DNA of 64,000 nucleotides from Halioglobus sp. (GTDB lineage Bacteria > Pseudomonadota > Gammaproteobacteria > Pseudomonadales > Halieaceae), in contig JAWKZL010000004.1 of NCBI GenBank assembly GCA_041396025.1, positions 113,116 through 177,115 of the forward strand. The letters run 5' to 3'. Each line of letters begins with the position of its first letter. Position 1 is the stretch's first letter. Shown here one piece after another: positions 1 to 64,000 of the stretch. Position numbers and translations under genes: made by a program. The notes below the pieces were generated by a model, which was given only the letters and a program-made list of their open reading frames with translations, did not search any database and was not told the origin of the DNA.

Positions 1-1812
1 TTCCGGCACACCCTGCCCCGGTTTGTTGCGCCAGCGATCAACGCGGTTTGGCCCGGCGTTATAGGCGGTCAGGGCATACACCCGATTGCCGTCAAAGCGA
101 TCCAACAACTGACGGTAATATGCGCTGCCCAGAAGGACATTGTGTTCGACATCGAACAGGTCAGCACTCTTGTGCGCTTGCCCCAGAGATGCTGCTACCG
201 CCTTGCCGGTAGCGGGCATTATCTGCATCAGCCCTCGCGCACCAACGGGAGACTGCGCACCGGGAAAAAAAGCGCTTTCGCGTCGTGCGATAGCCATCAA
301 CTCGGTGTCGGGCACCTTCTGCGCTTTGGCGTACTGGACAAAAATAGTGTTGTAGGGCGTGGGAAAGCGCTGATCGAGCGCATCCCAGGCTTCTGCACGA
401 GTGGCGGCGTCAATCGCCATGCGATACCAACCCTTTTGCGATGCCAGCACCGTCAGATCCTGTTGCTGTGTGCGGTCGGTGGTATCCTGCAACAACTTGT
501 ACCACTCAGCGTGCGCGAGCATTTCCTCACCCTGGAATTTCAGTTCTTCAATGCGCAACACTGCTGGGATCTCAGCGACGGTCAGCGACCCTGACGGCAC
601 CAGTTTCTGATGATTGAATGAATAAGGTAGTCCCAACCTGTCTGCCGCGAGAAAGCCGTAGTAGTCGCGCTCACCTGCCAGCTGCTTGAACTGCGCTGTG
701 GCCGCCGTGGCATCGCCGCGTCGCGCTTTCACATCCGCTTCCCAGTAGCGCCACACATTGTCCTGCCGGGCAGATGCCGAAAGCAGCGGCAAGGTGCGCT
801 CCAGCGTATCCCAGTCCTGTTCACGCAGCGCCCAGCGCAGGCGGATACCCGTCAGCTTATCGTCTTGCAATCGCGCCAAAGTGTCATGCAGCCAGTCGCG
901 GTGGGCCTCGGTACGCGCAAACAGGCTCTGTAGCGCAATGGCATACTCGACCTGTTGGGTCTGCGGAGAACTGAACTGCAAGCGCCGTTGCAATTCACGC
1001 CATTGTAAGAGCGCGGTTTCCGGACTATAGGTGGCAAGGTACGCTAGCCCACGGCTGGCGATATCCGTCGAATACGGACTATTGACGGGCAGATTCTGCG
1101 TTGCCAGCGCACCGGGTTTGGCATACACGGCAAGCAGTTTGTCTGCCCAGGGCCTCAGTTGCGCGCTGCTTTTCCCGGCGACGAATTGCAGCAGAGACTG
1201 CTGGCGCGCGTCGAAGGCATTCAACAACCGGCGCCATACCAACTCGTCGGTAATACCGCCTGCCGCCTGCCAGGCATTGAATAGTGCGTCGCATTCATCC
1301 GGCTGTGATTTGCCCTGTACCCACAGGCGGGCGGCGCCTTGCCATGCTGAGTCCTCATTGCCTTGTGCCAATTGTGCCCGGAAGTAGAAGCACTTAAGTC
1401 CGGCGCTATTGGGTTCAGTGGGCATGGCCTTCAGAAATTCCTGCCAGCGTTGATCCTTACCCAGGCGGTTCAGGTAAACCGTAAGAAATCGATTTCGCAA
1501 GGGGCTATCCGCACTGCGACCTAGAAAATCCTGCGCTGCCGCTGGCGTTACTTCGTCCACCTGGCGTACGAGTTTAGCGTAGTCGAGATAGATGGCCAGC
1601 GGATAGTCGTCCAGCGTCGAACGCAAATTTTGATAGCGTGCCCACTGGTCGTGTTGGATTGCCTGTTCCGCCGCTGCATAGTCCCGGCGCTGGGTACCGA
1701 GATCCTGGGCACAAACCGCTATGGACACTGAACACAGCAGTGTTGCTGCCAACAGCGACACAAATTCTGGCAAATAGCCTTTGCGTGAATTCCGTCTGCT
1801 GTGGTACCGCAT
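1..1812 (-). CDS. slt: Soluble lytic murein transglycosylase (Slt70-type), runs off left edge
   Basis: Absent from the ORF track because there is no stop in the window. Manual translation from ATG 1812 gives MRYHSRRNSRKGYLPEFVSLLAATLLCSVSIAVCAQ...DDYPLAIYLDY. The C-terminal SLT motifs are AIARRESAF, SPVGARGLMQIMPATG and AYNAGP. The middle of the frame was not checked codon by codon. Confidence 0.9.
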   Translation of the reverse strand, partial: MRYHSRRNSRKGYLPEFVSLLAATLLCSVSIAVCAQDLGTQRRDYAAAEQAIQHDQWARYQNLRSTLDDYPLAIYLDYAKLVRQVDEVTPAAAQDFLGRSADSPLRNRFLTVYLNRLGKDQRWQEFLKAMPTEPNSAGLKCFYFRAQLAQGNEDSAWQGAARLWVQGKSQPDECDALFNAWQAAGGITDELVWRRLLNAFDARQQSLLQFVAGKSSAQLRPWADKLLAVYAKPGALATQNLPVNSPYSTDIASRGLAYLATYSPETALLQWRELQRRLQFSSPQTQQVEYAIALQSLFARTEAHRDWLHDTLARLQDDKLTGIRLRWALREQDWDTLERTLPLLSASARQDNVWRYWEADVKARRGDATAATAQFKQLAGERDYYGFLAADRLGLPYSFNHQKLVPSGSLTVAEIPAVLRIEELKFQGEEMLAHAEWYKLLQDTTDRTQQQDLTVLASQKGWYRMAIDAATRAEAWDALDQRFPTPYNTIFVQYAKAQKVPDTELMAIARRESAFFPGAQSPVGARGLMQIMPATGKAVAASLGQAHKSADLFDVEHNVLLGSAYYRQLLDRFDGNRVYALTAYNAGPNRVDRWRNKPGQGVPE

Positions 1813-1954
1813 TCACCCTTCCCTATTTCGCGCCTGGCATGTCAGCGTAATGTGCGCAACAACGACAATGGTGGCTAGAGTGATATGCGCACTGACTGAT
1901 TGCAATAGCAGCAATAGAATTTTCCGCAGTGGCCGTGTTACCAAACGTCTTTCG

Positions 1955-2515
1955 CTAGAACAACAACCCCAGCGTCGGCAACTGTATATTCGCGTAATCC
2001 AACACCACTTCACGGCGAGCTATGCGCCATTCAGGATCATTGGGTACCAGCGTATCGCGGCGCTGGCCGCTGTAGCTCACGTTGTCACAGCCGGGCCGAG
2101 CATAATACAAATGGAAGTTGCTGATTACTGACAGGGAATCGTGGCTACGCGCCATCAATTCGATATTACCGACGATGCGACGCGTGCGCGCCGGCGGGTG
2201 TTCAGACCAGGAATTGATTTTGTATGCGCGCTCTGCTCGAAGCATCAAGTGAATGTAGCTCTCCTCCCGGTGTGGACACCCCATGGAGTCCTCGCCCTCC
2301 AACTCGCGGTCGACGCTGGTCATACTCTCCTGTCCACGCTCACGGTTATCCACCTGTACATTGATTCGCGAAGGCATGATATAGCGTACGTCTTCAGTGA
2401 GCAGTTTCAACCATTGCAGGTATTGCCGTTCGTCCAGCAAGCGCGCCTCAAAGAAATAGAACCGCTCCAGCGCGCGCTGTTCGTCAGCGCTGACTGTCAA
2501 GGACTGCGTACTCAC
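1955..2515 (-). CDS. Aromatic ring-hydroxylating dioxygenase beta subunit
   Basis: FYFFEARLLDERQYLQWLKLL, WSEHPPARTRRIVGN, SGQRRDTL...WRIARREV; 4-bp overlap with the alpha subunit gene. Confidence 0.93.
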   Translation of the reverse strand: MSTQSLTVSADEQRALERFYFFEARLLDERQYLQWLKLLTEDVRYIMPSRINVQVDNRERGQESMTSVDRELEGEDSMGCPHREESYIHLMLRAERAYKINSWSEHPPARTRRIVGNIELMARSHDSLSVISNFHLYYARPGCDNVSYSGQRRDTLVPNDPEWRIARREVVLDYANIQLPTLGLLF

Positions 2516-3798
2516 AATGATTTCTCCACAGCTTGCAATTCATCTCGCCAACGCGCAAAAAAATGCCTCGCGTAAAACTCATTGGCAGTCACGCTTACCA
2601 GCCCCGGCATATCCGGATGCGGCTTTTCCTCACCGAGCCCGAGGCCGTAGAAATAAGGCCGATCGTCGGCGAAATCGATATTGCTTCCCAGGAATTGCTG
2701 GCTCCATACCTCCGAGTCTTCCTGCTCCAGAATTCCTGCCGGGCCAAAGAATGAGCTGTAGTTGGTGCGCAGAACCTTCTTGACGGTATCCGGTGCATCG
2801 GCAGGCACCACCGCCCAGGACCAGTACTCCACTTTGCCCGGTCCACGTGGGTGTGACACCTTGAAAGACGTGTTAGACCATAGGAACGACAGGTTCGGGT
2901 AGATACCGTACGTCAGCCCCTTCATTCGCGCACGCAGGTCGCCTACTCGCTGCGCTGCCTGTGCCTGAACATCGCGCAGATACGCCTGCACTTCGGCACC
3001 ACCGAAAATGGCACCCAGCCCCTCCATGCCCCACGCCACCTCATCCACCGGAGCGTCTGTTGGCATCAGCCGAAATGTGGCGCCGTGGCCGGGCGTGGTC
3101 ACCACGCTGAAGCCCAGTTTTTCAATTGTCTCCTGGGCCTCCCGCGGAATGATCGCGCTGTGCAGGAACGCCCCGTGGTTCACATCCCCTAGTTGGTTTT
3201 CCATCGGTAGTTTCCAATTGGCGTTGATCATCCAGCGGTGCGGCGCGCCCATGAACTCGATACCTCCCGGAAAGCGATCCATGAATGCGTCCAGGTAAAA
3301 GCGCATGTCACCCAGGTACTCTTGTAACGGGATAATCTGCGCATCGAAACTACCGAAAATCAATCCGCGCCAGGATTCAACACGCGGCACGCGCTTGAGG
3401 CCGAGCTGCCGCTTGTCGGGCTTGTTGCAGACCTCACTCTCTTGCGGGATCGTGACCAGTTCCCCCTCAACCGTGTAAGACCAGTTGTGATAGGGACACA
3501 CGAAGCGTTTGGTATTGCCGTGATCAGAGCGACACACCGGCAGGCCGCGATGGGTACAACTGTTGATATTGGCGTAGATGCCGCCGTCTTGCCCACGAGA
3601 GAGAATGATGGGTGTTTCACACATGTAGGCCTGCACGAAATCACCCGGCTGACTGATCTGCGATTCATGCCCCAGGAACAGCCAGGATTTGCCAAAAATT
3701 CCCTGCTTTTCCAATGCGTAAACGCCGGCATCCGACCAGCATCGTCGACTGATCAATGACGCATCCGCATTCACCAGGTCTGCAACTCGCACCATCAC
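2512..3798 (-). CDS. Rieske ring-hydroxylating dioxygenase alpha subunit (HcaE/BphA-like)
   Basis: Rieske motif NSCTHRG...CPYHNW; mononuclear Fe region NWKLPMENQLGDVNHGAFLH; distal EQEDSEVW. Confidence 0.95.
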   Translation of the reverse strand: MMVRVADLVNADASLISRRCWSDAGVYALEKQGIFGKSWLFLGHESQISQPGDFVQAYMCETPIILSRGQDGGIYANINSCTHRGLPVCRSDHGNTKRFVCPYHNWSYTVEGELVTIPQESEVCNKPDKRQLGLKRVPRVESWRGLIFGSFDAQIIPLQEYLGDMRFYLDAFMDRFPGGIEFMGAPHRWMINANWKLPMENQLGDVNHGAFLHSAIIPREAQETIEKLGFSVVTTPGHGATFRLMPTDAPVDEVAWGMEGLGAIFGGAEVQAYLRDVQAQAAQRVGDLRARMKGLTYGIYPNLSFLWSNTSFKVSHPRGPGKVEYWSWAVVPADAPDTVKKVLRTNYSSFFGPAGILEQEDSEVWSQQFLGSNIDFADDRPYFYGLGLGEEKPHPDMPGLVSVTANEFYARHFFARWRDELQAVEKSL

Positions 3799-3915
3799 TG
3801 CCCCACCGATATATGATCACTTGTTAATATTTATTGAGTATAAACGCGTTTCAATCGAAAAAAGAAGCCTCTTATGGTAGGTTTCGGCTAATGTTTAGCA
3901 ATCAGATGATCATTT

Positions 3916-4563
3916 ATGACAGAGAATACGAGTGGTATACCCAGGCTGACCAAGGGAGAACGCACCTCCCAGCGGATTCTGGATGCCGCCGAGGATCTGT
4001 TCGCACAACAGGGTTATGACGGCACCAGTCTGCGCCAGATCGCTGAGCGCTCTGGCATCAGGGAGCCCGGTTTGTACAACCATTTTGCGGGTAAGCAAGC
4101 CTTGTACGAAGCGGTCCTGTTTCGCGCGCTGAATCCGATGGCAGAAGCGTTGTCACAACACATGGAGCGCGCGACAAGCCTGAGGGAGTATACGGACCTG
4201 CCGGCAATTATCACTGATCTGTTGTTGGCACACCCACAAATGGCGTCATTGTTCCAACGCGCCATGCAGGGCGACAGCGCATCGGTAGGCAATCAACTGG
4301 TCTACACATGGCTGGAGAAATTATTTAACCAGGGCATGGAAAACCTGGAGATGTTTGGTGGACTGGGAACAGAAAACATCACTGAAGAGAATCGGGCGTC
4401 ACTGGCACTGAACCTGATCGCCATGTTCAATCTCACGACAGGCTACTTCCTGTCGCAACGCGCCTTCGCCTCCCTCGCGGAAGGCGATTTGCTGGCGCCT
4501 GAAAATATTGCGCGGCAAAAACGGCTGTTGCACAAGGTCATCCGCGCAATGTTAATCAGCTAG
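3916..4563 (+). CDS. TetR/AcrR family regulator, divergent from the dioxygenase
   Basis: RILDAAEDLFAQQGYDGTSLRQIAERSGIREPGLYNHF HTH. Confidence 0.93.
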   Translation: MTENTSGIPRLTKGERTSQRILDAAEDLFAQQGYDGTSLRQIAERSGIREPGLYNHFAGKQALYEAVLFRALNPMAEALSQHMERATSLREYTDLPAIITDLLLAHPQMASLFQRAMQGDSASVGNQLVYTWLEKLFNQGMENLEMFGGLGTENITEENRASLALNLIAMFNLTTGYFLSQRAFASLAEGDLLAPENIARQKRLLHKVIRAMLIS

Positions 4564-4982
4564 TCGATCTCGATCCGACGTCGCTCCGGCACCTTCTCCG
4601 CCATTTTAGGCGCTTCCAGTGTCAGCACACCATCCTTGAATGCCGCCTTGATGTCGGACTCCTGTACATCCGCTCCGAGGTTAAAGCTGCGCATGAATTT
4701 GCCGTAGCGTCGTTCCTGGCGAATCACCTTGCCCTTTACCTTCTCCTGATCTTCACTGGTGCTTTCCGCCTCCAGCGTCAAAATGCCGTCCTTGACGTGC
4801 ACGTGAATATCCTTTTTGTCTACGCCGGGCAGTTCCGCCGTAATCTCGTAGTGTTCACCAACGTCCTTAATGTCAACCCGGGGTGCGAGAAACGTACCGG
4901 TCTGTGACTCGGATAACTGCGGCCATGAATCGTTAAAAAAACGATCTATATCGAACAAATTGTTGCGTGGTATTAAAGACAT
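4560..4982 (-). CDS. Hsp20/alpha-crystallin small heat-shock protein
   Basis: PRVDIKD...ELPGVDKKDI...ERRYGKFMRSF...AAFKDGVLTL; C-terminal IEI motif. Confidence 0.95.
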   Translation of the reverse strand: MSLIPRNNLFDIDRFFNDSWPQLSESQTGTFLAPRVDIKDVGEHYEITAELPGVDKKDIHVHVKDGILTLEAESTSEDQEKVKGKVIRQERRYGKFMRSFNLGADVQESDIKAAFKDGVLTLEAPKMAEKVPERRRIEID

Positions 4983-5028
4983 AATTCATCTCCTTCATTT
5001 GATAGGCATCACTGCCTTTGAGGTTATG

Positions 5029-5056
5029 AATTGGGTTTCTGGCACAGATTTTCAAG
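5029..5056 (-). promoter_or_regulatory. Putative sigma32 (RpoH) promoter of hsp20
   Basis: Minus strand reads CTTGAAA-N14-CCCAATT about 47 bp upstream of the start, close to the consensus CTTGAAA...CCCCATNT. Confidence 0.7.
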
Positions 5057-5284
5057 GTGGCGCTATGGGTGAAAAATCAACAGGCTTGATACAGATCAAA
5101 CTATGCAGTTGCAATAGCAACGAATGCCGACCGCAATGCGATACTGCAAAAGGATGATTGCCAAGTTAGATGGGTCACCGTTTGTCTTTGCGTGAGTCTG
5201 GATACTGGCCCACGCTTACGATAAGCATTATTCTGCGAACCACAGGCGCTAGCGCATAGTGTCCAAAATAAAAAGGTCGCCATC

Positions 5285-6793
5285 ATGACAGAACACCACA
5301 ACCCTAGTGCCACAGGCTCGATCCAACCCTGGGCTCAAGCTGGTCGCCAACCACGGATTGCCATAATCGGCGCAGGTATGTCCGGCATTGCCGCCGTGGT
5401 GAAATTGCAGAAGGCGGGCTACAGCGACATCACCGTCTATGAAAAGACCGACAAAGTCGGCGGCACCTGGCGCGAGAACACCTACCCCGGCTTGTCCTGC
5501 GATGTTCCATCGCGCTGGTACTCGTTCAGCTTCGCACTTAAAGCCGACTGGCCGCATCGCTACTCTTACGGTGCCGATATACAGGCTTACATGGAATCTG
5601 TCGCGCGTGACTTCGGTGTCAACGAAAAAGTGACATTCAACACCGCCGTAACCGATCTGGTGTACGAGCCGCCTTGCTGGCGCCTGACGACTTCAAGTGG
5701 CGAACAGGCGCTGTTTGATATCGTCATCTCCGCCACTGGCATCCTGCACCAACCGGTCTACCCCGATATTGAAGGACTCGAGAATTTTGCTGGCGCTGCT
5801 TTCCATTCTGCACGCTGGGATCACTCCATTGAGCTGGACGGCAAACGTGTAGGCATCATCGGCACCGGCTCAACAGCGTGCCAGATCGTCGGCGCGATCA
5901 CCGATCGGGTTTCAGAGATGCATGTGTTTCAACGCACGCCTCACTGGATATCACCCTTGCCACAGAAGGCCTACTCCGCCGCGTGGAATAGTTTCCTGGC
6001 CCGCTTTCCCATAATGCAGCGCGTGATCTACAACTACTATTATCAACTGTTAGTGCGCACATTCAGCGCCGCCACTGTCGGCAATAAACTTATGCAACGC
6101 TGGATGGACAGCATCTGTCGTAAACACCTTGAAGATACGGTACCCGACCCCGAGTTACGGGCCAAGCTTACGCCCGACTACCAGGCCACTTGCAAACGGA
6201 TGATTTTCTGCTCCGACTACTACCCGGCGCTGTGTCGCCCACATACACAGCTGGTAACTGCGGGCATTAAAAAGGTGGAACCGGAAGGCGTGCTTACAGC
6301 GGATGGCGTCCTACACAAATTGGACGTGCTGGTGCTAGCGACCGGCTTCAATGCCGCAGCCTTCATTTTGCCAACGCGCGTCACCGGAGAAAACGGCCTG
6401 GACCTGGAACACGTATGGGACGGTGCACCGCGAGCCCATCGCGCGGTCGCCATCCCAGGTTTTCCCAACTTCTGGATGCTGGAAGGCCCGACCGGACCCG
6501 TAGGTAACCTGTCGCTTATTGCAATTTCCGAACACCAGGTGGATTACATTATCAGTATGCTCGAGCGCATGAAGGCTGACGGCCTATCCTCCATCGCAGT
6601 AAAGCAATCTGCCTACGACGCATACAACGGCGCAATGAGTGAGGCGATAAAAACCACGACCTGGGCAACCGGTGGCTGTAAGAGTTGGTACATCGACAAG
6701 ACCGGCGTCCCGAACCTTTATCCATGGTTTCCGGTGCGTTACCTGAAGGAAATGCATAACCCCGTGTACTCCGAGTACCAGTTGAGTAAATAG
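5285..6793 (+). CDS. Baeyer-Villiger-type flavin monooxygenase
   Basis: GAGMSG, GGTWRENTYPGLSCDVPS, FAGAAFHSARWDH fingerprint, GTGSTA, ATGF. Confidence 0.93.
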   Translation: MTEHHNPSATGSIQPWAQAGRQPRIAIIGAGMSGIAAVVKLQKAGYSDITVYEKTDKVGGTWRENTYPGLSCDVPSRWYSFSFALKADWPHRYSYGADIQAYMESVARDFGVNEKVTFNTAVTDLVYEPPCWRLTTSSGEQALFDIVISATGILHQPVYPDIEGLENFAGAAFHSARWDHSIELDGKRVGIIGTGSTACQIVGAITDRVSEMHVFQRTPHWISPLPQKAYSAAWNSFLARFPIMQRVIYNYYYQLLVRTFSAATVGNKLMQRWMDSICRKHLEDTVPDPELRAKLTPDYQATCKRMIFCSDYYPALCRPHTQLVTAGIKKVEPEGVLTADGVLHKLDVLVLATGFNAAAFILPTRVTGENGLDLEHVWDGAPRAHRAVAIPGFPNFWMLEGPTGPVGNLSLIAISEHQVDYIISMLERMKADGLSSIAVKQSAYDAYNGAMSEAIKTTTWATGGCKSWYIDKTGVPNLYPWFPVRYLKEMHNPVYSEYQLSK

Positions 6794-6843
6794 CGGCTTG
6801 CCAATCAGTGGTCGAAGCGGAATAATTCGCAGCTCCAACTTTG

Positions 6844-6920
6844 CCGCCCTTAGCTCAGCTGGATAGAGCGTCCCCCTCCTAAGGGGAAGGTCTCAGGTTC
6901 AAATCCTGAAGGGCGGACCA
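6844..6920 (+). tRNA. tRNA-Arg (anticodon CCT)
   Basis: Acceptor CCGCCCT/AGGGCGG, D-arm GCTC..GAGC, anticodon arm TCCCC-CTCCTAA-GGGGA, T-loop TTCAAAT, encoded CCA. Confidence 0.97.
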
Positions 6921-6994
6921 TCACACCGCTATTTTGCCTGACTTTATTTATCCGCTTGGATAAAAGCGTACTCGTCGATAACATCCGGCGTGGA

Positions 6995-8545
6995 TCACGC
7001 CGCTTTGGATCTACCTGTTTTCGGCCTGCCCGTTTTGGACTTAACCGCTTTACGACTTGTTGGTATCTTTTTCGTCTTTCTCTTCCGTGCAACGTGGCGC
7101 ATTTCATCTTCACCGTATTGCTCGAGAATTTTGTCCAGCGCCAGTCCTATTTTACTGCTGAGTCTGATGCGCTCCAGGTGCGGCCAGGTAGCGAGCTCCC
7201 CATAGCGCTCCATTTCCATGAGTTCCAGATCAGACACATGACTCAATATTTTGCGCAGATCGAACTTGCGAAAATCCGCATAGATGTTGATGTCGGCTTT
7301 GTACTTCTGGCTGAGTAGTGAGTTGAACATATTGATCACCAGGCTGACGCGCGGCCAATCCTGCGTATAGTTCTTACTCACGATTTTTGCCAACTTTGCC
7401 AGACTGGTGGCGCCATGATGGAGAAAAACGCGCAATGCCTTGGGTATCGGAGTCTGATCGTCGTCGATGTCCTTGCCTACCAGAGCAATTGGGTTGATCA
7501 AGCTCGCAATATAAAAATTTACACTGTAAAGCCGGGCGAGGCGTTTCGCAGGCAGGTCATCCGTCACAGATCCGTCGACCCAGCGTCTGGTTGGTAAATA
7601 GGGTTGGTGCTCACCGTGTATATTTTTTGCCTGCAGCATCACCGGAGGATATATGCCAGGCACTGCACACGAGGCCATAACAGCAGTGCGTATATACACA
7701 TTGGGGGATGCTATGGCGTTGAGTAATCGAGAGGTCTGGTGCAAATCGGCGGGGGCAACCGAAATATTGATGTGTCGACCGGTAAGTTCGAGCGCTTCCT
7801 GAAAGGTCAGGTCTGGCACCAGTCGCTCCACCATTTGCTCAAGATCGCGAACATTGATCTGCGAGCGCTCTCCAAGCAGTAGTTTATTAATCCACTTGGC
7901 TTCCTTTTTCGCCTCTGTTACCAGAGTTTCGTGATGGTTTGATGCTTCGAGTTCCTCATCAGTATGAGTGCCGATCACTGCTGTCACTAGAGATCCCGCG
8001 CTGGAACCCGATATCACATTGGGCAGCAAATTGTTCTCAATCAGGGCTTTTACCACACCGATATGAAAGTGACCCCAGGCACCACCCCCGCTTAACATCA
8101 ACGCGGTGCGGCCATAGGAAAGTTTGGCGCGATGAAAAAAGTCCAGTTTTTCCTCGCGACTGATTACGCTCTCATCCAGTTGTGCGAGATGTTCGAGTGC
8201 ATCCACGATCTCATTTACATACTCTTCAATCAGTCGCTTGGTGCCAAATTTGGCTGGTCGATACAGAGGAGACTTGCCCATGCCGCCCACATTGCCGTGG
8301 ATACCCTCATTCAAGGCAAACATCAGGGCGTGATCATCCTGTCGCGCGCGGTGCCGGCGCAGTTCATCCAGACGAAGCCGAATTTGCGAGAAATCGTAGA
8401 GCTTGGTTTGGTCCACCCGCTTCCAACGTTCGGCACCCGAAAGCTCATCATGAGCGCGGGCCGCTTCGCACCACTCACCATACGTTTCAGCGCTGGCCAT
8501 GCGTTGCTCCAGCTTTTCCATCGTCCTGGATGTCTTAAAGATCAT
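6995..8545 (-). CDS. DUF3336 + patatin domain triacylglycerol lipase (Tgl3/4/5-like)
   Basis: LSGGGAWG oxyanion loop, GSSAGS nucleophile, WVDGS catalytic Asp, N-terminal DUF3336-like helices, K/R-rich tail. Confidence 0.9.
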   Translation of the reverse strand: MIFKTSRTMEKLEQRMASAETYGEWCEAARAHDELSGAERWKRVDQTKLYDFSQIRLRLDELRRHRARQDDHALMFALNEGIHGNVGGMGKSPLYRPAKFGTKRLIEEYVNEIVDALEHLAQLDESVISREEKLDFFHRAKLSYGRTALMLSGGGAWGHFHIGVVKALIENNLLPNVISGSSAGSLVTAVIGTHTDEELEASNHHETLVTEAKKEAKWINKLLLGERSQINVRDLEQMVERLVPDLTFQEALELTGRHINISVAPADLHQTSRLLNAIASPNVYIRTAVMASCAVPGIYPPVMLQAKNIHGEHQPYLPTRRWVDGSVTDDLPAKRLARLYSVNFYIASLINPIALVGKDIDDDQTPIPKALRVFLHHGATSLAKLAKIVSKNYTQDWPRVSLVINMFNSLLSQKYKADINIYADFRKFDLRKILSHVSDLELMEMERYGELATWPHLERIRLSSKIGLALDKILEQYGEDEMRHVARKRKTKKIPTSRKAVKSKTGRPKTGRSKAA

Positions 8546-8575
8546 TCCTGACTCCTTCTCACGCTCAACGACATT

Positions 8576-8999
8576 TTACACGCGGACCGATTTCACAGGA
8601 TTCCAGTCGGCTGCTTTGCTGCTACCGGCGAAATCAATCTGCCATAACCCGAGGTGAATATGCAAAAGCTGAGCGCGCAGTAAATTTAACTGTTCTTTGA
8701 CCGCGGCTGTTGGAGCAGATCGTCAGCTATATCGGCAACCTGGTGATTAATATCATGAATGAGCTTATAGATCGCGCCAATGGAGAGGTCCTGAATTCTT
8801 TTTACGCCATCGGCAGTATCTTCCAGGCCAAGCCTTTCCAGCACTGTGACCGGAAGATCCAAAACAGCGCGATTTATACCCTCGCTGTATCGGCACCTTG
8901 ATCAATTATTTCCTCGATCAAGCGTGTCAACTTCTGCTCGTCGTTTACTTTATGTGTTTTGTGCGGCTTTTTGGTAGTGGTTGTTTTTCGCTGCGACAT
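8576..8999 (-). pseudogene. Frameshifted small helical hypothetical protein directly upstream of the lipase
   Basis: MSQRKTTTTKKPHKTHKVNDEQKLTRLIEEIIDQGADTA stops at 8874. The shifted frame continues GINRAVLDLPVTVLERLGLEDTADGVKRIQDLSIGAIYKLIHDINHQVADIADDLL to TAA at 8576. Confidence 0.6.
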
Positions 9000-9264
9000 A
9001 CGATGCCCCTTACCGTGTTACTGTGGTTCTTCACTGACTATTCGACAGGAGTCGAACCATAGTGCCATGATGCAGAACAAGAACTCTCCAGAAATAAGAG
9101 CTTATGGCCACTGCCCACTGGACGACGCATCGTTCACATCTCGAGGGGCAGAACCATTCAATAATGTGTCTGCCCCTTCTCTGGTACGGTCCGGGTTAGG
9201 GCCGGTTATCTATCCTCAGGCGGACAGCCTGCCCCTGAAAAGGAAACAACGACCTTCCGCCCGC

Positions 9265-10864
9265 TCAGCAACCCGGAGGCAACGTGGATTCAAAGGTCGC
9301 GCTGACAGACATCTGGGCGTCAATCGTCAGCTCGCAATTTCCGGTACCCGCTGCCGCACAGTCACCACCCCAGCCGGTAAACTTGCTGCCGTTAGCGGGT
9401 GTCGCGGTCAATGTAACCAGGGTGCCAGAATCGAGATCTACCGTACAAGTGTGGCCACAGTCGATACCACTTCCCGTCACCGTACCTAGACCCGCGCCGA
9501 GCTTGCCTAACGACCATCGAGTACTGCGGTGTGACGACTTCACCTGCCACCGTCAACTCGTAGCTACTGCTGGCCGTAACATTGGCTGCGTCGGTCACAT
9601 CAACGGTAAAGGTAAAAACGCCCCCACTGGTGGGAATTCCAGAGAGGACGCCGTCGTCAGACAGCGACAAACCCGGAGGCATGCCAATCGGTGGCACAAT
9701 GACATAGGGCGCGCTGCCACCAATAACGATGCTACGCGGCAGATACTCCACGTCTTTTTCACCTTCCTGCAAATGGTCGATAAGACCCAGTGGCAGGTCC
9801 GCCGCAAATCCCGCCATCTGCGCGCCGATGTAATCACCTACCACCACCTGCGACTCGCAATCGACATAATATGAGTCTCCATTGAGATCGGTCACTTCAA
9901 CAGCGGTGCCAACACCGTGCAGGTACAGCGGAGAATCGGGGTTGTTCGTCGGATTGACCTCATCGCACATAGCCTCTCCGGTTTCAGCGTCAATCGTATT
10001 GGCTGCTGCCGCATACTTATAGAACTCGTATCGGCGCGTAACATTCTTGTCGCCGTCGCCCATATCGTCCGGGGCGCCCTCAAGCTCTTGTTTATTCGCT
10101 TTGCCATCCAGGTTGGTCTGTAAAAGTTTAAACTCCGCTTCCACTTCGGCAGGTTCACCGTTCTGCCAATCCTGCTTTCCATCCGCGTCCGCGTCTTCGG
10201 AAACGAGATCATCAAGCGCAACTTTGTTGGCGTTATGGGTGGAAGTCTTGATGACTTTGACAAAGCTGGGCTCGCCAAAGCGCTTGTTTACCCTGATTTC
10301 GACCTCTGGGGCGGGGATAACCGCAACTACCCTCGCGGCCTGCCCAGCAGCAGGTGGTTGGTAATTCCAGTTGGGGGCGGAGACCATGACCGGCGAACTG
10401 TGATGGACCAGACTTCCGCCATTGTCCACCAGCCAGTTATAACGGATTGCGGTCGGTGCGCCATAGAATCCCACACCAAAGTGTTCACATCCCTCATTCA
10501 CAGACGGATTGGTACAACTGTGCCCGTCGGTAGGGGTCATCGGCGCACTGGGAATGGCCGTATAGGCTGCCCAGGTGCCGTCAGGATTCCTGGCGCTTTC
10601 GTAGCGGATAATGACTTTCGGATGCGCAGGATCGGTAAGGTCCTCGGTAATGCGCGGATGGCCGTAATGGTTCCAGTCGTAGGTATAGGTAATATCTGTG
10701 CTGCGTATGTCGTCGATCTCAATCTCGAATCCATGACATTCGCGCTCCGTATCGTTCACCGTATCGAAGTTATTCAACGTGCCATAAGCCGTGCTGGCGC
10801 TCGCCAGGTGTGTGCCGAACATCAAAACCGCACCTGCCAGGGAAAAACTGCTCTTCAATTGCAT
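9265..10864 (-). CDS. Secreted multidomain protein (unknown N-terminal domain + putative Ig domain + InlB B-repeat-like domain), frameshifted near 9505
   Basis: Signal peptide. MPPGLSLSDDGVLSGIPTSGGVFTFTVDVTD is putative-Ig-like. ORF 9265..9543 supplies GTVTGSGIDCG...VTLTATPANGSKFTGWGGDC as the natural continuation. Confidence 0.75.
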
Positions 10865-10892
10865 GGCGTTACCTCGTTGGAGACAAACTCAA

Positions 10893-10923
10893 AATTATAT
10901 AATTATGGGAATTTTATCCCATA
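10893..10923. promoter_or_regulatory. AT-rich palindromes upstream of the secreted protein gene
   Basis: AATTATATAATT (10893-10904) and TATGGGA-N6-TCCCATA (10904-10923). Confidence 0.45.
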
Positions 10924-11069
10924 TCTGTACGAAGACATACTGACCTACATCAATTAGTGAGAGATTATTTAAACCAGAACAGGATTGTTGAATAAACGGG
11001 CCTCCCTCGGAGCAGAGGACTTTTGCTGGTCATCGTTATGCTCTGGGTAAAGTGGTGTACTGTTATCAC

Positions 11070-11243
11070 ATGGAACAACAAGACATCTTTAAGAAGCACC
11101 TCCGCAAAGCAACTACCCGCTCCTACTGGCTGGGCGTTGGCCTCGGTTTGGTATTCGGGATTCTTCTGGGAATGGCAATTGGCTACACTCTCGGCAGCCC
11201 GACAACGGTTGTGATACCACTCACCGAAGGGACAAAAGTCTAG
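11070..11243 (+). CDS. Small single-pass membrane protein
   Basis: MEQQDIFKKHLRKATTRSYW followed by the Gly-rich TM helix LGVGLGLVFGILLGMAIG. Confidence 0.6.
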   Translation: MEQQDIFKKHLRKATTRSYWLGVGLGLVFGILLGMAIGYTLGSPTTVVIPLTEGTKV

Positions 11244-11308
11244 ACCACACGCTGCCAGTTCTCCGACCAACGCAATGCAAACGCCGGTAGCGCCAAAGCA
11301 ACGCCGCG

Positions 11309-12217
11309 GTGAATGGTGTCACAGCGAACCGGTATAATTACTGCGCCAATGTTCCGCTGGCCATCATTTTGACAGGAGAACACCCCTTGAAAGCAGCACC
11401 TCCGCGAGCGCTAACAGCCATGCTCGTTTTTGTTGGCATTGCTGTAGTCGGATACCTGGATTATCTAAGCGGAAACGAAATACGCATTTTTCCTTTGTAC
11501 TATTTGCCGATAATTCTGGCCGCTTGGGTTTTCAGGTGGCCTGGTGCGTTGATCGCCTCGCTGCTTGCGTCATTCGCCTGGCTGATATCGCTACTGGAAA
11601 CGGGAAATGGCTACTCCAACGGTTACATCTGGGTAATAAACACGTTTACCCAAGGGGTAGCCTTTTTGATGGTATCACTGCTAGTGGCAAAGTTACGTGA
11701 GTTCATCGAACGCGAGCAGGTCCTTGGCAGAACAGACCCCCTCACCCAGCTCTACAATACGAGAGCTTTCAACGAGCAGACCAATCTGGTGCTGGGACTG
11801 TGTCATCGATATTCACGGCCGGTGACCCTCGCTTTTATTGACCTTGATAACTTCAAGAATGTAAACGATACCCTTGGCCATGCCCAAGGCGACGCATTGC
11901 TGCGAAAGGTGGCTAGCGTTCTGCAATCCAGCTTTCGTTCCAGCGATATTATCGCGCGCCTTGGAGGCGATGAATTCGCAGTATTGTTTCCCGAGACAGA
12001 AGCCGAACACGCCGGCGCAATGCTGGAAAGGCTGCGACAGCGCTTAATCGAAATACCCGAATTGAAGACTAGTGCAGTAAGTGCAAGCATAGGTGCTATC
12101 GCCTATGTCATTGCGCCGGAACACCCGAACGAGATGCTAAAAAGAGCGGATGCGTTAATGTACTCGGTTAAGAAAGCAGGCAAAAATCGCGTAATGCTGG
12201 ATCAAGTGGCTGGTTGA
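11309..12217 (+). CDS. Membrane-bound diguanylate cyclase (GGDEF)
   Basis: About 4 TM helices; DLDNFKNVNDTLGHAQGD; RSSD I-site; intact GGDEF. The true start may lie downstream (TTG about 11387). Confidence 0.93.
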   Translation: MNGVTANRYNYCANVPLAIILTGEHPLKAAPPRALTAMLVFVGIAVVGYLDYLSGNEIRIFPLYYLPIILAAWVFRWPGALIASLLASFAWLISLLETGNGYSNGYIWVINTFTQGVAFLMVSLLVAKLREFIEREQVLGRTDPLTQLYNTRAFNEQTNLVLGLCHRYSRPVTLAFIDLDNFKNVNDTLGHAQGDALLRKVASVLQSSFRSSDIIARLGGDEFAVLFPETEAEHAGAMLERLRQRLIEIPELKTSAVSASIGAIAYVIAPEHPNEMLKRADALMYSVKKAGKNRVMLDQVAG

Positions 12218-12274
12218 AGGACGCAGAGTTGTACTCCCTGTGAATCAGACATTCCACGTCATAAGATGTTTGCG

Positions 12275-12697
12275 TTATTTGGGTTTAGTGGTAAGGCGAG
12301 TGGGAAATAGCTCAGCCGTCAGGCGGTACAAGGCGACATCGAAGCTATCGTCAGGGTTCTCGGCACAATAATGCTCCAACCACACCATCAGATTCTTACT
12401 GTTTTTCTTGCCGCCGATATCATAGGTATCGAACGCCAACCGATTGATGCCTGTTATATAACCCATCGTATATAGCGATAACGCATACAACGCGCGACAG
12501 TCATCTTATTTCTTTGCACTGACGACAGCCCGGTTCAGCGCACTACAACTGGCCACGTTTTTTATTGCGCGCACGTTGTACGCTTTGTCGATGTCTGCCG
12601 CCAGGGTGGCGCCCGCGATGGCGGCATACATCAACCACGCCACAATTGCAGCTATTCGATTCCGCACTCTCGACTTCATACCAATTCCTGCGGGCAA
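12275..12697 (-). pseudogene. Secreted HdeA/Rap1a-like helical protein interrupted by an in-frame TAA
   Basis: Two ORFs in the same frame join as SAKK*DDCRAL. Signal peptide; GYITGIN...WLEHYCAENP motif. Confidence 0.6.
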
Positions 12698-12746
12698 CTG
12701 AACTACCGCGAAAACAACACTTGTGCCATTTACCGGATTGAGGAGT

Positions 12747-13274
12747 TTAGCGATTGCGGCTGAGCTGTGCCGCGAGCTTGTCCTTCATCGGTAATACCCA
12801 CTGTGCCTTCAGTTGAGCTGACAACAAACCGGCATCCTCCAGGTCATCGCAAAGTTTCATCTGGTGAGCGAGATCAAACATATCGAACTGTCGGCAGATT
12901 TTGGCCTGATCATTGAGGGTAAGAAAAGAGACGCCGGGCGATTCAAAAAATGAACCGTCTGCACGCGTCCCGGGGCCGCGGTTCATCCAATGTGTAATCA
13001 AGCTGTTGCCGACTCCGGTGTACACGCCGATATAGGGAAAGGTCCAGCCCTCCCAACCGACTTTCATGTCACGCCCATAGTGTGTTGCCTTGATCTCGTC
13101 GATGCCATTGGCCGTCACATCCATTACACCGGCATACTGACAGGTGTAGATACAATCAGCGGCGTATATTTCGTCTACAAAAAAGATCCAGTCATTGGTT
13201 CTTGATGCTTCCTCATGGGCTGCTATCAGCTTGTCTGCAGTATCGCGTAGCACCAAATCGCTGAGTGTGGCCAT
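12747..13274 (-). CDS. NTF2/SnoaL-like protein (Rv0762c-like)
   Basis: NDW..VDEIYAADCIY...GIDEI...GWEGWTFPY...RQFDMFD. Confidence 0.8.
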   Translation of the reverse strand: MATLSDLVLRDTADKLIAAHEEASRTNDWIFFVDEIYAADCIYTCQYAGVMDVTANGIDEIKATHYGRDMKVGWEGWTFPYIGVYTGVGNSLITHWMNRGPGTRADGSFFESPGVSFLTLNDQAKICRQFDMFDLAHQMKLCDDLEDAGLLSAQLKAQWVLPMKDKLAAQLSRNR

Positions 13275-13318
13275 GCTATCCTCCGAAAATGTGTTGTTAT
13301 CATGGTGCTGAACAAGTA

Positions 13319-14212
13319 CTACAGATATGCCCCCACTACAGCCTCTACTGTGGCGCGCACATTGTTGCGACTGTAGCCCAGTTCGCCATTGTCCGGTTCA
13401 TAGCTGATGAGGGCGTTGCGACCAGCGTAAAGAATGACGTCGGGGAACAGCGGATGCTCCGCCTCAGAAACCGGAAGGTCCATTGGATTTCCAACTGCTG
13501 AGAAGTACATCTCAAGATACGCTTTCCAGCTGAGGTTCTCATCCCCCACCAGATATGCCTTACCACCTTCGCCACGCGCCAATGCGCCGGCAATCGCCTC
13601 GGACATCGAGGTACTGGTGATATGGTTTACACCACCGGCAGGGGCGACCAGAGGCATGCCTTCGAGCCGGCCGGCTGCATACTGCACCAACACTTCCAGA
13701 TGCGGCAGCGACAGGCCCGGCACACTGCCTAGAATAAATGGCGCATTCAGGCTGCACACCGAAAAGCTGGCGCTGTTAAGTGTTCGCACACCTTCGTCAG
13801 CCAGGTGACGGGAACGCACATACGCGTCGGTTTCAATTTTTTCTGGAACCACCTGCGGGTAGTAGGTGCCGATATACACCGCCCGCGCTATACCGGCGTC
13901 TTTCGCCTGTTGAAAGAACCGCGGAACTGCCTCGGTATTGACCCGTGTAAAAAAAGCATCAGCGTCCTCGCCCGGCGGCAACTGGCGAATATCGGCGCCA
14001 GCGGCAAACACCAGCTGATCAAACTCCCGCAAGGCTGCGAGCGATACGTCGCCATCGACATAGTTACCGACCAGATGCGGAAACTCACGCAGACACGCAA
14101 GTGTCGGTGCACAACGCGACATCAGTGTCACGCGATGCCCTGCACCACGCAGATGCATGGCCGCATGCGCCCCGGTAAGCCCCGTGCCACCAACCAACAA
14201 TATATTCGCCAC
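13319..14212 (-). CDS. NAD-dependent epimerase/dehydratase (extended SDR)
   Basis: GGTGLTG Rossmann motif; YVRSR in place of YxxxK. Confidence 0.85.
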   Translation of the reverse strand: MANILLVGGTGLTGAHAAMHLRGAGHRVTLMSRCAPTLACLREFPHLVGNYVDGDVSLAALREFDQLVFAAGADIRQLPPGEDADAFFTRVNTEAVPRFFQQAKDAGIARAVYIGTYYPQVVPEKIETDAYVRSRHLADEGVRTLNSASFSVCSLNAPFILGSVPGLSLPHLEVLVQYAAGRLEGMPLVAPAGGVNHITSTSMSEAIAGALARGEGGKAYLVGDENLSWKAYLEMYFSAVGNPMDLPVSEAEHPLFPDVILYAGRNALISYEPDNGELGYSRNNVRATVEAVVGAYL

Positions 14213-14224
14213 TATAAATTCCTT

Positions 14225-14971
14225 CTAAGGTCGCATGAACTGGCCACCGTCGACATTCAGGATGTGACCAGTAATCCAGCTCGCTTCGTCCGACAGTAAA
14301 AACAGCGCCGCATCCGCCATGTCCTGGGGCGTGCCAAGGCGTTTGATGGGCATGCTCTTGATCATTTCCTTGGCATAATCACCGGCAGTCTTGGCCAGCG
14401 CCCCGGTATCCGTAGGGCCGGGAGCAATTGCATTTACCCTGATCTTGCGCCAGCCCAATTCGTTGGCAATACTTTGTGTAATGCCATTAACGGCAAGCTT
14501 GGCAACACCATAAAAACCGGTACTCATCCACGCAGCGGTGGATGACTGGTTAATAATCGCGCCACCACCGGCGGCTGTCATATGCTCAATTACCGCTCGC
14601 GTCATAATGACGCAACCGTGGGCATTGATACGCATGAATTTTTCCAGATAGTCCATATCGACATTCATGTAACCTTCGATCTTCATATCACCAAAAATTG
14701 CAGCATTATTGATCAGGTAGTTGATCCCGCCAAACTTCTCCACAGTGGCCTGGGCGCAGGCTTTGGCGGAGCTCTCAGAACCGACATCCGTTTTTACATA
14801 CAGTGCACTGCCACCATTCTTGCTGATCGCGTCAGCAACGCGTTGACCACCCTCTTCATTCAGCTCAGCGATCACCACATTCATGCCACGCGCCGCACAG
14901 GCCGTTGCATAGCCCTCGCCAATACCGCCGCCAGCGCCCGTTACAATAATTGTTTTGCCAGTAAAGTCCAT
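14225..14971 (-). CDS. SDR oxidoreductase (Rv0769-like)
   Basis: TGAGGGIG, NNAAIFG, NQSSTAAW, FYGVAK, NAIAPGP, NVDGG. Confidence 0.93.
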   Translation of the reverse strand: MDFTGKTIIVTGAGGGIGEGYATACAARGMNVVIAELNEEGGQRVADAISKNGGSALYVKTDVGSESSAKACAQATVEKFGGINYLINNAAIFGDMKIEGYMNVDMDYLEKFMRINAHGCVIMTRAVIEHMTAAGGGAIINQSSTAAWMSTGFYGVAKLAVNGITQSIANELGWRKIRVNAIAPGPTDTGALAKTAGDYAKEMIKSMPIKRLGTPQDMADAALFLLSDEASWITGHILNVDGGQFMRP

Positions 14972-14984
14972 GCAGAAATCCTCG

Positions 14985-15758
14985 TTAAAATATCGTTTTG
15001 GAAGTGAGTTTATTGGGACGAATCTCCAGCAGATCGACAGCGACTCCCGGGGGCTGCAACAGGGCGTAGCTCACCGCCTCTGCCACGTGACTTGTATCCA
15101 TGCCCATATCCAGATAGCTGCCGGCATCTTTCCAGGCAGTTATTGCCGCATCGAAGGCGTGTTTGTCCCAGCCTTCTGAAAAGCTTGTCCATGCTCCGCC
15201 GGGGCGGATGCAGGTGACCCCGATATTGTCCGGCTGTAGCTCCACGCGCAGGTCGCGAGTAAAGCGCTCTACAGCCGCTTTGGTGGCCGCATAGATTGAG
15301 AGATGGCTGATCTCGTCGTAATGCCAGGCACTGGCTGAGGAGATATTGATGATGCGGGGATTTTCACCGCCGCGCAGCAGCGGAATGGCAGCTTGCGAGC
15401 AGTACACAGTGCCGAGGAAGTTGGTGTGCACTTGCAGGACTACCTCTGCCTCTACCAGCGACTCGATCTTGTTGGGCGTCGCCAGGCCTGCGTTGTTGAC
15501 CAGTCCATCGACGCGTCCGAAGTGATCTCTTATAGTCTCGAACGCAGTGCAAATTGCAGCGCGCGAGCCAACATCTGCAGCCACGCCAAAAGCACGGCCC
15601 GCGCCCAACTCCTCCACCACCTGATCCAGTGCACTCTGCGTCCGACTGATCAAGCCGACGCATGCACCCTGCTCTACCAGGTTTTTAGCAATCGCTAACC
15701 CGAATCCTTTGGAGGCGCCAGTGACGATATAGACCTTGTTCTCCATCAGAGAACTCAT
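14985..15758 (-). CDS. SDR oxidoreductase
   Basis: TGASKGFG, NNAG, NISS, YAATK. Confidence 0.93.
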   Translation of the reverse strand: MSSLMENKVYIVTGASKGFGLAIAKNLVEQGACVGLISRTQSALDQVVEELGAGRAFGVAADVGSRAAICTAFETIRDHFGRVDGLVNNAGLATPNKIESLVEAEVVLQVHTNFLGTVYCSQAAIPLLRGGENPRIINISSASAWHYDEISHLSIYAATKAAVERFTRDLRVELQPDNIGVTCIRPGGAWTSFSEGWDKHAFDAAITAWKDAGSYLDMGMDTSHVAEAVSYALLQPPGVAVDLLEIRPNKLTSKTIF

Positions 15759-17218
15759 ACGCCGATGGCAATCGTCTTGGTTTCCAGATACTCCTCGAAA
15801 CCCTCACGACCCATTTCGCGGCCAACGCCACTTTGCTTATAACCGCCAAAGGGCGCATCGGCACCGTAGAAGTTGCCGCCGTTGACATTCACTGTGCCCA
15901 CCCGCAGGCGGCGGGCCACAGCCAATGCACGCGACTCATCGGCCGACCAGACGCCACCTGAAAGGCCGTAGTCCGAGTCGTTCGCGATGCGCACAGCGTC
16001 ATCTTCGTCGTCGTAGGCAATAACCGCCAGTACGGGCCCAAAAATTTCTTCCCGGGCTATAGTCATGTCGTTGGTAACATCCATGAACACGGTCGGCTCA
16101 ACGTAATAGCCCTTCTCCAGATGTGCCGGCACTCCGCCACCAAGCAACAGGCGCGCGCCCTGTGCCTTACCTTTTTCAATATACGCCAACACCCTCTCGC
16201 GTTGACGGGCATTAATGAGTGTACCCATGATCTGGCTGTCGGAGCCAGGATCACCATACTGGATAAAGCCAAAGTAGGTCGGTAACAACGCCTCCACTTC
16301 CGCCTGTCTGGACCGCGGTATCAACAGGCGGGTGTGAATCGCACAGCCCTGTCCGGCGTGGAAGCAGACGGCGAGACAGCTGAGCAGACTGGAACCGAGG
16401 TCCGCGTCGTCGAGAATAATATTGGCGGACTTGCCGCCCAGTTCGAGAAACACTTTTTTCACAGTCTGCGACGCACGCGCCATGATGTGTTTGCCCACAG
16501 CGGTCGAGCCTGTAAACGAGACCATGTCGACACGCGGGTCGCCAACCAGCTGATCACCCACTTCTTTCGGGTCTTCAGCAGTGATGACGTTGAAAACCCC
16601 GGCGGGTATATCCGTGTATTCCTTCACCACGCGCCCGAGCATAGTCGCGGACCACGGAGTATCCGGCGCCGCTTTAAGCACCACAGTGCAGCCAGCAGCA
16701 AGTGCGGGGACGCATTTGGCAAGATTGATCTGCAGTGGCACATTCCAGGGCGTGATACAGGCCACAACACCAATGGCTTCCTTCTCGACCAGACGTCTGC
16801 TCTTACCGCCCATCATTTCGGATATCCCGATATCGCGACTCCATTCATAGGTCGGCAAGCTACTGAGCGTGTAATCCATAAAACCGATAGGTATTTCACA
16901 CTGCGGACCCATCGCGCCGCATATACCCAGCGGGGCACCCGTCTCTGCGGCGATCTGCTGTTTGAATTCCTCGACAACCGACTTTAGCCCATGTTGCAGC
17001 TGTTGCAGACATTTGTGCCGGAATGCATGGTCAGTGGACCAGTCGCTACTATCGAACGCATGACGGGCTGCTGCGATTGCCCTGTCCATATCCTCGGTAC
17101 CGGCATCGGCGACCCGCCCCATCACTTCTTCAGTCACCGGGTTGATATTTGCATAGGTCTTACCTGAGGCGGCATCGCAGAGTTCGCCATTGATAAACAG
17201 TCTGGTTTCCGGATTCAC
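15755..17218 (-). CDS. Aldehyde dehydrogenase (Rv0768/AldA-like subfamily)
   Basis: ITPWN, FTGST, LELGGKS, HAGQGC catalytic Cys, EEIFGP, PFGGYKQSG. Confidence 0.95.
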   Translation of the reverse strand: MNPETRLFINGELCDAASGKTYANINPVTEEVMGRVADAGTEDMDRAIAAARHAFDSSDWSTDHAFRHKCLQQLQHGLKSVVEEFKQQIAAETGAPLGICGAMGPQCEIPIGFMDYTLSSLPTYEWSRDIGISEMMGGKSRRLVEKEAIGVVACITPWNVPLQINLAKCVPALAAGCTVVLKAAPDTPWSATMLGRVVKEYTDIPAGVFNVITAEDPKEVGDQLVGDPRVDMVSFTGSTAVGKHIMARASQTVKKVFLELGGKSANIILDDADLGSSLLSCLAVCFHAGQGCAIHTRLLIPRSRQAEVEALLPTYFGFIQYGDPGSDSQIMGTLINARQRERVLAYIEKGKAQGARLLLGGGVPAHLEKGYYVEPTVFMDVTNDMTIAREEIFGPVLAVIAYDDEDDAVRIANDSDYGLSGGVWSADESRALAVARRLRVGTVNVNGGNFYGADAPFGGYKQSGVGREMGREGFEEYLETKTIAIGV

Positions 17219-17232
17219 TTGATTTACTCCTG

Positions 17233-18108
17233 CTACATCGGGGGTCGGGATTCATCTTTGGCCAGGAACACGTTCACAATCCTGTCGCGAATAAATTCAG
17301 CAGTGGGCAACACTACATCCTTTTCGGCGGCCGTGGTAATGGCACACTCCAGGTCTTTATGGGCCAGCCTGCCCATAGCGCCAAAATACGGATCCATGTC
17401 TGCCTCGGTACTGGTTTTAGCCACGGCATTGCGGCCGCTTGCAAACATGAACATCTGTTCGTTGACGACACCATTCGAAAGGCCCACCGCGCGCAACACA
17501 TCAGGCGAGAGCCCACAGGCTTCAGCCAGACGAGTGGCCTCCACCATCGCCACAAACTCCGCGTACTGGATGAAGTTATTACACAGTTTGAGTGCGATAC
17601 CAGAGCCAATCGGGCCGGCATGCACGATCTTTTCCGCAGAGGTGAGAAATACGGGAGAGGCGGATTCGAGCTGAGCGTCAGTGCCCCCAACCATGTAGCA
17701 TAACGTCCCCTCCGCTGCGCGGTGGGCACCACCAGTAATGGGTGCATCAATCAGGTCGAAACCCAGGTCGGAAGCCTGCTGTGCCCAGCGCAGCAGGTTG
17801 GCTTGCGTGACCGTGCTATGAATTGCAATTAGCGTACCCGGTTTGGCGTTTGCGAAAATACCGTCATCGCCATGGAGCAGGTCTTCTACCTGCGTATCAT
17901 CACGCACACAGACACCAATATGCATGCACTTACCGGCGAGTTCGGCAACAGTCGCACAGGCTAACGCACCGGCGCCCACTAAGTCCTCGACAGCAGGAGT
18001 GAAGACGTCGTAGACATGCGCGTTGTATGCGTCAACGATCAGGCGCTTCGCAGAGGGTTTGCCGATATTGCCGAGCCCTATATAGCCGACATTGATTTTC
18101 GCACTCAT
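17233..18108 (-). CDS. Beta-hydroxyacid dehydrogenase (3-hydroxyisobutyrate DH family, Rv0770-like)
   Basis: GYIGLGNIG, DAPITGG, GSGIALKLCNN. Confidence 0.92.
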   Translation of the reverse strand: MSAKINVGYIGLGNIGKPSAKRLIVDAYNAHVYDVFTPAVEDLVGAGALACATVAELAGKCMHIGVCVRDDTQVEDLLHGDDGIFANAKPGTLIAIHSTVTQANLLRWAQQASDLGFDLIDAPITGGAHRAAEGTLCYMVGGTDAQLESASPVFLTSAEKIVHAGPIGSGIALKLCNNFIQYAEFVAMVEATRLAEACGLSPDVLRAVGLSNGVVNEQMFMFASGRNAVAKTSTEADMDPYFGAMGRLAHKDLECAITTAAEKDVVLPTAEFIRDRIVNVFLAKDESRPPM

Positions 18109-18164
18109 GCACTGCTCCCTTTTTAGCGTTCTCAGTTGTAGCGGGGTACGGTCCAGAGCGCAGC

Positions 18165-18229
18165 AGTGTAGCTATTCCAAAACTGCACTGTCAATACAAA
18201 TTGACTAGTCGTCAATCTCTGTTTACTAT
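18165..18229. promoter_or_regulatory. Back-to-back sigma70 promoters overlapped by a tandem palindromic operator
   Basis: Plus: TTGACT(18201)-N17-TACTAT(18224). Minus: TTGACA(18194-18189)-N18-TACACT. Perfect GTCAAT-N4-ATTGAC (18190-18205) and imperfect GTCAAT-N4-GTTTAC (18211-18226). Confidence 0.75.
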
Positions 18230-18236
18230 CTACGCC

Positions 18237-19295
18237 ATGAACCAAATCATAGCCAAACCGGCAGAATCTGAAAGTATCCGCAAAAGATACCGCGACAACT
18301 CGTGCCGACACCTGCTGGGCACGGCTCACTACCTGCAAACCCGTGTGATGAACACACTTAAAACGCAGTGCGGACACAAGCACCTGCGCCTTGGCTTCAC
18401 ACCGTATATCTCGTTGATAGGAGAACGCGGTCGACGCTTGACTGATATTGCAGAGGTCCTCGGTATCTCCCGGCAAGCCTGCAACCAGGCCGTCAAGCCA
18501 ATTGAAAGCGCAGGCTACATTGCGCGCAAAGCAGACCAAACCGACGGCCGGGCAAAAACGCTCTACCTGACGCCCGCTGGTGTAAAACTGCGCAGTGATG
18601 GTACGCGGATTGTAACCGAACTCGACCGCGAATTTGCCGCTATTGTCGGTAATGATGCGATCGCCGACACCAGCAAAACGCTGGGAAAGATTTATCACCA
18701 CCTGGCGCTGGGACCGGCGCAGGAGCGCGTCCCTCGTCCTCCCGAGGTCGGTATGGGTGCATTATTGCCTGCGCTGGCGGACTATATCCTGCATCGCTTG
18801 ATGGAATTGACTCGCGACAAGGGTCATCGGAGACTGCAGTTGCGCTTCGGTCAGGTGCTGACCCTGATCGGGCCTTCCGGTGGACGCATTCAACAGATCG
18901 CGACCATCCACGATGTGAGCAAGCAAGCGATCAGCGTCATCGCGACAGAGTTAGAGGAACAAGGCTACCTCCAACGCAACCCGGACCCTACTGACGCGCG
19001 GCAGATTGTGCTCAACTTTACTCCTCGGGGAAACCAACTCATTGCAGATTCAGTCCTCAGCGTCGAGGAACTGGAACACGAATTCGCCGCGATCGTCGGA
19101 CAGGCAGCGCTCAAGCGCATGAACATTACCCTGCGACAGCTCTATCTTGGCCTGCAGTTGGAGCCGGATGTATTTGAAAAACACAATTCGTCAGATATCG
19201 GGCACCTGGCGCACCAACTACAGCAAGAATTGGGACCTCAGGGCAGTCGGGCCTTGGCCAGACTACTGCTGACCCCTTCCGTTAATACGAGGTAA
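18237..19295 (+). CDS. Tandem (double) MarR-family transcriptional regulator
   Basis: Two wHTH repeats, ISRQACNQAV...DQTDGRAK and VSKQAISVIA...DPTDARQI. ATG 18237 is preferred over TTG 18201, which coincides with the -35 box. Confidence 0.88.
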   Translation: MNQIIAKPAESESIRKRYRDNSCRHLLGTAHYLQTRVMNTLKTQCGHKHLRLGFTPYISLIGERGRRLTDIAEVLGISRQACNQAVKPIESAGYIARKADQTDGRAKTLYLTPAGVKLRSDGTRIVTELDREFAAIVGNDAIADTSKTLGKIYHHLALGPAQERVPRPPEVGMGALLPALADYILHRLMELTRDKGHRRLQLRFGQVLTLIGPSGGRIQQIATIHDVSKQAISVIATELEEQGYLQRNPDPTDARQIVLNFTPRGNQLIADSVLSVEELEHEFAAIVGQAALKRMNITLRQLYLGLQLEPDVFEKHNSSDIGHLAHQLQQELGPQGSRALARLLLTPSVNTR

Positions 19296-19301
19296 TAGAA
19301 A

Positions 19302-20030
19302 ATGAACAACGAGTGGCTGTCTTATGTGTGGCAACACTACAACATACTTGGTGCGGTACTGGCGCTTGCTGCAATTATCGGTATCACCGTGGTCGGCAAG
19401 CGGCTGTTGTTTAGCGTGCCCGCTCTGGGAGAAATGCGCGCCCTCAACAAGGAGAAGGACAAGCCGAAGTGGCAAACGGAAAAATACCCACCGGTTGTGC
19501 GTGCTACCCAGAAGGTCGGCATGTACTGCAATCTGGTATTTTTCTTCCTGCTGCTGCCATTTTGCATCACATTGAACGCGCAACCGGTGTGGAAAGTACT
19601 GTTGGATATTTTCATTATCCTGATGTTTTATGACTTTTTGTATTACCTGTCACACCGCTTCTGGTTTCACGGACAGGGTGCCATGCGTAAAGTACACGCC
19701 GTACATCACCAGGCGCGTAATCCAACCTATCTCGATGCGCACTATGTACATCCGCTGGAAACGTTTATCGGACTCGGGCTGTTTATTGGCTCAATAGTAT
19801 TTTTGGCAGCGATCATGGGCCCATTTCAGATTGTCACCATTGTTTTGACGTACCTGATCTTTACGCATATCAACCAGATTAATCACATTTACCTGGACCT
19901 GCCCTATTTCCCTTACAAGACGGTGAACTGGATTGTAGCGAAACATCACGTTCATCACGAAAACATGCACAAGGGTAACTACGCGACGATCACGCTGTTC
20001 TACGACAAAATTTTCGGCACACTCGACTGA
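19302..20030 (+). CDS. Sterol desaturase / fatty acid hydroxylase superfamily membrane di-iron enzyme
   Basis: His boxes HRFWFH, HAVHH, H..Q.NH and HHVHH; multiple TM helices. Confidence 0.92.
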   Translation: MNNEWLSYVWQHYNILGAVLALAAIIGITVVGKRLLFSVPALGEMRALNKEKDKPKWQTEKYPPVVRATQKVGMYCNLVFFFLLLPFCITLNAQPVWKVLLDIFIILMFYDFLYYLSHRFWFHGQGAMRKVHAVHHQARNPTYLDAHYVHPLETFIGLGLFIGSIVFLAAIMGPFQIVTIVLTYLIFTHINQINHIYLDLPYFPYKTVNWIVAKHHVHHENMHKGNYATITLFYDKIFGTLD

Positions 20031-20047
20031 TTAACGGGAGATAAAAA

Positions 20048-20434
20048 ATGAATGACGAGGAACGCCGCGCCCTGGGCGAGGCAACTATTAAAGATGTATA
20101 CGCCGGTGACGTTGTAGTGCCACCTGAGGGCTATGCCTTCAGCGATATTATGCTGAAGCAGTTATTCGCCGAATTATGGACACGTGAAACCTTGTCAATG
20201 CGCGACAAACGCATTTTGCTGCTTGGTATCATTGCAGAAAAAGGAGAGCCAACCACGTTCAAAATTCAGATCAAGGCATCGTTAAAGCGAGGAGAAATCA
20301 ACCCGGAGGAAGCTCGCGAACTACTGCTATTCATCGCCCAATACGCAGGCTATCCTCGCGCGGCTTCAATGCTGGGACCCCTGGAGCAAGCCATTGGCGA
20401 ATATGAGAAGGAAACGGCTGCCAGCCAAAGCTGA
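20048..20434 (+). CDS. Carboxymuconolactone decarboxylase family protein (Rv0771-like)
   Basis: LFAELWTRETLSMRDKR...EARELLLFIAQYAGYPRA; no AhpD CxxC. Confidence 0.88.
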   Translation: MNDEERRALGEATIKDVYAGDVVVPPEGYAFSDIMLKQLFAELWTRETLSMRDKRILLLGIIAEKGEPTTFKIQIKASLKRGEINPEEARELLLFIAQYAGYPRAASMLGPLEQAIGEYEKETAASQS

Positions 20435-20450
20435 CAGCCTATCTGCACCA

Positions 20451-23204
20451 TCACTTTCCAAGCTTCGCCAACAACGCTTTCGCCTCAGCCAACTCTGGAA
20501 AGTCCGGATTGGTAGCAAGCAGCTTTTCCAGTATGGCGCGCGCTGCTGACTTGTCGTCAAGAGCGGCGGCAATCATTGCACTGTGGTAAATCAAGGAAGG
20601 GTTTTCCGGTGATTTTTCCAGCGCACGCTCAATAGTGCGTTGCGCACGTGGGTAATCCTTGTTCAGGTATTCTATCACCGCCATCGTGTCCAGCACCTCA
20701 GCTGCATCCGGTGCAGCGGCAGCGGCCTGGCGCGCATACTCCAGCGCCTGTGCAGGGTCTTTTTCCCTCTCTAGCCATGCGATATTGTTGAGCGCGGTGA
20801 CATTTCTAGGTTCATCCTGCAAGATTTTTTTGTACTGGGTGACGGCTTCGTTCTCCTGCGCAGTCGCCAGCAGGTCATTGGCATAAGCCAAACGAGCAAC
20901 AACGTCATTTGGATTTTTCTCCAGCCAGGTAACATAGCGTTGCTGTGCACTCTTGTGTTCGCCTCCCGCCATCTCGTAATTAGCGAGCGACACGAGGGTA
21001 CCTGTAGATGGCGATAGCGAATACGCTTTTTCGGCGAGCTTTATTGCCTCACCCTGGTCACCTTTGCGTTGCGCTGCGGCGGCTTGTAACAACACGACAT
21101 CCGAGTTCTCCGGTGCCAGCTCGATCAGTTTTTTCAGCTGTGTCTCAAATTGTTCATTGTCGTTACTGGTAAGCGCAATTCTGGCCAGCGCGATTCTCGA
21201 AATAATATAGTTTTCATCCAGCGCAATCGCCCGATTCAACTCTTCGATCACTCGCGCCTGATCGCCATTACCTGCTGCCGCCATAGCCATTGCATGGCGG
21301 ATAGGAGCACTGTCGGGTGTGGATTTCAGTAGTTGCTCCAGCGTGTATTGCGCGGCACTGGAATCACGGGTCGACAGCTGTGCCATTGCGATAAGCGGGA
21401 GAACTTCCGGTGATTGCTGCTGCTTCATATCCAGATCAGTGAACAGCGGCGCAACCTGTTCGGGCTTGCCCTCGGACAGGTAGTATCGCGCCAGTAGTAA
21501 ACGCGGGTGCAGTGCAGTTGGATCAACTTTGCGCGCCTGTTCCAGATGGGCGACCATAGCCACTTTATCCGACTCCCGTGCATCCAGCAAAGCGAGTTGG
21601 ATCAGTGTTGGAGTGGAATCAGGGTGTCCTGCTAATGCAGTTTCGTAGCGCTTGCGGGCGGCTGCGACATCATTGCCTGCAAGCGCTATCTGTGCGAGAT
21701 AATGGTTCGCCGCCGGATCTGCTTTATCCAGTACCAGCGTTTCCTCAAATGCTGTCGCTGCTTTGTCATTATCGCCAGCATCCATGTAAACCTTGCCCAG
21801 CAGGTTATGTGCTGTCACCTCTTTCGGATGACGGCCTCTATAGGCCTCGGCGGCAGCAATTGCCGCTGCAGTGTCACCGTTCTGCAGGTGGTTGAATACC
21901 AGAAGGATATCGGCCAACTGGAATTGCGGGTCAAGCTCCAGTGCGGTTTCCATATGATGCACTGCGTCGTCATTCTTTCCCTCTATCAGCAGTCCGGCAC
22001 CGAGCCTGATCTGCGCACCGGCGGAGTCTGGTTGCAACTTCGCGACGTGTGCCAGCATCGCTATCGCTTCATCCATGCGTCCGGTTTTGAGTAAGGCATT
22101 GCTCATGAGATTGAGTGCATCCACATCATCAGGCAAGTTCTCCAGGACCGGTTGCAGCAGCGACAGCACAGCGCTGTAATTACCCTGTTGCAAGCGGATG
22201 GTCGCCAGCAATTTGCGTCCCTGCACGCTGCCTGGCGCCAAAGCGTAAAAACGCTCGGCCTGACTGGAGGCCATATCCGAGTTACCTTGCTTCAGATTGG
22301 CGCTGGCCAGAAAAAACAAGGCAAGCGGATATTGCTCGAATACCGGCTCTGCCAGGGACAGTGAGGCAATCGCGTCGGGATATCTGCCAGCCTGGAAATG
22401 CAACAGACCTTGTACGTAGTTTGCCTGTGGGCTGTTTTTTGACGCGACCAGCAGAGTCCTGGCATCGCGTTGCGCCGCTTGGTAATCAGCCAACTGCAGG
22501 TTTATCAATGCACGTTTGAACAGGTCATTCAAATTATTCTTACCCAGTTCTACCGCTTTACTGTATGCGCTCAGCGCACCATCAAAATCTTTCTGATATT
22601 GCAAAAGATCTCCGCGCAGGCTCCACGCCTGTGCATTGGATGCGTCGAGCTTTAGCAGTTCGTCGAGCGTTGCGCTGGCGCCCTCAACATCGCTGGTCGA
22701 GGCCTGCAGGCGCGCCTTGGCCAGCATCGCCTGGGTAGAATCCGGCGTAGCCACTAATGCCCTGTCTATCAACTCCTGCGCATTCCAGTTGTCGCCCTGC
22801 GCCAACGCCGCCTGGGACTGCATTGCGAGCACGGTGGCAAGGCCGGCTGTATTCAGGCCAGCGAGGCTCATATCCTGAACCTGTTGGTACTCCCCTTGCG
22901 CCAGCAGCGCTTCCGCCAACGCCGGCTTGATATCTTCCGCAGCACCACCGAGTTCTAACGCGCGCTGCAGCTCCTTGCGAGCTGACGGCATATCGCCCAT
23001 CGCCAGATACGACTTACCCAATAACCAACGCGCCTGTGAAGAGTCCGGTTGCAAGCGCAGTGCATTTTTCAGATCGATTGTCGCCGCGGCATAGTCAGAC
23101 TTTGAAATCGAAGTCTGTGCGCGCGCAAGGTAGTCCTCGACAGTGTCACTGCTGCAGGACACCACGAGCAGAAGAAGAAGGGATAAAAGTACCTGTTGCT
23201 TCAT
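20451..23204 (-). CDS. prsT: XrtA/PEP-CTERM system TPR lipoprotein PrsT
   Basis: Lipobox VVSC, IDLKNAL...ARWLLGK, about 900 aa of TPRs, LNNIAW...VLDT C-terminus; adjacent to a PEP-CTERM gene. Confidence 0.88.
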   Translation of the reverse strand: MKQQVLLSLLLLLVVSCSSDTVEDYLARAQTSISKSDYAAATIDLKNALRLQPDSSQARWLLGKSYLAMGDMPSARKELQRALELGGAAEDIKPALAEALLAQGEYQQVQDMSLAGLNTAGLATVLAMQSQAALAQGDNWNAQELIDRALVATPDSTQAMLAKARLQASTSDVEGASATLDELLKLDASNAQAWSLRGDLLQYQKDFDGALSAYSKAVELGKNNLNDLFKRALINLQLADYQAAQRDARTLLVASKNSPQANYVQGLLHFQAGRYPDAIASLSLAEPVFEQYPLALFFLASANLKQGNSDMASSQAERFYALAPGSVQGRKLLATIRLQQGNYSAVLSLLQPVLENLPDDVDALNLMSNALLKTGRMDEAIAMLAHVAKLQPDSAGAQIRLGAGLLIEGKNDDAVHHMETALELDPQFQLADILLVFNHLQNGDTAAAIAAAEAYRGRHPKEVTAHNLLGKVYMDAGDNDKAATAFEETLVLDKADPAANHYLAQIALAGNDVAAARKRYETALAGHPDSTPTLIQLALLDARESDKVAMVAHLEQARKVDPTALHPRLLLARYYLSEGKPEQVAPLFTDLDMKQQQSPEVLPLIAMAQLSTRDSSAAQYTLEQLLKSTPDSAPIRHAMAMAAAGNGDQARVIEELNRAIALDENYIISRIALARIALTSNDNEQFETQLKKLIELAPENSDVVLLQAAAAQRKGDQGEAIKLAEKAYSLSPSTGTLVSLANYEMAGGEHKSAQQRYVTWLEKNPNDVVARLAYANDLLATAQENEAVTQYKKILQDEPRNVTALNNIAWLEREKDPAQALEYARQAAAAAPDAAEVLDTMAVIEYLNKDYPRAQRTIERALEKSPENPSLIYHSAMIAAALDDKSAARAILEKLLATNPDFPELAEAKALLAKLGK

Positions 23205-23406
23205 AGACAGCACCCGCTGAAAAGCTTGGATTACCTCCAGGCAGACCACCACCCTGAAGCGTTTATTGAGGATAAACATACCACATTGGCCAGGGAAGGG
23301 AACTTGATGCGCGGTATTGAAGCAGTCATCAAATCGATTGCTCATTTTTACGGCGAAACCCTACTGATTAATCTATCAACAGGGCTATCGCAGTATCGGT
23401 ACCAAC

Positions 23407-23434
23407 AAAAAAGGCGACCGCGAGGGTCGCCTTT
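23407..23434 (-). terminator. Intrinsic terminator after the PEP-CTERM gene
   Basis: AAAAAA-GGCGACC-gcgag-GGTCGCC-TTT. Confidence 0.85.
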
Positions 23435-23453
23435 CGCACAGCTGCGTTAGAGA

Positions 23454-24332
23454 TCAGGCGTTGCGACGGCGACGCATGCCACCCAGCCCGGCCAGACCAA
23501 GACCTATCAGTGCAAGAATACCAGGCTCCGGCACATCATTCGGATCGGGATCTGGATCTGGATCTGGATCAATCACTACACGCTCGGTAGTTATGAGAGC
23601 GCCAAATTCAAACGTAGTCGTGGCTTTCTCTGGAGTAATAAATCCAAGGCACGGCTCGTTGCTGCCGGTGGCTGCCAGACAGGCGGCCGGAGACAGAGCG
23701 TTAAGGCCCGAAGTTGCTTCTACAAAACTCAGGAAGTATTCCTGTTCAGGATCACCACCAGCGCCATCCGTGTCATAGAAGAACGAGAAGTTCAGTGCGT
23801 CGCTACCGATTACGAAAATATCGCCGCAACCATTCGAATTCACGCCAGAATTGTTCGCACCCCCATTGGCACAAGGGTTATCGTTGTTTGGTGTTTCCAG
23901 AAAATCGATCAGGAACGTGGTCGAGGTCGCAGGCAATGCACCGAGTGGCGGAGTCAACGGTGTCAGTGTCAGTGCGATGGCTAATGAAACCTTATCCAGC
24001 GTGGCACCATTGATCGGATTGTTGGTATGCGTTAAAGAGACATTCGGCACGGGCGGCAGCGTTGTGCCAATGCCTGTGTTCACGACGGTGTCGATCGGTG
24101 AATTGGTGATATCCAGCCCGCTTTGGCCACCGGTACCCCAGCGCAGCCTCCGATCGCTGTTGCTGATGGTTACGCCGCCCGGGGCATTACCGTTTGAGTC
24201 AACGATGGTATCCGGCAGGAAGACTGCATCCACACCAACCGTCCACTGCGTGATAATTGCTGCATTTGCTCCACTGGCGGCCAAAGCCGTCAGGGCAAAC
24301 GCCACTGTCTTAATCTGCTTTCTGAAGTTCAT
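23454..24332 (-). CDS. THxN-family PEP-CTERM surface protein
   Basis: Signal peptide, SLTHTNNPI motif, FLETPN, (DP)n linker, VPEPGILALIGLGLAGLGGMRRRRNA; SD AGGAGA before ATG 24332. Confidence 0.92.
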   Translation of the reverse strand: MNFRKQIKTVAFALTALAASGANAAIITQWTVGVDAVFLPDTIVDSNGNAPGGVTISNSDRRLRWGTGGQSGLDITNSPIDTVVNTGIGTTLPPVPNVSLTHTNNPINGATLDKVSLAIALTLTPLTPPLGALPATSTTFLIDFLETPNNDNPCANGGANNSGVNSNGCGDIFVIGSDALNFSFFYDTDGAGGDPEQEYFLSFVEATSGLNALSPAACLAATGSNEPCLGFITPEKATTTFEFGALITTERVVIDPDPDPDPDPNDVPEPGILALIGLGLAGLGGMRRRRNA

Positions 24333-24416
24333 ACTCTGTCTCCTGATTCTTATTGCGGGTAGATCCCTTACGACCACCGAAAACATTGTGTCAATCAATG
24401 TTCCTTAACCAGTACA

Positions 24417-24434
24417 AAGCAAAAAAGGGGCCAA
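24417..24434 (-). promoter_or_regulatory. Sigma54 -24/-12 promoter of the PEP-CTERM gene
   Basis: Minus strand TTGGCCCCTTTTTTGCTT, with exact GG-N10-GC spacing. Confidence 0.8.
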
Positions 24435-24531
24435 CTGCATAAGTTGGATTTTTTTGATGATATATTTCAGTTAGTTACAATAGTTTTTTAATAATGATTG
24501 TTAACTATATGGAGACGCAATACAGCTTGCA

Positions 24532-24548
24532 TGTAAAAAATATGGACA
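24532..24548. promoter_or_regulatory. PrsR-type enhancer site TGT-N11-ACA
   Basis: TGTAAAAAATATGGACA about 100 bp upstream of the sigma54 site, with an AT-rich spacer between them. Confidence 0.75.
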
Positions 24549-24633
24549 GGAAAATCGAGTAGTGGAACGGCTTACACCGGGCGACCAACGGCTTTATCGA
24601 ACAATGCGTGGGAATTTGCCAGGGACGAAAAGC

Positions 24634-24666
24634 AAAACGCCCCCGGTAGGTAAAACTACCGGGGGC
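24634..24666 (-). terminator. Intrinsic terminator after the P450
   Basis: GCCCCCGGTAG-N6-CTACCGGGGGC stem with a T-tract on the minus strand. Confidence 0.8.
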
Positions 24667-24685
24667 ATCACTGTTCACATCAGGA

Positions 24686-25954
24686 TCAGGCGGCCTGTTC
24701 GGTGGCTTTTGATTCCGGATCAAAGGTAATGTGCATGCGCTTGATACCGTTTACCAGGTTGGATCGCGTGTAAGCGATGTCACCCACCAGCTTGGGATTA
24801 CGCAGGCGCGGAATAATCTCCTCGAACATGATGCGCATTTCCAATCGGGCCAGGTGAGTGCCGAGGCAGAAGTGCTGGCCGATACCAAAAGCGCGGTGCT
24901 GGTTGTACAGGTCGGGGATGCGCTCAGCGCGGCGTACATCAAACTGCATCGCATCCTCACCGAAGATGGTCTCATCGTGATTCACGGTGTGGTAGTGCAT
25001 GATAATCTTGTCGCCTTTCTTGATCTGGTGACCGGCGATCTCGGTATCTTCCATACAGGTGCGGCGCATCAGGGTGAAGGCCGTGTTGTAGCGCAACATC
25101 TCTTCACAGGCACCGGGAATCTTGTCAGGGTTATCCACCAGGTACTGTAACTGATCAGGATTTTCCATCAGCAGGCGCATACCCTGGGTGGTTACTGTGC
25201 GCGTAGATTCGTTGCCGGCAGCGATCAGCATCAGGAAGAACCAGACAAACTCTTCATCGCTGAGCCCATCGTCCTTACCGTTGCCTTCAATAAGCGCTCC
25301 GATAATGTCCTTTTTAGGCTCAGTCTTGTGCTGCTCCATCAACTTCATTGCGTATTCGATCACCTTGAAAGAGGCTGCTTCCGCCTCGGCCGGATCTGCA
25401 GCCATCTCCGGGTCCTGGTTGAACATCATTTTGTTTGTCCACTCGAAGAAATCCTTGCGATCCTCCGGAGGGATGCCGCACAGTTCAAGAATTGCCAGCA
25501 GTGGTAATTCGGCAGCGACTTCCTCCACAAATTCGCACTCTCCGCGACTTGCAACACGATCAACAATATTTTTGGCGTGCCGTCGGAAGCTCGGTTCATA
25601 AGAGTTAACCGCAGCAGGGGTGAAGGTAGCGCGCACAATTTTGCGCGACTTCATCTGGCCAGGCGGGTCCTGGTTGATGGTCATGTTGCGATGAATCAGA
25701 ACGAGTTCATCCTCGCTGTACTCCTCGGCCAGCGCGGAGCGGGCCTCGCTGGAGAACACTTTCGGATTCTTTGAAATTGCGTCAATTTCATCCCGGCCTG
25801 TGATCAGCCAGTACGGCACGCCCTGGTAGGAACCGTCCATATAATGCACAGGGCCGGATTTGCGAATTTCCGCCAGTGTTTCATACGGCATACCATTCAC
25901 GTAGGTTTCCGGGTCAATCAGATTGGGGAAATTGGCAAAGGGACATTGACTCAT
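24686..25954 (-). CDS. Cytochrome P450 (CYP125/142/124-like)
   Basis: FVEEVAAELPL, AAGNEST I-helix, EMLR, FGIGQHFCLG heme motif. Confidence 0.93.
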   Translation of the reverse strand: MSQCPFANFPNLIDPETYVNGMPYETLAEIRKSGPVHYMDGSYQGVPYWLITGRDEIDAISKNPKVFSSEARSALAEEYSEDELVLIHRNMTINQDPPGQMKSRKIVRATFTPAAVNSYEPSFRRHAKNIVDRVASRGECEFVEEVAAELPLLAILELCGIPPEDRKDFFEWTNKMMFNQDPEMAADPAEAEAASFKVIEYAMKLMEQHKTEPKKDIIGALIEGNGKDDGLSDEEFVWFFLMLIAAGNESTRTVTTQGMRLLMENPDQLQYLVDNPDKIPGACEEMLRYNTAFTLMRRTCMEDTEIAGHQIKKGDKIIMHYHTVNHDETIFGEDAMQFDVRRAERIPDLYNQHRAFGIGQHFCLGTHLARLEMRIMFEEIIPRLRNPKLVGDIAYTRSNLVNGIKRMHITFDPESKATEQAA

Positions 25955-26090
25955 CGTAATCGTCTCCAGAGTGACATTTGGTCAGATAGCTAGAGGCTAC
26001 TAGGCATTAGTTAAGCTGTCAAATGTGAATTTGGCAAAAGGACGATCCCCCTGCACAGCCATGCCTGTCTCGCAGTAAGGGGCCGCGCTG

Positions 26091-27698
26091 TTAGCGCTGC
26101 ACCTTAAATCCGGAGGCACGAGCATCCCACGTGGAAGGTGTGACACCCCGCTCGCGCAACAAGAATTTCTGCACTTTATTGGTCGGGGTATAGGGTAGCG
26201 AATCGACAAACTGTATGTAGCGCGGTACGAAAAAATACGGCGCATTGTCGTTGATGAACCGGGCAAGTTCGACAGCTGTCAACGACTGTCCCGGTTTGAG
26301 AATCACATCCAGCATGATCTCCTGCTCCGACTCCAGCTCTGCGCTTTGCACCCCAAATGCGGCGCAATCGGCAATTGCCGGGTGCCTGCGGGCCGCCAGT
26401 TCAACTTCGAATGTAGAGATATTACGGCCCTTGTAACGCACGGCGTCTTTCTTCCGGTCGGAGAAAAAATAGTAGCCCTCAGCGTTGCGTTTCAACATGT
26501 CACCTGTTTTGTACCAGGGCCCGTCAAATGCCGCTGCAGTAGCCTCCGGATTATCGAAATAGCCATTGAATATAAAATGCGGCCACAGCGGTTTAACCCA
26601 GAGCTCGCCCGCCTCACCGTCGGCAACATCCTGTCCGTCGTCTGCCACCAGCCGCGCTTCAAGACCCGGCACCAGACTGCCGCAACTGCCCGGCGGTTGT
26701 GTGCGCCCGGCAACCGGCGCAACCAGACGCATCGCCTCACTCTGGCCCAGACCCTGCGGCACAAGCGTAAGATTGAAGCGCTGGCAAAAAGGTTCTACTA
26801 CCGCAGGTGGCATAGGAATGGCCATCAGCTTGCGCAAACTGTGAGACGCATCATCGTCCCGCTCTGGTGCGTCCCACAGAAACATGTGCATGGCTCCGAG
26901 CGTAAAACACTGTGTAGCTTTATAGTGATCCACGCGCTGCCAGAACGTGGATACCGAAAAGCTCGGATCAATGGCCAGCGGTACCCCGGCAAACAACGCG
27001 CGAAAAATCGCAGTCACCCAGACAGCAGAGTTGTACATCGGCAACACAGTAAAGATGACATCATCTTCTGCGATGCCGTACTGGTGCGGCTCATTGACTG
27101 CCAGTGCAGCGTTGAACCAGACATTGTGGCTCTGCATCACCCCTTTGGATTTGCCGGTAGTACCTGAGGTCCACAACACCGCACACGTGTCGCCGGTACT
27201 CAGCGCTGACATATCCGGCTCCCCGGCCCCCGACACATAGAGTGAGCTGAGGCTGCGCGATCCGGCAAGGGACTCATGACCGCCGTGCATGACCACTGTG
27301 ACATCACTCAACGAGGGCTGAATCTCCTGCAATCTCTCCAGATGAGCTGCGTCGCTAACCAGTATCGTTGGTCTGCTGCCGTTAATCGTATCGAGCAACC
27401 AGGCGCCCTTGTAATCCGTATTCACCGGCACCCATACTGCGCCGAGTTTATTGGTCGCCAACACCAGGAAAATCACCTCGGGCGAGCTTCCCATGTAAAA
27501 CGCCAGACGGTCCCCTGCTTTCAAGCCTGCACTGGCCAGACCCGCAGCCAATTCGTTCACGCGCTGGTTGACCTCGGCGAAGGTATATACCTCATCGCCA
27601 AACAATATAAAGGGATGTTGGCCGTGCTGCTCAGCCTGAACCTGTATTGCCCGTCCCAGATGTCGTTCGCTGGGGTTTTCCAGGTGCAGAATATTCAT
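26091..27698 (-). CDS. Acyl-CoA ligase (CaiC/FadD17-like AMP-binding)
   Basis: WTSGTTGKSKG, GLGQSE, YKTGD, GRNISTFEVE, TPTNKVQK. Confidence 0.92.
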   Translation of the reverse strand: MNILHLENPSERHLGRAIQVQAEQHGQHPFILFGDEVYTFAEVNQRVNELAAGLASAGLKAGDRLAFYMGSSPEVIFLVLATNKLGAVWVPVNTDYKGAWLLDTINGSRPTILVSDAAHLERLQEIQPSLSDVTVVMHGGHESLAGSRSLSSLYVSGAGEPDMSALSTGDTCAVLWTSGTTGKSKGVMQSHNVWFNAALAVNEPHQYGIAEDDVIFTVLPMYNSAVWVTAIFRALFAGVPLAIDPSFSVSTFWQRVDHYKATQCFTLGAMHMFLWDAPERDDDASHSLRKLMAIPMPPAVVEPFCQRFNLTLVPQGLGQSEAMRLVAPVAGRTQPPGSCGSLVPGLEARLVADDGQDVADGEAGELWVKPLWPHFIFNGYFDNPEATAAAFDGPWYKTGDMLKRNAEGYYFFSDRKKDAVRYKGRNISTFEVELAARRHPAIADCAAFGVQSAELESEQEIMLDVILKPGQSLTAVELARFINDNAPYFFVPRYIQFVDSLPYTPTNKVQKFLLRERGVTPSTWDARASGFKVQR

Positions 27699-27761
27699 CA
27701 GTGTTAAAGCTTCCCGTTGGGCGGAATAATTAACGTTCTGCCCTGGCTGTTCCGCCAGATG

Positions 27762-29207
27762 TCAACTGCGAATCAGCTCCAAGGTTTCACGCAGACCGTG
27801 ACGGTCGATTACGAACATCGCGCCGGCATAGGCAACCGTGCCCAGCAATACCAGTTGTAATAAATATACCCACTGGCCAACGCTGCCATAAGCGAAGTTC
27901 TGAAGAAAATACACCGTGGCATACATTATCATCCCGGCAGCAACGGGCCTGGCCATCTGCCGCAAATAATCCACCACGCGCACCCCCACCACTGCACTGC
28001 TGCGATAGGCAGTAATGAAGAACACCAGCGGATACATACAGAGCCAGGCATAGGCTAATCCGATTACGCCCCAGTGTGTGCCGGCAAAAAATGCCAGAGG
28101 CATCAAAGTAGCGGCAATCAGGAAATTGGATGCACTAATTGCCGGATGCCCTGTGCCCCAAAGCAGTGGCGGAAATATATTGCTCAGCAGGCGAAATGGC
28201 ATAACCACACCGAGCAGTTGCAGCAAAGGGGCAGCCGGCAGCCACTTCTCGCCCAAAAGACAGGCAATGATTGGCTCTGCAGTACAGCTCATACCAAAAA
28301 ATACCGGGAACGCAGCAATCGCAAGAATCCGTGTCGCCTTCAGTAAGTACCCCTGTACAGTTACGGCATCGGTGTTTGCATGTGCATGGGAAAACGCCGG
28401 AAAGGCGACCGAATTCAGCAAGCCGCTGATTTTGTGAATCGGTAGCGATGCTAACTGACTTGCCACCGCATAATATCCCAGCAGTTGGTTGCCAAGAATT
28501 TTGCCGCCGATAAATTTGTCCGACTCGCTGAACACAAACCATAACCCACGATCGGTTGTGACGAACCCGCCAAACGCGAGGTAGCTGCGCATCCCGCGCA
28601 AGGAAAAGCTCGGCCACACGAGACACTTTGCAATCAGATTGAGGCCCAGCACACGTGTGGCGTTAGTCGCCAGCGCGCCCCAGATCAACGCCCATACGCC
28701 CTGTTCGTACAAGGCCAGCACCAACGTCACAAGACTGCCGATCACCAGCGTCACAAAATCGACTATAGAACGCTGTGCGAAGTCGATATCCCTTTCAAGC
28801 TTCGATTGCGGCAGGGTTTCAAAGATCAAAATGACAAATTGCAGCGACAATACCTGGAGGATGGATGTGAGTGTCGCCTCACCGTAGATCTCCGCGATGG
28901 TGCCGGCGCCAAACAACAGCAGCAGGAAAAAGAACGTATTAATCAGGATCACGATGCCAAACACTTTCCGGCGCAGGAACTCATCCAGCGCTTTCTCTTG
29001 CACCAGCACTGCATCCAGCCCCAGGGTGTTGAGCAACACCAGCAGCGAGACGACTACCATGGCCATAGCCATCAAACCGTAGTCGCCGGGTGACAGCAGG
29101 CGAATCACCACAATGGTGATGGCCCAAGACATCGCCTGCCCTAGAAAACGCGCAGCCGCGCTCCAGCGCAAAGCAGACATGACCTTGCTGCGAATATCCA
29201 TCGTCAA
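27762..29207 (-). CDS. Polysaccharide flippase (Wzx/PST family, WzxC-like)
   Basis: RLLSPGDYGL, LYEQGVWALI, DKFIGGK..G...LGYY..A; about 12 TM helices. Confidence 0.9.
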   Translation of the reverse strand: MTMDIRSKVMSALRWSAAARFLGQAMSWAITIVVIRLLSPGDYGLMAMAMVVVSLLVLLNTLGLDAVLVQEKALDEFLRRKVFGIVILINTFFFLLLLFGAGTIAEIYGEATLTSILQVLSLQFVILIFETLPQSKLERDIDFAQRSIVDFVTLVIGSLVTLVLALYEQGVWALIWGALATNATRVLGLNLIAKCLVWPSFSLRGMRSYLAFGGFVTTDRGLWFVFSESDKFIGGKILGNQLLGYYAVASQLASLPIHKISGLLNSVAFPAFSHAHANTDAVTVQGYLLKATRILAIAAFPVFFGMSCTAEPIIACLLGEKWLPAAPLLQLLGVVMPFRLLSNIFPPLLWGTGHPAISASNFLIAATLMPLAFFAGTHWGVIGLAYAWLCMYPLVFFITAYRSSAVVGVRVVDYLRQMARPVAAGMIMYATVYFLQNFAYGSVGQWVYLLQLVLLGTVAYAGAMFVIDRHGLRETLELIRS

Positions 29208-29234
29208 ACTCTCAGGCGAGACCTGCGTCTTTAA

Positions 29235-31145
29235 TTATTCTGTTTCGGCCGGGCCCGACCCAGCACCTCGCACAGGGTACCCCAGTTCTTTCAGCACCAC
29301 TGCAATTTCCTGCAAAATAGTGGGATCGTCGATGGTTGCCGGTACCCTGGGACTCTGCCCGTCGGCAAGCTGGCGCATTGTGCCACGCAGGATCTTGCCG
29401 GAGCGGGTCTTCGGCAGTCTTTGCACCACCGCGCACAGTTTAAACGCCGCTACCGGGCCGATGAGTTCTCTCACTCTGGCGACAGCAGCGGCGACAACTT
29501 GATGCGGTGTTGCGTGCAAACCACTGTTGAGAACCAGAAGTCCCATTGGTAGCTGCCCTTTCAGCGCGTCGGCAACGCCGATGACCGCACATTCAGCCAC
29601 CCCGTCTACATCGGACAGGACTTCTTCGATCGCACCTGTGGACAAGCGGTGCCCGGCAACATTGATGACATCATCCGTCCGCGCCATGACAAAGACATAG
29701 CCCTGATTGTCAATATAGCCCGCATCGCCGGTTTCATAATACCCCGGATATCGAGAGAAATAGGACGAGACAAAACGCTCGGGTGCGTTCCATAACGAGG
29801 TAAATGTTCCGGGCGGCAGCGGTGTCTTCAGCACCAGCGCGCCGATCACACCCGGCGCGACAGGCTTGCCTTCCACGTTCAGCACCTGCACGTCGTAGCC
29901 GGGAACAGGTCGCGCCGGCGAGCCGGGAACAATCGGCAACTGTTTGATACCCAGACAATTGGCACAGATAGGCCACCCGGTTTCTGTTTGCCACCAGTGA
30001 TCGATAACTGGCACGCGCAGCTTTTCCTGCGCCCAAGCCAGGGTGTTCGGGTCACAGCGCTCACCGGCGAGAAACAGTGCTTGCAAGCTCGACACATCGT
30101 AGCGAGTGAGATGCTCTGCCTCGGGATCATCCTTCCTAATTGCGCGCAATGCGGTGGGTGCTGCGAACAATACGCTCACTCCATGTTCTTCGATAACACG
30201 CCAGAAAGCACCGGCATCCGGCGTACCCACAGGTTTGCCCTCGTACAATACTGTGGTGCAGCCGGCAAACAGTGGCCCATAGCAAATGTAGGAATGTCCG
30301 ACCACCCAACCGACATCTGAAGCGGCCCAATAAACGTCACCCGCGTGCACGTTGTAAACGTGCTTCATACTCCAGTTGAGCGCGACAATCCCCCCGGCGG
30401 TGTCGCGCACCACGCCCTTTGGTTGCCCGGTCGTGCCTGAGGTGTACAGGATATAGAGCGGATCATTGGCATCGACCGGCACACATTCTACGGCTGTTGC
30501 ACCGCGCATCAGTTCTCCCCAGTCCAGATCACGACTCGGGAGCATATCAGTAGCCAGCTTTGGCCTTTGCAGCACAATACAATGCGCGGGCTGGTGCAGC
30601 GCCTGCGCCAGCGCGGCATCGAGCAATGGTTTGTAAGGCACAATATGGGACGGTTCTACGCCATAGTTTGCGGCCACTACAATCTTCGGGGTGGCGTCAT
30701 CGATACGCACCGCCAGTTCATGACTGGCAAATCCGCCAAAAACCACTGAATGCACAGCACCGATACGCGCGCAGGCAAGCATGCTTATAACTGCCTCCGG
30801 CACCATAGGCATGTAAATCAATACCCTGTCGCCCTTCACTACACCCAGAGCAGCCAGTACCCCGGCAAAACGCGCCACCTCATGCAACAGCTGCGCGTAG
30901 GTGAAGCTACGCCTGGTTGCGGTCACAGGGCTGTCGTAAATCAGTGCCGGTTGCTCACTCGCTCCGCGCGCAACGTGCCGATCCAGCGCGTTGTAGCAGG
31001 CATTGGTCACACCATCGGGAAACCAACGATCAAAGGGTGCGTTAGAGCTGTCCAACATCACCGACGGCGGTCGATACCAGAAAATATCCTGCACCGCCCT
31101 TTGCCACATCGCGGTATTCTCGCGTTCGATACCTGCAGCAACCAT
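29235..31145 (-). CDS. prpE: Propionyl-CoA synthetase
   Basis: YTSGTTGQPKGVVRD, WAASDVGWVVGHSY, DHWWQTETG, LPKTRSGKILR. Confidence 0.9.
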   Translation of the reverse strand: MVAAGIERENTAMWQRAVQDIFWYRPPSVMLDSSNAPFDRWFPDGVTNACYNALDRHVARGASEQPALIYDSPVTATRRSFTYAQLLHEVARFAGVLAALGVVKGDRVLIYMPMVPEAVISMLACARIGAVHSVVFGGFASHELAVRIDDATPKIVVAANYGVEPSHIVPYKPLLDAALAQALHQPAHCIVLQRPKLATDMLPSRDLDWGELMRGATAVECVPVDANDPLYILYTSGTTGQPKGVVRDTAGGIVALNWSMKHVYNVHAGDVYWAASDVGWVVGHSYICYGPLFAGCTTVLYEGKPVGTPDAGAFWRVIEEHGVSVLFAAPTALRAIRKDDPEAEHLTRYDVSSLQALFLAGERCDPNTLAWAQEKLRVPVIDHWWQTETGWPICANCLGIKQLPIVPGSPARPVPGYDVQVLNVEGKPVAPGVIGALVLKTPLPPGTFTSLWNAPERFVSSYFSRYPGYYETGDAGYIDNQGYVFVMARTDDVINVAGHRLSTGAIEEVLSDVDGVAECAVIGVADALKGQLPMGLLVLNSGLHATPHQVVAAAVARVRELIGPVAAFKLCAVVQRLPKTRSGKILRGTMRQLADGQSPRVPATIDDPTILQEIAVVLKELGYPVRGAGSGPAETE

Positions 31146-31305
31146 GCACCCCCCACTGATTGAAACTCTGATGGTGTTATGCGGTGGATGATAACGCAAG
31201 ATGCTGGCTGCGCCAGAACCGAACGTGCACTTGCCAACTGCCGCTTGGTCAAATCCAACCAGATGACATAAACTTCCCGCTACTCGTAAACCAGAGGCTC
31301 CGTAT

Positions 31306-32565
31306 ATGGACTTGAATACGCTTTTGACTGACGCCGCGCAACGGGCTGATCAGGACCCCTACTCGCTGCCGTTGGAAAAAATTAATATCGCCAATCCCTT
31401 CCTGTTCGCGCGTGACATCCACTATAGCTGGTTCAAACGATTGCGCGATGAAGCTCCGGTACACTACTGCCCGGAAAGCTTCTTCGGTCCCTACTGGTCC
31501 ATTACACGCTATGCCGACATCGTCACCGTCGACACCTCACATGAGATCTTCTCATCAGAACCGGCAATCACTATTGGCGATACGCAGGATACCTTTCCTC
31601 TGCCGATGTTTATCGCCATGGACCGCCCGAAACACGATGAACAGCGCCGGGTGGTAAGTCCGGTTACCGGCGCAGAAAACCTGCGCCACTTCGAGCCGAT
31701 TATCCGCGAACGGACTATCGATGTGCTGGACCAACTACCGCGTAACGAACCGTTCGACTGGGTTGAGCGCGTATCCGTAGAACTGACCACGCGCATGCTC
31801 GCTACACTGTTTGATTTTCCATTCGAGGAGCGCAGCAAACTGACACGCTGGTCCGATGTCGCCACCGCCATTCCCGGTATCGGCGTCATTGATTCAGACG
31901 AGCAACGACACGATGAGTTGATGGGCTGCCTCGCCTACTTCACCGAACTATGGAATGAACGCGTCAAGAAACCGGTCAAGAATGACCTGGTGTCAATGCT
32001 GGCCCACGGCGAGGCAACGCGCAACATGCCGCCAATGGAGTATCTGGGCAATTTGGTCCTGTTGATTGTCGGCGGCAACGACACCACCCGCTCTACCATG
32101 ACTGCCAGTGCTCTCGCGCTGCACCAGAATCCCCAACAATTTGCAAAGCCCGTGGCCAGTCCGCAACTGATCGACTCGATGGTGGCAGAAACCATTCGCT
32201 GGCAAACGCCGCTGGCACATATGCGGCGCATGTGCAAGGTCGATACAGAACTCGGCGGACAGCTGATCAAGGCGGGAGATAAAGTCATTATGTGGTATGT
32301 CTCGGGCAACCGGGACGAGCGCTTCATGGACAATCCCGATGCCTTCATCATTGATCGACCTGATGTTCGACGACACCTGTCGTTCGGTTTCGGCATACAC
32401 CGTTGTATGGGCAATAGGCTTGCAGAATTACAACTGCGTATTTTGTGGGAGGAAATTCTGCAACGCTTTGCCCGCGTGGAAGTGGTGGGTGAGCCAGAAA
32501 GGACCGTATCTTCCTTTGTACACGGGTTCACCCGAATGCAGGTGATACTGCACCCCAAATCCTGA
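31306..32565 (+). CDS. Cytochrome P450 CYP153-like alkane omega-hydroxylase
   Basis: MFIAMDRPKHDEQR, LLIVGGNDTTR, IRWQTPLAHMRR, HLSFGFGIHRCMGNRLAE. Confidence 0.92.
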   Translation: MDLNTLLTDAAQRADQDPYSLPLEKINIANPFLFARDIHYSWFKRLRDEAPVHYCPESFFGPYWSITRYADIVTVDTSHEIFSSEPAITIGDTQDTFPLPMFIAMDRPKHDEQRRVVSPVTGAENLRHFEPIIRERTIDVLDQLPRNEPFDWVERVSVELTTRMLATLFDFPFEERSKLTRWSDVATAIPGIGVIDSDEQRHDELMGCLAYFTELWNERVKKPVKNDLVSMLAHGEATRNMPPMEYLGNLVLLIVGGNDTTRSTMTASALALHQNPQQFAKPVASPQLIDSMVAETIRWQTPLAHMRRMCKVDTELGGQLIKAGDKVIMWYVSGNRDERFMDNPDAFIIDRPDVRRHLSFGFGIHRCMGNRLAELQLRILWEEILQRFARVEVVGEPERTVSSFVHGFTRMQVILHPKS

Positions 32566-32575
32566 GCGCGGATCG

Positions 32576-32610
32576 AAAAAAAGGGGCCAGCTACCTTGCG
32601 GTGCTGCCCC
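32576..32610. terminator. Terminator hairpin between the convergent CYP153 and SDR genes
   Basis: A7 followed by GGGGC-CAGC...GCTG-CCCC. Confidence 0.6.
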
Positions 32611-32623
32611 AAGCAAACGGCGA

Positions 32624-33514
32624 TTACAGCTGGGGAATCTCAGCCTGGTCTATCGGCACCTCACAGCGCCCGATACGCGCAGCACGATCCTGTAGTGTTG
32701 CCTCTGCTTCCTCAACCCGAATCATGATCACAAAGCGTTTCTCCCGCACCCCGTCGAGGCAGTAGCGAGCCAGTTCATCGAGATCCTGGAACTGCAGTTC
32801 CCAGCCGGCTTTCTCTGCCGCAACCTTGAAGTCCTGCACTGTCGGCACCGGCGCGGTCGGCTTTTCCCTGGCCAGTTCCTTGGGACGGTTGCGGTCCGTT
32901 GTCCAAATGCCGGTATCAAGCAGGCCACCGGAAGGATAGAACACCGATGCCGCGAGCCTGGTGCCTTCGCTCTGCAATTGCGCAGCCAAACACTCGCTGA
33001 TACAGGACACGGCCGCCTTGCTGGACGCGTATACCGACTGGTAGGGCAGCGGAGAGATCCCGCCGTCGCCGGAGGAGGTATTGATCACATGACCCTCTTC
33101 ACCGGAGTCGATCATACGTGGCACAAATGCCTGAATACCGTGCACCACACCGAGCACATTGACGCCGTGCACCCACTTCCAGTCGTTATCGGTGGTCTCC
33201 CACACATTGGCTGAGGGTGCAGCCACACCCGCATTGTTGAAAAGCAGGTGGCAGGCGCCATACGTATCGTAGACTTTGTCGGCCAGTGCGTTCACTGAGT
33301 CGGCCTTGGATACGTCCGTGATAACACCGATCAATTCACCAGCCCCTGAGAATTCACCGAGAACCCGATCCAGTGCCTTTTGCTCTACATCCGCGATAAC
33401 GACCTTGGCCCCGGCTGCCAGCAGTTCCTTTACCAGCGATCGCCCGATACCGCTTGCGCCCCCCGTGACTACGGCTACTTTTCCCTTAAAATCTTTCATT
33501 CGTTCCGGCTCCAT
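32624..33514 (-). CDS. SDR oxidoreductase
   Basis: TGGASGIG, NNAGV, NTSS, YASSK; alternative start at 33499. Confidence 0.92.
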   Translation of the reverse strand: MEPERMKDFKGKVAVVTGGASGIGRSLVKELLAAGAKVVIADVEQKALDRVLGEFSGAGELIGVITDVSKADSVNALADKVYDTYGACHLLFNNAGVAAPSANVWETTDNDWKWVHGVNVLGVVHGIQAFVPRMIDSGEEGHVINTSSGDGGISPLPYQSVYASSKAAVSCISECLAAQLQSEGTRLAASVFYPSGGLLDTGIWTTDRNRPKELAREKPTAPVPTVQDFKVAAEKAGWELQFQDLDELARYCLDGVREKRFVIMIRVEEAEATLQDRAARIGRCEVPIDQAEIPQL

Positions 33515-33754
33515 CAGGTGATTGGGCAGCCGTTATGCCATATTTCGTAAGGTGACTCCACCCCAAGGCAAGGTTTCTCTGCCACTGAGCCTCTATCGGT
33601 GACAAGGTGTATAAAGTAGGATAAATGTCTGAACCGGACTTCAGCTAAAAATCCGCGTCGGCACCACTGAAGGAGCAATCTTGAGCAAGCAGACGTACAT
33701 CCTGACCTTAGCGCTAGACAATGGCTTGACGCCAGTGCAAGTGGTGACATCCGC

Positions 33755-35215
33755 GTGACTGACACTGTCGCTGAGATCGGTGCGGTGCCAACCGAGGAAC
33801 TGCTGCGCCGCCTGCGGCTGTGTCTGCATCCAGACTGCATTATCGTCGAACCGGAATCGCAGCGACCGTATGAATGCGACGGGCTGCCACTGTATCGTGA
33901 GCTCCCACTGGTCGTAGTGCTGCCGGAGACTGCTGAGCAGGTGCAACAGGTGCTGAAGATCTGCTACGCGCTCGACGTTCCGGTCGTTGCCAGGGGTGCC
34001 GGTACCGGACTGTCGGCAGGCGCAATGCCACATCCGGAGGGCGTTCTGCTGGCACTGAGCAAGCTGGACCGCATACTGGAGCTGGATCCGCTGGCGCGCA
34101 CTGCCCGCGTACAGCCTGGCGTAAGCAATTTATCCATCTCCGAGACAGCGTCTGAACACGGCCTGTACTATGCGCCTGACCCTTCCTCGCAGATCGCTTG
34201 TTCCATCGGCGGCAATGTGGCGGAAAACTCCGGCGGTGTACATTGTCTCAAGTACGGCTTGACCGTACACAACATCCTGTCGCTCAAGGTACTGACTGTA
34301 TCGGGCGAAGAATTGTTGCTGGGCGGCACGGGACTGGACAGTCCGGCCAACGATCTGATGGCTTTACTGACCGGTTCAGAGGGTCTGCTGGGCATCGTTA
34401 CCGAAATCACCGTGCGACTGCTACCGATGCCTGAAATCGCGCAAGTGTTGATGGCGGGGTTCGACAGTGTCAGCGCCGCAGGTGATGCCGTGAGCGCAGT
34501 GATTGCCGCAGGTATCATTCCGGCTGGACTTGAACTGATGGATCGCCTGGCGATACAGGCAGCGGAAGATTTTGCCCACGCCGGTTATCCCCGGGATGCG
34601 GCCGCGATCCTACTGTGCGAGGTGGACGGCACACGCGAGGAAGTGGCACAGTACATTGCAGAAATAACGCTGTTGTTTGAGACACACGGCGCGAGCTCAC
34701 TTATCGTATCGACGGATGAAGCCCACCGTGCCCTCCTGTGGAAAGGCCGCAAGTCCGCTTTTCCGGCAGTGGGGCGAATTTCACCAGACTACTATTGCAT
34801 GGACGGCACGATACCTCGCGCCCGAATTTCCCATGTGCTCAACGAGATCTACAATCTGTCACAGAAATATGGCTTGGCAGTGGCTAACGTATTTCACGCC
34901 GGTGATGGCAACCTGCATCCGCTGATCCTGTTCGACGCCAGTGATCCTTTGCAAATTGAGAAATCTCGTGCGTTCGGCGGTGACATCCTGGACTTGTCAG
35001 TGCGAGTAGGCGGCTGCATCACCGGCGAGCACGGTGTCGGACTGGAAAAGTTACGCAAGATGTCGAGCCAATTCAACGCGCACGAACTTGCGCTACTCGA
35101 AGATATCAAACACGCTTTTGACCCTTACCTGAATCTGAATCCGGGTAAAGGAATACCGATACTCAAGCGCTGCCAGGAATACCGCGCACTTCCAGCTCGA
35201 CACCAGCATGACTGA
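33755..35215 (+). CDS. glcD: Glycolate oxidase subunit GlcD
   Basis: YAPDPSSQIACSIGGNVAENSGGVHCLKYG, HAGDGNLHP, TGEHGVG. Confidence 0.95.
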   Translation: MTDTVAEIGAVPTEELLRRLRLCLHPDCIIVEPESQRPYECDGLPLYRELPLVVVLPETAEQVQQVLKICYALDVPVVARGAGTGLSAGAMPHPEGVLLALSKLDRILELDPLARTARVQPGVSNLSISETASEHGLYYAPDPSSQIACSIGGNVAENSGGVHCLKYGLTVHNILSLKVLTVSGEELLLGGTGLDSPANDLMALLTGSEGLLGIVTEITVRLLPMPEIAQVLMAGFDSVSAAGDAVSAVIAAGIIPAGLELMDRLAIQAAEDFAHAGYPRDAAAILLCEVDGTREEVAQYIAEITLLFETHGASSLIVSTDEAHRALLWKGRKSAFPAVGRISPDYYCMDGTIPRARISHVLNEIYNLSQKYGLAVANVFHAGDGNLHPLILFDASDPLQIEKSRAFGGDILDLSVRVGGCITGEHGVGLEKLRKMSSQFNAHELALLEDIKHAFDPYLNLNPGKGIPILKRCQEYRALPARHQHD

Positions 35216-36296
35216 ACAAAATGCACGCTCAGAATCCGCTGATCACAGCGCGTCATTTTTGCGTACCTTGCAGATTGCACAAAAGCAACGGCAACCGCTA
35301 TACATTACTGCTGGTGGCAGTAAGCGGCATCTTATGGGGAGGGACTGTGAGTGCCAGGAACTGGACGTATCCGGACATCGCGGCATCGTCGACTATCAAC
35401 CCTCAGAGCTGGTCATCACCGCACGCGCAGGCACACCGCTTACGGAAATCGCAGCAGCGCTTGATCAATTCAATCAGGAATTGTCGTTTGAACCGCCGCT
35501 GTTCGGAGGCAGGGCCACGTTGGGTGGCACCCTGGCCTGCAACATATCAGGTCCCGCCAGACCCTGGGGTGGCTCTATCCGCGATCGCGTACTGGGTGTT
35601 TCATTGATCAACGGCAAAGGCGAGCAGCTGCATTTTGGCGGTAAGGTGATGAAGAATGTCGCCGGATATGATGTTTCGCGCTTGCAAGCCGGCGCCCTCG
35701 GCACACTAGGCGTACTGTGCGAGGTCAGCGTCAAGGTCGCGCCAAAGCCACAGGAGACGCTGACACTGTGCTACGCCATGTCTATGACAGAAGCAATCAG
35801 CTGTATGAATCGCCGCGCTGGCGAACCAAAACCACTCTCGGGCGCCTGCTGGCTGGACGGCCATCTCTATCTGCGGTTGTCCGGTGCCGCCAGCGCCGTA
35901 CATAGCACGGCAAAGCAATGGGGCGGCAGTGTCCTTGCGCAGAGTGAGACACCGTGGGAAGGATTGCGGGAAATGTCACTCCCGTTCTTTGCCGGGGACG
36001 CGCCACTGTGGCGCTTGTCACTGCAATCGAGTGCACCGGTGCACAACCGCGCGGCAGCAATGCTGATTGACTGGTGCGGTTCACAGCGTTGGCTGCGTGG
36101 CAATTATGAGTGGCAAACCATGCAGCGAGCCGCTGCCATCTCAGGAGGCCACGTTACACTGTATAGGGGCGGCAACCGCGACGCTGAAGTTCGCTCGCCA
36201 CTTGGCGCAGTAGAACAACGCTTGCAACAGCGTTTGAAACAGGCTTTCGACCCGAACGGGATACTCAACCCGGGTCGCCTGTACAGTTGGCTATAG
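35208..36296 (+). CDS. glcE: Glycolate oxidase FAD subunit GlcE
   Basis: ELVITARAGTPL, GGKVMKNVAGYDVSRL, AFDPNGILNPGR. Confidence 0.95.
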   Translation: MTEQNARSESADHSASFLRTLQIAQKQRQPLYITAGGSKRHLMGRDCECQELDVSGHRGIVDYQPSELVITARAGTPLTEIAAALDQFNQELSFEPPLFGGRATLGGTLACNISGPARPWGGSIRDRVLGVSLINGKGEQLHFGGKVMKNVAGYDVSRLQAGALGTLGVLCEVSVKVAPKPQETLTLCYAMSMTEAISCMNRRAGEPKPLSGACWLDGHLYLRLSGAASAVHSTAKQWGGSVLAQSETPWEGLREMSLPFFAGDAPLWRLSLQSSAPVHNRAAAMLIDWCGSQRWLRGNYEWQTMQRAAAISGGHVTLYRGGNRDAEVRSPLGAVEQRLQQRLKQAFDPNGILNPGRLYSWL

Positions 36297-36338
36297 TGGC
36301 GATCGATCACTGTAACAATCTCGTGGAGCGCGACGCAC

Positions 36339-37550
36339 ATGTTCGTTGAATTGCACCCGCGATTTGCAAATACTGAGGATGGCAAGACTGCGCAGGCTCT
36401 TACCAATGCCTGCGTGCACTGCGGATTTTGTCTGGCCACCTGCCCCACGTATATCGATAAACGCGACGAAAGAGACAGTCCGCGCGGCCGTATTTATCTA
36501 ATCAAAAACCTGCTGGAAACTGGCGAAGCCAGCGACCAGACACGCCTGCATCTGGATCGCTGCCTGACCTGTCGCAACTGCGAAACGACCTGCCCATCGG
36601 GCATGCAGTACGGCGCGCTCCTGGATATCGGGCGAGGACTGATTGAACAGGAAGCACCCCGCAGCCCTCTCTCGCGCAGCCTGCGATGGGGGCTGCGTTT
36701 TGTGTTGGTAAGGCCGCAACTGATCAGCTTTGCGTTGAGGCTTGGTCAAAGCATAAGTGGCCTGCTACCGGCACGGTTACGCCGGCGTATTCCGCCGCGC
36801 CAGATCAGAAAGACCGTCCCGCTGCGGCAACATCCACGCAAAATGCTGGTGCTGCAGGGCTGCGTGCAACGCGCGGCAACACCCAATACAAACGCTATTG
36901 CACAATGTGTACTGGACCAACTCGGCATCACATTGATCTCTGCTCCTGAAGCCGGCTGCTGTGGCGCTGTAAATTATCACCTCGCAGCGCAGGCCGATGG
37001 ACTGGACAATATGCGTCGCAACATCGATGCCTGGTGGCCCTACATCGAAGCGGGCGCAGAAACCATCATCAGCTCCGCTACCGGCTGCGGTGCCATGTTG
37101 ATTGAGTATGGAAGGCTGCTGGCCGATGATCCGGATTACGCAGAAAAAGCTCAGCGGGTAACACAAATGAGCCGCGACCTTGCGGAGGTTTTACAGCAGG
37201 AGGATCTCAGTCAACTCGTCGTCAACACACAGGTCGGCAAGGTGGCCGTTCACCCGCCCTGCACCATGCAGAATGCCCTGCAACAGCCCCAACTCCTTGC
37301 AACTGTGCTAACAAGCCTGGGTTTCGACATCGTCTCACCGACTCAGAGGCTGCTGTGTTGTGGTTCGGCGGGGACTTACTCGATTCTGCAACCAACGATC
37401 AGCGGGCGAGTTCGCAATGCAGCGCTTGCCGCCTTGACCGGCAATTCACCGGCACTGATCGCGACGGCAAACATCGGCTGCCAGTTGCATCTGCAAGCAG
37501 CCGCCGATGTTCCTGTCGTTCACTGGATAGAGTTACTCGACCCTCGTTGA
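36339..37550 (+). CDS. glcF: Glycolate oxidase Fe-S subunit GlcF
   Basis: CVHCGFCLATCP, CLTCRNCETTCP, CCG domains. Confidence 0.95.
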   Translation: MFVELHPRFANTEDGKTAQALTNACVHCGFCLATCPTYIDKRDERDSPRGRIYLIKNLLETGEASDQTRLHLDRCLTCRNCETTCPSGMQYGALLDIGRGLIEQEAPRSPLSRSLRWGLRFVLVRPQLISFALRLGQSISGLLPARLRRRIPPRQIRKTVPLRQHPRKMLVLQGCVQRAATPNTNAIAQCVLDQLGITLISAPEAGCCGAVNYHLAAQADGLDNMRRNIDAWWPYIEAGAETIISSATGCGAMLIEYGRLLADDPDYAEKAQRVTQMSRDLAEVLQQEDLSQLVVNTQVGKVAVHPPCTMQNALQQPQLLATVLTSLGFDIVSPTQRLLCCGSAGTYSILQPTISGRVRNAALAALTGNSPALIATANIGCQLHLQAAADVPVVHWIELLDPR

Positions 37551-37575
37551 GTCAGCCGAACAGGCGGCAATGACC

Positions 37576-38517
37576 TCACTCGTCTTCATCCGGGTCCACT
37601 TTTGACCAGCTGCCATCTGGATCAAACACCGCGATAGTATCGACGGCGATTGCGGTATCCTCGCCCATGTCTTTCTGATAGACATCACCGTCGTGATTGA
37701 CCATAAAGCTCATCACGCCGCTGACTCCATAATCTGCTGGCCAGGCGATCAGTGCCACGCCCTGCGCGAGCACGCCATCAACGTAGTATTCCTGTGCCCC
37801 GCCATCCGCAGCGCTGCCCTGGCCGTAAAGCATACGGTAGTAGTAGCCGTGGTAAGGATTGCGCTTGCCTGTCACCGCGCGGTAACCCTCCGCTGCAGCA
37901 CGCGCTACTGCCTCCCCTACGGGACTCTGCGGTTCACCCTCCTGCGCTGGCCAGAACAGGCCATTGTGCTGCCCTGGATCACTGCGTAGCTTGGCGGCAA
38001 ACAGGCCCGCCGGGTTGCCGTCGTGCCCCTCAGCAGCGTATTCAAGTTGGGCATCGACAAAACCCCGACATACCGCTATAGCGCCAAGCTCATTGCGGCC
38101 AATACGACGATAGACTATCTCGTCGACGCCCGCAGCTCCGTCCAGGTACCATTTGCCATCGCGCTCTACTATGGGTACCGGCAACGGCCAGTCATTGTCG
38201 CCAACCTGTAGCACCACTGTGTTCTCACCCTCCTCCACCAGTGAATGACCGGCCTCGTATCGCGCCAGAAAATCGGCGAGGGCATTGGCGTCGGCCACCT
38301 CATCACCGGAATCAAAAATATCTTCGCTATCAGGACCGAGCAAGGTAGCCAGCATCGCGGTGTCACGTTTCTCCAGTGCCATAATGAGTGCGCTGACGGC
38401 CTCGTCAGCGGTGTTAAACGAGGCGTGCTCCTGCGCTGCGACGAAATGTGAACAAGGGATCAGCACCAACGCCAGGAAGATCGCCCAAGCAGTGCGGTTT
38501 AGAAACTGTTTTCTCAT
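37576..38517 (-). CDS. DUF2950 family periplasmic protein
   Basis: WPLPVPI, RRIGRNEL, HNGLFWP, PYHGYYYR, AWPADYGVSGVMSFMVNHDG.VYQKD. Confidence 0.9.
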   Translation of the reverse strand: MRKQFLNRTAWAIFLALVLIPCSHFVAAQEHASFNTADEAVSALIMALEKRDTAMLATLLGPDSEDIFDSGDEVADANALADFLARYEAGHSLVEEGENTVVLQVGDNDWPLPVPIVERDGKWYLDGAAGVDEIVYRRIGRNELGAIAVCRGFVDAQLEYAAEGHDGNPAGLFAAKLRSDPGQHNGLFWPAQEGEPQSPVGEAVARAAAEGYRAVTGKRNPYHGYYYRMLYGQGSAADGGAQEYYVDGVLAQGVALIAWPADYGVSGVMSFMVNHDGDVYQKDMGEDTAIAVDTIAVFDPDGSWSKVDPDEDE

Positions 38518-40016
38518 CGCATTTTCCTCAATTTTCCACCGGACTGTGCCTTGGACGGCCGCGGACGATTAGCCATACTGTCACGGCCACGCTTGCTCGC
38601 TGCCCGCTCAAACCGGCCGCTGTCATGGGAGCCCTGAAAGCCACCGGGTCGTTTCACTGCGGGCTTCTTGAGCTGTGGTTTATTTGCAGCGCCTGCCAGT
38701 TTCCCGCCGCCTGTAGGCCGGGTGGTACCCTGCGCGTTCCCGAATCCACGATCGCGCGTACCACCGACTTGTGGCCTGTCCTTGTTAGCGAGTTTGGCTC
38801 CGGCATAAGAGCCCGTGGGTGCCTTCACCGTCGCATTGGGACGTTTGGCAAGTCCGCCAGCTTCTCGCAATTCGGGCTTTTTGCCAGCATAGCTACCCTG
38901 CACTGGCTTGCTTAGTGTTGGTTGGCGATTATTCAACGCCGTCAAGTCAGACCGCTCTTTGCGCGCGACGGTGATCGGGCTATTCGGATTTTTGCGATAG
39001 TTGTTCTTGCCACTATCGAAGCGATTGAAGTAGTTCTTGCCGTCTGTATTGACGTAAATATTATTGTTGTTGAAACCGTGCTGGTAATTCGGCGGTCGAT
39101 GATAACTGTGCGCAGGTCGATAGCCATTACCATAGCGTGGGCGATACGGCGGTGGATAGTAAGGCGGCCCACCGTACCCGTAACCCCAACGAGGATAATA
39201 GTAATCGTCGTCATCATCGTCAAACACTTCGTTGACGAGTATGCCGGCACCAAACGCGAGTAGTCCGGTGGTAATCAATTCGCCGCCGCTGTACCCCTCC
39301 GATGTCGCAGTAGTAACCTGTGTGGTAGTTGCGGGCGCGGGTGTGGTGTAGACCACTGCTGGATCGTACTGCGGCACATACACCACTTCGGGTTTTGCCG
39401 GCTGCACCACAATCACTTCCTGGTTGTTCACGCTTTCAGTGGCAACTCTCAGTTGATCAGAGCTCTGCAAGTTGCCCATATCTGCTGCCTGTTTGCGCAG
39501 TCGCTGCACAGCTTCGAGAACACCAGACTCGTCTTCTATGAAGGCGGAACCGAGCTCGGTGGTCCAGTCCATTTCCATACACATCATATCGACCACAGTG
39601 GGGAACTGGACCAGCGCAACCATCGGTGGGGTAAATCCCATATCTATCGCGGCGGACTCCAGCCCGGGACCGTTCAAGCCTGGGTTCTCTATCAACCAGT
39701 TACCGGCATCCAGCACTTCCTGGGGATTTGTTGATGTGGCAAGTACTTGGGCCAGCACCGGATCGGGATACAGTGCCACCGGAGCCAGCAGGGATTCGAG
39801 TGACTCAGCGCTATAGGTCGATGCTGGCGCCACTGCTGCCTGTTGATCGCTGTTCGCCACCGCATTTGAATCTATTGCCGATTGCTCTGCTGCTACCGTA
39901 GCAGGAGGTGGCTGCGCACTGGCTGGGGGTGCGGCATCTTCGCCGCATGCGCCGACTAATGCGATAAATACCACTGCAATGACACTCGCTACACCTGTCA
40001 TTATCTGTTTTCTCAT
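38514..40016 (-). CDS. DUF3300 family lipoprotein with low-complexity tail
   Basis: LAPVALYPDPVLAQVL, VQRLR, VYVPQYDP; lipobox VGAC. Confidence 0.9.
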   Translation of the reverse strand: MRKQIMTGVASVIAVVFIALVGACGEDAAPPASAQPPPATVAAEQSAIDSNAVANSDQQAAVAPASTYSAESLESLLAPVALYPDPVLAQVLATSTNPQEVLDAGNWLIENPGLNGPGLESAAIDMGFTPPMVALVQFPTVVDMMCMEMDWTTELGSAFIEDESGVLEAVQRLRKQAADMGNLQSSDQLRVATESVNNQEVIVVQPAKPEVVYVPQYDPAVVYTTPAPATTTQVTTATSEGYSGGELITTGLLAFGAGILVNEVFDDDDDDYYYPRWGYGYGGPPYYPPPYRPRYGNGYRPAHSYHRPPNYQHGFNNNNIYVNTDGKNYFNRFDSGKNNYRKNPNSPITVARKERSDLTALNNRQPTLSKPVQGSYAGKKPELREAGGLAKRPNATVKAPTGSYAGAKLANKDRPQVGGTRDRGFGNAQGTTRPTGGGKLAGAANKPQLKKPAVKRPGGFQGSHDSGRFERAASKRGRDSMANRPRPSKAQSGGKLRKMR

Positions 40017-40162
40017 ATTTTTTAATCCTCAACTGCAACGGACTTGAAAGTTATACAGGGTTCGCGCAAACAAAAACCGGCGCCCAGCAATAGCGGTAGC
40101 AAGCAATTATAGGCGGTAAGAAACAGATTGCATAAAACTCACGAACAGAACAGTCACAGTGT

Positions 40163-40510
40163 TCAGCTGTGCACTTTTTTCACAAATTCAGATTTCAGCT
40201 GCATCGCGCCGAAACCGTCAATCTTGCAGTCAATATCATGGTCGCCCTCCACCAGGCGAATATTCTTGACACGCGTGCCCACCTTTAGCACTGACGATGA
40301 CCCCTTGACCTTTAAATCCTTGATCACGGTCACTGTGTCACCATCGGCCAGCGCGTTGCCATTGGCGTCGCGGACCTGGGCGTGACTCTCTGATTCCTTG
40401 CTACTTCCCGCCTCACTCCACTCGTGCGCACACTCGGGACAGACAAACAGGTTCCTGTCCTGGTAAGTGTAAGCAGACTGGCACTGTGGGCAGCAGGGTA
40501 ATGTACTCAT
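40163..40510 (-). CDS. phnA: PhnA/YjdM zinc-ribbon protein
   Basis: CPQC..YTY...[37 protein letters not shown]. Confidence 0.93.
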
Positions 40511-40870
40511 CGTTTATTCCTGACTCGATTGCGGCACCGCAAGCCTGACCGGCAAACCTGCCACACCGTGTATCAGCCTTGCAGAGGAACGAAGGCGCTA
40601 GCCTCATTGTGGCCAGATTCGACCAACTACAGCCGAATCTTGCCTGAGCTGTTATATGAATTCTACTACTCAGAACAAAAGAGTTGTCGACTTACGCGCC
40701 GGTATTTGTTTCTATCTGTAAAGTGCCCTCTGGGCACCCTTCGCTGTATTGCTTCGCCATTAGACAAGCTTATACACGCAACACATCGTTATCTTACCTG
40801 TCGCCAGCGGTCGCCAGTGACTCTGTCACGCGACCGTCAGGCGGCACAGTCTGCCACGGGGGCACACTCT

Positions 40871-41074
40871 ATGAGAAGACAGAAGCGCGATATGAACTCC
40901 AGAGCATTCGACAGGGGCTATCAGGCCGGTATCTCCGGTCGCAGTATCGATTTTTGCCCGCATGAAGAAGAAGAGCACAGGCAACATTGGGTTTCGGGGT
41001 GGCGCGAAGGGCGCAGCGATCAATGGGATGGTCTTACGGGCGTTTCAGGTGTGCATAAATTGCGCGCGATCTGA
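40871..41074 (+). CDS. rmf: Ribosome modulation factor
   Basis: MRRQKRD...RGYQAGISGRS..CP...W..GWREG; true start ATG 40871. Confidence 0.95.
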   Translation: MRRQKRDMNSRAFDRGYQAGISGRSIDFCPHEEEEHRQHWVSGWREGRSDQWDGLTGVSGVHKLRAI

Positions 41075-41087
41075 CCAAATAACCACG

Positions 41088-41115
41088 AGCCCTGGCGATT
41101 CAGCCAGGGCTATTC
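41088..41115 (+). terminator. rmf terminator hairpin
   Basis: AGCCCTGGC-N6-GCCAGGGCT then ATTC. Confidence 0.65.
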
Positions 41116-41234
41116 ACACGCTAATTGGCAAGCGTGAATTCAAGTTCTGAATCGCGTGAACGTCTGCTGACAATTCTCTCAGTACTGTCGAGTCGCATGC
41201 GTTATAACCTCCATTTAGCATCAATGTCCGCCGA

Positions 41235-44200
41235 CTAGTCGCTGGCGGCAGCGCGCGCGGTGCTTTGGGCGAGATCCAGTAACTCGCGATTGGCGACTGC
41301 CAGCATCGCAAAATCCGGCACCGCTACGGATTGCAATTCGCTCAGCATCTTGTTCCAGCGCTGCAACAGCTGGTCTTCTCGGGCTTCCCATCGTTGCACA
41401 CATTCCAGCAAGTCTCGGTCTTCACCAAGATGGTGCAAGGCACCGACGGCCAGAGTGCGTTGTTGCCACTCCAGGTCTTCCAGATAGGTATCTCGCGCCT
41501 GTGCCTGCCATTCATTTTCCACGCGGGTGTCCAGAATGCGGCCGGTAAACCAATCCAGTTGCAATTTTTCCCCAATCGCCGAGTAGAGGGTCGCGATTTC
41601 CATCACCGGTGCGCCTGCTTCCGTGGCAGTCTGTATGATACCCAAAGCCATGTAGTTGTAATAACTACCGGCGACTGCCTCTGCCAACGCTGCATCGACG
41701 CCGCCGCTTTTGTAGTGTTGACACATTTGTTGATACCGCTGCGCGGCACCCCCGCGCAACAAGGTAGAGAGTGCTTTAGGTAACTGCACGGCACCCGCTC
41801 TGAATTGCTCGATCAGTGCGGTCGGCGATAGTTGCCTACGACGATTGCGCAACAGCCAGCGCGTTGCGCGTTTTACCAGGCCAACGAGCGCCAGCATCAT
41901 ATCAGCCTGCACATTTGGGTTTACGCTGTGATCCAGGCTTTCTATCTGATCCCATAAATCCGGCAATCGGTAAATAGCCATGGCAGCGGTATAGGCACAG
42001 GCGATATCCGCCACCGAGGCACCGGTGGCCTTTTGCAGGCGCGACACAAAATTCAGACCCATACGGTTGATAAGGTCGTTGGCAAGTTGCGTGGCAACAA
42101 TTTCGCGGTGCAGTCGATGTGCCTGAATTTCCTGAGGATAACGCTCCACCAGCTGTTGTGGGAATGCGCTGTATAAATGCGCCAATAAGCACTCGTCGTG
42201 CGGCAACTCCGCCGTCATTAGGATTTCTTTCAGGGCAGCTTTGCTGTAGGACACCAACACCGATAGCTCCGGGCGTGTCAGCGCTTTACCCTGCGCGCGC
42301 CTTTCCAGCAACTCTTCATCGGTTGGAATGAATTCCAATGACCTGTCCAAGCGTCCTGCCGCCACCAGAACCTCGATAAAGCGTTGGTACTCAAGACTGC
42401 GCATCTGTGCCTGATATTCAGCCAGGCTGATCGCCTGGGTCTGCCGGTAATTATTTTTAAGCACCAACTTCGCAACGCTATCAGTCATTTCCTCGAGTAA
42501 CTGGTTGCGACTGCTGTCAGACAAATCACCGCGCGCCACTATAGAATCAATCAGTATCTTGATATTGACTTCGTGGTCAGAGCAATCAACGCCACCGGCA
42601 TTGTCGATAAAATCGGTATTACAGCGGCCTCCGCCCAGACAGTATTGCACGCGCGCCAATTGCGTCATCCCGAGATTGCCGCCTTCACCCACCACACGGC
42701 AACGCAACTGCGTCGCATCGATACGCAGTGCGTCGTTGGATTTGTCACCCACCACCATATGCGATTCGGCTGAGGATTTAACATAGGTACCAATGCCGCC
42801 ATTCCACAGCAGGTCGACCTGCGCCTGCAACAAGTAGGTAATTAGTTCCGTTGGCGTAATCCAGGCAGCATCAATATCGAAGGATTGCTGGATTTGTTTC
42901 GATAAGGTAATTGACTTGGCCGAGCGCTCGAAAATTCCGCCGCCCTCGGAAATGAGTTCCTGTCGATAATCCGACCAGCTGGAACGCTCCATCTCAAATA
43001 ACCTGCTGCGTTCGGCGAAACTGCTGCCGGGTTCAGGATTCGGATCGATAAATATGTGCTGATGATTAAATGCAGCAAGCAAGCGGATGTGCGGCGACAA
43101 TAACATGCCGTTACCAAATACATCACCGGCCATATCTCCAATACCCACCACTGTGAAGTCGGTGGCCTGGATATCCACACCCATTTCGCGAAAATGGCGC
43201 TGCACAGATACCCAGGCGCCGCGCGCAGTAATACCCATTTTCTTGTGGTCGTAGCCAGCGCTGCCGCCCGAGGCAAAAGCATCACCAAGCCAGAACTGGT
43301 ACTGCGCGGCAATGCGATTGGCAATATCGGAAAACGATGCGGTACCCTTATCAGCGGCCACCACCAGATAGGGATCGTCTTCGTCTTTAACGACAACCTG
43401 TGCCGGCCTGATCACGCCGTTGGCAGAGTGGTTATCGGTAATATCGAGCAGGCCGCGGATGAACAATTCGTAGCAGGCGATGCCCTCTTCCTGCCTCTGC
43501 GCTCGCGACCAACCAGGCTGTATCTGTCTCGCAACAAAGCCCCCTTTTGCACCAACAGGGACAATAACTGCATTTTTAACCTGCTGCGCCTTGACTAACC
43601 CCAACACCTCAGTGCGAAAGTCCTCGAATCTGTCCGACCAGCGCAGGCCCCCGCGCGCTACCTTGCCACCGCGCAAGTGAACTCCTTCAACCCGGGGTGA
43701 GTAGACGTAAATCTCAAACATCGGCACAGGTCTTGGTACGTCAGGAATCTGTGCAGGGCACAACTTGAATGAAAAGTAGGGTTTCAGCTCGCCGTCCACG
43801 GATTGCTGAAAAAAGTTGGTTCGCTGCGTAGCCTTTATCACTAGTACGAACTGACGCAGAATCCGATCTTCACCGAGGTTTGGCACGGCATCGAGCGCTT
43901 GTAACACCTGCTCTTCAATGGCGCTCTCGCGCTGTTCCCGAAAGTCCTGATCGCCTTCAAAGTCGGGTGAAAAACGCGTGAGAAACAATTCGACCAGTGC
44001 GGCAGTGATATGCAGGTGATTAGCCAGCGTTTGCGCTATGTATTGCACACTGTAGGGAAACTGAAGTTGTCTCAGGTAACGAGCATACGCTCGCAGCAAT
44101 GCGATCTCACGCCAATTGAGTTGGGTACCAATCAGCAATTTGTTGAAACAGTCATCCTCGGCCTCGCCGTTCCATATGCGTGCAAATGCATCCTCAAATT

Positions 44201-46091
44201 CCTCTTTCACTTCCGCTATATCGATATCGCGCGACAAGGCGTATATCAGGCTGAATTCCTGTACCCATACTGTCTGGCTGTCTCGCCTGCGAATACAGTA
44301 CGGCCGTTCTGTGGTCACACGAAGCCCGAGGTTCTCCAGCATCGGAAGCACATCCGAGAGTGGCAAACTGTTTGCGCGTTGAAACAGTCGAAGTCGAAGG
44401 TTGTCGTCATCGGCAGAGTCCAGACGATAAAAATCAACGGCCAGTGCGTCGTCGTCTGTGAGGCGCTGGATATGCCGGATATCAGCCGCCGCAACACGGG
44501 GCTCGAAGTCATCACGATAACCCGGTGGAAATCCACCAGCGTAATCGCTAGACAGAATCCCACCGAGTTCTTCGCCAAACTCCTCGATCAGACAGGTGTG
44601 TAGACCGTCTTGCCAAGCCAGTAGAGCCTTAACGATCTGCGCCTCTATGGCATCGACGTCAAACTGCAACTGAACAGCGGGGTCCACTCGCAACACAAAG
44701 TAGCAGCGCACCAGAATCGACTCGCAGTAATAAGCAGTGAATTCCACTTCCTGCGCGCCAAATGCGGCTCTCAGAATCGCCTCGATCTTCAAACGTTGTT
44801 CGGTGTTGTAGCTATCCCGCGGAATGTACACCAGACAGTTTACAAACTTTCCGTGTGTGTCTCTGCGTACAAACAAGCGGGTCTGTCTTCGCTCCTGTAT
44901 GGCGTTAACCGCGTTCACGGTAACGCATAATTCCTGCGCACTGGATTGGAATAGTTCGTCTCGCGGAAACTCATCCAGCACGCGCACCAGTTCCCTGCTC
45001 TCATGCTCTGACCAGTGCAGATTCGACAGTTCCAGGACATGCTGCACCTTGCGCCGCAGCACTGGAATTAATTCCGGGTCCATTGAGTAGACCATGGATG
45101 TGTACAGACCCAGGAACCGATGCTGCCCGATAATTTGTCCCGCCGTACCAAATTCCCTGATTTCAACATAATCCGGATAGGCCACACGATGAACACGAGA
45201 GCAGTGACCCGACTTGGAAAAATCCAGAGGATTATCGAGTAATTCCTGCTCAGAAAGAGTCTGCATATAAAGCTGCTGATCCTGCACACCGCGAGTGCCC
45301 ATGCGACGCAACAAGCCTAAACTGCGCTGCGGCCTTGGCTCTATTACTGCAGCATCGCTCGATGTATCCACCGCATAATACTCGTAGCCGAGCAATATCA
45401 TATGATCGCGCTGCAACCATTGCAGGAATGCCACCGCCTCCTCTCGTACGGCCTGCGCGATACAGATGCTGTCTGCTACCACCTGTCCCACGTCCTGCAT
45501 GCGCGCACACATCTGTGGAAAATCCTGCACCACCAGGGACACTTCTTCGAGGATATCGACAATAGTTTGTTGCAGTTCTTCAAGCTCAGACACGTTGGAT
45601 ATACGGCTCAACTCAAAAAATAGAACAGCTTCCAGCGCGGTATTTCCCTTGGTCGCATTGTCTGCAGGTAGCACTTTAAGCAGCGAGCCGGCACCGTTCC
45701 TGTGCGTCGCCAGATTGGAACTGACAATTGTGTGGATACCCAGGTTGCGTCGGTTCAGTTCGCCGCGCACTGATGATGTACAAAACGGAATCCCGCGACA
45801 CAGTACTACCAAGGTAGTGAAAGGACTATCCCAACCGTGGGTTTTTTTGTCCGGATTGAACAGTTGCACCCGTGACCCACCCTTGGGCCATTGACTGATG
45901 AAATCCAGCACTCCGTGCAAACATCCCCATAGTGTATCGACGCTGCGGTCACGGATATCGTCCGGTTGAAAACGCCAGAAAAGTGCAGACGAAAGATTGT
46001 GCAGCGACTCCTGTTGCGCAGGATCGGCTATGTCATCGATGCGCGCAGCCAATTCGTGCAATAAGCTTTCTTTCAATCCCTCTGCTACCAT
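41235..46091 (-). CDS. gdhB: Large NAD-specific glutamate dehydrogenase
   Basis: GVHLRGGKVARGGLRWSDR, VVAADKGTASFSD, GYDHKKMGITARG, DNAGGVDCSDHEVNIK; about 1620 aa. Confidence 0.95.
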   Translation of the reverse strand: MVAEGLKESLLHELAARIDDIADPAQQESLHNLSSALFWRFQPDDIRDRSVDTLWGCLHGVLDFISQWPKGGSRVQLFNPDKKTHGWDSPFTTLVVLCRGIPFCTSSVRGELNRRNLGIHTIVSSNLATHRNGAGSLLKVLPADNATKGNTALEAVLFFELSRISNVSELEELQQTIVDILEEVSLVVQDFPQMCARMQDVGQVVADSICIAQAVREEAVAFLQWLQRDHMILLGYEYYAVDTSSDAAVIEPRPQRSLGLLRRMGTRGVQDQQLYMQTLSEQELLDNPLDFSKSGHCSRVHRVAYPDYVEIREFGTAGQIIGQHRFLGLYTSMVYSMDPELIPVLRRKVQHVLELSNLHWSEHESRELVRVLDEFPRDELFQSSAQELCVTVNAVNAIQERRQTRLFVRRDTHGKFVNCLVYIPRDSYNTEQRLKIEAILRAAFGAQEVEFTAYYCESILVRCYFVLRVDPAVQLQFDVDAIEAQIVKALLAWQDGLHTCLIEEFGEELGGILSSDYAGGFPPGYRDDFEPRVAAADIRHIQRLTDDDALAVDFYRLDSADDDNLRLRLFQRANSLPLSDVLPMLENLGLRVTTERPYCIRRRDSQTVWVQEFSLIYALSRDIDIAEVKEEFEDAFARIWNGEAEDDCFNKLLIGTQLNWREIALLRAYARYLRQLQFPYSVQYIAQTLANHLHITAALVELFLTRFSPDFEGDQDFREQRESAIEEQVLQALDAVPNLGEDRILRQFVLVIKATQRTNFFQQSVDGELKPYFSFKLCPAQIPDVPRPVPMFEIYVYSPRVEGVHLRGGKVARGGLRWSDRFEDFRTEVLGLVKAQQVKNAVIVPVGAKGGFVARQIQPGWSRAQRQEEGIACYELFIRGLLDITDNHSANGVIRPAQVVVKDEDDPYLVVAADKGTASFSDIANRIAAQYQFWLGDAFASGGSAGYDHKKMGITARGAWVSVQRHFREMGVDIQATDFTVVGIGDMAGDVFGNGMLLSPHIRLLAAFNHQHIFIDPNPEPGSSFAERSRLFEMERSSWSDYRQELISEGGGIFERSAKSITLSKQIQQSFDIDAAWITPTELITYLLQAQVDLLWNGGIGTYVKSSAESHMVVGDKSNDALRIDATQLRCRVVGEGGNLGMTQLARVQYCLGGGRCNTDFIDNAGGVDCSDHEVNIKILIDSIVARGDLSDSSRNQLLEEMTDSVAKLVLKNNYRQTQAISLAEYQAQMRSLEYQRFIEVLVAAGRLDRSLEFIPTDEELLERRAQGKALTRPELSVLVSYSKAALKEILMTAELPHDECLLAHLYSAFPQQLVERYPQEIQAHRLHREIVATQLANDLINRMGLNFVSRLQKATGASVADIACAYTAAMAIYRLPDLWDQIESLDHSVNPNVQADMMLALVGLVKRATRWLLRNRRRQLSPTALIEQFRAGAVQLPKALSTLLRGGAAQRYQQMCQHYKSGGVDAALAEAVAGSYYNYMALGIIQTATEAGAPVMEIATLYSAIGEKLQLDWFTGRILDTRVENEWQAQARDTYLEDLEWQQRTLAVGALHHLGEDRDLLECVQRWEAREDQLLQRWNKMLSELQSVAVPDFAMLAVANRELLDLAQSTARAAASD

Positions 46092-46362
46092 GCGAGCAAT
46101 CCCCAAGTAATCAAGGTGACGAGCGTGTGCTCGTTATTTTATGTATGGCGCCAGTGTAGCGCATTGCAACTATGATACGGCTAGCTGAGGAACTTTTTCT
46201 ACGCTGATCAGTCACAGGAAACGCTCCAGCACTCGCGCTGGACGAAGCGACATCTTTCGCTACAATGCGCTGCACTCTTACTGCTCAAGTACGGCGGTGG
46301 GTCTTGGTATTGCAGCAGGGTGTCATCACACCACTATTCAAAAGTATTCCACAGGAGATTTC

Positions 46363-47319
46363 GTGGCAAACGCAGACATCCGGGCACTCGAAGAATGGCT
46401 GAGCGGGCAAATTATTGGACAGGCTCACCTGGTACAACGACTGATCATCGCCCTGCTGGCAGACGGACATCTGCTGGTAGAGGGCGCTCCCGGACTTGCC
46501 AAGACCAGGGCGATCAAGTCGCTGGCTGACGGCATCGAAGGTAGCTTTCACCGTATTCAATTTACCCCCGATTTACTACCCGGCGATGTCACAGGAACGG
46601 AAATTTACCGGCCACAGGAAGGCAGTTTTCACTTTCAGAAAGGCCCGGTGTTCCACAATCTGGTGCTGGCCGACGAGGTGAACCGAGCGCCTGCCAAGGT
46701 GCAGTCAGCATTGCTGGAAGCCATGGCGGAACGGCAGGTCAGTGTCGGCACCCAAACCTACCAGCTACCCGACCTGTTCCTGGTGATGGCGACGCAAAAC
46801 CCCATTGAGCAGGAGGGCACCTACCCACTTCCCGAAGCGCAGTTGGACCGGTTCCTGATGCACGTCCGGGTCGATTACCCCGATACCGCAGCCGAGACCC
46901 AAATCCTGCGACTCACGCGGACCGAGGCGAGCCGCGGCAACAATCACCCACCCGCCGTGTTGCCACAACAGAGTATATTCGGCGCCAGGCAGGAATTGCT
47001 GGCTATGCATATGTCTGAAGCAGTAGAGCAGTACATGGTGCAATTGGTTATCGCTACGCGCTCTCCTGCACGCTACAACGAGAAGCTTGCAGGATGGATT
47101 GAATACGGTGGCAGCCCCCGCGCTACCATTGCCATCGATCGCTGTGCCCGAGCACACGCATGGTTGAAGGGGCGTGATTTTGTCAGCCCGGACGATGTGC
47201 AGGCAGTGGTCGCCGACGCACTCCGGCACAGGCTGATCCTGAGTTTTGAAGCCGAGGCTAATGGCGTCACGCCCGACCGTGTAATCGAGGAACTCTTGAC
47301 CGTCGTACCGGTGGGCTGA
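46363..47319 (+). CDS. moxR: MoxR family AAA+ ATPase
   Basis: GAPGLAKT, RIQFTPDLLP, ADEVNRA, ATQNPIEQEGTYPLPEAQLDRF; SD AGGAG before GTG 46363. Confidence 0.95.
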   Translation: MANADIRALEEWLSGQIIGQAHLVQRLIIALLADGHLLVEGAPGLAKTRAIKSLADGIEGSFHRIQFTPDLLPGDVTGTEIYRPQEGSFHFQKGPVFHNLVLADEVNRAPAKVQSALLEAMAERQVSVGTQTYQLPDLFLVMATQNPIEQEGTYPLPEAQLDRFLMHVRVDYPDTAAETQILRLTRTEASRGNNHPPAVLPQQSIFGARQELLAMHMSEAVEQYMVQLVIATRSPARYNEKLAGWIEYGGSPRATIAIDRCARAHAWLKGRDFVSPDDVQAVVADALRHRLILSFEAEANGVTPDRVIEELLTVVPVG

Positions 47320-47327
47320 GCCCGAAC

Positions 47328-48268
47328 ATGCAACTGGCCGACTTCAATTCCCCCGCTAGTGGCGCCTACCTGGAGCTTCCCGACCTGATCGCGCTGCGCT
47401 TTCCCGCAAGGCAATTGAAACTGGGGCGCAAGAATCGCGCGTTGAGCCAGTTGGCCGGACCGATCAAATCGAACTTCCGCGGCCGGGGCATCGATTTCGA
47501 GGAGGTGCGCAGTTACCAGGCTGGCGACGATATCAGAACGATCGACTGGCGCGTGACCGCCAGAACGGGCAGCGCGCATACCAAGTTATTTCGTGAGGAA
47601 CGTGAACGCCCTGTCATGGTAGTGGTAGATCAGCGCAACAGCATGTTCTTCGGCTCCAGTCACTGTTTCAAATCCGTTTTGGCTGGCCAACTTGCCAGTC
47701 TCCTTGCCTGGAGCGCTCTGCACGGCGGCGACCGTGTGGGAGGACTGGTGTTCAACGAACAGGGCCATCAGGAAATCAGGCCCCGTCGCAGCCGCAAAAC
47801 TGTACTTACGCTGCTCTCGCAGATTATTAGCTACAACGCTGCGCTGCCGCTGGACACGGCCAACGAACAAGACAGTTTTTCGCAGATGCTGTCCAATTTG
47901 CGTCGCATCACGCGCCCGGGAAGCAGCCTTTTTTTGATCAGCGATTTTCGCGGGGCAGCACAGGAACATGCGCAAGAGCATATGTTCGAGCTGGCAAAAC
48001 ACACCGAACTTACCGCTGTAGCGTGCACCGATCCGTTGGAATTCGAACTCCCTCGCGCGGGAAACTATGCTGTGACAGACGGGATTCATAGGAGCGAACT
48101 GCATACCGGTAATCGACAGTTACAGCAGCAATATCGGCAAAAGCAGCAACAACAGCGCGATGAGTTAAGTGCTTACCTGTTGCGACTGGGGTGCCGCTAC
48201 TACAGGCGGGCACAGATCGCGCGCCGTTTGCCCTGCTGCAGAACTACTATGGAGACACGCGGCGGTGA
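47328..48268 (+). CDS. DUF58 family protein (frameshift in a G-run at about 48190)
   Basis: GRGIDFEEVRSYQAGDDIRTIDWRVTAR, ISDF. Adding one G gives ...LRLGVPLLQAGTDRAPFALLQNYYGDTRR*, overlapping the next start codon (GTGA). Confidence 0.88.
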
Positions 48269-48741
48269 ATCAGCAGGATCCTTTGGCGAACTTGCAACCG
48301 CTGCGCCAACCCGAACTCATCGGCTGGTGGCCGCCTGCACCTGGCTGGTGGCTGCTGCTGGCACTCGCTGTGGTGATATTGGCAGTTCTCGCCTACCTGT
48401 GGCGCAAGCGCCGGCAGCGAAATGCCTACCGTCGCGCGGCGCTGCTGCAACTTGAATCTCTGGACACCATGTACACTGCCGACGGTGATGTCAGCAACTA
48501 CATCACACAGATCAACGCACTGCTGAAGTCCGTTGCGCTTCGAGCTTATCCACACCAGATGATTGCCGCAGTGCACGGCAAACAGTGGCGAGATTTCCTC
48601 AATCAGAGTCTGCCAGCGACATTGCAGTTGCAGAACGATTTTGATGCGGCGGCCTATCAAAAGACTGCCCCGGAATTCGATGTGACCCGGTTACAACTCG
48701 CAGCGCGGCATTGGATCAGGAAACACAGGGCAGCATTATGA
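48265..48741 (+). CDS. DUF4381 family protein
   Basis: DPLANLQPL..P..IGWWPPAPGWW + TM + YRRAAL. Confidence 0.88.
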   Translation: MNQQDPLANLQPLRQPELIGWWPPAPGWWLLLALAVVILAVLAYLWRKRRQRNAYRRAALLQLESLDTMYTADGDVSNYITQINALLKSVALRAYPHQMIAAVHGKQWRDFLNQSLPATLQLQNDFDAAAYQKTAPEFDVTRLQLAARHWIRKHRAAL

Positions 48742-49784
48742 TCGAATGGATCTGGCCATGGATGTTGCTGCTGGCACCGCTGCCCTGGTTAGTGCATCGC
48801 CTGCTACCAGCGGCACAGAGTCAGCAAGCGGCGCTGCGTGCCCCCTTCTTCGATGAGTGGCAACAGATCAGCGTTACTCAGAAAGGACGAACCCGCCGCA
48901 GTGGGGTTTTCTCCAACCTGGTGTTGTGGATGCTGTGGCTGCTGCTCCTCGTCGCCGCTGCGCGACCCATGTGGATTGGCGAGCCGATCGAGCTTCCCAA
49001 CAGCGGCCGCGACCTGATGATGGCGGTGGATATTTCCGGTTCTATGCGCATCGAAGATATGCAGATAGGTCAGTCGCTGGTATCGCGCGTCGATGCAGTG
49101 CGTCAAGTAGGTGCACAGTTCATCAGTCAGCGCAGCGGCGATCGCCTGGGTCTGATTCTGTTCGGCAGCAATGCGTATGTGCAATCGCCACTGAGCTTCG
49201 ACACCACCACGGTCAAACGCTTTCTGGCAGAGGCCCAGATCGGCTTCGCCGGCGAGGAAACAGCCATCGGCGATGCCATCGGCCTGGCGGTGAAGCGCCT
49301 CAAGGAACGACCAGCGGAAAGCCGGGTATTGATCCTGCTGACCGATGGACAGGATACGGCCAGTTCAGTGAAACCATTGGACGCCGCGAAATTAGCAGCC
49401 AAGCTGGGCATTCGCATTTACACCATCGGGATCGGGGCGGATTCGCTCACGCTACCGGGCCTGTTTGGCTCCAGCTTCGGCAGTCGGCAGGTCAATCCTT
49501 CGGCAGAACTGGACGAAGCGGGATTGCAGGAAATTGCAAGGTTAACGGGTGGTCAATACTTCCGGGCACGCAATCCACAGGAGTTGGTCAACATCTACGA
49601 CACTCTGGATAAGCTGGAACCGGTAGAGCAGGCCAAAACACTGTATCGTCCGCGGCAATCGTTGGGCTACATTCCCCTGCTGGGCGCATTACTGCTGAGC
49701 TTCCTGCTGGCATTGGAACGCGGTTACCCGGCGCTGCGCGGTCGCTCGCAGAATAGCAGTGCCGACTACCGGGAGGCGCGATGA
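48738..49784 (+). CDS. batA: BatA-like VWA domain membrane protein
   Basis: DISGSM MIDAS, GDRLGLILF, TAIGDAIG, LLTDG. Confidence 0.9.
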   Translation: MIEWIWPWMLLLAPLPWLVHRLLPAAQSQQAALRAPFFDEWQQISVTQKGRTRRSGVFSNLVLWMLWLLLLVAAARPMWIGEPIELPNSGRDLMMAVDISGSMRIEDMQIGQSLVSRVDAVRQVGAQFISQRSGDRLGLILFGSNAYVQSPLSFDTTTVKRFLAEAQIGFAGEETAIGDAIGLAVKRLKERPAESRVLILLTDGQDTASSVKPLDAAKLAAKLGIRIYTIGIGADSLTLPGLFGSSFGSRQVNPSAELDEAGLQEIARLTGGQYFRARNPQELVNIYDTLDKLEPVEQAKTLYRPRQSLGYIPLLGALLLSFLLALERGYPALRGRSQNSSADYREAR

Positions 49785-51676
49785 TGGAGTTTCATCTTAT
49801 GCGTCCCCAGTGGCTGCTGACACTGGTACCGGCATTTATTCTGCTGGTAATGCTATGGCGGCAAAGAAAGCGCAGCGGCAGTTGGCAAGCAGTAATCGCG
49901 CCACAACTATTGCGTCATCTGGTCAAAGTCAACAGCGCCGCGCGCGGTAGTAATCTGTTGCCGCTGGTCTTTCTGGGATGGCTATTGGCTGCCCTTGCGG
50001 CCAGTGGCCCCAGCTGGCATAAAATCGCCGAACCCGTGCACCAGAAGCAGGATGCGCTGGTGATCCTGCTCGACCTGAGTTACTCCATGAAGTCGGCAGA
50101 CCTGGCACCTTCCAGGCTCGATCGCGCCCGTCAAAAGTTGTTGGATCTGTTACAACAGCGGCGCGAGGGACAAACCGGCCTTATAGCCTACGCCGGCGAC
50201 GCCCATATTGTGACGCCGCTCACCGATGACACGCCGACGATTGCCAACCTGCTCCCGGCACTCAACCCCGATATGATGCCGCTGCCAGGCAGTGAACCGG
50301 TTAGCGCTGTAACACAGGCGCTCGAACTGCTGCGCTCTGCGGGCATTCGCGGCGGACGAATTCTATTGGTTACCGATGGCGTGTCGGAGAAGGATCGTAA
50401 AGGAATTGCCCAAGTGCTCTCGGGTAGCAATGTACAACTGAGTGTAATGGGCGTGGGCACCACAACCGGCGCTCCCATTCCACTACCCAATGGCGGCTTT
50501 CTAAAAGACAAACAAGGCACCATTGTCATGCCAGGACTCGACGAGCAGGGCTTACGCGCGCTTGCCGATGATACCGGGGGTAGTTATCGGCGCATGCAGA
50601 TGAACGACAGCGATCTGCAACCTCTGCTGCAGGCCAGCGCTGCAAACGAATCCACAGACACCCTGGCTCTGGAGCGCACGGCTGACACCTGGGAAGACCA
50701 GGGCTATCTATTTGTGCTGGCGCTGCTACCGCTGGCATTGTGCTCATTTCGACGCGGCTGGCTGCTCACCTTATTGCCGCTGTTGATCCTGGCGCAACCG
50801 GATACCGTGCATGCCGACACCTGGGACAACCTCTGGCTGACACCTGATCAACAGGGTCAGCGAGCACTGCAGCAGGGTGACAATGAGAAAGCTGCTGCCT
50901 TGTTTGAAAGTCCGGATTGGGCGGGGACAGCCGCCTACCAGAGCGGTGATTACGAAACGGCTATCGAGCGTTTCGCTGAGCCCGATAGTGCCGACAGTCT
51001 CTACAATCGAGGGAACGCGCTGGCCCGTGCGGGTGAGCTGGACAAGGCCATAGCAGCCTACGAAAAATCGTTGACACTGAAACCTGATCAGAAAGATGCC
51101 GAGGCCAACCTGGACTTGCTGCGCAAGCTCAAGGAGCAGCAACAACAGCAGGATCAGAACCAGAAACAGGACCAAAACCAGCAGCAGGACCGGGATCAGC
51201 AACAAAGTCAGGATCAGCAGCAAGGCCAGGATCAGCAGCAAGGCCAGGACCAGCAGCAAAACCAGGACCAGCAGCAAGGCAAGGACCAGCAGCAAAACCA
51301 GGACCAGCAGCAAGGCCAGGAACAGCAGCAGGGCCAGGAACAGCAGCAGGGCCAGGACCAGCAGCCGGGCCAGGATCAGCAGCAGGGCCAGGAACAGCAG
51401 CAGGGCCAGGAACAGCAGCAGGGCCAGGAACAGCAGCAGGATCAGACAAACACTAAAGGTGAGAGCGCGGCAGAATCAGCAGAGGAAAGATCCGGTGAGG
51501 AACAACAGAGTCAACAGGCTACAGCCGGACCTGGCGAACAGGAGCGCGATCAGGCGATGGAGCAGTGGCTGCGCCGCGTGCCAGATGATCCCTCCGGTCT
51601 GTTGCGAGAGAAATTCCGCTACGAAAGTCGCCAAAGGCAGCAACAGGGTGCAGGGAGAGACGATGAAATTTATTAG
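49781..51676 (+). CDS. BatB/BatC-like VWA + TPR protein with Q-rich linker
   Basis: DLSYSM, PLTDD, YNRGNALA TPR, QWLRRVPDDPSGLLREKF. Confidence 0.9.
   Translation: MMEFHLMRPQWLLTLVPAFILLVMLWRQRKRSGSWQAVIAPQLLRHLVKVNSAARGSNLLPLVFLGWLLAALAASGPSWHKIAEPVHQKQDALVILLDLSYSMKSADLAPSRLDRARQKLLDLLQQRREGQTGLIAYAGDAHIVTPLTDDTPTIANLLPALNPDMMPLPGSEPVSAVTQALELLRSAGIRGGRILLVTDGVSEKDRKGIAQVLSGSNVQLSVMGVGTTTGAPIPLPNGGFLKDKQGTIVMPGLDEQGLRALADDTGGSYRRMQMNDSDLQPLLQASAANESTDTLALERTADTWEDQGYLFVLALLPLALCSFRRGWLLTLLPLLILAQPDTVHADTWDNLWLTPDQQGQRALQQGDNEKAAALFESPDWAGTAAYQSGDYETAIERFAEPDSADSLYNRGNALARAGELDKAIAAYEKSLTLKPDQKDAEANLDLLRKLKEQQQQQDQNQKQDQNQQQDRDQQQSQDQQQGQDQQQGQDQQQNQDQQQGKDQQQNQDQQQGQEQQQGQEQQQGQDQQPGQDQQQGQEQQQGQEQQQGQEQQQDQTNTKGESAAESAEERSGEEQQSQQATAGPGEQERDQAMEQWLRRVPDDPSGLLREKFRYESRQRQQQGAGRDDEIY
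51136..51445 (+). repeat. 18-bp coding tandem repeat (approx. CAGGAnCAGCAGCAGGGC), about 16 copies encoding Q(D/E)QQQG
   Basis: Directly visible; opens stop-free frames on both strands. Confidence 0.95.
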
Positions 51677-53369
51677 CAATACGCTATTTGCGAGCCTGGT
51701 TATGCTTGTAACCTTGGCCGCCGGGCTCGCTCACGGGGCAGTGACCGCCAATGTGGACCGCAACAGAGTGTCGCTTGGCGATACCCTACGACTGACGATT
51801 ACGGCCACCGATGATGAAGAGATCAGTGACCAGGTGTTGAACCCGCTGCAGACGGATTTTGAAATCCTGAATCGTTCAACCAGCAGCAATACCAGTATTA
51901 TCAATGGTCGCATATCTCAGTCCCGGCAGATGATCGTCGAGCTTGCGCCGCGAAAGGAAGGCACCTTTCAGGTCCCGGCCTTGCAAATAGACGGAAAGAC
52001 TACCTCACCCATCACCATCGCAGTGACTCCCGCTACAGACACGCACAGTGATGGACAGGCAGTTGTATTCGAAGCAGAAGTGGACCACGACAGTGTGTAC
52101 GTGCAGGGCCAGATAATCCTGACCCTGCGTGTGCAACAGTCAGTCAACCTGGAAGGACGCAGTGTGTCTGAACTGAAGCTGGACAACGCATTCGTGAAAC
52201 CACTGGAGCAGCACTCATTCCAACGCACAATTAACGGGGTACCGTGGCTGGTTGATGAATTGCGGTACGCGATCTTTCCTGAACACAGTGGCACGCTGGA
52301 AATTCCGGCGCAGGTTTTCTCGGGCAGAATCGATCAGGGCCGGCGCAGTTTCTTTGACATCGGCAGAGGTGGCCAGCAGGTGCGGCGCAGCACGCAACCG
52401 TTGAGCATCACGGTATTGCCCAAGCCTGCGAGTTTCGGCACCTCGGATTGGTTGCCAGCGCGCAATCTGACCCTGCAGGAAAACTGGTCTATTGAGCCGG
52501 ACAAACTACACGTTGGGGAATCTGCAACGCGTACAATCCGCATCGTGGGAGAGGGGTTGCAGGGCGCCCAGTTGCCGCCGGTAATGTTTACACCTATTGA
52601 AGGCCTCAAGTATTACCCCGATCAACCGAACATCAGTGAACAGGAAACCAGCAATGGTCTTGAGGGTATTCGAGAAGACAGTGCCGCTGTAGTGCCTACC
52701 CAGGCAGGCCGCTACGTCATTCCGGAAATTCGCATACCCTGGTGGGACACACAGACTGACCAGTTGCAGTATGCAGTATTGCCTGAACGTACGATTACAG
52801 TGCTGGCCGCGCAGCCCGGGCATGACGCGCCGTCAAATGCAATTCCCGCCACTGCAGGCGACGTGAATACCGTTGTACCAGCAACCCCCTCCTACCCTGC
52901 CGCACTGCCGCAGCAGCCGCTTATCTGGCAAATACTCTTTGCTGTCAGCACGCTGGGTTGGCTGGTTACCGCGTTGTTCCTGTGGCGCCGTCGCGCACCC
53001 ACTGACGCAACGTATCCGCGCGCCGTGGAAAATGTTGCCGAGAAACAAGCATTCAAGCAACTCCTGTTAGCCTGTGCTGCCGGGAACGCGCCGGAGGCCC
53101 GTGCCGCATGTGTCAGCTGGGCGAATGCATTGGCACCAGAAAGGAAAATCGTATCACTTGAGCAAGTGGCTGAGTTATTTCGTGATCAGGACCTGACTGC
53201 CCAACTGACGAGTTTGGATGCCACTTTGTATCGCCCAGAGAGCGCAACATGGGTTGGTGATGCATTGGCCGACTGCGCAAGACGCATGCGGAGGCACCAT
53301 GACGGTCAGCGACCAGACGCAAGCGAACAGTTAAAACTCTATCCCGACACCGAAGTAACCAAAGCGTAA
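51663..53369 (+). CDS. batD: BatD family protein
   Basis: True start MKFISNT at 51663 (signal peptide), VDRNRV, YVQGQ, WLPA, IPWWDT, C-terminal TM. Confidence 0.9.
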   Translation: MKFISNTLFASLVMLVTLAAGLAHGAVTANVDRNRVSLGDTLRLTITATDDEEISDQVLNPLQTDFEILNRSTSSNTSIINGRISQSRQMIVELAPRKEGTFQVPALQIDGKTTSPITIAVTPATDTHSDGQAVVFEAEVDHDSVYVQGQIILTLRVQQSVNLEGRSVSELKLDNAFVKPLEQHSFQRTINGVPWLVDELRYAIFPEHSGTLEIPAQVFSGRIDQGRRSFFDIGRGGQQVRRSTQPLSITVLPKPASFGTSDWLPARNLTLQENWSIEPDKLHVGESATRTIRIVGEGLQGAQLPPVMFTPIEGLKYYPDQPNISEQETSNGLEGIREDSAAVVPTQAGRYVIPEIRIPWWDTQTDQLQYAVLPERTITVLAAQPGHDAPSNAIPATAGDVNTVVPATPSYPAALPQQPLIWQILFAVSTLGWLVTALFLWRRRAPTDATYPRAVENVAEKQAFKQLLLACAAGNAPEARAACVSWANALAPERKIVSLEQVAELFRDQDLTAQLTSLDATLYRPESATWVGDALADCARRMRRHHDGQRPDASEQLKLYPDTEVTKA

Positions 53370-53475
53370 CCGGAAACAAGCCGGTGCAGGAAGCAGTAAA
53401 TAGCACCCGACCCTGACGGGTCAAACCGGGTACGACACCCGGAATGTCCCGGCAGCCTAGATTTGCATTTGCGCG

Positions 53476-53682
53476 CTATTTAGGAATGACATTATTTGCA
53501 CAAGGGCCTTTCTGGCCCTGGCCGACCTCAAATTCCACAGCCTGGCCGTCCTTGAGCGTGGCAAAACCACCGCCGCTTTTGATTTGCGAATGATGGACGA
53601 ACAGGTCCTTGCCACCATCTTCAGGCGTGATAAAGCCAAAACCCTTGTCCGCATTGAACCACTTAACCGTGCCTTTACTCAT
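53476..53682 (-). CDS. Cold-shock protein (CspA family)
   Basis: [18 protein letters not shown] (RNP1), LFVHHS (RNP2), GQKGP. Confidence 0.96.
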
Positions 53683-53768
53683 ATTACTTACTCGACATAA
53701 TGGGTGAATGATTGTGAGTTTCCATCTTCGCATTCACCGGTACGAAGGGGAATTTACCAAATATCGGG

Positions 53769-53939
53769 TTACCTCGGCTTACCGCTGCTATCGGAATCTA
53801 TTGCCACTGAGGGGTTGGTACTGGAATCCAAAGACGGGGCGGGATCTTCTGCAAGCTTTCGCTGGCGCTTCTCTTCCTTTTTCTTCTTCTTGGCAAGCTC
53901 TTTCTGGCGCTTTTCAAATGCGTAATTGGGTTTAGCCAT
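53769..53939 (-). CDS. Small basic protein (56 aa) upstream of csp
   Basis: Manual translation MAKPNYAFEKRQKELAKKKKKEEKRQRKLAEDPAPSLDSS...; below the ORF-track cutoff. Confidence 0.75.
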   Translation of the reverse strand: MAKPNYAFEKRQKELAKKKKKEEKRQRKLAEDPAPSLDSSTNPSVAIDSDSSGKPR

Positions 53940-54073
53940 CACTCTGCCTCATCTGCGACAATCTCCCCAGCGGCGCGCGGAAAGACTGCAGTTGGCTCAA
54001 TTTAGCACACCCGCTGAACAAATGCTGTGTTGTCACAGTTCCCAGCCCAAAAATCCTGGTGCGATATTCCTGC

Positions 54074-56730
54074 TTAGTGCAGCGATTTGGTGACGATTTC
54101 AAAGACATCCGGGGACAGCCCTGGCTCACTGGCGATGCGCTGCAGTTCTGCCCGCATTAAATCTGCCCTGCCGGCGTAATTGCGCCATTTGGTCAGTGGC
54201 GTAAGGAGGCGCGAGGCCATTTGTGGGTTCAGCTTGTTTAGCTGTAGCACCACATCGCAGAGCCAACGATAGCCGGCGCCGTCGAGTCGATGAAATTGCG
54301 TCGGGTTCAGGTTGCTAAAACCTCCCACCAGAGCACGTACCTTATTGGGATTGCGCAGATCGAAAGCCGCGTGGCCGAACAATGCCTGTACTCTTGCCAG
54401 CGCCTCGCTATCGGGGATCGCCGCTTGTACCTGCAGCCACTGGTTGACAACCAGTACCTCGTGTTGCCAATCGCGGTAGAAGCTATCCAGCGCAGATTCA
54501 CGCATGGCACGGTCACCCCAGAAGGCAATCTCTCTGAAAGCAGCCAGTCGATCAGTCATATTGCCAGCCAGACGATACTGTTCGTCGGCGAGTTGCAGAT
54601 TAGCGCGATCGGCGCTGACCAGATAGCCCAGGCATACATTGCGCAAGCTGCGTTGCGCAATTTGCTGTGCATCGGGTGCATAAGGTGCTGTGCTACGCAG
54701 AGACAGATAACGCGCCAGAAAAGGTTCGGCCAAAGCATTGCCGAGCGTGCTGCAAACCAGATTACGCGCGCAATGAATGGTGTCGACGTCGGCGCCGCCA
54801 TTGTGGCTGGACAACTGTGCCAGATAATCCTCTCCAGGCAGGCGCAACATTTCCGCCACCATCGCCAAATCAAGAGACTCATCATGGAGTAAGTCACTGC
54901 AGGCACCGACCAGCAACGGATCAACCTCCGCCGCGGCGCCTGCAAGCAATTGCGACTGCACTTCAAAGATCACGCGGGTCGACAAAGCCTGTGCGCTGTC
55001 CCACCGCACGAAGCCATCGGCGTCCCGACGCATAAGTGCGCATAGATCAGACTTGCTGTAGTCGTACTGCAAGCGCACAGGAGCAGAAAAGCCGCGCAAC
55101 AAAGACGGCACAGGGCGCTCCAACACACCGTCAAATACAAAACTTTGCGCCGACCGATCCACGGTTAACACCATGTGTGTGTTGTCTGCAGTGTCCAGGT
55201 CCGGTGCAGTCCCGGCCAGTTGCAGACGCAGGTTGCCGGCCTCCCCCAGTAAGCCTAGTGCCAGCGGGATGACAAAGGGTTGTTTGTGCAACTGACCCGG
55301 CGTCGCCGGGCAGGATTGTTCAACGTGTAGGGTATACCGCTGCCCTGCCTGATCGTACTCGTCGCGCACCGCAAGCAATGGAGTACCCGCCTGATCGTAC
55401 CAGCGTCGAAACTGTTGCAGGTCTACTCCGCTGGCATCCTCCATCGCCCGCACAAAATCTTCGCAGGTGACCGCCTGTCCGTCATGGCGAGCGAAATACA
55501 GATCAGAGCCGCGGCGAAATCGGTCTTCGCCCAGCAGCGTGTGGATCATGCGCACGACCTCAGCGCCTTTTTCATACACGGTTAGTGTATAAAAGTTGTT
55601 GATCTCAATGAACGACTGTGGCCGCACCGGGTGAGCCATCGGGCCGGCGTCCTCGGCAAACTGCGCGGTGCGCAACACTGTGACATCCTCAACCCGCTTT
55701 ACCGTGGGCGAGCCCATGTCGGCGGAAAACTGTGCGTCACGAAATACCGTGAAGCCCTCTTTCAAGCTGAGTTGGAACCAGTCGCGGCAGGTAACTCGAT
55801 TGCCGCTCCAGTTGTGAAAATACTCATGCGCGACGATGGATTGCACGCGCTGAAATCCGCTGTCGGTGGTAGTCTGTGGATTGCACAGGACACAGGATGT
55901 ATTGAAGATATTGAGGCTTTTATTCTCCATTGCGCCCATGTTGAAATCATCAACCGCGACAATATTGAAGATATCCAGATCGTACTCCCGACCATACGCT
56001 TCCTCGTCCCAGCACATCGCCTGCTGCAAGGAATGCATCGCGTGGCCACATTTGTCCAAGTCCTTTTCTTCACTATAAATTCGCAGTGTGACCCGCCGTT
56101 GACTGAAGGTGGTAAAGCTGTCCTCAATGTGGGCCAGGTCGCCGGCGACCAAAGCAAACAAATACGCTGGCTTGGGAAAGGGATCGTGCCAAACCGCTCG
56201 ATGACGCCCCTCATCAAGAGTTGTTGATTCGAAGAGATTGCCGTTACTCAGCAGAACCGGATACCGGCTTTGCTCGGCGTCAATTGTCACGGTAAATACC
56301 GACATCACATCGGGGCGATCAAGGTAGTAGGTAATCCTGCGAAAGCCCTCGGCCTCGCACTGCGTGCAAAATAACTTTCGTGACTTATACAGACCGGATA
56401 GCGACGTATTTTCTGCGGGTAAATGCGCGTCCTGCAAGCGACTATACACTGCTCCGGGACCGCGTGGATCAGCAACGATTCATCGCTAACCACATATTCC
56501 GCACTGTTCAATGCCAAACCGTCAACAGACACCGATATCAGTTCCAGCGCTTCACCATGCAGTAGCAGTGAGTGATCTTTGGCAACTGAGCCGTCGCGCA
56601 ACAGGTGCAATCTGGAGGATATAATCGCGCAATCCTCGTACAGTTCAACATGCAACTCTGTACGACTGATCAGGTAGGCTGGAGGTAGATAGTCTTTGAG
56701 GTAGATGGTCGTCGGACTCGCATCGCGCAT
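54074..56730 (-). CDS. pepN: Aminopeptidase N (frameshift at about 56412)
   Basis: The N-terminal TIYLKDY ORF (56305..56730) joins [11 protein letters not shown]...GAMENK...HEYFH...LKEG (54074..56449). Confidence 0.93.
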
Positions 56731-56734
56731 GGTA

Positions 56735-57574
56735 TTAGTCCGCCACTCGCAACGACAGCTGGTAGCCGCCGTATTTACGCATATTGATAACCCCCGTATC
56801 GAAAATCAGGTACTGGCCTTTAATGCCCAGCAAAGTGCCGCCAATTGCAGGCGTCTTGTCGAGGTTAAATGAACTGACCTTGGTAGGATATTGCAAAACG
56901 GGGTATTCAATCTGTATCTCCTCCTCTTCGCTCAACGCCGTGAAAGACTGTAAACCATGCTGTTGTACCAGAGCATCCAACTCGGACGTGCACTGTGCCA
57001 TCAGGGTCTGTCGCGCCTGCTTTAGATCACAGGTTTGCGCACTGCTTTTCAACATCGCCTGCCAATTGGTTTTATCTGCGACATGCGCTTTTAACACCAT
57101 TTCCAAGAGTCCGGAATGCAGTCTGGTGGCGACGCGAAAAATGGGCAGGGCCTGCGTAGCACCCTGGTCCATCCAACGCGTCGGGACCTGTGTTTCTCGC
57201 GTAATGCCCACTTTTAGCCCGGAAGTATTCGCCAGATAAACAATGTGCGGGATCATACAGTGCTGCTCGCCCCAACTGGGCTCGCGACAGGTACCCGCTG
57301 CATAATGGCATTTCTGCGGACTGACGATACAGCTGTCACACTGGGCCAGTCGCTGGAAACAGGGATAGCAGTAACCCTGGTTAAAACTCTTGTTGGTTTT
57401 ACGGTCACAGTGAATGCAATTGATTGCACCCTCATAGACAAGCTGCAGCGATTTTCCAAGGTAATCGTTTAAAGCAATTTCATGGTCACCAAGCAGCATC
57501 GTATAGCGCACCGGGTTGTCCAGGCGGGTTTTCATTTTGCGTACTGCGCCAGCGAGCACTGTCTGCGTCACCAA
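56735..57574 (-). CDS. DUF2797 family protein
   Basis: CIHC..KT.KSFNQGYCYPCF, HIVYLANTSGLKVGITR, GIKGQYL. Confidence 0.9.
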   Translation of the reverse strand: MVTQTVLAGAVRKMKTRLDNPVRYTMLLGDHEIALNDYLGKSLQLVYEGAINCIHCDRKTNKSFNQGYCYPCFQRLAQCDSCIVSPQKCHYAAGTCREPSWGEQHCMIPHIVYLANTSGLKVGITRETQVPTRWMDQGATQALPIFRVATRLHSGLLEMVLKAHVADKTNWQAMLKSSAQTCDLKQARQTLMAQCTSELDALVQQHGLQSFTALSEEEEIQIEYPVLQYPTKVSSFNLDKTPAIGGTLLGIKGQYLIFDTGVINMRKYGGYQLSLRVAD

Positions 57575-57580
57575 ATTCCC

Positions 57581-57847
57581 CTAGTCTTTCCAATGCAGCG
57601 GCGTTTCCTGCGGTGTGTCACACGAGTCACCTGCCTGTGGCTTTTTCTCGATATAGCCTACCCGTTCATGGACGGGAAGATGCTGCTCTCCCCAGGCAAT
57701 GATAGCTTGCATGGCATTACCGCGCTGGCGCTCTGTAAGGCGTTTTCCATCGGGCCACTTCCCTGATTCCACCGCGCGTAGCAGGCGCTGGTAAACGTCA
57801 GGCGTCATCGTAGCGATCAGTTGTTGGTATTCCATCGAAAGTTTCAT
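57581..57847 (-). CDS. YeaC/DUF1315 family protein
   Basis: MTPDVYQRL..AVE.GKWPDG..LT..QR...MQA. Confidence 0.9.
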   Translation of the reverse strand: MKLSMEYQQLIATMTPDVYQRLLRAVESGKWPDGKRLTERQRGNAMQAIIAWGEQHLPVHERVGYIEKKPQAGDSCDTPQETPLHWKD

Positions 57848-57879
57848 GCTATTGACGTTGCAGATTATAACCGCGTGGG

Positions 57880-58743
57880 TCAGCGCTTGTCGCTGCTGAT
57901 TCGTGAGAGCCCGCCGACCAATGCACCCAGAACAGCGCCACAGATAAGTCCACCAACGTGCGCAGCATTAGCCACAGCGCCAAAACCCAGCACCTCGACC
58001 ATGCCCAGTATGCAGGCCACCAACCACCCGACCATTAGTAACATGATCGGTGTTGAGGGTCTTATGTCCCATGCAGGTTGCAGCAGCGGAGCCACCCAGG
58101 AGAATCCGAGAAGGCCGTAAACGACGCCGGACATGCCACCAAATAACCCGCTGCCGCCAAAAACAAATTGGCTGGAATTGGATACGATGGCAATAACAAG
58201 GAACAGCATAAACATATTGAAATGCCCGATGACCCGTTCTGCTCGTGCCCCCAGATCCCACAACCACAGGCAGTTAAACGCAATATGCAACCAGCTAAAA
58301 TGCAAAAATGCCGGCGTGACGAGGCGCCAGTACTCGTGGTTCATACTCTCAAACAGTAACTGTCCACTGCTTGCTTTGAACGGGGTGAAGGTCAGCAAGC
58401 TTACCAGCGGCATCGCCGATGGCAGTGACACCAGTGCAAAACCGCAGATACTCAGCACAACCAGCAACAGCGTGACCGGCGAGCTGCGCCATTGCAACCG
58501 TGCGCCCCGGGGTGTCGCCGTCGATGGCGCTTTAGAGAGCTCAATTTTCACATCGCCCGCCCGCCATGCTTTGTACAGGGACTGGACCTTTTGTACCTGT
58601 TCCTCGCGCTGCACGGTGACAACCTGGCGGCCGCCCTCCTCGAATACCCGGTGCACCACGGCATGCTGATGTAACAGCACACTCAGCGGCAGAAGATCCT
58701 CTTCCACCGGCACACTAATTGCTTGATGAAATTCTGTCATCAA
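57880..58743 (-). CDS. glpG: Rhomboid intramembrane serine protease
   Basis: WRLVTPAFLHF...HIAFN, GMSG, ANAAHVGG. Confidence 0.93.
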   Translation of the reverse strand: MMTEFHQAISVPVEEDLLPLSVLLHQHAVVHRVFEEGGRQVVTVQREEQVQKVQSLYKAWRAGDVKIELSKAPSTATPRGARLQWRSSPVTLLLVVLSICGFALVSLPSAMPLVSLLTFTPFKASSGQLLFESMNHEYWRLVTPAFLHFSWLHIAFNCLWLWDLGARAERVIGHFNMFMLFLVIAIVSNSSQFVFGGSGLFGGMSGVVYGLLGFSWVAPLLQPAWDIRPSTPIMLLMVGWLVACILGMVEVLGFGAVANAAHVGGLICGAVLGALVGGLSRISSDKR

Positions 58744-59624
58744 TCAACCAGCGCATTGCTCCAGTGCAGTTTATCCCTGCAACTGGCGTAAAAACTGTGC
58801 CCCTTGGGATGAAGCAGTGTCAGGTGATGGGGATTCTTGGCGATATATACCGAGTCCCCCGGCCGCGCCTTCATAATAGCGCGACCGTCGCAGGTGACCG
58901 GCGGGTGAATACGGTTGCGCGCGAGCACATCCAGCCGAATCTCCGAATCTCCATCCACGACAATGGGCCGACTGCTCAACGCGTGCGGAAACATTGGCAC
59001 CAGCACAATGGCGTTCAGCGTGGGGTGCATGATGGGACCACCACCAGACAGCGAATAGGCAGTGGAACCGGTCGGGGTTGACACAATCAAGCCATCGGCG
59101 CGCTGGCGATAGACGAAGGTGTCATTGATGGACAACTCGAATTCGATCATCTGCGCAGAGGAGCCGGAGTTGACCACAACATCGTTCAGCGCGTCCTCAC
59201 CCCCGATAGACTGGCCGTCGCGGCGCACCTCGGCGGTCAGCAAAAAACGGTTTTCCGCTACAAAATTACCGTCCAGTACGGCGGCCACCTGTACCGCAAT
59301 CTCATCGGGCGAGATATCTGTGAGGAAACCCAGTCTCCCGCGATTCACCCCTACCACCGGTGTATGATACTTGGCAAGGGTTCGCGCGGCACCCAGCAGG
59401 CTACCATCGCCACCAACCACAATCACCAGATCTGCTGTTTCACCAATAGCATCCAGGGAAGCAAGACTGGCACCGCTATCGGGAAGCACGTCCCCCAGGT
59501 TCTCCTCCAGCAATACATTCAGCCCGCGCGCCTGCAACAGAGCCAAAAGCTCGCGCAGGACCGTGGTCAGACCGCGCTGTCGGCTGCGACCGGCCAAACC
59601 GATATTTCTGAATGCTGCCTGCAT
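58740..59624 (-). CDS. nadK: NAD(+) kinase
   Basis: GGDGS, GRLGFLTD, ALND, DGLIVSTPTGSTAYSLSGGG. Confidence 0.96.
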   Translation of the reverse strand: MQAAFRNIGLAGRSRQRGLTTVLRELLALLQARGLNVLLEENLGDVLPDSGASLASLDAIGETADLVIVVGGDGSLLGAARTLAKYHTPVVGVNRGRLGFLTDISPDEIAVQVAAVLDGNFVAENRFLLTAEVRRDGQSIGGEDALNDVVVNSGSSAQMIEFELSINDTFVYRQRADGLIVSTPTGSTAYSLSGGGPIMHPTLNAIVLVPMFPHALSSRPIVVDGDSEIRLDVLARNRIHPPVTCDGRAIMKARPGDSVYIAKNPHHLTLLHPKGHSFYASCRDKLHWSNALVD

Positions 59625-59718
59625 GGTGCCTGATTCCTGACTGGAAAGGACTGCTATTATAAACACGAACCCAACTCATAGAGCAGCGCACATTTTTAAT
59701 TCCTACCAGACACAGGCT

Positions 59719-60621
59719 GTGCGAGACCTCGCCTGGGCCTGCTTTTCCCCGCCGCTGCTGTACATCGAGCAATTGGTCAGCACCGCATCGGGAATTGCAA
59801 CCTGCCCGCTACAGATGACAACGGCGCGACAACAGTGGCTTGCAGCCCTTGATTGCGATGACTCCGCGCTGCTGGAACACTTGTCGAGGCGTCCAAGTCA
59901 CCGCCTGGGTGTGTATTTCGAGCAGCTGTGGCATTTTTTCCTCCAGCACGACCCACATACCGAGCTCATTGCACACAATCTGGCGATTCGCGATGAAAGC
60001 AGAACACTGGGAGAATTCGATTGCCTTTATTACTGCACACAACGCGACACCCATATCCATCTTGAACTCGCCGTGAAATTTTATCTTGGTGTGGCGAGCA
60101 AAGATAAGGAGACTGCGGGTATCAACGCACAAGACTGGTGGGGTCCCGACAGACGCGACCGCCTTGATACCAAGCTGGAGCAGCTACTACAACGGCAGAT
60201 TCTGCTGGGAGATCTCCCTGCCGCACAATCAAAACTGAGTGCACTTAACATGGGTAAGGTTGCACGAGAGATTGCGCTCAAGGGATATTTGTTCTGGCCT
60301 GGCCATGCCACAATGCACGCTCCTGCTGGCTACAACAACGCGTGTGCCCGCAACATCTGGTTGCGGTTTGACGCACTTGCAGCTCACATGGCAACAATCG
60401 ACGCACAGACTGCCCTGATTCTTCCCAAAATGCGCTGGCTAAGCAAAGTGCAGTGCGCTACTGCAATAACGCGGCTCAGCCCAAGCGCCTTAGTACAACA
60501 GCTTGCGCAGGATTTTTCGCAAGATCGCTACCCACGTTTGATCGTTGCGCTGAATCGCGACGGCTCAGAACTGAGTCGATTTTTTGTTACCCCGAATTTT
60601 TGGCCTGAGCGGCAACATTAA
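59719..60621 (+). CDS. DUF1853 family protein (predicted PD-(D/E)XK fold)
   Basis: RDLAW, RLGVYFEQLW, TLGEFD.L, HLELAVKFYLG, W.GP...DRLD.K. Confidence 0.88.
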   Translation: MRDLAWACFSPPLLYIEQLVSTASGIATCPLQMTTARQQWLAALDCDDSALLEHLSRRPSHRLGVYFEQLWHFFLQHDPHTELIAHNLAIRDESRTLGEFDCLYYCTQRDTHIHLELAVKFYLGVASKDKETAGINAQDWWGPDRRDRLDTKLEQLLQRQILLGDLPAAQSKLSALNMGKVAREIALKGYLFWPGHATMHAPAGYNNACARNIWLRFDALAAHMATIDAQTALILPKMRWLSKVQCATAITRLSPSALVQQLAQDFSQDRYPRLIVALNRDGSELSRFFVTPNFWPERQH

Positions 60622-60772
60622 CGGCGCCCTGGAAATTTTTGCGCATGCCAGTGGCAAAGTTGCACACCGCAGCACATCACTATCGACCCAGCGGCAAATC
60701 GACCGATGGCGGTACAATTGTTAAGCGCAGCAAATTATACTGCGATCAATGACAACTACATGAGCAGCATTC

Positions 60773-61648
60773 ATGACTAGCCCGCAGGAACCCAAATGGC
60801 CGTTTCGCTGGGATTTGCTCCTTCGCTACCGCTTTATCGAAACGCTAGCCTTGTGGGAGGGACGCCTCACCACTCGTCACCTGTGCGATACCTTTGGTAT
60901 TGGGCGGCAACAGGCCAGCAAGGATATCAATAATTACATCAAGGACGTTGGCCCGGGGAACCTGGAATACGACAAGTTTCTCAAGGGTTATAAACCGACT
61001 CCGGCATTTTCACCCAAGGTCACAGAGGGTTTGGCTGACGAATACCTGCACCTGATGGCGCGCAATAACGAACTGATGAATGTATTCGAGTCATTGTCGC
61101 TCAATGTGGCCAATGTCGAGGTGTTGTCGCATCCGGTGAGAGATGTAAAACCAGAGGTCCTGCGGCCGATCATGCAGGCTGCGCGACAACAAAAGCGTCT
61201 GGAAGTTGATTATGTCTCGCTGAATCATCCCGACAGAGAGGGCCGCATCATCGTACCCCACACCCTCGTCTACAGCGGGCTGCGCTGGCATGTGCGTGCC
61301 TGGTGCGAGAAAAACAGTGAATATCGCGATTTTGTACTGAGCCGCTTTCGCGGATTGCCCGAAATCATGGATGAATCGGCGCATGGCGTAGACGGTGATA
61401 CCGAGTGGAATACGCAGGTCACAGTGCGCATTGTTCCGGACCCCAGATTGACGCGTGAACAGCGCGAAGTGATCGAAGTAGACTACGGTATGCGCAACGG
61501 CGCGCTGGAGATTTCGACACGTGCCCGACTGGTACCGTATGTACTGCAGTTACTGCATATCGAAGCAAATGAAGTCGCTGCAGACGCCGCTGCAGTGCAA
61601 CTGGTGGTCGCAAACCGCAGCGAGCTGGCACCATGGCTATTTGCATAG
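60773..61648 (+). CDS. WYL-domain transcriptional regulator (CapW/BrxR-like wHTH-WYL-WCX)
   Basis: IE..ALWEGRLTT..L...FGIGRQQASKDI; Y.SL...R.I.PH.L...G.RWHVRAWC...YRDFVLSRF; DTEW...PDPRL...Q...IE.DYGM. Confidence 0.92.
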   Translation: MTSPQEPKWPFRWDLLLRYRFIETLALWEGRLTTRHLCDTFGIGRQQASKDINNYIKDVGPGNLEYDKFLKGYKPTPAFSPKVTEGLADEYLHLMARNNELMNVFESLSLNVANVEVLSHPVRDVKPEVLRPIMQAARQQKRLEVDYVSLNHPDREGRIIVPHTLVYSGLRWHVRAWCEKNSEYRDFVLSRFRGLPEIMDESAHGVDGDTEWNTQVTVRIVPDPRLTREQREVIEVDYGMRNGALEISTRARLVPYVLQLLHIEANEVAADAAAVQLVVANRSELAPWLFA

Positions 61649-61660
61649 GAGTTAACAACA

Positions 61661-62056
61661 GTGAGCGATGACAACAGGTTCGAGGTCGCGTATTCCGAAA
61701 GCAACTTTTGGGACAAGTTGAAACGCTATGCCAAGGCTGCTGGTGCCGAGGTGGTAGAACGCGCGCTTTTGCTTTACTACGCTGCGCAGGAGGAAAAGGC
61801 ACCCGCCTGGGCGAAAGGCACGATTGCTGCTGCGCTGGGATACTTCATCGTGCCGCTGGATGCCATAACCGATCTGGCACCGGCAGTGGGTTATGCCGAT
61901 GACCTGGGTGTACTGGTATTGGCGATTGCTGCGGTATCGCGTTATATCAATGACGATGTGCGTGAAAAAACGCGTCGGCGAATGCAGAGCTGGTTTGGTG
62001 AGGAGACTCCGGGTGAAGAGCCCACTACACACAAGGTGGGCAAAGACGCCGACTAG
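61661..62056 (+). CDS. YkvA/DUF1232 family membrane protein
   Basis: YSE..FWDKL, WAK..I.AALGYFIVPLDAI.D..PAVGYADD; SD AGGAG 12 bp after the WYL stop. Confidence 0.92.
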   Translation: MSDDNRFEVAYSESNFWDKLKRYAKAAGAEVVERALLLYYAAQEEKAPAWAKGTIAAALGYFIVPLDAITDLAPAVGYADDLGVLVLAIAAVSRYINDDVREKTRRRMQSWFGEETPGEEPTTHKVGKDAD

Positions 62057-62064
62057 CGCGGTGA

Positions 62065-62478
62065 TTACTTTCGTCGCAGCCACACCAGTGGTATTTTTCT
62101 ACTGGCCGTTGCCAGATATTCGCCCTGGTGTTTGTTCAGTTCCACGATTTTCTTCCACAAAGCATCGCGTTCCTCATCGGCGACATCTACGGCAATCGCT
62201 GCAAAACGCTCCCTGCCAAGTTGTACAGTGACTTCAGGATTGGCCTGCATATTCAGATACCAGACAGGGTGAGTCTCTTTGCCGCTGTTGGAAGCCGATA
62301 CCACAATCGAGTCCCGGTAGGGATAGCAGGCGATAGGCACGCGGCGCAGCTGGCCCGTTTTTCGACCAGTGGTTTCTACCAACGCCACATCAATCCAACC
62401 CATTCGCGAACCCAGTCGGCCACCACTGAGGCGATACAAAAGCGCATGCACTTTGCCAAAGAATTTCCAGTTCAACAT
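62065..62478 (-). CDS. Deazaflavin (F420)-dependent nitroreductase family (DDN-like) oxidoreductase
   Basis: LYRLSGGRLG, TTGRKTG..R..P, ASNSG...HP.WY.N..ANP.V, R.IPLV. Confidence 0.9.
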   Translation of the reverse strand: MLNWKFFGKVHALLYRLSGGRLGSRMGWIDVALVETTGRKTGQLRRVPIACYPYRDSIVVSASNSGKETHPVWYLNMQANPEVTVQLGRERFAAIAVDVADEERDALWKKIVELNKHQGEYLATASRKIPLVWLRRK

Positions 62479-62692
62479 TTGCCGTTCACTCGTACCAAAA
62501 AAGGGGCCTAATGTAGCATGCCCGATAAACTGGAACGACAGGTGACCTGTGCTGTTCGTTTCCTGTTCGGATAAACCTCACTGCCGACTCCAGCAGAACA
62601 TGATTATCCGCGAACCGGCTTGCCTGCCGACCTGCGTCTGCTTTAGGCTGGTGTGATTGCAATCGAATAACACCGCATCGTGGAGAAAACAC

Positions 62693-64000
62693 ATGGCTGC
62701 AAACCAACATCCGACTGACGAATTTGCTGCACTCGATGCTACGGCCCAGGCCGAGCTGGTGCGCAGCGGCCAGGTATCTCCGCTGGAGCTGGTCGACGCG
62801 GCAATCGCCAGGATAGAGCGTGGAAATCCTGCACTGAATGCAGTTATTCACCCGCGTTTCGAGCGCGCGCGGGAAGAAGCGAAAGGTGAACTCCCCGATG
62901 GCCCGTTTCGCGGCGTGCCATTTCTGCTCAAGGACCTGGACGGGTACTCGGCGGGCGATCCCTACCACGGTGGCAATCGCGCGTTGGCCGAGGCTGGTTA
63001 TGTGGCGCCAAGCGACAGCTATCTGACCGCGAAATTCCGCAGTGCAGGGTTGGTCATTCTCGGTCGAACCAATACCCCCGAGTTTGGCCTGATGCCAACC
63101 ACCGAACCGCTTGCCAAGGGCCCGACTCACAATCCATGGAATCTCGCGCACTCCACAGGTGGCTCCAGTGGCGGCTCGGCTGCAGCAGTGGCAGCAGGCT
63201 TTGTACCCATGGCGCACGCTGGCGATGGCGGCGGCTCGATCCGCATTCCAGCGGCAGCCTGCGGACTGGTGGGCCTGAAGCCAACACGGGGCAGACATTC
63301 GCTCGGTCCGGAAGCCGGAGAAGCCTGGGGCGGGCTGGTTGCGCGGATGGCGCTAACCCGCACCGTGCGCGATTGCGCAACGGTACTACAGGCGATTCAG
63401 GGCGAGATGCCCGGAGACCCCTATACCGCGCCTGTGCCGGTTCGCCCGTATCCCGAGGAACGCCTGACGCCGGGTCCGCGTCTGCGAATCGGCTTTACCA
63501 CTCATGCCCCTGACGCTTCCTGCATCACCTCAGCAGAATGTGCGCAAGCGGTTACAGAAACAGCGCGGCAACTGGCTTCTCTGGGCCACCATGTTGAGGA
63601 GGCCCGCCCCGCCGCGTGGGATTCGAGCGCGTTCTTCGAAACCACGATGGCGCATTTCATGACCGCCTACGGGGTATGGACCGCTGCGGAACTGGATCGC
63701 GTTGGCGCCATGATTGGTCGTCCATTGACCGAGGCCGACGTGGAGCCGGGCACCTGGCTGATCGCAGAACCGGGACGCTCTGTGACCGGTCTTGCCTATC
63801 TTGCCGCAATCGAATTTTTCCACCAGGGCTCACGTGAAATGGCAAAGTTCTGGTCTGACGACGGGTTTGATTTGCTACTGACGCCCACCTTGCCTGAACC
63901 ACCGCCACCACTGGGACAATTTCACGACGACAACAATCCTCTGGCAGGTTTGATTCGCTCGGCACAGATCGTACCTTTCGTGGCGCCCTTCAACATCACC
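62693..64000 (+). CDS. Amidase signature enzyme, runs off right edge
   Basis: Manual translation [24 protein letters not shown]..., [39 protein letters not shown]. Confidence 0.93.

Follow-up and report, generated by a model that had tools for sequence, protein, structure and literature searches.

A Halieaceae gene cluster related to the mycobacterial cyp51/cyp123/aldA (hpoR) cluster, with a membrane di-iron hydroxylase apparently in the place of a CYP123-like P450

The window, a stretch of 64,000 nucleotides, originates from a Halieaceae gammaproteobacterium, a marine host. Nine ORFs between positions 12747 and 20434 form a divergent locus, with six genes leftward (minus strand) and three rightward (plus strand). 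Gaps between neighbouring genes are −4 to 44 bp, and the divergent intergenic region is 92–128 bp long, which agrees with the tightly spaced arrangement in the original prediction. Domain calls in Pfam and NCBIfam agree also with the families named there, i.e., an aldehyde dehydrogenase (ALDH), two SDRs, an extended SDR, a hydroxyacid dehydrogenase, a double MarR regulator, a desaturase, and a CMD protein. No cyp123, cyp51, ferredoxin, or TetR HpoR gene was found within the locus by ORF and Pfam scan. The predicted absence of cyp51 holds for the locus but not for the genome, where two CYP51 genes lie on another contig (C2).

The gene at 15755–17218 (minus strand) codes for an NAD-dependent ALDH of the Rv0768 (aldA) clade. 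It scores 685 bits on TIGR04284 (aldehy_Rv0768; cut-off 775), with 407 bits for the next family. The aldA product of Dietzia, itself at 824 bits on this model, is 54–56% identical. A quick tree sets the Rv0768-type sequences apart from outgroup ALDHs as one monophyletic clade. The enzyme has the catalytic residues Glu259 and Cys292, and the catalytic residues of both classical SDRs and of the beta-hydroxyacid dehydrogenase are intact as well. The second classical SDR (SDR2; 14985–15758, minus strand), with 164 bits to Pfam adh_short, is a core member of the proteobacterial loci and follows the ALDH in nearly all gamma- and alphaproteobacterial ones, at 43–80% identity. SDR2 is not orthologous to Rv0765c. 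The classical SDR of Rv0769 type (14225–14971, minus strand) carries both TGxxxGxG and YxxxK and reaches 337 bits on NF005853 (cut-off 303), the same model that its Dietzia orthologue matches at 417 bits.

The beta-hydroxyacid dehydrogenase-like enzyme of Rv0770 type (17233–18108, minus strand) has NAD_binding_2 and NAD_binding_11 domains. It does not reach the cut-off for any named NCBIfam equivalog; the top-scoring named models are tartronate-semialdehyde reductases, at 150 bits. The CMD-family protein of Rv0771 type (20048–20434, plus strand) passes the broad Pfam PF02627 (25 bits, cut-off 23) and falls far short of the PcaC equivalog TIGR02425 (39 bits, cut-off 156). Given the latter score, a decarboxylase activity of this protein would be a guess. 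An AhpD-type peroxidase was also considered for it and rejected, as the sequence has zero cysteines and no CxxC. The extended SDR (13319–14212, minus strand) is atypical and found in only a subset of the related loci, more as an accessory gene. It has GxxGxxG, a weak match to Pfam Epimerase (30 bits), and a weak match to NAD_binding_10. The original prediction named Erg26 as a member of its class, but the protein is not Erg26-like: it has no 3Beta_HSD match, and its catalytic motif is YVRSR, conserved in 13 orthologues, with Arg for the Lys of YxxxK.

The last leftward gene (12747–13274, minus strand) codes for a protein of 175 aa with no match in Pfam and no sequence match in PDB. Its NTF2/SnoaL fold was seen only in the AlphaFold model (pLDDT 92.5) and in Foldseek, where the model has 404 PDB matches at E ≤ 0.001. 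It aligns over the full length with CYP51-adjacent orthologues of Bsr (the Rv0762c family) at 23–30% identity, and the motifs YxxDxxY, WxFPY, and DxFD align between them. 8,14-Bsr is a sterol reductase by experiment, and its pocket Tyr and Asp residues are important by mutagenesis (Lee, Giner and Welander 2026, PMC13277303). According to residue numbers matched by position rather than by aligning the M. capsulatus protein directly, the equivalents of Y37, Y43, Y80, D133, and D136 are retained. The equivalent of Y78 is Phe here and throughout the clade, and a change of Y78 to Phe is tolerated in Bsr (PMC13277303). The likeness to Rv0762c claimed originally is right for the NTF2 family but not for orthology. 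The Bsr-like protein of Dietzia prefers the gene at C2:38375-38848, beside CYP51, which is 32% identical against 26% for the window gene. The true Bsr orthologue of the genome is thus on the other contig, and the 175-aa protein, away from CYP51 and ferredoxin, is a diverged paralogue. Its gene is present in roughly 26 of 58 Halieaceae-type loci.

The second rightward gene (19302–20030, plus strand) codes for a membrane di-iron hydroxylase/desaturase of the FA_hydroxylase superfamily (FAH) with 242 aa. As predicted, it is a His-box di-iron enzyme of the Erg25/Erg3 superfamily, at superfamily level only, on the basis of PF04116 (75 bits) and the three boxes HxxxxH, HxxHH, and HxxHH; eight His are invariant in 32 homologues. 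The AF2 model is all-helical, with pLDDT of 95. No NCBIfam family and no PDB sequence match were obtained, Foldseek gave only a weak match to Scs7p, and in ESM Atlas there were only generic "sterol desaturase family" clusters. The clade is narrow, with 27 representative clusters at E ≤ 1e-30 and just three weak matches among 400 gammaproteobacterial genomes sampled class-wide. Names of cluster members were generic, too. Around members of the nearest outside clade (224 aa, Myxococcota-type), a metagenome scan revealed no CYP51, ALDH, or Bsr. Genes for SPFH and RelA/SpoT proteins are neighbours of that clade.

A MarR-family regulator with two tandem MarR/MarR_2 stretches is coded at 18237–19295 (plus strand). 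Its start is more probably the ATG at 18237, with 18201 as an alternative. The tandem MarR is kept in the same position in Halieaceae loci (41–70% identity), where actinobacteria have the TetR HpoR and alphaproteobacteria an AraC instead. In the divergent region (18109–18236), a perfect palindrome GTCAAT-N4-ATTGAC is present at 18190–18205 and a half-degenerate copy at 18211–18226. Predicted back-to-back sigma-70-like promoters overlap both copies.

The mycobacterial cluster was published as the hpoR operon (Rv0762c-Rv0771 / Ms5855-5865; Li et al. 2018, PMC5909442). The collective function of these genes was originally described as unresolved, which overlooks published work on the hpoR operon (PMC5909442), CYP123 (PMC12799577), and Bsr (PMC13277303). 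M. tuberculosis was compared via proxies only, namely the cyp51/cyp123 cluster of Dietzia, with a P450 that reaches 715 bits against Mtb Rv0764c, the PDB entry of Rv0764c, and NCBIfam models. The aldA, Rv0769-, Rv0770-, and Rv0771-like genes of Dietzia have their best matches in the genome in the window genes (54, 59, 39, and 32% identity, respectively). Genome-wide reverse searches in Dietzia covered three of five proteins, and reciprocal best hits were confirmed for the two weakest pairs, i.e., the Rv0770-type dehydrogenase (39–40% identity) and the Rv0771-type CMD protein, which is also the sole match of the Dietzia gene. Of the five counterparts claimed for Rv0762c and Rv0768–Rv0771, four therefore stand by this proxy, and the Rv0762c counterpart is paralogous.

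Rv0768-type ALDH, SDRs, Rv0770-type dehydrogenase, and Rv0771-type CMD protein make up a module found across phyla, and the locus is its form in Halieaceae, a newly described version of an already known cluster type. The module always has an oxygenase beside it and repeatedly adjoins CYP51-Bsr, the sterol 14-demethylase pair. With the hpoR cluster the locus shares the module genes, including an Rv0769-type SDR of the same NCBIfam equivalog, as well as an NTF2 protein of the Rv0762c family and two divergent gene groups with a repressor-bound region between them, the repressor role being predicted here. Unlike the hpoR cluster, it is found in a marine gammaproteobacterium, lacks cyp123, cyp51, ferredoxin, and Rv0765c, and has the tandem MarR for HpoR. 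It adds the FA_hydroxylase, SDR2, and the atypical extended SDR, and the gene order differs, with the CMD gene on the opposite strand.

Related loci were divided by ALDH identity. Of 58 gammaproteobacterial loci with ALDH of at least 70% identity, 51 have FAH no more than 8 kb from the ALDH, so its synteny with the core is as predicted, and none has a CYP123-like gene. Among 17 loci with ALDH below 70%, a CYP123-like gene is present in 14 and FAH in one. The CYP123-like gene occurs in actinobacterial and most alphaproteobacterial loci, there holding the place of the hydroxylase beside the ALDH module. One alphaproteobacterium has two paralogous loci with dehydrogenases 84–85% identical, one with a CYP123-like P450 and a SnoaL protein, the other with the same FAH subfamily. 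At least two oxygenase changes are required by a quick ALDH tree. The interchangeable oxygenase of the original prediction is real but needs correcting as to the P450 exchanged, and mutual exclusion of hydroxylase and CYP51 does not hold, as both occur together in some Halieaceae loci (L046, L056) and within the own genome. According to this survey, the hydroxylase apparently stands in for the CYP123-like P450, not for CYP51. CYP123 is a soluble haem P450 from a family unrelated to the membrane di-iron hydroxylase, and no protein of this genome matches CYP123 at more than about 32% identity. Steroids are hydroxylated in vitro by CYP123 of M. abscessus (PMC12799577) and by CYP123A9 of Rhodococcus sp. 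P14 cited there.

The predicted sterol link gains strength from the Bsr paralogue and from CYP51-ferredoxin or Bsr-CYP51 pairs inside Halieaceae versions of the cluster (PMC13277303). Sediminihaliea has a CYP51-ferredoxin pair and a TetR inside the cluster, and the order on a Halioglobus contig is ALDH-SDR2-SDR-Bsr-CYP51. Physical linkage of the module with CYP51 or Bsr recurs in three phyla or classes. Four KshA-type oxygenases and 22 P450 matches were counted in the genome, and no squalene/oxidosqualene cyclase was found in it, which fits uptake of sterols or steroids rather than their synthesis. TonB-dependent receptors close the cluster in L046, L066, and L067 and, together with the CYP51-Bsr linkage, indicate an imported lipid. 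Sterols, steroids, and P450s are unmentioned in the Halieaceae genomics paper PMC10100682.

Gene content and context favour a sterol or steroid as the substrate over the other readings, and there is about an even chance that the locus is a MarR-controlled divergent operon pair oxidising an imported sterol or steroid-type lipid. Four-gene orthology, the oxygenase pattern, the CYP51/Bsr linkage, the Bsr pocket, and the steroid activity of CYP123 are counted for it. The hydroxylase, as candidate initiating oxygenase in the place of the CYP123-like P450, would make the first hydroxylation of the lipid within the membrane. The SDRs and ALDH would convert the new alcohol to aldehyde and acid, and the beta-hydroxyacid dehydrogenase-like enzyme and the CMD protein could oxidise and decarboxylate a beta-hydroxy acid, with a net loss of one carbon. 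The Bsr paralogue may reduce or isomerise a double bond of the ring system. In its ligand-free state, the tandem MarR would repress both operons at their shared palindromic operator. This presumed chemistry, from methyl to acid to decarboxylation, has the same logic as the eukaryotic sterol C-4 demethylation enzymes ERG25/SMO-ERG26-ERG27 and the bacterial SdmAB, with methyl oxidation followed by beta-keto-acid decarboxylation, and ERG25 is from the same His-box superfamily. However, ERG25 and SdmA carry out all three oxidations unaided, the present locus has SDRs and an ALDH as separate enzymes, and the extended SDR fails the features of Erg26.

Several points are counted against a sterol substrate. 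The hydroxylase clade has no named relative, its nearest outside clade is in uninformative contexts, and the locus has no gene for an electron donor of the hydroxylase. Two other genomes, of an alphaproteobacterium (56% identity) and a gammaproteobacterium with 1.7 Mb (57%), have a homologue of the 175-aa protein that stands alone, with module genes absent nearby. Known in-vitro reactions of CYP123 are on secondary ring carbons (PMC12799577), and no ALDH is needed for these. H2O2 resistance is the only phenotype of the mycobacterial cluster (PMC5909442).

In a rival reading, the locus is an upper pathway for catabolism of a hydrophobic compound other than a steroid, e.g., an alkyl chain, an alkyl-aromatic, or a terpenoid (acyclic or monocyclic), with the proximity of CYP51 reflecting only a P450-rich catabolic genome. 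The enzyme set follows the hydroxylase/alcohol dehydrogenase/aldehyde dehydrogenase logic of XylMA-B-C, AlkB-J-H, and CymA-B-C, the genome has many P450s and FA_hydroxylase paralogues along with a Rieske dioxygenase and a BVMO, no relative with a demonstrated sterol role is in the FAH clade, and limonene epoxide hydrolases are also among NTF2 proteins. Such a pathway is possible but judged fairly unlikely, as the repeated linkage of CYP51/Bsr to the module, the pocket conserved in the 175-aa protein, and the steroid activity of the CYP123 family (PMC12799577) argue against it.

The sterol reading in its most specific form is a previously undescribed Halieaceae route in which the hydroxylase, SDR and ALDH, Rv0770-type enzyme, CMD decarboxylase, and Bsr-type NTF2 protein would remove or oxidise a methyl of imported algal sterols, e.g., 4-methyl or 4,4,14-trimethyl ones. 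It is rather doubtful at this level of detail. If true, it would reveal also the function of Rv0768–Rv0771 and CYP123 in mycobacteria.

Redox or oxidative-stress defence like that of the hpoR operon, with detoxification of peroxidation-derived aldehydes or other reactive species, is improbable. In its favour, c-di-GMP and H2O2 induce the homologous Ms5855-5865 cluster, which increases resistance to H2O2 (PMC5909442), aldehyde stress elicits a response of Rv0762c-Rv0771 as one unit (PMC10470581), and an ALDH and a CMD protein (AhpD superfamily) suit such a role. Here, the CMD protein is without cysteine, the regulator is MarR and not HpoR, and the TonB receptors and CYP51-Bsr linkage suggest an imported lipid. 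A GGDEF gene adjoins the cluster, but this neighbour is conserved in no related locus, and a parallel to c-di-GMP control of HpoR was dropped.

Ether-lipid cleavage, with the hydroxylase acting like alkylglycerol monooxygenase (a member of the same FA_hydroxylase superfamily), the fatty aldehyde as direct cleavage product passing to the ALDH, and a glycerol-type product to the dehydrogenase scoring best on tartronate-semialdehyde reductases, is highly improbable, as nothing in NCBIfam, PDB, or Foldseek ties the 242-aa protein to that subfamily, and the Bsr paralogue and CYP51/CYP123 association are left unexplained.

The module bears on long-standing mycobacterial questions, i.e., why bacteria that do not make sterols keep CYP51, and what the roles of CYP123 and Rv0768–Rv0771 are. 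The mycobacterial cluster influences stress resistance, and CYP123 influences M. abscessus infection. The dehydrogenase module is a unit of its own in more than one phylum and may have either of two oxygenases, a His-box hydroxylase or a CYP123-like P450. Marine bacteria that are harmless and in culture, e.g., Halioglobus japonicus and Sediminihaliea albiluteola, have the module in association with CYP51-Bsr, and they offer tractable systems and a clear comparative design with which to find the substrate. The results also suggest that bacteria turn over algal sterols in coastal seawater.

A P450 (24686–25954) and an acyl-CoA ligase with AMP-binding domains (26091–27698), both on the minus strand, are recurrent neighbours of uncertain membership. 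The P450 is CYP125-like, as was predicted, with 325 bits to the CYP125 ancestor and 240 bits to the CYP125 steroid C26-monooxygenase. About 13 of the closest loci have the pair adjacent to the cluster, and in this genome a PrsT/PEP-CTERM segment is inserted between pair and cluster.

The cluster at 12747-20434 is arranged in two divergent arms, and each predicted ORF was located exactly where the original prediction had placed it. Six genes on the minus strand (12747-18108, intergenic gaps of -4 to 44 bp) code for an NTF2 protein of 175 aa, an extended SDR, two other SDRs, an aldehyde dehydrogenase (ALDH), and a beta-hydroxyacid dehydrogenase with NAD_binding_2/11 domains. Three genes on the plus strand (18201/18237-20434, gaps of 6 and 17 bp) code for a MarR regulator with two domains, an FA_hydroxylase protein with three His boxes (hydroxylase), and a CMD-family protein without any cysteine. 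The intergenic region carries a perfect palindrome GTCAAT-N4-ATTGAC flanked by back-to-back promoter-like sites, and therefore ATG 18237 is the likelier start of MarR. The window has G+C content of about 55% and comes from a Halioglobus/Haliea-like gammaproteobacterium of Halieaceae; relatives of the hydroxylase and ALDH at 80-92% identity were found in Halieaceae only. In NCBIfam, ALDH scored 685 bits with TIGR04284 (aldehy_Rv0768; cut-off 775) and 407 bits with the next family, and the first SDR cleared the NF005853 equivalog threshold (337 vs 303). The second SDR is likewise of the classical type and the extended SDR had only a weak Epimerase-type match (Pfam/NCBIfam). ALDH, the dehydrogenase, and both SDRs retain their catalytic residues.

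A scan anchored on ALDH, with one genome per species, returned 80 loci. Those of Dietzia (Mycobacteriales) have an NTF2 protein, P450, SDR, P450, and TetR in one arm and aldA, SDR, dehydrogenase, and CMD in the divergent other arm. Their first P450 matched M. tuberculosis Rv0764c/CYP51 with 715 bits, and aldA (824 bits) and its SDR (417 bits) passed the Rv0768 and NF005853 cut-offs; on these grounds they represent the cyp51/cyp123 cluster. When the genome of the window was searched in full with the Dietzia aldA and Rv0769-, Rv0770-, and Rv0771-like proteins, the window genes were the top matches, with 54, 59, 39, and 32% identity, respectively, and the reverse search of the Dietzia genome confirmed the dehydrogenase and CMD protein as best matches. 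The predicted kinship of four proteins with Rv0768-Rv0771 thus stands, reciprocally for two of them. The NTF2 protein, proposed as the Rv0762c counterpart, is not the best match of the Dietzia Rv0762c-like protein, which is C2:38375-38848 on another contig (C2) of the same genome (32% identity, against 26% for the window gene). The window cluster is a new version of a known cluster. The mycobacterial one was published as the hpoR operon; both c-di-GMP and H2O2 induce it, it aids H2O2 resistance (PMC5909442), and it reacts as one unit to aldehyde stress (PMC10470581).

Among 58 loci with ALDH at least 70% identical, which are Halieaceae and close kin, the hydroxylase is within 8 kb in 51 and a CYP123-like gene in none; of the other seven loci, at least four are on contigs that end short of the expected position. 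Where ALDH identity is 50-70% (17 loci), a CYP123-like P450 is present in 14, eight of these 14 also have CYP51, and the hydroxylase is present in one of the 17. One alphaproteobacterial chromosome has two paralogous modules with dehydrogenases 84-85% identical. The first is ordered CMD-dehydrogenase-ALDH-SDR2-P450-SnoaL-Plug/OmpA protein, preceded by AraC set apart, and the nearest relative of its P450 is Dietzia cyp123 (38% identity, 266 bits). The second has, in place of the P450, a hydroxylase that is closer to the window gene than to any other gene of the window's genome. In an ALDH quick tree, the Rv0768 clade is apart from outgroup ALDHs and comprises actinobacterial, alphaproteobacterial, and gammaproteobacterial groups, and at least two oxygenase changes are required. 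The hydroxylase substitutes for the CYP123-like P450. Both alphaproteobacterial modules end with a protein of about 950 aa (L066:14421-17318 and L067:14003-16840) with a TonB-receptor Plug domain and a C-terminal OmpA domain, an unusual architecture. Taxon labels of four compared loci are probably binning errors: a MAG contig labelled 'Microbacter' (Bacteroidota; L078) has Dietzia-like content with CYP51 94% identical, and those labelled 'Bacteroidia', 'Klebsiella', and 'Paracoccaceae' (L045, L053, and L057) have the cluster in its Halieaceae form (ALDH 78-82% identical).

An interchangeable oxygenase had been predicted, with the desaturase in place of CYP51 and CYP123; the interchange holds for a CYP123-like P450, and the desaturase and CYP51 are not mutually exclusive. 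Cultured carriers of the cluster include Halioglobus japonicus and Sediminihaliea albiluteola. In the latter, the MarR-hydroxylase-CMD arm is separated from the dehydrogenase arm by a CYP51-ferredoxin pair and TetR, and the dehydrogenase arm is closed by a TonB-dependent receptor. A PNPOx-like flavoprotein and a luciferase-like monooxygenase are also coded between these arms (L046:4960-5445 and L046:8019-8879). The order ALDH-SDR2-SDR-Bsr-CYP51, Bsr being an 8,14-sterol reductase, was found on one Halioglobus contig, and CYP51 is at 8-10 kb in three Haliea loci. In the genome from which the window comes, a Bsr orthologue, CYP51, and a 3beta-HSD-family extended SDR form a string (C2:38390-41493; L089:12391-15494), and a second CYP51 elsewhere on contig C2 is followed by TetR (C2:50442-52420; L090:4443-6421). 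The first of these CYP51 matched that of Methylococcus with 439 bits. The two paralogues are 50% identical to each other, and upstream of the string are two additional P450s, a GDSL lipase, and a PQQ-like propeller. CYP51-Bsr is a separate unit frequently linked to the module.

Sequence searches of Pfam and PDB gave no match for the 175-aa protein. Its AlphaFold model (14 homologues in the alignment, pLDDT 92.5) matched hundreds of NTF2/SnoaL structures. The substrate of Bsr is the CYP51 product, and an M. tuberculosis homologue is active (PMC13277303); we equate it with Rv0762c by fold and position, its locus tag being absent from that paper. In alignment with CYP51-adjacent orthologues from Dietzia, two other gammaproteobacteria, and the own genome, the equivalents of Bsr Y37, Y43, Y80, D133, and D136 are kept, and Y78 is Phe, a harmless change (PMC13277303). 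Judged from these residues, the protein is a Bsr paralogue that has diverged and kept its pocket intact. A homologue with 57% identity is coded in a 1.7-Mb single-contig gammaproteobacterium (G205:C1:131362-131766), which also has two tandem hydroxylase relatives of 36-39% identity (G205:C1:1312846-1314094); dehydrogenase module genes were found near neither.

Sterol or steroid processing is the best explanation of the cluster, with about an even chance of being correct. No squalene/oxidosqualene cyclase was found in the own genome (87.6% completeness), which has four KshA-type oxygenases, 22 P450 matches, and seven FA_hydroxylase paralogues. The cluster has a CYP125-like P450 as a neighbour, as predicted, and in vitro hydroxylation of steroids is known for CYP123 enzymes (PMC12799577). 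Combined with the Bsr paralogue and CYP51 linkage, these findings indirectly favour an imported sterol or steroid as the putative substrate. Several points stand against it. The hydroxylase clade is small and unnamed (27 representative clusters at E<=1e-30; three weak matches in 400 sampled gammaproteobacteria), its model had Scs7p as the sole, weak match in the structure search, and gene neighbourhoods of the nearest other clade were uninformative. The CMD protein scored far under the PcaC cut-off (NCBIfam), and the H2O2/c-di-GMP and aldehyde responses of the hpoR operon also count against a sterol or steroid. The extended SDR, considered as an Erg26 analogue, is ruled out, as it has no 3Beta_HSD match in Pfam and YxxxR is conserved. 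The original observation is confirmed and its interpretation partly supported. The KshA_C-domain Rieske oxygenases (C3:565356, C1:54796, C1:549277, and C1:86729; 109-223 bits), some with P450 and FA_hydroxylase genes nearby, probably represent one or more steroid-catabolic islands.

Lamb et al. (PMC7947880) had earlier listed Halieaceae CYP51, and Lee et al. (PMC13277303) gammaproteobacterial Bsr homologues; no description of the hydroxylase-bearing Halieaceae module or of CYP123/hydroxylase alternation was found in the literature search. A GGDEF diguanylate cyclase gene (11309-12217, plus strand) is about 530 bp away from where the leftward operon ends and is absent from every related locus compared; the mycobacterial homologue of the cluster is under c-di-GMP control through HpoR (PMC5909442). 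Genes for PrsT (XrtA/PEP-CTERM TPR lipoprotein, 638 bits) and a PEP-CTERM protein (20451-24398) stand between the cluster and the CYP125-like P450 and acyl-CoA ligase pair. This segment looks inserted, as several close relatives (L009, L012, and L015) have the pair immediately beside the cluster. Further oxygenases in the window are a Rieske dioxygenase alpha and beta with TetR, a Baeyer-Villiger-type flavin monooxygenase, and a P450 beside an SDR (1955-3798, 5285-6793, and 31306-33514).
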